Shown here: positions 1-47,486 of the stretch, in pieces
Layout: every line of letters begins with the position of its first letter
Numbering within the stretch: position 1 is the first letter of the stretch
DNA from: Amoebophrya sp. A120
Taxonomy: Eukaryota; Protista; Dinoflagellata
Assembly (NCBI GenBank): GCA_905178155.1
Contig: CAJINV010000006.1
Coordinates: 153,965 to 201,450, forward strand
Length of the DNA stretch: 47,486 nucleotides
Reading direction: 5' to 3'
The notes under the pieces: generated by a model
Told to the model about the DNA's origin: nothing
Database searches by the model: none
What the model saw: the letters and a program-made list of their open reading frames with translations, nothing else
Translations under genes and position numbers: made by a program

Positions 1-424
1 GAAATTTGCTGATGTACTTCTCTAAATCCCTCTTTTCCTCCTCCGTGTGCTTTATTGTGTCCTGCTGGTGCTTATGAACTGCAAATATCTCTGGATGTCT
101 GGAAACTTGTGATGCAAGAAAGGAAATAGTGAGCACACTGTCATGCGCCCCCTAGCATGACAAGTTTTTCCGTAGTTCAGAGATGCGTGCCGCGCCTGAG
201 AAACTGCGTTTTTGCATGACAGACAAGAGGACCTCTTCGCGGACACGCAAGACAGAGTTCAGACTCAGAGTTATGCCAGACTAGCATGACAAGTCTCGCA
301 ATCTCCCAGACCCAGACATTTTTGCAGTGCATAGTGCTTGATGGTGAGTTTCAAATTCTCCAGCGACTTCTGCTGGTTCTGCTCTAATTTTAGCTTCTGC
401 GCAAGGGAGTGGTTCCTTGTGCAG

Positions 425-455
425 TGGTTCTTTGGTGCCTACAACATACAATTTT
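425..455. repeat. Junction motif copy 1 (TGGTTCTTTGGTGCCTACAACATACAATTTT)
   Basis: 31 bp identical to 1681-1711; 427-464 matches 3298-3335 with 1 mismatch. Confidence 0.9.
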
Positions 456-463
456 ACGCACCG

Positions 464-930
464 TGTATGCATAAGGACTTCGGAATCAGATCGAACTAAG
501 ACCACAAATGAACTCGCTCTCCGCTAAGCTTTTGCACTAGGTTCCTAAAATGCACTGACGTTCAAAGACCAGCACACTCTTCAAATTGATGCAAATCTGT
601 AATGCGCGTGATCTAAAAGATCTCACAAGAAGCTTCTCTACGGCATTTGTGTGCGGAGAGGCCACCAGCATGACAGATCTGAGGTTGTTGAAGTTTGTAT
701 TGCATGGATGAACCTTTTTAACGTAGCCACTTTGGCTCAAGGTTGAGCAAATTCCTACAGAGAACATGCGGAAGTTGCTAAAGGAGAAGATACTATGTGA
801 ATTCACAACCATTTTATTTTGCACCCCTATGCCCATCGATGTTCCACGATTCGTTCATGCATTGGTTTTGTTACAAGAGTCTATTTTCGTGTGCGTAGTT
901 CGGTCCGTGTCCAAGTAGTACTTTCGTACA
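464..930 (+). repeat. 5' LTR of a truncated sister copy of the Gypsy-like element
   Basis: TG...CA termini; reverse-complement homolog of 47021-47486; followed by PBS and the same gag N-terminus. Confidence 0.92.
720..741 (+). other. DinoSL-like motif inside LTR
   Basis: AACGTAGCCACTTTGGCTCAAG|GT versus DinoSL DCCGTAGCCATTTTGGCTCAAG (20/22). Confidence 0.8.
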
Positions 931-932
931 AC

Positions 933-947
933 TGGTGCATCAGCCGG
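933..947 (+). promoter_or_regulatory. Primer binding site, probably tRNA-Gly
   Basis: TGGTGCATCAGCCGG, 2 nt after the LTR; complementary to a ...CCGGCUGAUGCACCA tRNA 3' end resembling eukaryotic tRNA-Gly(GCC). Confidence 0.75.
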
Positions 948-1017
948 ACCTAGCCATAGGACCAAACTTTTAACACTTACGTACTACAAATTTTTTTACC
1001 CCTTTCGCGATTGAATA

Positions 1018-1764
1018 ATGCACACAAATACAAGTAAGAAAAAACCCATTTTCAACATGAGCGGACGGCGATACAATTGGGACCGGGTGCACCAGAACCA
1101 GGCCCAGTACCGACAGCAGCAACAGTGGGAACAAGACCAACAGTTCCAGCCTTACCGGTACCAGGGCGCGGGTGGCGCTAATCCAAGCCCGAGCAGCAAC
1201 CAAAGCGTTCACATGTCGCAGAACAGCTTTACAAATGATCCGCTTGAGCAGCAGCACGGAGGAACAAGCGGGCGCGGGCTATTGGGACGAAGCGGCACGC
1301 AAGGAGCTGCTGCAGCGAGCAGTAGTGGGGCCTTTCCGGGACAAGCTCCCTACCAGCATCCTGCACCGCAGCAGCAAATACCTGCACAGCAAGGAGTTCA
1401 CGTGGAGCCGGGGCGCGCAGTAATCCACGGGCAACAAGTTACCCTGAACATGCAGGACCTTGTCACACATCTCGGGCCGCTCCTCCAGCGCGCGCAGCAA
1501 CAACAAAACGGGGCGGCGCAAGGGATTTTTGGAACGGCCGCAGCCGGCGCTGCGATGCAGCAAGGGCAGCCAAACTTTCCGCCACACCCGATGCAGGAGC
1601 AGTCGCAATTTTCATTCCGCGCTGACAATTTCCCACAAAATTCAGTAAATAACCGCTACGCGCCGGAGCGTGGGGGTGGTTGGTTCTTTGGTGCCTACAA
1701 CATACAATTTTTGTCGGGAAAATGTCGAACACACTTCAACCCCCCAAAAGGTAAACCGTATTGA
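1018..1764 (+). pseudogene. Truncated Gln-rich gag/ORF1 of the Gypsy-like element (homology ends ~1670)
   Basis: Nearly identical to 46171-46935 up to NRYAPERG, then runs into junction motif copy 2. Confidence 0.88.
1681..1711. repeat. Junction motif copy 2
   Basis: Identical to 425-455. Confidence 0.9.
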
Positions 1765-2185
1765 CGGTCAAACTACGATGCTAATAGTGGGAATGCAAAT
1801 TGTCACTTGACTCAAGGCGCCTGGTATGATGTGCATGTCAAATGTTGTAGTCACGATAGCATGCAGATTTAGTGGCATTAGTACTAGTATACGTCGACGA
1901 TAGGTAGCAAGTGCGCACGAGCTAGTTATGTACGATACCGACGAGAGCAAAGCGATTGATGTACGACCGATGACTATTCGGAGTATATACGAACGGATTA
2001 CCGATCGGGAGGTTTTGGAGTTCGAACCGACATGATTCTTACATCCCCTCCTACTCCGAATGTCATGCGGTGCGGCTACTAGTTCTCCTAGGATCAAAAG
2101 CGTAGGCGAATGCGTTCTGGAAACTAGTAAAATTAAACAGTTGGATCAGAAGAAATAGTGACTATTTTTATTGTCGATTGCGACA
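1712..2185 (-). repeat. Putative 3' LTR of the Copia remnant
   Basis: Inverted termini TGTCG...CGACA; purine-rich TAAGGAGT precedes it on the minus strand; lies downstream of Copia pol fragments; no partner LTR in window. Confidence 0.5.
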
Positions 2186-2653
2186 ACTCCTTAGGTAAAA
2201 GATAAATGTTTGTAGTACCAAACTCGATGCTATGATGTGAAATTTGCATTGCGTTTTTGAATGCAATTATACAAAATTAAGTGCTGAGATGATGTGAAAA
2301 TAACCCTGAAAATAAATGTTAAAATCCCTGAAAGACGCTGAAATTCTACTTAAGCCTACGAATTGATGTTTTGAAATGCAACGAGAATCTACGTGAAGAT
2401 GTGAACGATATACGAAAAGCGAATGCGAAATACGATGTGAAGTTTGCGATTTGAAAAACGATAGGTGCCTACTTACGATGAACGATAAACGATAGGCACT
2501 AAACACGATGAGATGCTACTTGTACTTACCATAAATACGACCTAAAAACGTAATCAATATGTTGACTCTGCCTGGTTTGTAACTTCGTTTCTGCCATGCG
2601 GTTTCCATGCGGTTTAATGATCCATGCGTGATTCCATGCGGTTTCCAATTTCG

Positions 2654-3294
2654 TCAAAGGCGGCCATTTTTCCCCAGATGAACCGAAATTGACAGAATGT
2701 CGTAAACGAATTCTGTTGCGGTTTCTTGTGCTGGCTCAGCGACAAGCGTGAGAGCCATCGCAGTTTCGGGATAGACAGCGTTTATGTCCTCCTGCGCCCC
2801 AAAGAAGTAAAAGTTGTCCACGAAGATTAAAGCAATCACCCCTGACTGCCCCCAGATGCAGGAATCAAGGCGGCACTGAATCCAACCCAAAGAGCAAAGT
2901 CGCTCATTGCGGTATTTGGCCCATCCCATTGAGCAAAGACGCCATTGACCCAGTGAGCGGATCTAGGCGAGACATACACTGTGCAGTTGTACAGGCATGC
3001 CATTTCGAGGAAGGATGTGTTGATGAATTCACTTCCACCATCGACTAGCCAATTTTGTCCCAAAATGCCTCGGGCTCGAGTCATTTCTAGAAACTGCGTG
3101 CTGTGTGAAGCGCTTGGCTTCGTCCCCTTAGGCAAAACCCAAATGACAGAAAACCTGCAGAAAAGGTTCACCGCGTGCAAAATTGCATATCCATGCACAA
3201 AGAAGGTATCGAAAGCCAGCCAGTGCTCAAGATGCCTTCCTTGAATTCCCCCGAATCGAAGTCGAGGGGTGGCAGAGCTTCGAAGTCGATTCAA
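2654..3294 (-). pseudogene. Internally deleted Ty1/Copia pol: integrase core joined to an RT fragment
   Basis: Integrase-like FDTF...VDGGSEF...AHWVNG (2836-3294) followed by RT-like W...LCSLGWIQCRLDSCIW...IFVDNF (2654-2929); INT-before-RT order of Copia; the catalytic DD is degenerate. Confidence 0.75.
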
Positions 3295-3297
3295 GTT

Positions 3298-3335
3298 GTT
3301 CTTTGGTGCCTACAACATACAATTTTACGCGCCGT
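3298..3335. repeat. Junction motif copy 3
   Basis: GTTCTTTGGTGCCTACAACATACAATTTTACGC matches copy 1. Confidence 0.9.
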
Positions 3336-3357
3336 AGATTCTGCAATGCGACAAAGC

Positions 3358-3596
3358 ACAACAACAAGGGAGGAGCCCAAATAAGCAGAGCACCACCGTG
3401 ATTCACCTAATTTCCTAAAAGAGATTGCAGATCTGTCAAGTTAACTATAGAGAAAACGGAAGCGCTTCCGAAATGCGAAACGCGAAAAGCGAAAAACCAA
3501 AGGGGGGCAGTAGAGACCTAGGAGAGTAAGAAGAGAGAGACAGCGGAAGCGCCTCCGAAAAGCGAAACGCGAAAAGCGAAAAACCAAAGGGGAGCC
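3358..3596 (+). repeat. Dispersed duplicate of 32518-32756
   Basis: Near-identical ~240 bp including GCGAAACGCGAAAAGCGAAAAACCAAAGGGG units. Confidence 0.9.
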
Positions 3597-3689
3597 TTTA
3601 TGTCGATCACAATGGATCATTATCATGTGCTCTTCGGACCAGCACAACTCCCAGCGCATTTTTATTGAACCATCGGGAAGTAGTTTCTT

Positions 3690-4451
3690 TTGGCATCCTC
3701 CTCAAGAAGCCGCCGATTCGTAGGTCCCGTTGTCTTCGCCCATTGCGTATTATTAATTTTTCGCCAAACTCCACCTCGACCTCCTGCACCAGCCTCGCCT
3801 ACAACAATGCCATTTTCTCATATTTGTGAAAAGCTAAGAACAAACCGGAAGTCCGACAAGGTCGAAGACTTGCACTTCTACTCTACTCTAGGCCTAAGCG
3901 TCAACGACAAATTCAGCGACGCTGCGCCAGTCCTGACGCAACATATAGCAACAGAGAACGAACTTGTTCTACATGCAATTATCAAACAAGCAGAAGAACG
4001 GCACAGTCCGCGGCTGACGCAAGGAACATCACGATTGAACGCTATCGGAGCAGGTAGTATTTTGATATGCGAGCAGGGGGTAGCAGCACTTTTACCCCGG
4101 CTGGACGAAAACCGGAGAGAAACCGTCGCCATCCACGGATCTCTGCACAGTAAGAACTTCTCCAGACGTGAAACTGAACGCCAGGTGGAACAAGCCGCTC
4201 CTCGCATTTATTTCGATAACGCGGGAGTTCAAGTTGGGAGGCGCTTCCGATGTTGTCCCGGGTACCGGGACCGCCGTAGCGGGCTGTCACTTTTGATCAT
4301 GGAACAAACTGAGATCGTACATACCCTTCGACCCTTTGGTCGTCGTCTACGCTCTTTCAACCTTTCAAAACAACAACAAGATCAGCAATATGCGCTGGTT
4401 GGTTTACCAAACCTCATATGTTCTTTTTTACTTTTGTTCGCTAACTTGTAA
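3690..4451 (+). CDS. Hypothetical ORF, possibly TE-derived or non-coding
   Basis: 253-aa open frame only; no recognised motif; opposite strand to the host gene cluster. Confidence 0.25.
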   Translation: MASSSRSRRFVGPVVFAHCVLLIFRQTPPRPPAPASPTTMPFSHICEKLRTNRKSDKVEDLHFYSTLGLSVNDKFSDAAPVLTQHIATENELVLHAIIKQAEERHSPRLTQGTSRLNAIGAGSILICEQGVAALLPRLDENRRETVAIHGSLHSKNFSRRETERQVEQAAPRIYFDNAGVQVGRRFRCCPGYRDRRSGLSLLIMEQTEIVHTLRPFGRRLRSFNLSKQQQDQQYALVGLPNLICSFLLLFANL

Positions 4452-5394
4452 TCTTAGTCCTCTTTTACTTTTACTCAACTTTTACTCTTTCAGAAGGAAG
4501 GAACTGCACCACCACGTGGATACACTTGTACTGCTACATGTAAATCTTACAAATCTTTACTCTAAGCTGGGGGTGTATACAGACCTTCTCAGATGTGCCG
4601 TAGTGCTTGATGCGAGTATTCCATGTTGTATAAATAAGGTTGTGGCTACTTCTACTTGAAAAAAACATACTCTTTCCGTCGCAAAATCTTTCTGCTAGTC
4701 CCAAAAAATACGCCAATCAAGGACTGGATCCCACCGTTTCCGTTCATCCAAAGAGCTTTTTTACATCAGTCGGTATGGTGCTTGATCTCGTCGAACTAAG
4801 TACTCGTTTCAAACTTCAATAGGTCAACATATACTTCTTCATCAGGTACGGCGCGCGTGTCTCGGATGTCCCTCCCAGTAACAAAACAAGACAGCAATGG
4901 ACATCATCTGGACAGAACTACTTTACTCGTTAAACCAAACGCACGGGATCACAATCATATTTTCATACATCATATCAGCCCACTTCTACAGGCCTGATTT
5001 TGTTTTTGAGCCATAGTGGCGGCTTAAAATGTTGAAAAAGAGACACTACATAGCCTATCACTAAACCCAACCTAAGGACGAAGGCTTCACTGTGTGTCTC
5101 AAAAAATTCAAACTGATGCTACTTCTTTACTGTAATGATCAGGCTACTTCTTACTTTACTGTAATTCGTCTGCTGCTTTACATACAGCAGTTCCTCTAGA
5201 TGCACTTGCATTTCCAAGCAGGTTTGTTGCGCTGTGAGACTACGCGCAGCAACAACGAGACTCGCGCAAAGATCGTTCGTTAGCATTTTCCATACAACCG
5301 AGAACTCTTCTTTTTAATACTCAAGTCGGAGCCCGACCTCATCAGTCTTTCCGTAGTCTACTGCCACTCCTCACCAATTCTTGAGCTCCTTTCG

Positions 5395-6291
5395 TCAAAT
5401 CGCCTTCTCTTTCCGCGCAAGGGTCATGTGCACGCCGCGTTTTCGGACATCGGCAGACGCGGGTAGTTTTCCGCCGTAAACCAATGGCGCGACGTAGTGG
5501 AGGTAGATGTCCTCCGCCACTCCCCGGAACATTTCCAGTACCCGCTTGCGCATTTTCTCATCGGGCTTTTGTTCCCCCTCGTCTACTGCATGCAGCAGCC
5601 CGTCCGGCGAGCATGTTTTTGGTCTGTCGATGGACAAACGCGAGAGCCCGGCCACCAAATTGTTCATCTCTCTGGTACGGCAGTTGCGGGTGAGTTTTTC
5701 ATCGACCTCCCACTTATCCCCGGCCCCACGGCGCTGCACGCAGGCCGCTTCGCCGTGCCCGGGATCTGGGCACAACGCGACCTGACGGTGGCCCTCCGGT
5801 GAACAGAACTCGGCCTCCAGGACATAATGCTCTCCTTCAACCCGTATCTCGCAGGGTGAGAGCCCGTAGAGCGCCACACCGTTCGTAATGGCGCGCTCGG
5901 TTCCCGCATCGGCTGCTTTCCGCTGCACCTCCTCGGTGATGACGTCCACGAGGTGGGACCAGATCCCCGGTTCGCACGAGGTAGGGACCACCATCGTCAT
6001 GTTGTTCGACTGCTGAAGATCAGTTTCCGAGAAACTACAGCACGACGGCTGCCGCTTTCCGACAGTGGTGCAATGACGCGCAGCCGAAGCTCCGTTGTTG
6101 AGGCAGTAGTGCGCCATACTGGATGTGGATGCGGTTTGTGGGCCGTGGTCTTGCTGCACCCGTATTTTGCTTGTCTCGCTTTCAGGAGTCCGTGCGGCCG
6201 AATCGGTACCAAGACTCAGATTTCGCATGGCGGGGTATCGAAATGAAACACCGTTTCCTCTCGCGGAATCATTCAAAGCCGAATCGGACAA
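5395..6291 (-). CDS. Hypothetical protein (298 aa)
   Basis: ATG-initiated ORF in GC-richer sequence, co-oriented with neighbouring genes; no recognised domain. Confidence 0.6.
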   Translation of the reverse strand: MSDSALNDSARGNGVSFRYPAMRNLSLGTDSAARTPESETSKIRVQQDHGPQTASTSSMAHYCLNNGASAARHCTTVGKRQPSCCSFSETDLQQSNNMTMVVPTSCEPGIWSHLVDVITEEVQRKAADAGTERAITNGVALYGLSPCEIRVEGEHYVLEAEFCSPEGHRQVALCPDPGHGEAACVQRRGAGDKWEVDEKLTRNCRTREMNNLVAGLSRLSIDRPKTCSPDGLLHAVDEGEQKPDEKMRKRVLEMFRGVAEDIYLHYVAPLVYGGKLPASADVRKRGVHMTLARKEKAI

Positions 6292-6487
6292 ATTTTTCGG
6301 GTCGTGCCTGGTCTGGCTAGATGAACATTCTTCGGAAGATAGAAGTCAATGCAAAAGACAATTCTTGGCCAAAGAAGTACGATGCACATGCATGTGCAAA
6401 CAAGAAGGTCTTCAATGCAAAACTAGGTCCTGCAACTTGGTTCACAGAGCCGGCTTTAAAATCCGCGGGAAACAGCACACAATTATT

Positions 6488-9400
6488 TCATTTGAATACG
6501 GACCCAAGACCGTGCATTGCGGTAATCTGCGTCTGCGCCATTGCGAACGCGGCGATGACAGCCAGAAGTGCTACAGCGGCAATGAACTTTTGTGGTGCCG
6601 CCCGTCTTTCCCACAGCCCTGCGAAATTCTGCGCGACCAGGTCTTTGATCTCTTGAAACTGTCCACGCCGAATGATTTGTGCCTGTGGCTCGTGGGTGAT
6701 AAGGCGCGTTTCTTCCGTCGGAGCAGCTTCCGCGGCCGGGGCCACAGGGGGGGCTGTCTCACTCTGAGTCTGGGCCTCACGGCGTGAAGCTGGCAGACGC
6801 GTGCCCGGGGCCACAGAGGGACCTGAAACCTGAGTCTGGGCATTCCGGTGTGAAACTGGCAGGCGCGTGCGGCGCGTTTCTTCCGTCGGAGCAGCTTCCG
6901 CGGCCGGGGCCACAGAGGGACCTGAAACCTGAGTCTGGGCATCACGGCGTGAAGCTGGCAGACGCGTGCTCTGGGTCTGGACAGGAATATGGTGCGGGGA
7001 GTCAGAACGACGAACCGATGGCGTTGCACCAACTGTAGTACCGTCCGGGACTTCCGCCTGGGCTGAAACAACAATCTGCGGGGCGTTTGGCACAAGTTGC
7101 GGTGCCGCGCAAGTGGGCGTACCCAGAGCCGAGGCTTCCGGTGGTGTCGCCCGTGGACGACCCTCTCCTCGCATAACGCGATCAAGCGTTTCCCAATGTT
7201 TGATACAGGCCGGGCAGTTCGACTGGCCAACTAATTTCAGGTCGTGTCCACACTGCGAACACGGTGATGGACGGAAGCCGGCCCGAATGCCTTGCGGGGC
7301 AGCGCCGGTTGTTTTTGACTGTTGGCCGCAAGCCCCATGCGGCTGTGAGGTCGTGGTGGTCGGTCTGGCACTGCTGCTCGCGCCAGATGATGCAGCGGCC
7401 GACCGGTCCCTCGAACCTGAACGAGATGATTTGCGATTTGGGGAGCGGCGTCGGCGCATGGAAGAAGGGGACCGGGCCGGCGAGCCTGCCGGAGCCTTCG
7501 CTTTCGGTCCCGCCTGGACCTGCGAAAACACATCGAGCGATTCATCGCGACTCATATTTCGGCAAAACCGTGAAGAAGGACCGGACGAGGCCGTGCGACG
7601 AAAAGAGCCCCCGGAACCGCCAGACCGCCCAGAAGAGTAGGTGGTCTTTCGTCCACCTTGACTGCGGCCGAGGGACATAGGCAGGATCATCCCCCCAAGG
7701 ATCACCCCCCTCAAGATGCAGGGGGGGGTGAGGGGGGCCAGGGGGTGGGCGGGCCGGGGGCAGGAAGGTAGGGGGCAACGAGCGAGGCCGGGGGCAGGCA
7801 GCCAGGCTACGGGGGGGACAAGGGCAGGCGGGCCGGCGGCAGGCAGACCGGGGGCAAGGCGGGGCGGCGTTGGTATTTGCCGGAAGGCCTTCCAATAGGT
7901 TTCCTGGCTCAAGATGTGCCACAGGCGGGCAGCCACCCGAGGAAGCCCGGGAGCGCCTAACGCCTCGCCTCCCGAGGCAACAAAGGCGGCACAGTGAGCG
8001 TGCCCCCCCGGGCGGGGTCACGGCAAACCAACGAAGGGGGAAAGGGGGGGGGGAACAATCAAACACAGGGGGGGGGGGCCGGCGAGGCGCGTGCCTTCGG
8101 CCCGGAACAGGAAGGGGGAAAAGGGAATCGCCTGGGCCAGCCGTCGCGACGGCTGGCCCAGACGACACTGCCGAAACCCTAAGCCCTAAGCCCTATGCCC
8201 TTGAGGGGGGTGATCTTGGAAACTTGAGGGGGGTGATCTTATCTTGAGGGGGATGATCCGGCCTACGTCCGCGGCCGAGCCAGAGCGATTCGTTTCCCTG
8301 CAGCTGCTTCATCCAGTCGTCGGCGCCCGAATCTGTATTGCTTCCACCACTGCTGTCGCCGTCGTTGCCGTCGTCGTTACCTGTATTTGGTAGCTTGTGT
8401 CGTTGACTTAGGTCCCAATTCGGAAGCCGTTTTTCACACTTGCGCCCGGGGCAGCTTGCCTTGGAGCTGGTCCGGCTCCGTAGAAGAAAACGACGCAAAA
8501 GAAATTACTTACATGGGTATAATAAGTCGCTTTACTGTCGCCTTCCTTTGCGTTTTCCATACTCAACTTCCGGCGTCAAAATGCAGAAACAAAAACTGCA
8601 GCAGTTGGTGTTGTTCTATGATCTACTTAGTAACACATATGTATGTCTACCTCCGCCAGACGGTCCTGACCTCCGCGCTGGCCGGGCAGTCATATGGACC
8701 AGCTCTATTTCTGCGGCATGCAATGTCTCTTCGCCGCCTCGGGGTTCTGCGAGTTTCTCGAAAATATTGACATAGTCGCAGGTCTTTTTATACAGGGCGG
8801 TCTGAAGCGGCTCCTCCTCTTGCCCTCCGAACATTGCAGAAACTGCCTTGTCGTCCCCACGGCGCAGCCGATCTATTCGTATCCATGGCGAAAATCCACC
8901 CTGCACGCGCGCCTCGCTCAGGTTGAGATTATTTTCCCAAAGCAACATCCGGAACGCGTCCGCCGGCCTGTTCCTTACTACTAGGCGCCGCTCCGCGCTA
9001 TTTGCTGCGAGTTTGCGGTTCACGTGCTGCGAATACCCTTCCACAGCGACCGCGCAACGCTTCTGTAGATCCCCCAAGACGTCCAGTTCCAGCACTGGAA
9101 GAGCTCGGGATACGGTCGTTAGCGCTCCATTGGCAGTAAGCTTGGTTTTCAGCGTCGCGTAAAACAGTGCGCGGTGACTAGCATCGGCTGTGTGAGGATT
9201 TTGAAAATGTTGAGGAGTAGGCACAATCGTTTCAGGGCACTGCTTGTAGTATATGCAATTGCTAAGTAGGAGTAACACCAGCCATGAAATACGCCCGCAA
9301 CTAGCTTGTGTTGATATGCACGAGCACCTTCAGCCTCGAGTTCCAAAGAAAATAAACGTTCGTACCAGGTCCGCAGACTCGCGTCGCTTCTTGAAATCGC

Positions 9401-12400
9401 GTGTCGAGCTCCTCAGACGAATACTCAAAGCGGATCGGCACCTTTGAAGTACCACGAGCGCGTTGTCCTTCTAAAGCAGAAGCCGACGGCGGAACCGAGT
9501 TTCCAGTTCGTTTCGCGTACATCACGTGAAGCAAGCGACAATATCGGTTCTTCTTCTCACCCAGGGAAGCCGCGTCTCCCGGAAGGTACGTCTGTTCCCA
9601 CTTTTCGGTTTGAGCTGTAGATGATTCAATTATTGCGAGGTGACAAGGAAAATCACTTGCGGATGCCATGCAACAGCATAATCTGCCTTTATGGGGCTTC
9701 AGCGTTATTCCTGTCTAAGTCTACAATGCATGAAGCTGAGCAACAGAAGTGAGCCAACAGCTTCAAAAGACAAGGCTCCCGGTCCGATTCAAATGCGTAT
9801 CTTATCAAACAATACCAACACAGGCGGGTAGTAAAGTCATCTGCCTGCTTTCCACAAAACTGCTTTGCTCCGGGCCCGAAATGTCAAAATCAAAAATCAT
9901 GTGCTTGCAGCGGGTGAGGCGGCTTTCCCAATCATCGACGGATATGTTTTTTTGTCACACGGAAAAGGTCAACGCACTTGCTTGATTTTGAATACACTTG
10001 AAATTGAAACTGCGGCCAGCTCTGTGCATACTTAATAAATAGACCAACGTGGTCGGCATACACGATTCGGCCTCGACGTCGCAGCTAGGTATAGGTGAGC
10101 ACTGCTTCAAGTTTCACACAACCTAGTAGAGCCGTGTGTGAAAAAAAAAGTTATGTGTGCTGAAAATCAAAGTGAAGTGTTCCGGACTTTTCCATGCCAT
10201 ACTTGCGCGACTTGGGTGATTTGCTCAAACACCCTTCTGGGGCTGAATCCTTGGCCGTGCGTAAACCTTCGCTTGCTTCTGCTCACCGGTAAGTCCTCGA
10301 GGCGGGAACCCAGGGTGAGAACCAAGTGTCGCAATACGCGTTCAGCTACCAATGGCTGCAACGCCAGATTCTTTTCGAGATGCTCCTCCCTCAAAGGCAA
10401 GAAAAAGCCCTTGTACAGCGTTTGGCCCAACTGCTTCTGCAAAATTTCTTGTAGAGAAGACGGCAAATTCGGATCCTTTCTTCCGGCAGCGCCGCGTTCC
10501 GGAGCCGGCTCTGATGCCGCAGGTGCCGCTGCAGATGATGCTGCGCCGCGTGGTGTACTTGCAACACTAGGCCCATTGGAAATTCCTGGTGGTAGGCGGG
10601 AATGTTCGCCTACCCTGCCATCGGTGTCGTCGTCGCGGTCGCGTAAAGCTGTTTGCGATTGCAGATCTAGTACCCTGTCCGCTACAGCTTTCCAGAGCCG
10701 CAGAGCAGTTGCAGTGGCGCCGCTTTCTTCATCGGATCCGTCCTGCATCGCTAAGCGAACGAAGCCATCAAACGCAGCTGCCGCGGAATGGAGGTAGCCC
10801 TGAGACATTCCCGCCATGTTATCGCGCTGCTGGGGCGTCACAAGAACAGACTGCACAGTCGCTGCAAAATGGGTCGAAAGATACTCGAACACCTGCTGCT
10901 GGTCTCGCAACGCTGCATCCGCTCCTGCGTCCCACGACGCCACAACGCACCACATTTCGCCTTCTCCTACGTCCAAATCGCGAATCGGTGCGATGGTCAC
11001 GCCCTGTAGAATCCAGTGGGATTACGCGCTTTTGTATTGCTCAGCTACTTGCTATATGGATTCATTCGAACACGTTGCTCTCCCCATTGCTTTTTCCTCG
11101 CAACGACGCAGCGCACAGTGCGAACGCCATTGGCAAGAACGTAAGTAGTACCTACACCACCACCGCATACAGTGGCTCATTCTGATGAAAAGCTATACAT
11201 TCATGCGCATGCAGTCACATAAATGAAAAAGTAGGCTCAGATACCTGTTTTGCCATTCTGTGTCCTTGAACTAAGTTTTGCAGCGTCGCGACGATTCCTC
11301 CGCCAGGAGTGAAAAACTCCACCCGTGTATAAACGTCACTTACTGGCGGAGCCAGCTTTGACAGGAACTCTTGGAACTCCGACTTATCTCGTGTCGATAG
11401 ACTCAGCGCGCCATTCCACCAAGAACGAAGAATTTTATTGCTTGCTCCTTTTGCCTGCAACACTTTTACGACGCCGAAAAAATTTAAGAAAGCGGCCGAT
11501 AGTTCACCGTTTACCCCGCCACCCCGACGACCGCCGCGGCCGCCGGGTGCCGCATCTGAGGTAGAACTAGCTCCACCTGCTGCACCGCCGCCCCCGCCAT
11601 TTGTTCCCCGACTCCCGGCAGGGCGCTGCGTGTCCTGACTTGGCCTGCTGGAGCCACCCCCGCCACTACCTGGCGGAGGGCGATCGTCGGGGCCTGTGTG
11701 AGTTTTTTGCATGAATGTGAATATAGACATTCGTCATAGTCATACAGACATTCTTGCCCCGACGCTGCCGGGCTGCCCGACATGAGCAGAAGAGAGAAGC
11801 GACAGCGGAAATAATGAAAACCCCACATATTCACATTCTGATTCTGTGCCACGTATCTGTCATAGTTAGCCTGCTGTTATTCTGTATCTGCTCGAATACT
11901 TTACTTTATCATGCTCATGATCACATCTATCAGATTCAAACTTACCCGGTGGTGGTGGCGGGCCACTTCCCTTGGTTTCCCGGGTGCGAGTGCCTGAGAC
12001 GCTGGGACGAAGGTCAATTTCTAATCTGTGGGTAATAGCCACTTCGCCGTTGAGCCTAAGGGACTGAAATGCTTCATCAAGGGTATTGCTCGGAAACACA
12101 AGGTTCGCCATAGTTCTCGAATCGGTGTGGGTTAGTGTCTCGGTTAAGGTTTTGCGCTTCTCTGCCTCACTGCTCTGCAAGGAAAGCTTCAAAGAGTCGC
12201 CCAGTTCAGACTCTCCATTGCGGGCTTTTGTGAAGGTCAGGGACCGCGGTTCGCGGCGTGGAATTGTCGGTCTTTGATTCCACCGCGCCAAATTTTGTGA
12301 GTACGCGTCTCGCGCGGCATCGATTCGTGTCCATAACTCCACGACGCGGTCTTCCGGGTGAACGGGAAAGAGCGGGGAAATCAGAATCCTCTCGCTGTCG

Positions 12401-13561
12401 TCCACTCTAGCCCTGAGTTCGGTGTAGAGCACGCGTGGCGGTATCAGCGAAGCCGCTTTTTTCCCACTGGAGCTTGGTTTGCATCTTGTAGCGGCCTCCT
12501 CCAGGCGCGCAGCCATTTGGGTCCTGTCCATCAGATCACCAAACTTGACGGGCTCCCGATGTCCGTGTTCCTCAGTTTCGTTGTCACTAGTGCTCGTTGC
12601 CGGGCCATACATGTAATTCATCAGACGGCAATGCCGCTCGGCAACTGCCTCTGCAAGGTTTCGCCCTTTCTTTTCCTTAACCAAAAAATGCTGCTCCCAT
12701 GCACCACGTCCGTTTTTAGTCGCTGACTCTGTGAAAGAGAAAATTCAAAACATTTGTATATGAAAGCTGGGCGTTACGGGTCCATCCTTTCGCCATGAAA
12801 GCCACAGAAAGGCATTTTGCATCCGAGTCATAATGTGTAGGTCTAAGTGTACTGTGCCCGCAGACGAGTCATCGTTTCTCACCACACATAAGGAAGCGCC
12901 ACAACTCTCAAAGAATCTCACATGACAGAATTTAAGTGGCGAAAACAAAATTGGTACCGAGGCACGGCGCCATCAAAACGATTCGGTTGCTTTCGACGAA
13001 GACTTTGTCGCGTAAGGGAGTGTTGTCGAAGTCAAAAATTACACTGTGGCAATCACTGACTATAGAATTCCAGTCGCGGACGCGGGCTTGGCGGAGGAGG
13101 TAATCCAGGGCATCGTTGACAGAGACTGTACTCTTCTCCAAAAACCGCGCACTGTTGCTTGGATCGACGGCAAGGTTCGCAAGCTCTGCGTGAAGCGTGT
13201 TAGAAAAGTGATACATGGCGTCGGCGGGTATTTGGTACTTTGCCTCAAAACCCTTCATTATTGCAATTGTGGCGTTACACGGCTCCTCGCAAGTGGCACT
13301 GTGCATCCGGAAGGCTTTGCGCAACCTTTCGACCCAAGAGATTTCCGCTTCACTTCCGAAAGGGCCTCTTCCTGGCGTGGCGGCCACAACATCAGAGGCT
13401 CCCCCGAGGCCACAGGCCAATAGGAAAACACACGAGAGCACACAACTAGCGAAACGCCACCACGCGACTCCAAGCTGACGTCCCGATGTTTCTCGCGCTA
13501 TGTAATGGCGCAAGAGATGGAGTTGTCGCGTTTGCCTCATTTTCGACATTGCGAACAACAT
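6488..13561 (-). CDS. Large multi-exon hypothetical protein with N-terminal signal/TM, two copies of an unknown module, CxxC-CxxC motif, peptide repeats and hydrophobic C-terminus
   Basis: ORFs join in frame via GT-AG introns 11694-11945 and 11004-11244 and inferred non-canonical introns 9940-10202 and 8480-8650; module homology e.g. VIFDFD..VFVESNRIVLMAPC vs MIFDFD..SFVESRQMTLLPAC and RHCRLMNYMY vs RYCRLLHVMY; could be more than one gene. Confidence 0.6.
6703..6968 (-). repeat. Coding tandem repeats (RLPASRRDAQTQVSGPSVAP / AAEAAPTEETR)
   Basis: Three near-identical peptide units in ORF 6488-7936. Confidence 0.85.
7673..8270. mobile_element. 598-bp MITE, Mutator-like (9-bp TSD)
   Basis: TIRs GGACATAGGCAGGATCATCCCCC / GGACGTAGGCCGGATCATCCCCC (21/23); perfect TSD GCGGCCGAG at 7664-7672 and 8271-8279; G-rich interior. 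Confidence 0.9.
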
Positions 13562-14713
13562 GACCAGACTGTGTTAATATGATTCGATTTTACATAAAAA
13601 GAGAAGGGTCGTGTGCTCAATATCTACTCCTACTTCAACGGATTCTGTAGAGCATCAAAAGAAAGCCAGACCAAGTCGAACCTTTTGGCAAATCAATACG
13701 AAATATCTGTGCCTAGGTTGCGTGATTGCTTGATAATAGATACTCACTACTATATCGACTTGTTATAACGAACCTTAACCATAAAAGGCCTTGATTTTAC
13801 ACAACACAAAGAAAAATAAAGAGAATCTAACACTGCATTATCACAGATGTGAATGACAATGAAATTTAATTCTTGCTTTATCTTTTTTTTCCTTGGTTCT
13901 GCATGGAAAACTTTTCATTTTTGAGCCGCGAACGACGGCGGATACAATCCGATCAGAGGACGATGAACAATTTGCCTTCGATATTTTCATTCTATGACCT
14001 TTCATTTTGAATTTTTTTTCTTCATGAGAGATCTTCAGAGAAAATGAAAAACCGAATCAAGCGAGAGTTGGAGCCTGTTCTGACTGATTCATTTCACCAA
14101 GACCGTCCGAGATCGTCGTATTTATTTCCATTTTCCAGTGCATGTTGCCAGAATTCTGTCCCGTGATTTATCGTTTCCACTCCACGGAACGGACACCAGC
14201 CCTGGACAGGCATCTCACGTTTGTGATTTGTGATCTGACATCTGCTAGCTTCATCAGATCTTGCCGATCGCTTCCGGTAAAAACAGATGACACGAAGAAA
14301 TCGGCTGCACTACACTACTTCTCCATGAACCTGTTAGCTTTCATTTGTACTACATGCAGTTACCGATGTTGAAAGTATTCGCGAAAGTTCCCGGTAGCTG
14401 TGCTGCAACTTTCCATTGCATTTCAAACGGGACAAAAATGCTACGTACTGTACTACTTCGAAGTAGCGGCCCCTGCCGCAATTTGGATTCTGGGCTTCGA
14501 GGTAAGGACTTACAAAAGGGATTCGGATTTTACAAGTAGTGTCTCATCTTCGAGACGGTGCGTATCTATGTGGCACCCTCGCCTTTTGTCTTGTCCATCA
14601 ACATGAAGTAATTCAAATCTTGTTAAAAACAAATTCTACATATTTATTACAGTGAAATTCGAAATAGCACGTGTCTGATCGCTGTGTCAAGAGTGCGGTC
14701 TAGAGTTACGACG

Positions 14714-14809
14714 CCGTCGACGCGGACGCCACGGAAATGGCTTCACCTACACTAACACAGTTTTTTCTTTCCCCTTTCCGTCGACGCGGACGCCACGGAA
14801 ATGGCTTCA
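14714..14809. repeat. Perfect 32-bp direct repeat pair with a 32-bp spacer
   Basis: CCGTCGACGCGGACGCCACGGAAATGGCTTCA at 14714-14745 and 14778-14809. Confidence 0.9.
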
Positions 14810-15216
14810 GTCATCTTACAACAATATCAAACATCATGTATCATTCAATCAAAACGAGTACTGCTATGCGCCTTTGGAAAAAAAACATCGTAAAAATAGT
14901 ACATCTTGCGGAGTATCTTGTATACAATAATCAAGGGTCGCTGCTAGCTTCAACGGGCAGACAGCAGAGCATTCGCTCGGAAGCGCATCCACCTCTCATC
15001 CAATCCAAGAAGGTATGGTCATATCATATCCCCCAGCAATTCTGCCGAAAAGAGACCGGCGTCGTTTCGTCCGAAGTTGAAACAGGAACGTGGCTGCAGC
15101 TACAAGAGCATGTAGAAGTGCTAGCGCTTCTTGCAAAATGGACCCGCATATGCGCGCCGCACAGAAAACGTGCGCCAACAATCATGTCGATTCTATGATC
15201 GAGCTTTCGCTGCACT

Positions 15217-17297
15217 TCACGACGTGAGGCTGTTCCGCTTTTGGGTAGGTCGTGCTGCATTCGCGATCAGAAATTTTTTCGCTAACCACGCAGGAGACGG
15301 CATTTCAGGGAATCCGGCACTGCCGTCACGCTCTCCATGTGCGCGCCTCCACTCATATTGAAACTGGTTGTAGGACCAAAGCGGCGAGGTGCCGTCAGAT
15401 TGTCGGCGCCATTTGTCGGCAAATTTCCGAAACGGTGTATCAACATGAAAACACAATACTTCACTCGGTAACAGCATCAGCTTCGTAATGCATTTCCAGG
15501 TGTGTTTTCTCAAGGCCAAACTGCACGCCATCGCTCTAATCAGTACGCAATGCTATCGATTGCTTGAAACTAAAATGGTTGCCAAAGGATATGCGCGGCG
15601 CTCTTGTTCTTGGCATTCTGCAAGACAAATCAATTATAGGGACCGGTTGTAGTACGCTCTCCCCGCGCGGCTCCCTATATTTGTGTATGCAAGATGGAGA
15701 TCACGCAGTCGCAGACACACAAACCGCACCATTCATGGGATACATCTGACTAAGCAGCCGAGGAGGTACTGTGATTACCTTGTGGTAGATTCGACGAAAT
15801 AGCGGATGCCAATTTCTGTCAATCGGATCTTCAAAGTTATAATACGACTCGATATCGCCTGGCAGCGCGTCGAATATGTACTCGTGGTTCAGACAGTAAC
15901 CTGATGAAAGGTGGAGTACGAGCCCAAGTTAGCGTTTTTCAAAATCATCAAACATCATCCGCCTCGTCGAGGACAAAAACTCTGTACGTCTCCAAGAAAA
16001 ATTGAGCTACACTTACCGCAGCATCAAGTTCACAAAAATTTGGTACCGTGCTTGGCGTGATATTGTGCGCGGCTCCCGTAGATTTTGCTATGCTTCTGAA
16101 ACAACAACTCCGTTGCCATCGCTAGACGGCATCTACCGTCAAATTTTTCGTAATGTCTGCTCGTCGCGATGCTTTTTGGCTGCAGTCGACCCCATCCAGA
16201 TATCCGCCCCTTTGTCAAAACAGTACCGGGTGGGTTCCACACCACCAGTCGCCTGCTCGTGACTTGTTTGCACGACGAACTTTTCCGATACCTGCATGCA
16301 CCCTTAGCGGGCGCATCCTCGTGGAAAAAGTTCAGAACCTCACGAAAGAATGCCCGATCGCTCTCCTGACACCCGCGACGCAAAGTTTCCGGGCGGTATA
16401 TATCAGCGTATCCCCATGGATGATAATTCGGCAGCATGCTCTCCGCAACTTCTGACGGAGGGTCGCATGTTTTTACTGCCATCGCCATCAGAAAGAGGAC
16501 CTGTAGAAAAGAATGACAGAGACAGACTTTGATAAAACAGACCGCAAGAATTAGCATTGCCCATTGATGAAACAGAGTCACTCGCAAAGCCATTCTTGTT
16601 TCTACGTCTACTGATCAAGATGTCTGGAAGAAGAACGGGTACTAGCGTATGCGAAGTCATAGATTCAAAAACGTATATGAAGTACGCTCCATTCCATTTT
16701 GGATGGCGGCAGCTGCTGCTGGTCCCCAGTCTGTACAGGCTTTCTTTGCACTTGGCTCTGAAAATATTTCACGTAATCGCATCCACCATCTATTTCCGCA
16801 TTCCAGTAATCTGCCGGTCTTTTGTCACCAACCTTTTCGCGCAGAACTTCGAGAAATAGCTCCTCGCAGTTTTCGGTGCGTCTTGCGAGCGCAGTATCCT
16901 TGTCGTGCTGTTCGCGCACCGCAGTCGCTAGTTTCGCACCAGCGCCAGAAGGATCTTTCTGGGAGTGCGACCTGCTGCTCTGAAGAAATACAGCAGCATC
17001 GGCTGCATTCAAAAAACTCAAGATGCCGTCACTTTGGTTGAGAGACTGTGTCCGACTTGCTGCCAAAATGATACCCGGTTCTGTCGCACTTAAATCGCCT
17101 AGAAAGTGGGGCTTCGCCGGCGGGACGTGCGGTTCCTGCTGCAAAGTGTTCCTTTTCCCGCGTTGATCAACCGCTCTTGCAGCGAAGCAGCTCGAGTACA
17201 AGAGGAGCATGTTTCTTAAGCGAGGAAACAAGCATCTTCCTAGAACGTTCCGTCTTAGCGTAGACGGGGCTGCCGGATTTCTCTGGGAGACTTGCAT
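15217..17297 (-). CDS. Multi-exon putative secreted protein with one copy of the kinase ectodomain module
   Basis: Hydrophobic N-terminal segment; motifs CEELFLEVL, DYWNAEID, GCQESDRAFF, CRLAM, GYCLN, WSYNQF shared with the kinase gene; GT-AG introns 16501-16685 and 15901-16046 at positions conserved with paralogs; 3' end uncertain. Confidence 0.72.
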
Positions 17298-19517
17298 CGT
17301 GAAACTCGTTCACTGGATTATTCTGCAGTATTATCCTCCGGTTCAAGGGGAGCTTCTATCTGATTTCTTCGAGGTCAACAACATTAACACAAAAAAAGGG
17401 CGTGCAAAAACAGCATCATCCCGATTGCAGTGTCAAATCATACAAAAATCAAAACTAGGTTAATCCATCATTGCCACCCGACGACCACTGCTTCTGGTTT
17501 TAGTGATTTCGCGGCGCAAAAGATTGATAAAAGAGGTCCGTGAGAAACATGCCGAAAGCAAAGAAGAAAGCTTTGGAGCAGCATCTGTCCCATGCGTATC
17601 AGGGAATTTTTTTCCATATTGAGTTTAACGTTACGAAAAATCTATATGAGTACCTATATTCGCCATAATACAACATCGAAAAAAATATAGCGCATAATGT
17701 CTCGAGCCATATGCTGCCTGCGGAAAGCAAATAAAGAATCAATAAGACGTCCTACGACTTCAAAATTTCTTCTCTCTTGCCAATGCTGAAACGGGTCCAG
17801 CCGTCATCTATTTTGATCGAGCACTTCCTGCTGACCTTGCCCATATCCACTTCCACCGCCGAGCCGACTGACACTAAAAATAGCAGCCGTGGTGGTGGGG
17901 GTAGCTAGCAAGGTGCCGCCGATTTTCCGGGATGGGCAAAAGTCGTGGTTCCACGGCTTTCAAAAACGCGAACCTACCCCGCGGCCCACCATGGCCCGCG
18001 CCGGAGCTGGCACCTTAGACAAACCAATCCGGGCCAATAGCATTCGGACTGGCTTGCAATTTTCGGCGAAAGGCGGCAGCCTCCTGCCATTCAAGAGGAA
18101 AAACTCCTCCCGCATGCTGTCGCCCCGCCTGGGCCCTTACCAGAGGCTGCTGATTGGAAGCCCACAATTCGGCCCAGAGTATGAGAGGGCGCTTCCAGTT
18201 TTCAGCGCGCGGGGCGCGCAGTGCGGCAACGTTTTGTCATTGAAAACAGACGGCCTCCCCCGCCTGCTATGGCCCCACCCGGGCCCCTCGGGCGCCTCCA
18301 GTCGGGCCGATAGCATGCGGACTGGTTTCGGCCATTCGGCGGTCTTTGGTTTTTTTCTTCCTTCGCTAAAGAAGCCAACGCTACTTTTGGTCGGCTTCCT
18401 GCTCTACAAATGGCTGATTTTGGTGACCACTTTTTTGGCAAACATTAACCTTATACCATGCTGGCCCGCTGCGTTTTTCCTGTCGCCATTTTTTCGGCTC
18501 CAGTTTTTGGGCGCTTGAAATCGCCAGAAGCTAACGCGGCCGGCGGGCGCCCCACAAGGCCGCCACTTCTGCCGGTCCGCGTGCGTTGATTTTTTAGGCG
18601 GTGGTCGAAAGAGCCGTTTCAGGACAGCCAGAACAATTTACAGACTGCAGTCTTCTTTTCAACATCGACAAAAAACACTTTTGCAGGCTTAAAAAATTCC
18701 GCTCGTTTTGCGCGGGGAGTGTAAAAAAAACCCGCAGATTGTAAGGCTTGTGACCTTTTACATGCAACAATTGAGGCTTGTTGAACTCCTTTTTGCTTCA
18801 TTATGAATGCTTGTATCTTGATCGCTTCAAGGTCATGTTTTGTACAGCCACTTTCCATCCGTTCTCTTTCGTGGATCTATATCGGACGAAACTAGAATGA
18901 CTTCTTGTTCGTTCTTGTCTTCTAACTAAAACCTCAGTTCTGTAGGAGCGGCAGTACAGCCAGAGCTACAGTGTCTTTCGAAACATTCTGTGAGCTTTGT
19001 ATCTACTTAATCGTGTATGACCCAGCTAAAGCTCTCACTTGCGATCTTTTGAGAGCTGATCTTCTGTCTCTGTGCGTACCAAGAACGGCTCCAAGTAAAT
19101 ATAGATACTGATACATAAGTTAGGAACGGAACAAACCAGCAGCTACTTTCGTGTCCAATTTCAAATTGTTTTCAAAGCGGCAGGTGAAGCACAGAACAAC
19201 AATAAATACAGTTCATTTTTTGCCGCGTGTACGCGTGTGTCGCTAAGAAACGTAACATGCACACACTGGACAGTTAGGAGCAGTGACGCGACAAAGAATA
19301 GAGCAGCACTGCTGGTCGCCGTCGTTGCCTTTGCATTTAGCAAAACTTCAATCTGAGTCACGCCAGAGAAAAGACCGAGTCGCTTTGCTATTTATTCTGC
19401 GACCACGACATGGACATTCGTACACCGTGAAGGAAACGTGTACGCCTCCGGCAACGATGCCAGTTATCTTGCAGCTGACGGCCCAGTCGGTGGTGACTGC
19501 GTCGCGAGTTTCGGTGT

Positions 19518-22500
19518 TTACGGAATGTCAGGTATGCTCGGGCGCGACAGTTGATCTTTTTCCTTGTCCAGCCAGTATATCGGACGAAACGAGGTATAGA
19601 CGCTCCTCGGATCAAAGTTTCTGTAGATGTCAACTACGTCAGGCGTCTCAGCGAGAAGATGGTGAAAGTTCAGCTCGGTAGGCTTCGTGAGCAAGCGATT
19701 TTTCATCCGACGCGCCTTTAGCCAGATATAACGAAAATGGCGATAACTCCAAACGGCCCCGTGCCCGGTCGAATTTGCACGCCAAAATCTGGCGCGCTTG
19801 CGAAATTCGCGTTGGAAGTCGGCGTGCCAGGTCATCGGGACGGGTGAGGAATCTGCGGACAGATCTGGCTGGCGAGATTCGAGCTCCTCAGGCCAGTGGT
19901 GTCTCTTTGCAGGATGCCATTTCTGCTGCAAGTCTTCCTTTTTTGTGGTGTTCAAGCAGTAACCTGGCGTGAGTTGGTTATATCGGTCAGAATCTCATTC
20001 TATCACACCAATTTGGGTACTTAGGTTAATGTTGAAAAGCCTGAACCAACATCGGGTGCGCGAAGGGATGAAGCGAAGTCTGTCGCTGCGGTCGAAGAGA
20101 TATTTCAAAAAACCATTTCAGATTGGACAACAGGTTGCATGTTTGAACGTCAAACGAAACATGTGAGTACCATAGAAGGTTGAGAATCTCCATGCGCGCG
20201 CAAATCGCACCTCGCGTGTAGCTTGAAAAAGAAACTCCGTAGTCATTGCGATTCGGCAGCGCTGCTCTCGCAACGCGAGAGACGTCGTCTCCTGAGCATC
20301 TGCGCCTCCATATCCCGCGCTTGAGGCAGACGAGCTGGCGGCGGTACGAGCCGTGCTATGTTTATTGGAAGAAGGCTCAAAAGTCGAGGGATCGTCCCAG
20401 ACAATTACGCTTCGGCTCAGGTCCGAGTTGCTCTCCCGAGAAGCTTCTGGTGTTGGGGAGGGGGAGTGCCTGACGTGTTCGTGCAGAAAGTTCCAAACTT
20501 CAGCGAAGAAGTCTTTGTCCTGCGACGCGCACCCGGCTTCCAGTCGCGCGGGGCTGTAAGTTATGTACTCGGCGCTGGGCCAGTGACTGTAGTTGTATTG
20601 CTGCACGAGGTCTTTCAGTGGTTTCGCCCCGATGTCCACGTGGCAGAATGGCATCATAGCCAATATCGTTCGAACCTGTTGTGATGAACAGAGGTAAGTT
20701 GCCATTCTTTTCCAAAATCAACCTCAATAGCTCAAAATTCCGAGAGCCAATAAATATCAAATCAAGAAGTTGCTGCGAAGACCAATTACCGTCCATTTAT
20801 CCCGTGGAAACGAGTCGTGCTTCGGGACAAGATAATCGCGGAGGTCTACTCCACCAAGTACCAACCTCCCGCCCTGAGTGGTTTCTGGCTCGTCCTCTTC
20901 ATCTTCCGAATCGGAGTCTACCACGTCACTAGGTCCTTCATATTCTTCGAAAAATGCGTTTGCCTCTTGCAAATAGTCCCGGCCGTGGTCAACATCCGCG
21001 TTCCAGAAATCCTTTGGTTTACGATATCAAGTTCAAGATTTCCACCCTGACTTCCGTCTACCTCTCGCGCTGCGGGGGACGCATTCGATTCGTGCTTGTA
21101 GCGCACAACCCCACGGCGTGAAGATGATTAAATTGCTAGTAGGCCTACGAAATCCTACAGTTTTGGGTTAGCTTGAGTACCACTACCACATACATGATCT
21201 CTCATGCCTTTCGTATATTGAGCATCATCGAAATTGGTGTTCAGCGTAATATTTTGCTACCTTTCAAGGGCGAGAGGTACACGACCAGAGAGGGAGTTAC
21301 AGTTATTTTTCCATTCATATGAACCCTTTGATGCTTGGAATCTTTGCCAACTGTTCCTCGAGAAATTCCACAAATAGGTCCTCGCAGCTCACTTTGTTCG
21401 CCTGCCGCTCCTCCAGCGACGCCACCTCTATCTCGGCTGGCATCGTAAGTGGCGGGAGCGGTAATGCTGTACTTATATCTGTCTCCACTTCTCTGGGAAG
21501 CGCGAAAATGCGCGAGGAGGAGGAGCTAGAACTGCCTTCACCGGAACCCTCCACTCGCGCAGTTTTGGGAGCCTTGGAGGTGGTACTGCCGGCATCCTGC
21601 GCTGCGCCCTGCGTCGGTTCATCATCCGAAGAATCGGGGTCAGATGACACCTCAATCTCCCTGACGTTGACGGTGATTGGCTCTATTGGTAATTGTTGTT
21701 CAAAAGTTTCACGCAGCTCCTTGCTGAGTTCTCTGGGGTGAAAATCATGGTAGAGGTCGCGGACGGGAGAGTCGCTTTCCGAAACCTGATCCGTACTCAC
21801 CGAGTGGAAAATCAATCTGTCGAGCCCGTTTCGCGATCCTGGTATTGCGAACCACTGATTTATTAACCACTTCCATCGAAAGTGGCGATAACTCCACTCC
21901 GGCCCAATACCATTTGACCGCGCGCGCCAAAAATCTGCACGTCGGTAAAAGTCGAGTTGAAATTTGTGATGCCAGTCCGGCGGTATCGGTGATTCATCCT
22001 CGGGTGTGCGAATGTCCTCAGCAAGAACGCGCTCTGGCCAATTTTGCTGAAGCTGCGATTTTGGTCTCGTATTCAGGCAATAGCCTGTTCGTCGTTTATT
22101 TGGAAAATAGGAATACACATCGAAAATATCAAAGGAGCGAAATCACTGTCATGTCTGTGTCATTGTTCATGGCAAAGTCTCATAAATCAAGACAAATTTC
22201 GTGCGTTGAGGAGAAGAAGCAACAAATTGTACACATACCGTAGGGAATGCGAAACCAGATCGCAGAGTAGCAGGAAACCACAGTTGAGGCCTGAAACAGG
22301 TACTCCGCAACCATACCAATGCGGCATCGCTGCTGTCGTGACTGCCGGGCTAACGGGTCCTCTATCGCGATGGGCAGGTAAGGCGTATGATGACTTTGTC
22401 GAGAGTTGCAGAGATCTTAAGTGCTGGCGCACTTGAATCAATGACCAAACATGAATGCCAAGAATTTTAGTCTCATGAAGCTACGCTTGCTTTCTTTTTT

Positions 22501-25500
22501 GTGTGCGTTACTACATTTGCGCTTCTACCCCCCCACAGGGATTCTCAGTTATAGTAATGCTGATCATGACGTTGACGTTCAACATGGAAAGCTTGTATCT
22601 TAACTCAAGACTGGACCAGGTCGCCCTCGCCTTGCTTGCGCTCCATACTATCCGATTCGGCGCTGTAGGCAGCATTTCTGAAGATGGCTGGATCGTCCCA
22701 AACCACCACTTTATCGCCCGGCCGCTGGATTGGCTCGGTACCAATGCCTTCCAGAGCATTGGCCACAGCTTCAGTGGGAGGTGCTCTGAGAGGCTCGTGA
22801 AAAAAGTCCCATACCGCAGTAAAGAACCCCTTATCGCCCCGTGCGCATCCCGTGTTCAACCGCTCTGAGCTATAGTCCTGCATCGCTGGTTTTAGAAGTC
22901 TTCCGTACATGATTCGGACAGTCGCAATATCGGCATAGCAGTACGGCATCAGCGCCATAATCGTTGAGATCTGTGTATTCGTAAAGCTGTAAATCAAGTC
23001 GTTTTTCCGACGTTGATTCGAGTTTCACTTCAGGCATACATCTGGAAGAGGCTTGCTGTCTTCGTCGTTCATAACTTCATGGTCAGCAGAAAGTACTCAA
23101 GACACGATCCTGCGTGTGCACGACCCTATACAACATTAAACACGACGGTAAACTGCTGAGCACGGCAAAAACGCAGCACGTTCTTTACTTGTCAATATAT
23201 CTATCGATAATCAAGATACCTTCCATGTGTGTCCATCAAGTGCACCCAACGGCGGCAAAATGTTGGCGAGTGTCTCATTAGTCGTCCCCAAAAGATCCTC
23301 GCCTATGCGGAGAAACAGTCGCCGCCGCACCAAAATCATGAAATGGGCTTTTTCGTAGCCTCAGATTCATCCTGCTACAGAACAACTATGAAAGCCAGCC
23401 GCACGACAATAGAAAAAAACTCACGTCAGGTTGTTGTGCGACCGCGAATACGCTACTGCGTTACGAATACAGGTTGAGCGTTCGTTCACGATGGAAATGA
23501 TGAACTCATCATGCTAAAGCATTTGACGCGGATGGGAGTGCGACAAGCGCTCTTCTGTTTCTCTGCATATGACCTTGATCTACAGCAGCGTTCCAGAAGT
23601 CCTTCGGTTTGTATCCCGCCATCGCTCCGTCATTCACAGTTTGCAGCTTCTCTTCGAGAAATTCCACAAACAGGTCCTCACAGCTCACCGTCTCCGTTTG
23701 CCGCTCCTCCAGCGACGCCACTTCCAACTCGGCTAGCCTCGTTGGCGGAGGGCGTATCGCTGGACTTCCACTGTCTGTTGCTGCGCCAGGAATAACGACA
23801 ATGGAAGATGAGGATGAAGCGCTAGAGCTGCCTCCACCAGAAGCGGCACTTCCGGGATTTGGAGTGCCGCTCCTCTCAAATGTAGCTTTTCCGCCACTGC
23901 CGGCGTCCTGCGCTGGTGCCGCACCTGGCAGCCGCGGGTTTCCGCCGGTCGGGGCTGCAGCGCCAGCAGCTCCTCCTGATGGAAAATCTGATGGTCCACC
24001 GCGTCTTTCGGGAGTCGCAGTGTGATACGACCTTGGTGGACTTAGACTTCGTGAGCGCGGTGTCGCACTATGCTCCGGGGTGCCTCGACCACTGAGTGCC
24101 CTTTCAAATACGCCACTTTGTGATGCTGAGCCGCTTGCTCCAACACCAGTTCCCCCTTGCGCTGCAGGTTCGGCACCATCGCTGCTGCCACCATCCTGGG
24201 GCGGACGGGGCGAACTCGTCGCACTGGCACTAGCGGAGGATAAACTGCCTTCGCGACCTTGATGCTGTTCCGGCTGGTTTTGATCCCCGTTCACTGTGTC
24301 TGAAGCAGGAGCCCGAGCAAGCTGATCCACACCGCCGTCAACATGGCTCAGATTCGACGCTGAAGCGGAATGACCGGGATTGCTGACGCTACTGCCCGTA
24401 GTACTCCCTGCTGCAGACGGGTCAGCACCAGCACTTCCCAAACCGATAGCACCTCCAGTGGAGGAGGGTTGTTCAGGATTGCCAGCACCTGCCTGCGTTT
24501 CAGTTCGCGAAGATAGTTCCCTTTGCTGTTCCTCCACCTGTGTAGCTGAGCTGGCAGCTGCTGGGCTGTTCTCTTGATGCGCCTGACGAGAAGCTTCATC
24601 AGTCTGCGCACCTTCGTGTTCGCTGCCTCCAGCCGTTTGCCGTGCCGACTGGTTTGCGTCACTGCTTGTCGTTTCGTGCTCTGTGGGGGCACTTGCGTCA
24701 TCTGTGCCGGCACCTCCCACAGGAGATGATGACGCACCAGACGGGACAGCCGATGCTGGGTCAGCTCCAGGCGTTGCTTGACCTGCTTGAGCGTCCGGGA
24801 GGACCGTTGCAGCTGTACCTGATGAAGGATTGGTTGCACTCGGTGTTAGAGGAGCTGCCGGCTGAGCCGGCGCCACGGCAGCAGGAACAACCACTGCTGG
24901 CGTACCAGCGGAGGCAGGAGCAGGACCCTGCGCAGCGGAAGAGGAAACAGCCGGTGCTGGCGCCGGTACTCCAGCAGGTACTGCTGCACCACCAGGAGTC
25001 GGAGCAACAGGTTTCGCCTTTGGTTTCGCCGGCGCCAGAAACTCCGGTCCATAAACAGGTCCTGGGGGGAACAAGTTCGAGAGCACTGACGAGGGCGAGC
25101 TCAGAGTAGGAGGAGAAAGCGGTTGGTGCTGCGGAGGTGGAGCTGTTGTGTCTGCGTGCCCACCTCCCTGAGGACCATCATTGCCGGGGGCTGTTGGTGG
25201 GCCACTAGGGTTTCCTCCATGCGGATCACCACCGCCACCGCCACCGCGTCCTCCATCCCGGTTGAAGATTCGTGTCGGGACCAAAATATTCGGCTTGTGC
25301 CCGCCGCCGAAGCCGCCAAACGGATACTCGTCCCCCGATCCCAGCTCTGCTTTTTGTTTGTTCCCCTCGCTAACGTTGCCCATATGCACCGCCAAGCCCG
25401 TGGCGCCAGCGAGAAGACAAACGGCGATGATGGTGACGATGACGGTTGAGAGCGAGGAGGCCAAAAAAGCGCCACAGGGGGTGGATGCGGAGGATGTTGA

Positions 25501-28500
25501 GGATGAGGAGGGATCCTTTATCAGAGGATGAAATTTGTCTTGCGAACGGTCGTCGTGGTCATCAGCATCTTCACGGGTAAATAAACTTGGCGTCGTCCTC
25601 GTCGTGTCTCTTTGCGCTTCCTCGTCGAAAGTCCGTGTCGCAGATGCCAAATATGCAGTTTTGTTCCTGGAAGCAGGAGCACTGTCTCCTTCTGTGTCTT
25701 CTTCCACCTTCTGCTGCTGCTGATGTGACAGAGAGGAATTATCGGCTCCTTCCCTTTCAGAAGGTTCCTGAGCATTTATCTCATCCATCTCCTCCTCAGA
25801 GGATGACACCAGCTCTGGCTCGTGCTCTTCTGGCGGTTCGTTTCCAGCACAATCTCGGTTAATAATACCGATTTTCATAATTTTCGTTCCTTCGCTAGCC
25901 GACTTCCCGGCGACTTTCTCTTTTTGATCCGCAATGCCGCCGTGATTTTTATCCTGCGCGACGCTGTCCTGTCCTTGTGCCAGTAGCTTCGCTTCGTCAC
26001 CACCGGTTGTAGTGCCGAGAGGAGTCGTCGAGTTGTAGGAGTAGCTCTCTTGTTTCGCCAAAAGCGGTAAAAACGCCGTCTGATCGATGTATTCCTCTTC
26101 GTAAATGTCCGACAGCCGACGGCCCTTCCATTTCGTCGTCTTTCCTTTCATGTCTTCCTCGTTGACCAGGTTTTTCGGTGTTTTCAGCAGCAGCTTCTGA
26201 TTTCTTTTCTTGCCGGTTCCTCCACCTACTTCGCCTGGCTGCAAACTCGCAAAACCATTCTGAAGATTATCTCCCGGCGTCTCCAAATACTTCAGCACCG
26301 TCTGCGCGTCCCACCGCCTTTCCCACCGCCACCGCAGCGTGACCTGCAGCAATGATACCAGATGGCCGAAGAGCGCCGCGTCCTGCTCTTCCCACCTGCG
26401 GGACCTCGAATACAGAATCCGGACCCTGGAGTCCGCCACGGCGAACTGCGCGCGCATCCCGCAGCCCTCTAAATGCTCGTACGGCGCCCGCCCGTATAGC
26501 AACTGGTATAGGATGATCCCCAAGGCCCAAACATCAGCCGCCGGGCGCATCTTCAAACTCGCCGACCCCTCGTCCGGTTGGTAAAATGCCTCCGGCGGCA
26601 TGTACCGCGGCGGGCCGCACTGGCGGTCGCGGGAAACGTGGGTTATACCCTCATCCTTGTTGATCCCCCGCGCGAGGCCGAAGTCAGAGACCTTCACGAT
26701 GTTGTCCACGATGAGGAAATTCGCGGGCTTCAGGTCAAAGTGGATCAAACCGAGACTGTGGATGGCCGCGACGCCAGCGACCATGTCGCGCCAGAGATTG
26801 CGAATATCGTAGATAGAGAAGACTTCGTAGTTTTTCCGAAGAAAGGAGTGCAGATTGGGTATCGGAGGGGAAAGGAGGTGCTTTGGTTGTTGAACCAGTT
26901 CTTCCAATTGAGACAACATTTCGTCGTGCTCATCATGTGGTTGTACATGCAAAAATTATAGCAATGACAAATTACATGCGCTTGCGGCTGGGGCTGCACG
27001 ACTCCTACGAGTCAATAAATCTGCACAAGCTCCTGCTTCTTGCCGCGCGCATCATGCATGCCATCTTCTTAATCGCGGTTTATAGAATCAGAGAAACTAT
27101 CTCTTTCAAACAAACCAACACAACCCTCTCCATCCCATACCACAGTCCGCGAATTCCAGCAAAATGTGGATCACCAAATCTTTTGGAAAAAATTTCGCCT
27201 CGCCGATCATCTTCACTACCCGCAGCTCGTCCGCGTTGTGTTTACCATTCGGGGTAGTTCCGGCATTCGCTGCCCGATTTTTGTCCCGCAAAGCCCGCAG
27301 CCAATTTACCTCCATGGCGAAGGAGCGCATTTGCCTCGCGTCCCGAGCATAAACGACTTTGAGTGCGTAGCGGGTAGCGGGTAACGGACAAGCTTGCTCC
27401 TTGGTTCGACTTGCACTGCTGCTTGTTCCATTGTGCTGTCCACTTCGCGACGCGCCGTCATGGTTGTAGTTATAGGTGCCACGACTTCCCGAGGTCGTAG
27501 TAGTCGATCCTCCATCTACGACACAAGTTCGCAAATCCACGCACTCGAACACCTCCGCCGACCCGCCCTTCCCGATCCGCTTCACAACTTCGAGCAATAA
27601 AGTCGGCTTGTTGAAGTCCACGTGGTGGTTGTCCACCACCTGTTCGCCCATGCAGATGACCATGCCGGGGCCAACGCGGGCGGTGGCGGTCACAGCGATG
27701 TTTTTCCGCTGGATGAACGCAGCCGTGGAGAGTAGCGAGTCGTTTTCCCGGTACGAAGTCCGGCAGTCCTCGTCGTTGAAATACTCCGGTAGGTCGCTCG
27801 GTGAATTGAGAAAAGGGGCGCTGTGGCGCCCGTAGACGGGGATCGTGCTGCAGGCCGCGGAGGTAGAAACTACAGGCTCGGGCGCATGTTCTTGGTTCTG
27901 CGCATTTATGTTGTTCGCAGGACTCGCATCGCCAGGAACTTCAGCATAAGAACGGCGATCGGAAACACCGCGGAGGATGCCATCAGGCGCGAGAGAGGTC
28001 TCGACCTTTTGTTCCGCGCGTCTGGGAGCTATCGGCGCAGAGTCCTCCGGGGCTACTAGTGCGTTGTTGCGGTTGTCGGCCTTGATGTCGTGGCTGTACC
28101 CTCCAGAGCTGGTGGTGTCACGAGGATTTCTGATATGAAAGCCGCGACGTCCATAATTCTCCCCTTCAGCTACAGGCTGAGCCTCTTCTTGATTCTGGGG
28201 AAGCACTGACTCCACATTTCGCTGTAGCTCGTTCTTACCGTTTGATACGCCAAGCACAGTCACCTTTGGCAAATCCGCCTGGTAGACGAAGTCTTGCAGT
28301 CCTTGAGGCTGCTGGTCGTTCTGGCCAGCATTTTGGTGTCGCTCCTGCGGTGCGGCGGGCTGTGTGTCACCGTTTTCGCAGTCGGCATTGCTTTCGAAAC
28401 TGGTTTCTCTGTTTTCCAGCCGCCCCGTGGCTGTGCGGGAGTTCTTGTGCTTGTTGTCGCGATAGGCATCAGTGAGGCCCGCATGGTCTTCAACATCATG

Positions 28501-29247
28501 TCTGACCCTGGGAGCAGCCACGGAATAAGAGCTCTCGGTCTCTCTGTTCGGATCGTAGGATAAAAATTGGTCATCTCGTCTCGCCGCAGGCCGGATTTCC
28601 ACTTGGCCGCGGCCAGGGCGCCGCGCAGGAGGAGCTCCACCACCTACGTCGCTTCTTATTATCACATCATCCTCAATCGTACTCGTCGCTGCTGGCCTCC
28701 TGGCGTCGTTTTGCTCCTGGTAGTACGAGCTTCCATAATTACCGGCGGAGGACAGAGTGGTGTTCACTGTGCCGTCGTGCGACGTCGCGTTATTTCGTTC
28801 ATGGGCGCGAGGGTCACGTTGCCCAACATCAACATCTCGTGCCGCTTGCCGCTCATACGCTGCCTCTTCTCGAACACCTTCTCCCGGTGGATGTTGTCCC
28901 ACGCCGGCTCCAGCATTTGCGGCCTGTGCATGACAAACTTTCGGCTCGAAATTATCGAATGTGGTCGCAGTATGCAACGCCGACGTTGCTTGTGTGGGAA
29001 CTGGGGCGACGGGTAAAGGATAGCTGGGTACGTCATGCTCTTCTTGGACGAAGCGCGCATGGTTATTTTCGAAGCGTCTATTCGTGTTACCCGGCACTGC
29101 TAAGTCGCGGCCGGCGTTAGAAGTAGCTCCACATGGCTGTCTGGCACCGTGCGGATCGGGGTGGTGAGGTGTAAAATTACGTTGGTCAGTTGGAATCGCG
29201 GGTCGTGGAGGATTGCCGTTGAAATGGTGGTTGCGCTGGTCGCTCAT
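19518..29247 (-). CDS. Multi-exon Mps1/TTK-like Ser/Thr kinase with TM helix, Pro/Ala/Ser-rich stalk and two tandem unknown modules
   Basis: IGKGGSAEV, ALKVV, HFDLKPANFLIV, DFG, YMPPEA, DVWALG (~26285-27580); TM VIVTIIAVCLLAGATGLAV (~25385-25445); introns ~26857-27141, 23303-23573, 22971-23219, ~22397-22611, 22085-22238, ~21029-21325, 20676-20789, 19964-20170 keep the frame. Confidence 0.75.
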
Positions 29248-30633
29248 AGGGTCCAGGTTGCGCCACAGTCAGAAGGAAGAGTCACTGGCTGTTAGGTAAA
29301 AAGAAAGGGGTGTTGCGCCGTTGGTCGATGTCGATGTTCTGCCGTTAGTTATTATACAACTTTTACTCGTCGAAAGAAATACTCACAAACCCTTTTCGGG
29401 GCGGCGGATGAGATACTACAACTGCATGCGCAAAAATCCGATCCTCGTGAAGAGGACTGCTCGTCCCGAATGCGTCTTTCAGCCTGTTCTCGCGCCCTTC
29501 GGATCTTCTCCACCCGCGACTACGAGATTGTAAAAACGCCGTCAGATGAGCAACAGGCTTGTGCTGCGCGCGGGTTTGGTGTTGGCCTCTTCTCGAATTG
29601 AAGGTAGATACAACTGCTCCATGCGTGCTGTCTTTGTTTTGGTTCAATTGTACAAATATTAAACTTCTTTCTAAAGATGAAAAGTCGACGCAGAATTATA
29701 GAATATCTTTGAAATTCCGTGCTGAAACTGAAACCGGTGGGGTGAATGCTGAGTGTCTTACAAAATTTTTTCTGCTCGTCCGGCGTCTACTTTTATCATA
29801 TCAGGAAAAATGAAACGGTGGAGAGTGAAAGCGGTTCATTTTTTCTAGATTCTCATCCACCCGTGTATCCATAAAACAATGTTGAGTGACTACAAAAGAG
29901 CTTCCAAGTCGTGCTACTCATTATACAGTAAAGTCCAGAAACGTTGCCGGCTGTCAAAGGCAGTCATCTCATGGAGGAATTAAATCTAGGGCTATGTCTA
30001 CGTACTGAAACAATGGTCGCCAATTATATACCGCAACCACAACGAACTGCCCGTGCCTGAAGCGATGTTGAAATAAAACGATTCTTTTATCAAAACGCAG
30101 AGAGTGGTGCTGAGACGATGCCACGACGACGAGAGGCGATCCGACAAAACGACTACATACGATATAGCTTTTTCATGAAGCGATTCTAATTGCATTTCGT
30201 GAAAAGAAGCAGATGATTTTCACAGGCAAGATCAGGAGTCTGGGCGATGATAAGGAAAAAAGGGCTTTCAATTTTGACTTTTATGAATTAGTGTTCATCT
30301 TGAGAGCTTCGCATTAGTCCCATTTCTGCATGCCAAGGTGTGTAATTTCAATGACGTCATAAACTGCGAGCCGGTGGTGCACTATGTTGGAAATGGATCA
30401 CCAGACTCACTGACATTGACCTTGACGTAGTTGATCTCATCGCAATTAAACGCTATCGGAGCAGGTAGTATTTTGAGAATAAGTAGGACTGTGCAGGAGC
30501 ACATAATCATGTCCATCTTCCTCCTGCATACTTGTTGGAAATGGATTACGGTGATGAACTATGTTGGAAATGGATTGTATATGCGTATTGTATTCTTATT
30601 TTTTCAGTTTTTGTAGATTAGTCGTAGTCCTGC

Positions 30634-31340
30634 CATGAGGCAAATGCCCAACAACTGCGGAGGGGTAGCGGAGGGTGTAAACGGCACATGCAGAATCGCA
30701 GTTCCGTCCGGGTAACAGAAGTTCAATAATAAATGCCATCTGTTTTCAAAAAGTATGCACTTTACAATTTTCATACTATCCGCAGCTAATTCTGGGTGTA
30801 ATCGACTGCAACTTGCCCTCCGCCACCCCTCCGCTAGGCGAGTGTCAAGAGGTGATACCATGCTGAAAAGCTTTCTATTCGTTTTTACTGTTGTTTTCCG
30901 CTTTTTTTGTCGGTATTGCAAGTTTTCAAAATTCAGCATGCTGTGAGGAACATGCCCAGCAACTGCGGAGGGGTAGCGGAGGGTGTAAACTGCACATGCA
31001 GAATCGCAGCGCCGTCGGGGTTACAGAAGTTGAATAATAAATGCCATCTGTTGTCAAAAAGTAAGCACTTTACACTTTTCATACTATCCGCAGCTAATTC
31101 TGGATCTAATCGACTGCAACTTGCCCTCCGCCACCCCTCCGCTAGGCGAGTGTCAAGAGGTGATGCCATGCTGAAAAGCTTTTTATTCGTTTTTACTTTT
31201 GTTTTTCGCCTTTTTTGCCGGTTTTGCAAGTTTTCAAAATTCAGCATGCTATGAGGAACATGTCCAGCAACTGCAAAGGGGTAGCGGAGGGTGCAGAAGG
31301 CACATGCAGAATCGCAGTGCCATCCTGGTAGCAGAAGTTT
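30634..31340. repeat. Tandem repeat, 308-bp period, ~2.3 copies
   Basis: AACTGC(GG/AA)AGGGGTAGCGGAGGG at 30653, 30961 and 31269. Confidence 0.92.
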
Positions 31341-31360
31341 CTTTAATAATAAACGACGTA

Positions 31361-31480
31361 TGTTGTGTCAGTACGCTCGATGTTCTCTTCGATCTCGATC
31401 CTCACGTCTTTGTGTCTCGTCGTCTTCAGCTCGTCGTGAGCAAGATCCTCACTTGAACCTTTCAACACTTTGGTACGGAT
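31361..31480 (+). repeat. Putative short Copia 5' LTR plus PBS
   Basis: TGTTG...CAACA (31361-31467), then TGGTA at 31471, upstream of a gag-like ORF; unusually short and no partner LTR. Confidence 0.4.
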
Positions 31481-31844
31481 TTCACAGACTCTAGGCAGTG
31501 AACTCAGGACTTGAATCATTGAGAACTTTGAACCTTCTCGACCTTTCAGTGGTCTCACCTTTCTCCGTTCGTTCTCGTGTGTTCAGGCTCTAACATTCTG
31601 CCTAGAGCTTGACGCAGAAACGTTTTCTCCCTTCTTTTCCTTTTTGCTTCGGGGATTGGCCGCGGGCAATCAACGACACAAACAACTACCAAGTCCCGAC
31701 CACCCACAGAGCGGGAGATCTCAAGCGCAATTTTGCCAAAGCGGTACACAGCTCCTGCGGGACAACAACAAAAGACCAAACCTCCGGCATTTCTGTGCGG
31801 AACGGCTACCAGCATTACAAATCTGATTTCTCATCTTCCGCAAC

Positions 31845-32561
31845 ATGGCAAACACGGGCGCGAAGGTCGAGCTCGTGCCGATCCACAAGAAGGCCGAGTG
31901 GGAGCCTTTTGAGTGGCGTCTCCGGAGCAACATCATCAATGTTGTCAAGGTCCCCGCCCAATGGGCTGCCTTCATGGCAGACGACAACTTGGTGGATTTT
32001 CAGCCCGCTTTGACCGCCCGCCAACGAGCCAGTTGGGACAATTTGGAGTCCGCCTTTACCGCCGCCATCCAGGGTGATGCGCTTCTCTTGGTCCAGGGTG
32101 CCCAGCGAACTGGTGTTCTGCAAGTTTTCCGCTTTTTGAAGCGTCAGTGGGGCCAGGAGAACAACCAGATCGACCAAGCTGCTATGTTCGCGAAGTTCAC
32201 CACGGAAAAATTTACTTTGGGCGGCAAGGACACCCCGGACTTCACGTTGTGGATTTGGGACAAGTACAGTTTGGCTTTGAAAATTCCCAACTACATCCCG
32301 GTCGGTGCCCAGCTGGAACACCACATGCGCCACATCTTGCGACACCTTTTGGACCCGGACTGCATGGGCAAGATCATGTCCGAACTGCGTGCCACCCCGG
32401 ACGCCCAGCTGCACTGGGAGAATGTCGGAATTCCCCGCGTTTTGGACTTTATCTCCTCCGGACAAGCATCCCAAGAGAAGGAGTTCCAGGCCCGTGTCAA
32501 CATGGCCTTGGGGAACAACAACAACAAGGGAGGAGGCCAAATAAGCAGAGCACCACCGTGA
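31845..32561 (+). pseudogene. Ty1/Copia gag-like ORF, truncated before the zinc knuckle and pol
   Basis: Pattern W.P.EWRL...AIQGDALLLV...VFRFLKRQWG resembles Copia gag; ends abruptly at NNNNKGG where the repeat element starts. Confidence 0.6.
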
Positions 32562-32579
32562 TTCACCTAATTTCCTAAA

Positions 32580-33502
32580 AGAGATTGCAGATCTGTCAAG
32601 CTAACTATAGAGAAAGCGGAAGCGCTTCCGAAATGCGAAACGCGAAAAGCGAAAAACCAAAGGGGGGCAGTAGAGATCTAGGAGAGTAAGAAGAGAGAGA
32701 CAGCGGAAGCGCCTCCGAAAAGCGAAACGCGAAAAGCGAAAAACCAAAGGGGAGCCGTGGGCAATTTATTAATAGAGTAGGAAGAGAGAGGGCGGAAGCG
32801 CCTCCGAAATGCGAAACGCGAAAAGCCAAAGGGGGGCCGTGGCTACTACTCAGTAGGGTAGGAAGAGAGACAGCGGAGGCGCCTCCGAAATGCGAAGCAC
32901 GAAAAACAACGAAGCGACCGGGGTGGGCTCCCTGATAATGAGCAGAGTAAGAAGAGAGAAAGCAACAGCGCCTCCGAAATGCGAAACGCGAAAAGCGGCG
33001 AGGACAGAAGGCAGGCCCTTCGCCTCTTACTAAGTAGAGACAGTGGCGACGCTCGGCTCCGCCTCCGGCGTTGTCTCTCCTTCCCTTCCGCACTAGCGAC
33101 ATCCGCGGCCCCCACGCTTAATATCCTGCGGGGCTAGTTATAGTTTGTATGCGCATGGGGACGCGTCCAGTTCTAGGAGGAGGGGACCCGGAGGGGTTCG
33201 CTGGCTCTTGGTCTTGGCATTGTCGCTAGGGACGCGGCTCGCCCGTGCGCTCAAGCACAACAGATCGACACAGACCACCGCCCCGCCCGTCTGCCTTTGT
33301 TTTGGCCGGGCGAGAGGCCGGGGCGGGGAGCGCGCGGAAAGCGAAGGCATGGATCCCAGTCGCAGCGCTTGGCCCATGCCGCGCCAAATGGCGCGGCGGG
33401 CCCTTGGTCGGTCGCACCAGCCGCAGCCTATTGCGGGGCCGGCACCCTGTTGTGCAGGCCCGAAACGAAAACGCTGGGCATTCGCGTGCGGGCGCTTCTG
33501 TT

Positions 33503-33540
<38 letters not shown>

Positions 33541-35210
33541 GCGAGATGAATATCGCGAGAAACTTCCCGGCGGGCGCACCAATGTAGCAGAGCGCAGCGA
33601 TAGGCGCCCCTGAGGGCCGCCGGCGCCAAGCCTCCACCGTGTTCGAGGCGCGGGCGGCAGCACAAAGCTGCGAGGGTTTCGCGAGGACGGAGACCAGGGC
33701 CATGGCAACAAATTCCACCCAAAAGCGCCGGCGAAGTAAATCAGGCTGGCAGCTCGCTCGTGGCTCGAGAATGAAAGCGCGCGCACTTTGCCCCACCAAT
33801 GGAAGCAAATGCAAAGAAATCCACGCGATTCATTGCGCGCAGAAAATTAATGGCGGGGAGGAGTCGACCCTGTTCACCACAGCAAGCCCAACCATCCAAA
33901 AGCGCAGGCGGATTATTGATGAGAAACCCCTCTTGTGGTTCGAAGAAAAAAGCGCAGGCCTCTCATCGGTAGAAGCTAGCACGCGACGCAAACCCCTGAG
34001 CGCCATCGTGCTCGAAAGCGATGGCGTTGCAAAGTGCCTGCCCATGGCAACAAGCCTAGCCCTTCTCGCAGCGAGAACCCGCCCGCGGAGCAAAATGCGG
34101 CGCCTGAAAGCGCTCGCGGTCGCGCCGGCGGTCCACACTGGCCAGCCTGGGTTTGCCGCGTGGGGCTTGCTGCCATCCAGCCGCCGATCTGCCCCGGCCG
34201 GATGCGGGGCTCCCGCCCCACATTGGCGCGCGGCGCCACCCTGGGGAAATGCGCTGCATCGCCCCCCCCCGCCCCAGACCCCCCGTATGCGCGCGTGTTT
34301 GTAGTGCGCGCGGCATGTTTGTAGTGCGCGCGCCCTTTCGGTGTATCCTGTCGAAGATCGCGCCGGCCCGGCGCTTGTTAGTTCGTTGTTAGCTTGCGTT
34401 ATGTTGCTCGACTGGCTCTGTTGATAACGGCGCAGCCCCTTGCGGGCGGGGGCCGCGTCAATCTGTTGCGGGCGCACGGGCGGGCAACATCCCTCGCGAC
34501 AATATTTAGACCGAGCAAGCAAAAACGCCCCCGGGGCCCGGGCCTCCACGAACTGGGCGCCTCCCCTTTCGCTTTCCTTTGCAAACTAACTGCGCAACGT
34601 ATGAGGTGCGGAGCTTCGCCAAGATCGCTCGCGTCGGTCGCTATTGAAAAAAAACGCGCGGGGCTGTGTGCATACCATTCAAAACAAGGGGGGGGCTCGT
34701 TGTAATGAAAAAAAAAGCGGAACAAAGCCAAGCGGTTGGGCTCGCTTTTCGCGTTTCGAATTTCGGGGGCGGCTTTCGCTTCTCTCTATCTCTTCGCTCT
34801 GCTAATTATTTCCCCGGTCGCTTTCTTCGCTTTTCGCGCTTCGCTTTTCGTGGGTCGCTTCCGCTTTTTCTCTGCTTACTATATTCATTGTCTTGGGGCT
34901 CTTTTCTTTTTCGTTTTTCGTGTTTCGCATTTCGGGAGCCGCCTCCCCCTTCTCTTTGCTTACTATGTTGATTATTTTAGGAATAGGCTATGTATTTTTT
35001 TCGCTTTTCGTGTTTCGCAATTCAAGCAAGGAGGCCAGCTAGTACCTGCACACTTTACACAACACACACACACACACCAAAATTAATTAGCGGGGAGATA
35101 ATTAGCACACACATACACACACACACACACGACCGGGGAAATAATTAGCGGAGGAGATAGAAAGAACCGAAAGCCGCCCCCGAAATGCGAAACGCGAAAA
35201 ACGAGCGCTG
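32580..35210. mobile_element. Putative non-autonomous foldback-like element with arrays of CCGAAATGCGAAACGCGAAAA motifs
   Basis: About 5 direct motif copies at 32620-33000, reverse-complement copies at 34740-35020, another direct copy at ~35175-35205; GC-rich core with no recognisable CDS; exact ends and TSD not found. Confidence 0.5.
33508..33539. repeat. (GT)16 microsatellite
   Basis: Direct inspection. Confidence 0.95.
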
Positions 35211-36383
35211 CTATTTTTCCGCTCTCCATAAATGCTCGGGACTCTCCCACCAATAAAATTCTGACCAGCTTTCGCTATTCTACTTTTCACCCATCTCTCG
35301 CTGTAGCAAGTTTAGACCGAATTATTTTCCCTCGCGGTAGATTCATTGTACTAGCGACTCCAAGAACAACATTGATTGCTGCAAAGCTAGAAACTTCCCT
35401 GATAGTCCTCTGGAAAATAATTGGCACATAAGCAACAAAAGAAGCAAAACTACACAGCTCTGGACTTTTCATCGGCCCACCTTCAGCGCAGGTGTTTACC
35501 CAGAGAAAACAAAGCCCACACAGTCACGAACACGTTTGCAGGCAATTCAGCTCGCCGTCCGTGAGGACGGCCGACAAGGCCGTGGAACACAAATTGTCGT
35601 GGCGTAATTTCTGTTTTCCTTTCAACACTTCGATGTTGAGGACGAAATGATAGAAGTTTATTCATCCATCGCAGCAAGGGGAATTATTCGGTAACACAGC
35701 AGGAAGCATCATCACCGAAAGAGATGAGCGAATGTTATAGTATATCTCGCATCATAATAGCGCACCACTCTGTAATAGGTGGATATTTCAATTTCATCCA
35801 TATCCAAGTGAGTAATGAAAGACCAGTAAGTATCTAGTTCCTGACTACACCACTTCAGCTCACCGCCGCTTTTTTCTGCCGTTTCGTCCCCTGATTCGCT
35901 GCCTTCTTGTTTTTATCCACTGCAAAAGTATCGTACTCGTAGTAATTGCATTTATGCATCACAAATCTAGTAATCAAGGGAAATCCGCATTACAAATTAC
36001 ATTTGTATTGCTGAGCCAATTTGTATTTGTAATGCACTTTATACTAGTACGATAGGATACTTTTGCACAGCATAGTTTTCCCTTTTTCCCGCCCCGACGT
36101 TACTCACGTCTTCTGCAGCGTATCCTGAGTAAAAGCGTCCCCATATTACCAGAGTCAAGATGGAAAATCTGCTAGACAGATCAGCCAACTCTGGTTGTTT
36201 CGCATGACAAGTTTGTCCTGGTAGTGTAATCCTGTTTGGCTACTTTAGCAGCATCACAGATCTAGAATATCATGCTATTTCTAGCATCACAAATCCCTCC
36301 AAAACACGACTAGAAAAAGCTCCTCATGTGGCTTCGCATGAGGCACTTTTTTGGCATGCAGATTTGCATGACAACTCTGGGGC

Positions 36384-36849
36384 TGTACGAAAGTACTACT
36401 TGGACACGGACCGAACTAACGCACACGAAAATAAACTTGTATAACCAAAACAATGCATGAACGAGTTGTAGAACATCGATGGGCATAGGGGTGCAAAATA
36501 AAATGGTTGTAGATTCAGATTGTATGTTCTCCTTAGCAACTTCCGCGTATTCTCTGTAGGAATTTGCTCAACCTTGAGCCAAAATGGCTACGTTGAAAAG
36601 GTTCCTTCATGCAATACAAACTTCAACAACCTCAAATCTGTCATGCTGTTTTGACATTCGGCACGGAACTGCCGTATCGTAGTTCTCATGCGACTTGTAG
36701 ATCATGCGCATTACAGATTTGCATCAATTTGACGAGTGGGCTGGTCTTTGAACGTCAGTGCATTTTAGGAACCTAGTGTAAAAGCTTAGCGGAGAACGAG
36801 TTCATTTGTGGTCTTAGTTCGATCTGATTCCGAAGTCCTTATGCATACA
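36384..36849 (-). repeat. 3' LTR
   Basis: Direct repeat of 47021-47486 with 4 substitutions counted by eye. Confidence 0.96.
36573..36594 (-). other. DinoSL motif in 3' LTR
   Basis: AACGTAGCCATTTTGGCTCAAG: 21/22 match to DinoSL, followed by GT. Confidence 0.88.
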
Positions 36850-36858
36850 CGCCCCTAG
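36850..36858 (-). promoter_or_regulatory. Short polypurine-tract-like sequence
   Basis: CTAGGGGCG abuts the 3' LTR on the minus strand; a second CTAGGGGCGTG at ~36973-36983. Confidence 0.5.
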
Positions 36859-38337
36859 TCGCGACGATGTAATGCTGTTAGCCATCGGAACGACTAATCT
36901 TGAGGTCATCAGATTGAACCACAAACGAACGAAATATAGAAAAATATGGTAAGGATATCCGTGTCCATGTCCCACGCCCCTAGGCACGCCGATGCGGTTT
37001 CCATCTCGTCCGATCGGTGTGGCTACGACAGCGACGCGGAGGTTGGAAAACCTTAAGCAACGTGATGAAGTTAGAAATAAAATCATACAGGTAAAGGAAT
37101 GTAATTATCCACGTGGTTAAACTTGTTCTGGTGCCATGACATGCAATTTATGCATGACAAAAAGCACAAAATACCAGTAAACTGTCCTCTTTTTCCTTCG
37201 TACGGAAATGGAACCGAAGAGCAACTTCTGGTGTGGTGATGACCAAACTCCAGCTTGTCGCACGTTCGAAGATACCGCATCCAAAACGTAGCGCAACCGT
37301 AAGCCCAGAGCTTGCCATCCATCGACAAGTAAAAAAAATATAGTGAATTTGAAAAAATGCATGACAAACTTGTGTTTGCGATTTAAGTAAATAAAAGCGA
37401 CTTCGTTGCAAATTCCTGGAGCAGTTTGCGAAACAACACGGAAATTTATCCCGTCCCTGTCTCCTCTCCTGTGGTGTCTTGCAACTTAGTCCATACGAAG
37501 TCTGAAGAAAGGAAATCTAATTTCTTTGTATTGTTATCTCCCCCATGCCAGTGCGTTTTCTGCCTTTGAGATACTAGAAAGCTTTTCATACGTCTCGCCT
37601 TGTCCCCCTCTGTATCTGGAGAAAGACGTCAATTTCTGTACCTCAAACAACATAAAAATCAAGAAAGTTCGTTAATTCAACCTTTCCGCCTTGTCCGCCT
37701 GTAAAACCGTCGAAGTTTTTCAAAAGATGTCGTGAAAGAGAAACAAAGTCAATTCCTAGCGCGGACCGTTTACGCCTAGAATCCATCGATTCTGTTCTGC
37801 AAAGTTGTGTGAAAAGGTGGAAAAACAAGAGAAAAACAACAAAAACTACCATGATCGTGAAGAGAGATCAACAGTTTTGAGGTGTAAACTGGAAGATGCG
37901 GCGCGTGGTAAAATATGAAAGAAGGTGCCGCAGACCAATTTGTGATGCTAAAATGGCTACGGAAATAAAGTAGAAGCGCGTCGACTTACATCATCGCGAT
38001 CGTCGCACACCGTCCTAAGTGCAACAGCACAAAGGAAAGCAAGAAACAAAAAAAAACGCACAGTTGTAATTTTTGAGTTTAATCCGCTGTTGTCGTCAAC
38101 ATCATGTCACGAAGAGCTTCGTGACGTGCTTCTGACGACATTGGCGGGCGAACAAGCAAAAAAATAATACTTCTGGGGGTAAGAGATAGGCTTTAGGTGC
38201 TATTTGAGATGTTTTGATACTAATTAATCGGCCGTCTGTCATGCAGAGAAGTGAACTTTTGATGTATTTGACCCGAAAGTCTTTGCATATGGAGTAAAAC
38301 AGCATGACAGACCAGCTTTTAGACATGAAGTAGCTTA

Positions 38338-41300
38338 CTATCCTAAATTTTCTTTCAAGCCCGCCTCAAACAAATTCTTTCTTTCCACGACTACCGTCGG
38401 AACGACCTGTGCACGCGTTCCACTGAATAAAATGTCAATCATTCTACTGACCCGCGAAACGTTGAAGAGGGGAACTTGGTTCACGCAGCGGCTGAAATGG
38501 TCCGCGAAAACATTGAATTTGCCCGCAACGTGCACCAAGGTGATACAGTGCAAATCCTTCTTCACCTTCAAACACCACCTGTGCAGCCGTCCCATCGAGG
38601 TTTGCGCGATCCGGTCCATGTGGTCACTCAAATTCACGTGGTCCGTGAAGACCACCATCGGCAACCCCTTGAAGTGTTTGTAGACCTCGGATAAAAATTT
38701 GAAAAGCACAAACGCCTCCCGGCTTTGGGTCTCCCATCGGCGCTGGGTGTTGTCAAAGACGAAGTTTTTGCTATAAAAAATTCTCAAGCGGCAGCCGATA
38801 GCCTCCGAAAATGTTCCGACAATCGCCGCCCCGTACTCACTTGCATCCAACCAGAAACAGATCGGATTGTCGGCGGAGATCGCTTCATAGTTGATGTTTT
38901 CGATGTACACCTCGGCCGCGATCAAATTTTGCAAATCCTTGACCGCCTGCTGTGCTTGGGGATCCGTTAGAAAAGGCTTGAAAATTGCTCCTTTTTTCAA
39001 GTACTTCCGGAAGTGGTGGTAGTGTTTTCCAAACGTGGGGAGCCACTCCCTCAAAAACCCAAGCATGTGGGCAAAAGTCACCAACTCCGACCGCGTGTTG
39101 ATTTCCTTTTGCGCAATTTGTGCTGCTCGATCCGGGTGAATACGCTTTCCACGCCTCGACCAGAGGTGCCCGAGGTACTGCCCCTCCCGTCGTAATCCGC
39201 TGCTTTTCCGTAGTGAAAACCGAAACCCGCTGTGGATGTTTGCAAGAAAATTTCTGCGCAGCCTGTCCTCGATCTGGGAGCACTGTTTGTTGTCTTTGTC
39301 CTGTGAAGCTGAAATAAAACCGGCGTCATGCATGCAGGGGTCTTTTGCATCTTCTTCTGCTTTTGCATCTGCATCGAAAAGCGCCCCAGATCGAGAAGTG
39401 CCAGAAGTAACCCCTTCAACCGTGTGGGACGGTAGGTGCTCCGCTCTTTGCCTCGCCCGCTCCAGTTTCGCCTTGTTTCTTGCAGACACTGCTTGGACGC
39501 GTTTGCGCCTGTGGATACCCGGCGGGCGGATGCCCGGCAACTTCTTCTTTTGCTTGTCGTCCTGCACTTGTTCCTGCTCCTGCGGCGCCTGGTTCTCGTC
39601 TTCCCCTTGCTGAACGTCCGTTTCTTCTTTTTCTACCGCGTCATCATTTTTCACCGCCTGTTCCTGTTGTTCCTCCGCTGCTGCGGAGACCGAAGAATCT
39701 GCAACCTGCGCTGCGGGCGGTGCAGTTTCAACTTCCTGGGCGTTGTCAACCACTACCCCGCCGGATTCTTGTTCATTTTCCAGCCCAAAGAACTCAAGAT
39801 CTTTGTCCAGCAGATCCTGTTCTTGCTGGTTCTGGAAGTCCGGGTTGGTGTTGAAAACGGGGTGGTAGCGGGTGGGAGGAGTGGCCCAGCCTTTGTCCTT
39901 GACTAGCCACTCACCTGTAAACATATCCAGGGCGGTGACCTCGATGAACTCCTTTTTTTCAATATCATAGAAGAAACGATGAGCGGGAACGATCTGGCCT
40001 GCAATCCCGGTTGCAACAAGGCGGTCGCCATGGATGTCTTTCTTTTTTCCGTCCGGTCCTTGAACGATGTAGCCCGTCGCCCCAAGATGCGAAACCACTG
40101 TGAACGCGGCCTCACTGTTCCGCCCTGTAAGCTTCTTTTTGCTTTTCTTTTCCCCGGGGTCAGTGATAAAAACACGGGAACCGATCGGAAACTTGTCCAA
40201 CTTCGCGCCACTGCGTCGTAGGGTTTGCCTTTTTGCGGTTTCCGAGGATTCCAATCTTGAATCCAAAGTCAGTAGCGCGCCGTCGCGTAGGACTTGAAGC
40301 TGCTTTTCCACAACTTCATTTGGCGACGCTTCAACAAGTTCCTTCTGACTCAACAGAGTCAGCGCCAGGGGCATCTTGGGCTTGAAGTGGTTCCTTTTCT
40401 CGAACGGGCTGACATATCCGAGGCATTTCAGGGGGGTAATTCGGGCGATGAACTGCAGCTGCGGGGCCAAAGTTGACCACTTGCTTTTCAAACTCGGGTC
40501 TTTCATCACCATAGCAATGAGGCTGTCGATCATCGGCTTGTTGGGGGACTCGACGGCGGTGTTAGTTTTCGGTCTGTACGCTTTGCTTTCCCTCTGCGGA
40601 ATGTCCAGCAACCCCATCAACTCCGATAGTTCTCCCTCCGAAAATGCTCCGTCCGAGCGGAGGACTTCGGTGTTGTAGCTGGTGTCCGGAAAAACGATGG
40701 AATTCAGGTGGTGCGCCACCTCCCGTAGTCCCGTGCTCTTGCAGGGGATCAACCACATCCAGCGCGACACCATGCAAACCACCGAAAGCAAGTAGCAGTA
40801 TCCAAACTCATCTTCTGCCAGCGGCCCGATGTGGTCCAAAATCAAGGCGACAAACAAACCAGAATAAACTTCCGGGCCGTCGAAGAACGGGTAAAGGTTT
40901 CCCCGCCCCCGAATACACTTGCAGGTGAGGCATTTTCGCACGAGGTCCAAAACGTTCTTTCGGATTCCGGGCCAGGTGATCATCAAAACGCCGTCGATAA
41001 TCCGGAACGTTGCTTCGCCGTTGACATGTGCAAACTGTCCAAGCACCATCCACACGACCGCCGTCCGCCAGTCCATAGTGTATTCTTCCACGAAGGCAAA
41101 GTTCTTGACAATCGTGCCGCCCGCGGGGATAGCAAGTTTACCTTTGTCGAACAAAAATCCGCCCCGGAGCTTCATACTGATAGCCCGAGACTCTACGACC
41201 CGCGCCTCCTTCGTGCCGAGTTGCCCCACAACGTCCATTCCTTCTAAAAACCTCACTACTGGTCCGTAGTGCTTGTCCGCTCGGGTTGCTGCGATAAACT

Positions 41301-44300
41301 CGGCACTGGAAACTCCCAGCATCGGAATAAACGCGCCGTAGACGTCGTCTTGTTCTTCCGTTGGTTGTGTCTTGAAAAATTTTACAACTTTTGTTGGCCG
41401 ATTGGACACAAGCAACGAGTCGCCCACCTCCTGCAGCTGTGAAGCGAAGATCTTTTTGTAACCTTTTCCGACCCTGGAGCTGCTGCTTCCGGCTTGGTTC
41501 CGACGCACGAAACGGACATCGACCTCGTCAAACTTAACTTGAACCTTTGCCGCAGAATCGTACACCTGCACCTGGTCGACCGGAAGCATGTCCGGCCAAA
41601 TCTGTTCGCAGGTCTGGGTGATGGTTTCCTTGCTGGAATCGTCCTGGAGGTCGGAAATAGCATCTACAGCTTCTTCTGACACTGGAAGCCAGTCTCCCGC
41701 GCTGTAGTCTGCATTCCCGCACAAAATGTCCTCTACTAGCTGCGCCGGGTCCTTTGGTCCTTCTGGGTCCAGTATCTTCTTTCCGTGCCCCCGACACGTG
41801 TAGCGACGGGTCACCGCTTCCCCGTGCCGCATAGTCGTAATTTGTTCACAGTTGTCACAAACTTCGGCCGGGTCGTTGGCGAAGAAGTGGGTCCCGGGAA
41901 CAATCCCAAAAACTGCGGTCTTGCGGATGGAGAAGTTTTTGTCTGGCACTCGGCAGAGGTAGAACCGGTGGGAGTCCGGATCCCCATGGAAAAATCCCTC
42001 GTGATCGTCCGGAACGGAAGGTGGTAGAACAGGAGCATCGGCCCGGTTTCCCATTGTTCCGAAAAAATTTTTCGTAAAGAACGCCCAAGCCGCACGGAAC
42101 GCCTCCTCCCTTGTCTTGTAGCAACGCGGAGAAACCCGGAAAAGCTTCGTTTTGTCCCGGGGCTTCTTTTCCTTCGCGGTTGTGTTTCGAAGGTAGACGA
42201 CCCAGATTTTTCCTGCCGAAGAATCACACCAATAGATTCTTTCCGGCCTCCAGTTGTCTTCCTCCTCGCCCGGCGCCAGAATTTCATCGGCCTGAACTGC
42301 AGCCCCAGCTGCTATCTCCCCTGCGTCCTGGATCTCCTCCAACAACGCCTCTTGTTGCTGAGGGTCAGCCTGTTCTACCGGATCTTTCGCCTTTTTTTTT
42401 TTTTCCTTCTTGGCTTCGCGAACGAAAGGTCTGCCGATTCTGCGAACTGCAAGCTGTAGCGCTTGGGGACTGGCCGTGGAAGAGGAATTTGCGTGGCTGT
42501 CGTCAGAATCTGACCCAGATTCCGACCCGCTTGTATCCGTTTCGAACTCTTCGTCTTCCGTGCCCGCTGGTGGCTGTGTGGTTTTGACCTTCACGACCTC
42601 AAACCCGCCCAAGTTGCACTTGGAATTTTCTCCCGCGACCTGTGCGCGGCTCTCCTGTTCTTCGTCCGAGTAACCATCGCCCCCGCACGCAACATCATCG
42701 AGGTAGACCGCGTTGAATTCTTTGCCGTCTCGATCCTTCAGCGCGCCGTAGGTTTTGGAGGTGACGGTCTGGAAACAGGCTGGAGCAGGTTTGGGTCCGA
42801 GCGTAAGGACGGTCGGTTTCAACAGTCCGCGATGGGTCGACATCGAAAGCAGCCTGCTAGTGGACTCCGAGAGCCGAAGCTCGTTGTACCCAATTTCCAA
42901 GTCCTCAAAATCGTAGTAGTCCTTCAGCTCCATGAGCTGCCAAACCTCCTGGGGGTTCAACGGTTTCGCGCCGAAATTCTCGAAGATGTCATTGAGTTCG
43001 ACGTAGTCATTGAGAATTCTTCCTTCGTGTCTGTTGCCGGATCGCGATCCGACAAACACTGGCGAAGCCGCAGGCGGTGTCGCATCCCCGGCACTGTCCA
43101 CCCAGCGCGCCGTCTTCTGGAAAACCATTTTGTCGTAGTGGAAGTCGGCCTGCAGCTTTGCATATTCCCCGACCGGGTACGGCGGGATAATGCGCAGCCG
43201 ATTCTCACAACCCGGGATGACGAACATTTGTGCAAAATAGCCCTTGACAAACGGCGCCCGGTTTCCTTCTACGAAGTACGCGGCCGCCAGCTGCTGAACC
43301 AGTTTCAAATAACCCTCCCGCAACCGTGGCGGGGCCTCGCACAATTTCGCCAAGTGGTTCACCACTGTGGTCTGGTGCTCTTTTCCTAATGGGTTAATAG
43401 GAATTTCTGCCATGTACTTTGCCCGGAGCTTGTTCAGGTAGTCCTTCAGCTCGCTCACCGAAATCTGTGTATTTTTTCCAATCGGTTGGACCTTCGGCAG
43501 CTGCGGGTTAATTCGCGTCGGGGAATCGTCAGCGAAGGTTACTTTCTTTTCCTTCTTCCGTAGTGGTGGTTCTTTCGGCTTCAAATCTCCTGGCCAAACC
43601 GGAACAGGGTCCGAGCCTACTGCGGTAGCGACAACTGGGATGGGCGCAAATTTCTTATTTTTGTCCCCCTGCGTCCGCAGCACTGTCAGCTTGGCGAACG
43701 GGAGGTCTTCAAGTTCTAAAACTTCTTCCGAATTGTTCAGAACATGCACCGCGGCCTTGTTGGCGTTTTCCGTAACAACAGGAGGAAAAGCTCCGCCCTT
43801 TTCCGCCAGTTCGTCCGACGGCTGCAACAGAAATTTCGCCCCTGCCCCGAAGTCAACTCCAGCCGGAACGCTAGCGCGGTCAATGTTCACGATCATCGAC
43901 CCAAACGGCGGAAGCGTAAGTTCAAAAGCGTCAACCCCGACGACAGGCGTCAACTTTGCTACCCGCTTCAGCGCCACCGGTGTGGACGCTTTTCCCCGTG
44001 GCACTCGGATGACCTTCTTCGAACCGCCGGGGGGCTTGACCTCGATAAAGTCCTTGTTGATGACCCCGAGGGCCTCAAGGTCTTGTTCCGACAGCATCAA
44101 CTGGTCCTCCGCTCCACCAACTGCGAACCGGACCCAGGAGTTGTAGGCTTTTGTCGTTTCCTTGTACTCCTCCGGCTGCTCAAGAAAACCCAGACGCAAG
44201 TAGCAATACTGCTTGACCCCGAACTCCGTACCACAGGCCGAGATTGCTTTTTCTTCCGCGACCAGGTCCTTGCGTTTTCGGAAACAGGTTTCGGGCAGGT

Positions 44301-46047
44301 CCAAAGCCTCCAGCGCCTCGTAGGTTTTTTCGCCCATCAAAGATACAAACTCGTCACCCGTATCTGCGAGAGCCCAAAACGTAATTGGTTTCTCGTTTTT
44401 GCTGGCGCCGTAAACAACCGTCTTCATGTAGTAGCCGGTCGGGTCTTTGTTGGGGTTGATAAAAGCCGAAGCGGAAGGGGAGGACACCTTGACAGCATTT
44501 AGGCGACGAATCGAACCGGTGCGAGGAGTCGTGGACGGAGAACCAACTTCGTTTTCATCTTCTTCTTCCTCGAAATCGTCCTCCTCTTCTTCGTCCTCCT
44601 CGGTTTTCGTCGTTGCTGAACGAACCATCTTTGCCTTCCCGCCTTTCTTTCCTTTGCCTTTTTGCTTCTTGAACTGCGAATACGGGAGGTAGTCGCACTG
44701 CTGTCCTTCGCGCAAATCTCCCTCCTGGAAGTCCGTCGGGCACTGCTTCGCATACTTTGGGTCGGTGGGCTTGCGATGTTTTCCTTTGCACGTGCTGCAG
44801 TAGACGCCGTTCTTGGTCAGCGCGACCATGTTCTCCTGCATGTGCTTCGCAAATTTCCGATGCGCCTCACGGTCGTGGTTCACTCCACCGCACTTGTCGT
44901 GGTCGGTAACGTCCGGGCCCTCGATCGGCGTGCCGCCACCAGCTGCAGCTCGCTGCGACTTGTCCTCCAGCGTTTCTTTGGTGGTGACGTTGTTCACGGT
45001 CCTGGCGGGTGGGGTGGTTTTCTTTTGTTCTGTGTCGGCCTTCTTCTGTCTCCGGTGGCGCTCGCACTCGTCTGTTGCGATGTCCTCCAGTTCGACCAGA
45101 ACCTTTCGTGGACTTTGGTCGGACAAAGAAATTTTGTGGGTGCGGAAGTAACTGTCGATGTCCTTCGCCACCCAGTCCGGGAGGCCCTTGTTGTATTTCA
45201 ACTCCGCGAGGAAGTCCCGCCGGTCCTGCGAGCCCTCCACCTCGTCCTCCAGTTCCCAGGTCGTATTTGCAATTTTCTCACGCTCTGCTTGCCAGGAGGC
45301 GAACGCAGACTCAACGGCCGCCGTGAACGCCCGCAAACTGCGAGCGAGGTCCCCGCCCTTCATCTCGAACTTGATCGCGTCCAGTTTTTGCTTTGCAATG
45401 TCCACCGAAACCAAAACGCTGAAGCCGTAGTGTCGGGACAGGATGTTCTTGAAGTCATCCAGCGCCGCGGCGTACATCTCTTTGTCGAGTTCTTCGAGCG
45501 AGTACCGGGATAACTGCATTTCCAGGGCTGCAAAAACGTTTCTTGCCGTTTCGTCTTTGCACTTCTGTTTGCTGGTTGCCGTCTGCAAGTCCGACCAGGC
45601 GACTGCGGGCTTGGAATATTTGGAACGCCAGGTTTGGAGATCCGTGAGGGTTTGCTTCCGGTCCTCCGCCGTATCCGATCGGAAGGTTGGAAGCGTGATA
45701 GCACTTTTTGCATAATTATCGCCGCCCCCTTCTGCGCCTCGGCGTAGCTGCTGAAACAGGAAATCCCGCAAGTCCCGCTCCATATCTTCCCCGGCGGCCC
45801 CTTCACGCGGCCGCGGTCCGCTTGCAGTGTACCGAACAGAACCCGCGGCAAGCGTAATATCAAAATCTGCCCGCTTCGCCCCGGGGAAGACTTTGCGCAA
45901 GATGTCCAAGACCTTGCGACGCGCTAAAACCTTCTCCACCTCGGTCATCTTTTTCAAATCTTTCTTACGGTCCACCACAACGACCTCACAGGCACCCCTT
46001 TCGACCTTGAGCCTTTCCAACGTTCCGACGCCTTGCAGTTTCTCCAT
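38338..46047 (-). CDS. pol: Gag-Pol polyprotein: gag C-part / Cys-His knuckle - protease - dUTPase-like - RT(N) - AP2-like - integrase - RT(C) - RNase H
   Basis: CSTCKGKH..C; ALADTG (44356-44364); SPVFV, RILNDYVELN, LTLGPKPAPACFQ, YLDD (42694-42705); integrase H..WP..CLTC, LDHIGP, RSDG, AVE (40549-41030); YLGH (~39170); LDAS, REA, TDH, ADHFSR (38490-38850). Confidence 0.93.
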   Translation of the reverse strand: MEKLQGVGTLERLKVERGACEVVVVDRKKDLKKMTEVEKVLARRKVLDILRKVFPGAKRADFDITLAAGSVRYTASGPRPREGAAGEDMERDLRDFLFQQLRRGAEGGGDNYAKSAITLPTFRSDTAEDRKQTLTDLQTWRSKYSKPAVAWSDLQTATSKQKCKDETARNVFAALEMQLSRYSLEELDKEMYAAALDDFKNILSRHYGFSVLVSVDIAKQKLDAIKFEMKGGDLARSLRAFTAAVESAFASWQAEREKIANTTWELEDEVEGSQDRRDFLAELKYNKGLPDWVAKDIDSYFRTHKISLSDQSPRKVLVELEDIATDECERHRRQKKADTEQKKTTPPARTVNNVTTKETLEDKSQRAAAGGGTPIEGPDVTDHDKCGGVNHDREAHRKFAKHMQENMVALTKNGVYCSTCKGKHRKPTDPKYAKQCPTDFQEGDLREGQQCDYLPYSQFKKQKGKGKKGGKAKMVRSATTKTEEDEEEEDDFEEEEDENEVGSPSTTPRTGSIRRLNAVKVSSPSASAFINPNKDPTGYYMKTVVYGASKNEKPITFWALADTGDEFVSLMGEKTYEALEALDLPETCFRKRKDLVAEEKAISACGTEFGVKQYCYLRLGFLEQPEEYKETTKAYNSWVRFAVGGAEDQLMLSEQDLEALGVINKDFIEVKPPGGSKKVIRVPRGKASTPVALKRVAKLTPVVGVDAFELTLPPFGSMIVNIDRASVPAGVDFGAGAKFLLQPSDELAEKGGAFPPVVTENANKAAVHVLNNSEEVLELEDLPFAKLTVLRTQGDKNKKFAPIPVVATAVGSDPVPVWPGDLKPKEPPLRKKEKKVTFADDSPTRINPQLPKVQPIGKNTQISVSELKDYLNKLRAKYMAEIPINPLGKEHQTTVVNHLAKLCEAPPRLREGYLKLVQQLAAAYFVEGNRAPFVKGYFAQMFVIPGCENRLRIIPPYPVGEYAKLQADFHYDKMVFQKTARWVDSAGDATPPAASPVFVGSRSGNRHEGRILNDYVELNDIFENFGAKPLNPQEVWQLMELKDYYDFEDLEIGYNELRLSESTSRLLSMSTHRGLLKPTVLTLGPKPAPACFQTVTSKTYGALKDRDGKEFNAVYLDDVACGGDGYSDEEQESRAQVAGENSKCNLGGFEVVKVKTTQPPAGTEDEEFETDTSGSESGSDSDDSHANSSSTASPQALQLAVRRIGRPFVREAKKEKKKKAKDPVEQADPQQQEALLEEIQDAGEIAAGAAVQADEILAPGEEEDNWRPERIYWCDSSAGKIWVVYLRNTTAKEKKPRDKTKLFRVSPRCYKTREEAFRAAWAFFTKNFFGTMGNRADAPVLPPSVPDDHEGFFHGDPDSHRFYLCRVPDKNFSIRKTAVFGIVPGTHFFANDPAEVCDNCEQITTMRHGEAVTRRYTCRGHGKKILDPEGPKDPAQLVEDILCGNADYSAGDWLPVSEEAVDAISDLQDDSSKETITQTCEQIWPDMLPVDQVQVYDSAAKVQVKFDEVDVRFVRRNQAGSSSSRVGKGYKKIFASQLQEVGDSLLVSNRPTKVVKFFKTQPTEEQDDVYGAFIPMLGVSSAEFIAATRADKHYGPVVRFLEGMDVVGQLGTKEARVVESRAISMKLRGGFLFDKGKLAIPAGGTIVKNFAFVEEYTMDWRTAVVWMVLGQFAHVNGEATFRIIDGVLMITWPGIRKNVLDLVRKCLTCKCIRGRGNLYPFFDGPEVYSGLFVALILDHIGPLAEDEFGYCYLLSVVCMVSRWMWLIPCKSTGLREVAHHLNSIVFPDTSYNTEVLRSDGAFSEGELSELMGLLDIPQRESKAYRPKTNTAVESPNKPMIDSLIAMVMKDPSLKSKWSTLAPQLQFIARITPLKCLGYVSPFEKRNHFKPKMPLALTLLSQKELVEASPNEVVEKQLQVLRDGALLTLDSRLESSETAKRQTLRRSGAKLDKFPIGSRVFITDPGEKKSKKKLTGRNSEAAFTVVSHLGATGYIVQGPDGKKKDIHGDRLVATGIAGQIVPAHRFFYDIEKKEFIEVTALDMFTGEWLVKDKGWATPPTRYHPVFNTNPDFQNQQEQDLLDKDLEFFGLENEQESGGVVVDNAQEVETAPPAAQVADSSVSAAAEEQQEQAVKNDDAVEKEETDVQQGEDENQAPQEQEQVQDDKQKKKLPGIRPPGIHRRKRVQAVSARNKAKLERARQRAEHLPSHTVEGVTSGTSRSGALFDADAKAEEDAKDPCMHDAGFISASQDKDNKQCSQIEDRLRRNFLANIHSGFRFSLRKSSGLRREGQYLGHLWSRRGKRIHPDRAAQIAQKEINTRSELVTFAHMLGFLREWLPTFGKHYHHFRKYLKKGAIFKPFLTDPQAQQAVKDLQNLIAAEVYIENINYEAISADNPICFWLDASEYGAAIVGTFSEAIGCRLRIFYSKNFVFDNTQRRWETQSREAFVLFKFLSEVYKHFKGLPMVVFTDHVNLSDHMDRIAQTSMGRLHRWCLKVKKDLHCITLVHVAGKFNVFADHFSRCVNQVPLFNVSRVSRMIDILFSGTRAQVVPTVVVERKNLFEAGLKENLG

Positions 46048-46170
46048 CAGCTCCTCGTATTTTTCGAGGTCCGGGTCCGGCTGGAGGAAATCCTGCTCAC
46101 TATTTTCGTCTTGTTGGGAAGTATCTCTTCGTTGTCGGGTTGCGGCCTGTCTACTTGTAGTGTGAACTTG

Positions 46171-46935
46171 TTAATGGCGGGCGGGTGGGGGGTTCAAAAA
46201 CTGGGCTGTCGGCCGCGAAGGCTGTCCCATCGTCGCTGGTGCTGGGCCGCTGCTGCTTAGCTGCGAAAGCAGGACACTACCGCGCTCCGGTGCGTAGCGG
46301 TTGTTTGCTGAATTCTGTGGGACATTGTCAGCGCGGAATGAAAATTGCGACTGCTCCTGCGTCGGGTGTGGCGGAAAGTTTGGTTGTCCTTGCTGCATCG
46401 CAGCGCCGGCTGCGGTCGTTCCAAAAATCCCTTGCGCCGCCCCGTTTTGTTGTTGTTGTGCGCGCTGGAGGAGCGGCCCGAGATGTGTGACAAGGTCCTG
46501 CATGTTCAGGGTAACTTGTTGCCCGTGGATTACTGCGCGCCCCGGCTCCACGTGAACTCCTTGCTGTGCAGGTATTTGCTGCTGCGGTACAGGATGCTGG
46601 TAGGGAGCTTGTCCCGGAAAGGCCCCACTACTGCTCGATGCAGCAGCTCCTTGCGTGCCGCTTCGTCCCAATAGCCCGCGCCCGCTTGTTCCTCCGTGCT
46701 GCTGCTCAAGCGGGTCATTTGTAAAGCTGTTCTGCGACATGTGAACGCTTTGGTTGCTGCTCGGGCTTGGATTAGCGCCACCCGCGCCCTGGTACCGGTA
46801 AGGCTGGAACTGCTGGTCTTGTTCCCACTGTTGCTGCTGTCGGTACTGGGCCTGGTTCTGGTGCACCCGGTCCCAATTGTATCGCCGTCCGCTCATGTTG
46901 AAAATGGGTTTTTTCTTACTTGTATTTGTGTGCAT
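46171..46935 (-). CDS. gag: Gln/Gly-rich ORF1 (gag N-terminus), in frame with gag-pol across one TAA
   Basis: Starts 70 nt after the PBS; conserved in the sister copy at 1018. Confidence 0.8.
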   Translation of the reverse strand: MHTNTSKKKPIFNMSGRRYNWDRVHQNQAQYRQQQQWEQDQQFQPYRYQGAGGANPSPSSNQSVHMSQNSFTNDPLEQQHGGTSGRGLLGRSGTQGAAASSSSGAFPGQAPYQHPVPQQQIPAQQGVHVEPGRAVIHGQQVTLNMQDLVTHLGPLLQRAQQQQNGAAQGIFGTTAAGAAMQQGQPNFPPHPTQEQSQFSFRADNVPQNSANNRYAPERGSVLLSQLSSSGPAPATMGQPSRPTAQFLNPPPARH

Positions 46936-47004
46936 TATTCAATCGTGAAAGGGGTAAAAGTTTTGTAGTACGTAAATGTTAAAAGTTTGGTCCTATGGCT
47001 AGGT

Positions 47005-47018
47005 CCGGCGATGCACCA
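47005..47018 (-). promoter_or_regulatory. Primer binding site, probably tRNA-Gly
   Basis: TGGTGCATCGCCGG, 2 nt after the 5' LTR; 1 nt shorter than the sister PBS at 933. Confidence 0.72.
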
Positions 47019-47020
47019 GT

Positions 47021-47486
47021 TGTACGAAAGTACTACTTGGACACGGACCGAACTAACGCACACGAAAATAAACTTGTATAACCAAAACAATGCATGAACG
47101 AGTTGTAGAACATCGATGGGCATAGGGGTGCAAAATAAAATGGTTGTAGATTCAGATTGTATGTTCTCCTTAGCAACTTCCGCGTATTCTCTGTAGGAAT
47201 TTGCTCAACCTTGAGCCAAAATGGCTACGTTGAAAAGGTTCCTTCATGCAATACAAACTTCAACAACCTCAAATCTGTCATGCTGTTTTGACATTCGGCA
47301 CGGAGCTGCCGTATCGTAGTTCTCATGCGACTTGTAGATCATGCGCATTACAGATTTGCATCAATTTGAAGAGTGTGCTGGTCTTTGAACGTCAGGGCAT
47401 TTTAGGAACCTAGTGTAAAAGCTTAGCGGAGAACGAGTTCATTTGTGGTCTTAGTTCGATCTGATTCCGAAGTCCTTATGCATACA
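47021..47486 (-). repeat. 5' LTR
   Basis: TG...CA termini, direct repeat of 36384-36849, followed by the PBS. Confidence 0.96.
47210..47231 (-). other. DinoSL motif in 5' LTR
   Basis: AACGTAGCCATTTTGGCTCAAG|GT, 21/22 match to DinoSL. Confidence 0.88.

Follow-up and report, generated by a model that had tools for sequence, protein, structure and literature searches.

The classification of LTR retrotransposons rests on the sequence in which complete pol domains follow one another. In Ty3/Gypsy elements the integrase (IN) comes after RNase H (RH), giving the order protease (PR)-RT-RH-IN with a contiguous reverse transcriptase (RT). Gmr1 is a known Gypsy clade in which the integrase lies upstream of an intact RT. 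Gmr1-like elements have been described as a precedent for such an upstream move within Gypsy (PMC8220671, PMC8557442), and Ty3 RT as a homodimer that is asymmetric and made of two whole chains (PMC5371799). In the element analyzed here, RT itself is interrupted. It is a Gypsy-like LTR retrotransposon at positions 36384-47486, minus strand, of the window (the whole 47,486-nucleotide stretch of Amoebophrya sp. A120 DNA), and its domains follow one another in a single frame as Gag-PR-RT(N)-AP2-like-integrase-RT(C)-RNase H. All features below are on the minus strand.

Layout of the element

The LTRs, each 466 nt and bounded by TGTA..TACA, lie at 47021..47486 (5′ LTR, whose first base is the window end) and 36384..36849 (3′ LTR). 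They differ at 4 positions, and the resulting identity of 99.14% agrees with the ∼99% given in the original prediction. A putative primer-binding site, TGGTGCATCG (47009..47018), lies 2 nt past the LTR, and a short purine-rich tract that is weakly PPT-like and may have that role, CTAGGGGCG (36850..36858), precedes the 3′ LTR. The open reading frame (ORF) at 38338-46170 encodes 2,610 aa without interruption and ends in a stop codon at 38338-38340. Upstream of it is an in-frame Gln-rich ORF (46171..46935) closed by TAA. This TAA (46171-46173) is CAA in a contig assembled separately from public reads (X1); thus, the gene probably starts ∼255 codons further upstream, and the Gln-rich ORF is probably the N terminus of the same polyprotein.

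The Gag-like region (aa 76-491; 44698..45945), which has a Cys/His knuckle near aa 458, matched L002 by tblastn (1e-17) and P0007 by blastp (3e-7). An aspartic-protease-like region (44011..44448) carries an LADTG motif (44370-44356); Pfam gave no protease match to it.

The two halves of the reverse transcriptase

Clade HMMs for RT-N, integrase, RT-C, and RNase H were built on 12 seed relatives. The N-terminal half of RT, at aa 993-1165 (42676..43194; HMM, 7e-31), comprises the fingers, the motif A Asp, motif B, and the YLDD hairpin (YLDD at 42705-42694). The C-terminal half, at aa 2301-2417 (38920..39270; HMM, 5e-19), comprises the helix after YxDD, motif D (GFRFSLRK, within GFRFSLRKS at 39228-39202), the primer grip (YLGH, 39177-39166), and the thumb. 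RNase H, with its D-E-D-D catalytic set and an LDASEY motif at 38850, follows at aa 2435-2561 (38488..38868; HMM, 2e-22). By the HMMs, 1,134 extra residues separate RT-N from RT-C; among the 123 proteins having both halves, the next largest such excess was 57 aa and the median was 4, and the element was the only one of the 123 with a split RT. The motif positions, the HMMs, and the gap confirm what had been predicted, an RT split in one ORF with the integrase nested inside it.

The halves are complementary when set against Ty3 RT. The profile seeded with RT-N (A4) matches residues 68-221 of Ty3 RT 4OL8 and that seeded with RT-C (A5) matches residues 223-477, and together they cover Ty3 RT end to end. 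The best match of A5 was Ty3 (6e-23); that of A4 was CaMV, with Ty3 second. The catalytic sets of PR, RT, IN, and RH are all present, and the RT-N half carries all three catalytic Asp residues. Of the columns conserved in outgroups, the element keeps 14/22 in RT-N, 6/15 in RT-C, 16/22 in RH, and 24/33 in IN, and canonical relatives keep 11-14 of 14-20, 7-8/15, 17-19/22, and 16-25 of 32-33, respectively; judged by sequence, the element's conservation is close to theirs. The terminal branches of RT-C (1.66) and RH (1.91) are longer than those of RT-N (1.45) and IN (1.35), which counts against the reading that we favor below. A single-sequence fold of RT-N had a pLDDT of 36, too low to be of use.

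The expectation that Pfam RVT_1 would give two partial hits flanking rve failed: neither profile matched the element protein, whole or in pieces. RT_RNaseH alone passed the Pfam cutoff (5.8e-9), and Integrase_H2C2 was subthreshold. Pipelines that require RVT_1 and rve would therefore overlook such elements, and more of them may sit unrecognized in protist genomes. A word-index search of shorter proteins with RT-C/RH found nothing. The sequence PCMHD ahead of RT-C was considered as a relic YxDD and dropped; it resembles only the distant P0002 group, and the closer relatives have YIDD, FLDD, or YVDD.

The integrase block and its linkers

Between the RT halves lie, in order, an acidic linker, an AP2-like domain, a Cys/His module, the integrase, and a second acidic linker. 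Linker A (42271..42675) is 135 aa long and has a candidate protease site near aa 1242; within it, aa 1204-1240 are similar to the stretch that joins RNase H and integrase in P0006 (shuffle P = 0.0013), and the comparisons with P0011 and P0007 were not significant. The AP2-like domain (aa ∼1305-1377) and the Cys/His module (aa ∼1385-1480) occupy 41731..42258; the corresponding modules of relatives sit between RNase H and integrase. The integrase (39871..41313; HMM, 3e-44 at aa 1715-1936; foamy virus IN, 1.6e-9) has a zinc-binding region, a core with D..D-x33-E spacing (ILDHIG at 40842, RSDGA at 40659, AVESPN at 40557), and a tail that would be SH3-like by its motif. The integrase, with its zinc-binding region, had been called complete; the first His of the HHCC site is present in both read-derived contigs, but in the window that residue is Leu. 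The integrase alignment reaches the natural C terminus of the relatives' proteins. The moved block is complete from the linker through that terminus and, as far as sequence can tell, is the post-RNase H module of the relatives. Linker B (39286..39870), with a candidate protease site near aa 2225, is a run of 195 open codons; it has no counterpart in the aligned relatives, and its openness was matched in 1 of 5,000 base shuffles.

The AP2-like identity of the domain has moderate support. The model had a pLDDT of 65-79 over most of residues 1-70, and its top VIA match was the AP2 domain of PfSIP2, an ApiAP2 protein (Z = 5.5; rmsd, 3.6; 58 aligned residues), with PH domains within 1 Z. There was no Foldseek match at E ≤ 0.001, no Pfam AP2 match, and no usable match with this module as the query in the ESM Atlas. 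A Pfam scan of the whole protein gave no Hint/intein match at E ≤ 0.1; the same scan also misses the RT and rve domains there.

Relatives and the position of the break

In four trees, the RT-N, integrase, RT-C, and RNase H of the element all group with P0006, P0007, and P0011. These belong to a protist-type clade that also includes P0008, P0009 (an Amoebophrya sp. A120 protein, according to its source), and P0156, with the P0002/L001-L009 group adjoining. The possibility that the two halves come from different RT clades, named at the outset as a ground for refutation, fails on both HMMs and trees. All informative relatives have the canonical or the Gmr1-type order, and none of the 190 proteins or 11 loci searched yielded a relative that shares the split order, which counts against the reading favored below. 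Because all more distant relatives found are canonical, a single young family is the only known bearer of the split. The original prediction had set the split order against the Gypsy and Copia orders and omitted Gmr1; the split order was absent from the other proteins of the set of 123. In each of the four trees, P0032, P0108, and P0152 (IN-RT-RH; Gmr1-like by order only) fell outside the clade of the element.

P0007 has a 57-residue insert precisely at the element's split point, directly after the xxDDxxWGG/YxDD hairpin, and the truncated protein P0156 has an insert of at least 57 residues at the same point. The break coincides with the one site at which relatives tolerate inserts. The linkers showed at best marginal sequence homology to this loop insert, and in part none (P = 0.03 to 1.0). 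Among the other candidates, P0038 (INT-RTC-RH) has a gap of 125 aa and enters mid-thumb, and from its sequence seems to be an IN-first element that has suffered a deletion; the hit to P0150 (RTC-INT) is weak and covers an N-terminal fragment; and L010, which ends 10 residues past the YxDD equivalent and has an internal stop, is uninformative for order. Four scans of viral contigs found nothing.

Copies of the element

The X1 and X2 contigs come from one sample, possibly the window's own source. The depth of the X1 contig is 79.5 versus 47 for the flank contig, although contig depth is not copy number. X1 and X2 differ at 17 sites, 15 of them transitions (P = 4.5e-6); an initial view of these differences as noise was dropped after this excess was found. 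The doubled depth and the transition-rich polymorphism point to at least two near-identical copies. Among the between-copy changes, 7/17 are synonymous (neutral expectation, 0.34; P = 0.35), and amino acid changes are not depleted. The complete joint table of X2 held no joint inside the ORF and no canonical-order junction, and neither the joints nor the depth of X2 showed a canonical-order sister at ≥80% identity. Three raw RNA runs carrying the same species label gave 1, 1, and 2 reads on the element, none of them informative on expression, and two contig sets taken to be RNA and a further contig set of the DNA sample covered short patches of it. That the element transposed in its split form is indirectly supported by the signs of two or more collapsed copies, by the lack of a canonical-order junction in X2, and by the LTR identity, but the split is known from a single young family. 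On the suspicion of a one-off rearrangement in a canonical family, there are signs of at least two collapsed split copies on one side and uniformly canonical distant relatives on the other; the original interpretation is thus partly supported.

Proposed mechanism and alternatives

We give about an even chance to the following reading: the element is active, its RT folds in cis, and its own protease excises the integrase block, leaving a noncovalent two-chain RT whose palm is built from both chains. The linker-AP2-like-integrase block would have left its place after RNase H and entered a loop that had already expanded; either a duplication followed by a deletion or an exchange between recombining copies could have done this. 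The RT halves would come together in cis, inside either the polyprotein or the particle. Cleavage at the candidate sites near aa 1242 and 2225 would free the integrase and leave a nicked RT, to which RT-N would give the catalytic Asp residues and RT-C the under-palm helix, primer grip, thumb, and RNase H. The element would have transposed at least once in this form. Matches to the cleavage motif numbered 6 versus 3.3 expected, a motif that is weak and circular because it was drawn from these same sequences. If the two-chain reading is true, the loop of the P0007/P0156 type would show the evolutionary path to a split RT.

It is rather unlikely that the element is active but uncut, either as a single chain from whose palm the integrase loops out or, after a one-sided cut, as a permanent RT-IN fusion. 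The evidence of integrity serves such a protein equally, and its linkers are both long and acidic; in addition, a review describes Ty3 cDNA synthesis as rescued when the construct was CA-RT-IN but not when it was CA-IN (PMC5371799). Against it, P0001, P0006, P0007, and P0011 each have a site-like motif at the corresponding position ahead of the AP2-IN module. Integrase must also multimerize on cDNA ends, for which tethering at both termini would be awkward.

Another reading, which we consider about as unlikely, is that the polymerase died with the rearrangement and the element is a passenger that owes its copies to a helper RT or to segmental duplication and its intact frame only to youth. The canonical order of all relatives, the neutral look of the between-copy changes, and the indication of only about two copies would fit a passenger. 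However, X2 shows no canonical-order sister at ≥80% identity, the break falls exactly at the sole insert-tolerant site, and linker B is open over a stretch that relatives lack.

We find it improbable that the integrase block is an in-frame intron, with spliced RNA giving an intact RT and unspliced RNA the integrase. In-frame GT..AG pairs would give a YLDD-GF spacing of 32 or 37 residues, compared with 29-30 in four relatives, measured to about the same motif, and Amoebophrya, the host of one clade member, is described as having many noncanonical introns (PMC7789003). But frame-keeping pairs are cheap, since 40 arise once GT, GC, and GA donors are allowed; the X2 DNA contigs, in which retroposed spliced copies would appear, have no skip joint; and linkers A and B both read as protein.

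An assembly artifact or a two-element chimera is very improbable: the window does look like a collapsed consensus, with A at nearly all variable sites, and X2 has a contig break (42512/42514) close to the first junction, but the two contigs there are only one base apart and have no loose ends, a single gap-free X1 contig of ∼7 kb (38060-45094) includes both junctions and so makes the misassembly foreseen as a possible refutation unlikely, all parts belong to one clade, GC3 is alike along the ORF (0.56-0.69), and no domain is duplicated or missing, there being, as predicted, no second integrase after RNase H.

Activity of the element would mean that an RT palm can form from two chains or bear a 1,130-residue loop. 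Such an RT would show where an RT can naturally be divided (Ty3 residues 221/223), which would serve the engineering of split RTs, of RTs assembled on condition, and of RTs that carry cargo, and would be a direct test of how RT and integrase need to be coupled in cDNA synthesis. If the two-chain reading is true, the element would represent a pol architecture that neither the Gypsy order nor the Copia/Gmr1 order covers.

Comparison with known systems

The element resembles Ty3/Gypsy elements (references: Ty3 RT, 4OL8; Gag-Pol, 7Q5B) in its TG..CA LTRs, its PBS-like site, its single Gag-PR-pol frame, its Ty3-type RT and RNase H, and its foamy/Ty3-type DDE integrase with an HHCC zinc site (the first His being Leu in the window). 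It differs in having its integrase inside RT, and because of this pol order we file it as Gypsy-derived rather than as a typical member. No Copia-type Pfam match (RVT_2-type RT) was found, and the profiles match Ty3, CaMV, and foamy RTs. With the protist-type clade it shares the AP2-like and Cys/His module before the integrase and, with P0006 and P0007, the D-x33-E spacing; however, the informative members of that clade are RT-RH-AP2-IN, and their per-domain identity to the element is 25-49%. The Gmr1 integrase precedes a complete RT, whereas that of the element comes after YLDD. Ty3 RT dimerizes as whole chains; in the element the palm itself is in two pieces. The permuted RdRPs of Permutotetraviridae and Birnaviridae are described as evidence that the catalytic loop of right-hand polymerases can be relocated, and the Naiad/Chlamys Penelope-like elements as evidence that retroelements tolerate a swapped EN/RT order (PMC7508674, PMC8557442). 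Those systems, however, are one compact chain or whole-domain swaps, whereas the element carries 1,130 residues and a second enzyme within its palm.

Integrase block within the reverse transcriptase

The reverse transcriptase (RT) of the Gypsy-like element at 36384-47486 (−) is split by an integrase block. Its LTRs (36384-36849 and 47021-47486, 466 nt each, with TGTA..TACA ends) bracket a single stop-free frame of 2,610 residues at 38338-46170 (−). The original observation of an intact frame and LTR identity of about 99% was borne out (99.14%), as were all of its motif positions in a motif check on the ORF. The 5′ LTR is followed after 2 nt by a PBS-like site, TGGTGCATCG, and the 3′ LTR is directly preceded by a short purine tract.

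Catalytic sets for protease, RT, integrase, and RNase H are all present, and the integrase D-x33-E spacing is the same in the relative proteins P0006 and P0007. Outgroup-conserved columns are kept in every part of the element about as in canonical relatives. Two partial Pfam RVT_1 hits flanking rve had been expected, but neither model matched the whole protein or cut pieces of it; RT_RNaseH scored above the cutoff and Integrase_H2C2 below it. HMMs built from 12 seed relatives of the clade placed RT halves on both sides of the integrase: RT-N, the half before the block (aa 993-1165; 7e-31), integrase (aa 1715-1936; 3e-44), RT-C, the half after it (aa 2301-2417; 5e-19), and RNase H (aa 2435-2561; 2e-22). 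A profile of RT-N and 9 locus relatives matched residues 68-221 of Ty3 RT (4OL8), and one of RT-C/RNase H and 7 relatives matched residues 223-477. Because of this coverage, the halves represent one RT, broken just past the YxDD hairpin. This point is a surface loop ahead of the next palm helix.

Origin of the block and insertion point

In relatives, the stretch after RNase H consists of an acidic linker, then an AP2-like domain, then a Cys/His module, and then the integrase; the block inside the element's RT is this whole unit. In shuffle tests, aa 1204-1240 aligned with the linker that comes after RNase H in P0006 (P = 0.0013) and not significantly with that of P0011 or P0007. The aligned block reaches the relatives' natural integrase C terminus. 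A second acidic linker, of 195 codons, joins it to RT-C; it has no counterpart in the aligned relatives, and just 1 of 5,000 base-shuffled versions of it was free of stops. The AP2-like domain is predicted to fold into three strands and one helix. Its best structural match was the PfSIP2 AP2 domain (Z 5.5, rmsd 3.6, 58 aligned), with PH domains not clearly below.

In two canonical-order relatives, P0007 and P0156, an insert of 57 residues directly follows xxDDxxWGG, the element's split position; P0156 is truncated there. In sequence, this insert and the linkers of the element are at best marginally alike (P = 0.03 to 1.0), so what is established is their common position alone.

Relatives and phylogeny

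HMMER against 1.84 billion representatives gave 3,287 matches at E ≤ 0.001, of which the best 150 were used; word-index searches added 4 and 15 relative proteins, and a metagenome scan gave at least 11 loci. Domains were matched in 182 of the 190 listed proteins, cluster near-duplicates included. The order was RT-RH-IN in 100 and IN-RT-RH in 13, the remainder being partial; RT(N)-IN-RT(C)-RH occurred in 1 of the 182, the element. In the 123 listed proteins that contain both halves of RT, the residues in excess between the halves numbered 1,134 in the element and 57 in P0007 (median, 4), and P0163 had an apparent 33-aa excess. RT was contiguous in 10 of the 11 metagenome loci listed; L010 is truncated.

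The closest relatives among the matches listed were P0006-P0009, P0011, and P0156; P0009 is named by its source as an Amoebophrya sp. A120 protein, which makes a syndinian or related alveolate the likely host of the element. Metagenome locus L002 (3324-10553) holds a close canonical-order relative encoding a P0011-type protein; its gag-pol frame is interrupted by four stop codons, with each of the three types represented, and it is probably decayed. Protein P0002 and loci L001, L003, L004, L006, L008, and L009 belong to an apparently unnamed Gypsy-like group that is widespread in metagenomes; its active sites read CMDD/LMDD, and its integrase is preceded by an AP2-like plus Cys/His module. Four cluster members of this group bear bacterial MAG names, probably through mis-binning.

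Trees were made for RT-N (34 rows) and, by a quick method that left out 13 of 39 panel rows, for RT-C, RNase H, and integrase (20, 21, and 24 rows). Both halves grouped with P0006, P0007, and P0011, which argues against an origin from different RT clades: RT-N also with P0156 (96/97), and RT-C also with the P0002 set (96), with no resolution inside that group. P0007 was sister to the element for RNase H (98), and P0006-P0009 grouped with it for integrase (95). In each of the four trees a long terminal branch leads to the element (1.45, 1.66, 1.91, and 1.35 for RT-N, RT-C, RNase H, and integrase), so that its exact place is unsure.

Copies and sequence variants

Two contig sets, X1 and X2, come from one public sample; because the window itself may derive from that sample, they represent separate assembly, not independent biology. 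X1 contig depth was 47 in the flank, 79.5 in the element body, 149 in the LTR, and 119 on the 5′ region shared with a truncated copy at 464-1673. These steps fit about two body copies, contig depth not being a copy number. The truncated family copy (462-1678, +; LTR ~90% and 5′ ORF ~97% identical) ends near 1673. Around it, a 31- to 42-nt motif at 423-464, 1679-1720, and 3294-3335 probably marks where another mobile element ends on either side, and Pfam matched an rve fragment at 2836-3309 (−) (3.6e-6). Flanking the element's 3′ LTR, a very high-copy repeat at 35900-36400 (summed X1 contig depth, ~90,000; many joints) is, we infer, MITE- or introner-like.

Across 38345-42984, X1 and X2 had 17 listed differences. 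Because 15 of these were transitions (P = 4.5e-6 versus random letters) and 7 were synonymous, near the neutral expectation (0.34; P = 0.35), we take them to be polymorphisms between young copies that were collapsed in assembly and show no measurable selection after their split. At nearly all sites where the read-derived contigs differ, the window has A, which may be an ambiguity code written as A. The first integrase zinc ligand (aa 1710; 41042) is Leu in the window and His in X1 and X2. The in-frame TAA at 46171-46173 is CAA in X1, which would extend the single frame to about 2,860 codons.

Possible modes of action

Judging from the sequence, we give about an even chance to a reading in which the element is autonomous, RT-N and RT-C meet in cis, and the element's protease frees the integrase, so that the remaining RT would be a nicked two-chain enzyme. 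Autonomy is argued indirectly, because the LTRs were recently made identical, there are signs of at least two copies, and X2 contains no canonical-order sister at ≥80% identity. The main weakness is that the split order is known from one young family only, the element's. As candidate cleavage sites, a loose motif, hydrophobic-[KRNQ]-[ARNK]-[VI], lies near domain borders at aa 392, 557, 734, 1242, and 2225, and also at aa 91; it precedes the AP2-integrase module in three relatives as well. The motif was, however, drawn from these same sequences, and its 6 matches compare with just 3.3 expected. It is rather unlikely that the RT is active uncut, with the integrase as a looped fusion.

That the element is a dead passenger, dependent on a helper or on duplication for its copying, is doubtful; the absence of such a canonical sister from X2 speaks against it. 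Frame-keeping splice pairs that might rejoin the RT exist, but they are plentiful, and we consider such splicing improbable. Misassembly is very improbable, since a single gap-free 7,035-nt X1 contig (36 substitutions) spans 38060-45094 and both RT junctions, the two X2 contigs (38127-42512 and 42514-44715) have no loose ends, and no joint falls within the element ORF in the complete X2 table or among the 15 of 60 X1 joints listed.

Neighboring features

A protein kinase gene at 23509-29268 (−) apparently has at least two long exons, with a Pkinase match (6e-28) on the downstream ORF and then a long low-complexity tail. Beyond it lie about 2.3 tandem copies of a 308-nt unit (30631-31339), tandem units of 81 to 89 nt (32589-32997, within 32518-32997), an adjoining 244-aa ORF with no Pfam match (31827-32561), and inverted repeat copies near 34740-35206. 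With a 239-nt repeat copy at 3358-3596 (98%), the repeats at 30631-35206 and the ORF possibly constitute another mobile element.

Comparison with known systems

Among the papers listed on split RTs, integrase within RT, and unusual or permuted domain orders, there was no description of RT(N)-IN-RT(C)-RH, nor among those on dinoflagellate or Amoebophrya LTR elements and Gmr1, most subscription journals and Repbase aside; within these listings, the original statement that no such order had been described holds. LTR elements receive two main-text mentions in the genome paper on Amoebophrya, neither of which gives a structure (PMC7789003). Gmr1 elements have the integrase upstream of RT (PMC8220671, PMC8557442), and in permuted RdRPs, the catalytic loop has moved (PMC7508674). 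In Ty3, RT forms an asymmetric homodimer, and cDNA synthesis benefits from RT-integrase association (PMC5371799). By its sequence, the element is of the Gypsy kind, yet its pol order, for which we found no precedent, departs from that of canonical Gypsy elements.

Follow-up and report, generated by a model that had tools for sequence, protein, structure and literature searches.

The window, i.e., the whole 47,486-nt stretch of DNA analyzed here, contains an LTR retrotransposon whose LTRs each carry a sense-strand copy of the 22-nt spliced leader of dinoflagellates (DinoSL), as does the LTR of a truncated sister element. We consider it probable (roughly 60%) that this copy came from reverse-transcribed, trans-spliced element RNA and that it still works both as an acceptor of trans-splicing and in providing the sequence match that the first strand transfer requires. 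Dinoflagellate mRNAs gain their 22-nt leader by trans-splicing, and LTR strand transfer needs matching RNA ends. How an LTR element could replicate in a host that replaces the 5′ ends of its mRNAs is therefore a puzzle, which a leader copy within the LTR would solve. The parts of this mechanism that are seen directly are the motif, its place, its strand, the T-run with its AG, and one assembled tandem between U3 and U5.

A search for the 22-nt DinoSL pattern with up to 3 mismatches on both strands of the window returned exactly 3 matches (Table 1); dinucleotide shuffles of the window gave a mean of 0.00 matches, and 0 of 100 reached 3. The copies are in register in all three LTRs, with the 22-nt frame running from LTR position 256 and leader bases 3 to 22 at positions 258 to 277 of 466, and they lie on the same strand as gag-pol and the primer-binding site (PBS). 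The 20 contiguous identical bases correspond to leader positions 3 to 22, while position 2 is an A, not a C. In the sister LTR, one additional T-to-C change falls within the T-run of the leader, with TTTG retained. Four T residues (five in the sister LTR) stand just upstream of the copy, and GT follows directly behind it in 3 of 3 LTRs. The pattern search thus bears out the sequence-only reading, which had described a DinoSL in the middle of all three LTRs on the sense strand, preceded by a T-run and followed by GT, with 20 contiguous identical nucleotides in the full-length element and one extra mismatch in the sister. Its comparison with SL RNA genes held in part: the T-run and the GT are there, but the bases behind the leader copy are GTT instead of GTA, and the next 60 nt are unlike those of L238, an SL-RNA-gene-like locus with an altered second leader base, an intron starting with GTA, and a T-tract. 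GTA is what stands behind the leader in the SL RNA primers for core dinoflagellates and Perkinsus given in the consulted part of PMC3101222.

Judged from its sequence, the element appears to be a young Ty3/gypsy-type LTR retrotransposon. It shares with Ty3/gypsy elements direct TG...CA LTRs, a tRNA-type PBS behind the 5′ LTR, a short purine tract before the 3′ LTR, and, by sequence matches, a reverse transcriptase (RT), an RNase H, and a DDE integrase of gypsy/retrovirus type. The ends of the 3′ LTR were confirmed by contig branch points in run X2. The sister LTR differs from the LTR of the full-length element at 47 of 469 aligned columns. The tRNA matching the PBS may be tRNA-Gly; ARAGORN found 0 tRNAs over the window. 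Self-priming of the Tf1 type was rejected, as the PBS complement matches the LTR over no more than 6 nt. Within ORF2, the RT_RNaseH domain matched at 1.6e-7, the integrase resembles those of foamy viruses and Ty3, and the RT matches are weak and fall in two separate places. The two closest relatives of ORF2 among 1.84 billion representatives are the proteins P0002 and P0003, and the proteins closest to it carry RVT_1, RT_RNaseH, and Integrase_H2C2. The TAA at 46171-46173 (minus strand) separates ORF1 from ORF2 in the same frame and is followed by CAA; in P0002, a single open frame crosses the region matching this junction. The stop may be read through or may be a mutation of this copy. A near-identical element occurs on a 7035-nt contig of run X1, with 36 differences. 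Of 40 differences to X1 (a subset of 108 that is biased to one base), 33 are in ORF2, 12 of them synonymous, 21 not, and none creating a stop, a pattern too weak to show purifying selection.

Table 1. Positions of the element, its LTRs, its coding regions, and the leader copies in the window
Feature	Positions	Strand	Remarks
5′ LTR	47021-47486	-	466 nt, TG...CA; the window edge is the first base of the LTR
3′ LTR	36384-36849	-	466 nt; 4 differences from 5′ LTR (99.1% identical); short purine run ahead
Sister-subfamily LTR	464-930	+	~90% identical; followed by PBS and start of ORF1; broken off at ~1678
DinoSL copy, 5′ LTR	47210-47231	-	1 mismatch; leader bases 3-22 exact; internal AG after T-run, putative trans-splice acceptor
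DinoSL copy, 3′ LTR	36573-36594	-	1 mismatch; putative landing site of minus-strand transfer
DinoSL copy, sister LTR	720-741	+	2 mismatches
Relict part of leader (bases 8-22)	47210-47224	-	15 nt; twice in tandem in X1 LTR contig, once in window and in main X2 LTR contig
Primer-binding site	47002-47018	-	2 nt behind LTR; begins with complement of tRNA CCA end
ORF1	46171-46938	-	255 aa between stops; rich in glutamine; matches no Pfam family; one TAA at its end
ORF2 (P0001)	38338-46170	-	2610 aa; gag-like part, protease, first half of RT, block with integrase, second half of RT, RNase H
RT first half, through YLDD	42664-43077	-	ORF2 aa 1032-1169
Integrase-containing block	39865-42246	-	ORF2 aa 1309-2102; C-terminal in closest relatives P0002 and P0003
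RT second half and RNase H	38488-39267	-	ORF2 aa 2302-2561
Internal partial leader (bases 1-14)	37950-37963	-	Lies behind pol; exact over 13 nt; a 69-aa ORF follows after 98 nt

A likely footprint of trans-splicing came from run X1. Contig 8 of this run (540 nt, over 46962-47486) contains 15 extra letters behind 47209 that equal leader bases 8 to 22, at a depth of 149 of 192 at that place, and the order on the element strand is U3, leader, relict, U5. This one X1 contig has the leader with a relict that is cut behind base 7; the window and the main X2 contig do not. According to the available portions of PMC12014239 and PMC3229502, a leader-relict tandem arises when a leader encoded in DNA is transcribed, undergoes a second trans-splicing at the AG behind base 7, and is reverse-transcribed. 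As a random duplication, the X1 tandem would be one among 335 possible products of 15 nt from this LTR, one among the 26 of these with at least 2 nt of microhomology, and one among 827 products of 5 to 40 nt with at least 2 nt of microhomology. It was assembled in one contig of one run, from a sample that is possibly the window's own. In run X2, from the same sample, the main LTR contig has a single leader and extra contigs overlap the leader (depth 142 versus 92), which we read as both forms, single and tandem, being present; the tandem is not listed for X2 or for X3, a further run of that sample.

Since trans-splicing at the internal AG needs RNA upstream of it, the X1 tandem implies that transcription starts further upstream. 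Moreover, because the tandem lies behind U3, the cDNA of the spliced 5′ end must have joined the 3′ LTR, most simply through pairing with the leader copy. The RNA of the element is likely to be trans-spliced at the motif, and the tandem would then preserve, within an LTR, the sequence trace of trans-splicing and of reverse transcription. The sequence-only reading had placed the leader at the start of R and proposed that SL addition regenerates the same 5′ end. The core of this idea, that element RNA meets the host trans-splicing machinery at the motif, gained support from the X1 footprint. Exact regeneration did not, as the recorded event used the internal AG and lengthened the 5′ end; use of the terminal AG is possible and compatible with the data, though the tandem points to the internal one. 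In all, the LTR has four sites that combine a pyrimidine tract with an AG, the internal AG among them.

In the mechanism that we propose, transcription would start within the LTR, upstream of the leader copy, and the host spliceosome would add the capped leader at an AG of the copy, which in the recorded case would be the internal one. Reverse transcription from the tRNA primer would then copy the leader up to about base 3, and the cDNA end would pair with the leader copy in the 3′ LTR of the transcript and extend into U3, yielding the tandem form. Alternatively, a transfer further downstream in R would restore the single form, so that finding a single leader in the main X2 LTR contig is expected when transfer can take either route. 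The loss of base 2 of the leader is in keeping with a reverse transcriptase halting short of the cap. With no leader copy in its LTR, a trans-spliced genome would give a cDNA ending in about 20 bases that find no pairing partner, and the copy is thus predicted to be kept by selection once acquired. In a bolder version, which we put forward only tentatively, the trans-spliced leader would be the working R of the element, with the spliceosome making the 5′ end and the 3′ LTR copy acting as the cDNA landing site. Co-packaged host mRNAs, which share the leader, could then jump onto the U3 of the element at this place. If true, leader-bearing LTR elements would be the long-sought machine of dinoflagellate mRNA recycling, here with an integrase nested in the reverse transcriptase.

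Exchange with host messages may also have left traces. Behind pol, the element carries an internal partial leader (Table 1) whose 13-nt exact run was reached by 2 of 1000 Markov resamples. The DNA at 37714-37845, behind this internal leader, is common to other loci and to RNA-like contigs of higher depth. The internal leader and the DNA behind it are likely a captured piece of host mRNA, and a captured piece inside the element would fit template switching between the element and leader-capped messages. The 69-aa ORF behind the internal leader has a hydrophobic start. In addition, an X2 contig departs from the LTR at 36572, one base behind the leader, into at least 255 unrelated letters that are absent from the window; it is a candidate for a U3-leader-host chimera, or else a plain host relict.

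On the RNA side, raw runs X4, X5, and X6, in which the presence of the organism is uncertain, gave 0, 1, and 2 reads on 11.6 kb, none of them on an LTR. Record 18 of X8, a contig guessed to be RNA but possibly DNA (depth ~3; one sample), starts 6 nt before the 3′ end of the leader, and the accessible text of PMC12014239 gives this truncation as the dominant one in assemblies. Record 16 of X7, of the sister type and with the same guess of RNA or possibly DNA (depth ~3), ends 11 to 14 nt before the leader. Two of the four ends of guessed-RNA contigs thus fall within ~40 nt, for which P is about 0.04 with an interval chosen post hoc, and this was not counted as evidence.

The conservation of the leader copy bears on whether it is still in use. 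Between the full-length element and the sister subfamily, the leader 22-mer has one difference, and 224 of 445 LTR windows of the same size also have one or none; in this comparison of two subfamilies, the leader copy shows no excess of conservation over the remaining LTR. This is what would be seen if one ancestral trans-spliced RNA had been copied once into an LTR and then passively inherited, with the tandem being a product of slippage or assembly. The change in the T-run of the sister leader agrees with such a neutral fossil, as does the abundance of relict leaders in dinoflagellate DNA, which is indicated by the consulted sections of PMC5585692 and by our metagenome scan. The tandem is known from one contig, and the leader hairpin together with a 2-nt microhomology could favor a slippage duplication at this very spot. 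Nonetheless, the duplication has exactly the published relict boundaries, which only 1 in 26 to 1 in 827 of the alternative products would have, and the copy is still identical at 20 of 20 bases though the subfamilies differ by 10%. We therefore regard passive inheritance as rather unlikely. The upstream start that the tandem implies weighs against a leader encoded in cis, in which transcription starting at or just behind the copy mimics a finished host message without splicing, or in which a TTT(T/G) box acts as a core promoter. Putative giant-virus contigs, which keep the first two leader bases in 127 of 138 distinct contexts, make a cis-encoded leader conceivable, and the TTT(T/G) of the leader was proposed as a retrogene promoter in the part of PMC5585692 available, the sister LTR having TTTG. 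Unlike the viral copies, however, the LTR copy is without leader base 2, and the first ORF begins ~270 nt behind the motif. On balance, a cis-encoded leader or promoter seems distinctly improbable.

It is also conceivable that an SL RNA gene was captured by the LTR, with short LTR transcripts donating their leader to other RNAs. The GT behind all three copies, hairpins predicted in and behind the leader, and a T-rich tract ~70 nt downstream would suit such a gene, and Amoebophrya SL RNA introns are reported as variable in the portion of PMC3101222 consulted. Against it stand the GTT and the altered leader base 2. The 60 nt behind the leader resembled L238, which stood in for the host's own gene in this comparison, no better than shuffles did (251 of 500 as good). 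Folding was likewise no better than in shuffles (z of 0.61 and 0.88) and lacked the two-stem-loop form, no Rfam family matched at its gathering score, and the sister LTR alters the T-run that forms the exon Sm site. A captured SL RNA gene is thus very unlikely. The sequence-only reading had further suggested that the motif provides a ready-made leader or lets LTR transcripts act as SL donors; both options are disfavored.

The preferred reading, a copy acquired from trans-spliced RNA and still working in splicing and strand transfer, has partial parallels in known systems. DinoSL trans-splicing and a single SL gene are reported for two Amoebophrya-like syndinian genomes in the accessible part of PMC7789003. 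The tandem resembles the DinoSL-DinoRL retrogene tandems of the Slamovits and Keeling model, as described in the consulted passages of PMC12014239, PMC3229502, and PMC5585692: in both, a leader copy in DNA is reused as an acceptor at the internal AG, giving a leader plus a 15-nt relict. As in DinoSL/DinoRL retroposition, a sense-strand genomic leader copy stands upstream of a coding region. Whereas the copy of a retrogene heads a one-off gene copy, that of the element is present in both LTRs, between U3 and U5, and would be recopied in each cycle. Cer1 of Caenorhabditis elegans is also a gypsy element in a trans-splicing host (SL1), with RNA carrying a trans-splice acceptor. In contrast, the 8-kb genomic RNA of Cer1 reportedly escapes trans-splicing, and the part of PMC3315495 from which these statements are taken mentions no SL copy in the LTR. 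With the genomic RNA of Cer1 avoiding trans-splicing, an element need not adapt through a leader copy, a point against the preferred reading; no account of SL-like LTRs in Cer elements of nematodes turned up in the literature searched. A dinoRNAV with a 5′ DinoSL, for which mimicry was proposed (Levin et al. 2017, as cited in the available text of PMC10235124), is similarly a parasite RNA starting with the host leader, but, being an RNA virus, it has neither LTRs nor strand transfer. The consulted sections of PMC5585692 and PMC6050394 state that it is not known which retroelement gave rise to the retrogenes so common in dinoflagellates, and that LTR elements have no direct evidence in their favor. 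The present element makes that source testable by way of U3-leader-host mRNA chimeras. A literature search of titles and abstract openings, with most subscription journals outside its range, gave no paper describing LTRs with a spliced leader in them or an RT in which an integrase is nested.

Surveys for relatives and for other leader-bearing DNA gave the following picture. No LTR-bearing distant relatives were found in viral or metagenome contigs; at the protein level, RT-C/RH gave no homologs at near lengths and RT-N gave two distant proteins. A metagenome scan for leaders covered 31 of 64 parts and yielded 119 loci, most of them on contigs of 1 to 3 kb. In 93 of the 119, the match lay at least 30 nt inside its locus, i.e., a leader joined to unrelated upstream DNA at base 3, a truncation that the search pattern itself imposed. 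None of the 119 loci was matched by tblastn with 153 Pol proteins. Pfam, applied to 90 of the 141 listed ORFs of these loci, found no RT and no integrase; ORFs from the majority of the loci whose leader sits at a contig end, and a good number of second ORFs, were set aside. On contigs this short, these negatives carry little weight. The putative giant-virus contigs, loci L004-L118 (IMG/VR, mostly GVMAG contigs), include many exact DinoSL copies, mostly behind AT-rich DNA and ahead of ORFs, three of them followed by GT, and L004 carries an NCLDV capsid gene. In L068 (5299-5318, minus strand), the leader is at the very 5′ end of a 5.3-kb contig with RdRP_1, like in dinoRNAV; L048 and L050 are of similar size and have long ORFs with no Pfam match.

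The second unusual feature of the element is its Pol. Ty3/gypsy elements normally have the order RT-RH-INT, and in Gmr1 an intact RT comes after INT (PMC8220671, in the part consulted); here INT lies between two RT halves, so that ORF2 follows neither PR-RT-RH-INT nor the PR-INT-RT-RH of Gmr1. From YLDD to the next RT motif, ORF2 has 1164 aa, compared to 87 and 34 aa in P0002 and P0003. Among 152 related proteins, 52 had all three parts, 51 of which were in standard order, 1 integrase-first, and 0 nested. By a cruder count, the integrase stood ahead of RT-C/RNase H in 5 of 128 proteins, i.e., three Gmr1-like ones with an intact RT and two without a detectable RT core. The X1 contig crosses both junctions of the integrase block gap-free, and the nested order is thus not peculiar to the assembly of the window. 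A search for a canonical intron that would remove the block found no strong donor in any of the 306 in-frame GT/GC-AG pairs. A PDB search with RT-N alone gave 0 matches, and the single-sequence fold of RT-C/RH was poor (pLDDT 38). As far as its sequence tells, the element presumably works like, and descends from, a gypsy element with a rearranged Pol, and the nested integrase appears to be a separate, unusual polyprotein layout.

The remainder of the window holds further repeats and one host-like gene. The truncated sister element is bracketed by a 42-nt repeat (423-464 and 1679-1720), which occurs again at 3294-3335, beside a separate integrase (rve) fragment at 2839-3309; the region of the sister element and the rve fragment consists of nested, broken elements. 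Repeats of 81 to 89 nt with a shared core (3358-3596, 32518-33000, and 34740-35206) form direct arrays as well as 56-nt inverted arms 355 nt apart, and this family is possibly a small transposon or an introner-like element. At 30631-31339 lies a 308-nt tandem repeat of ~2.3 copies that are 85 to 92% alike, and the 3′ flank of the element (35900-36383) is a very high-copy repeat matched by thousands of X1 contigs. Finally, the host gene of known domain content that lies nearest to the element is a 1148-aa open frame at 23512-26955 (minus strand), which begins within an MPS1/TTK-like protein kinase domain, at its second part. It suggests an Amoebophrya-like syndinian as the host, with Amoebophrya A25 as its best match (E value of 7e-55, 53% over the kinase part) and A120 in third place.
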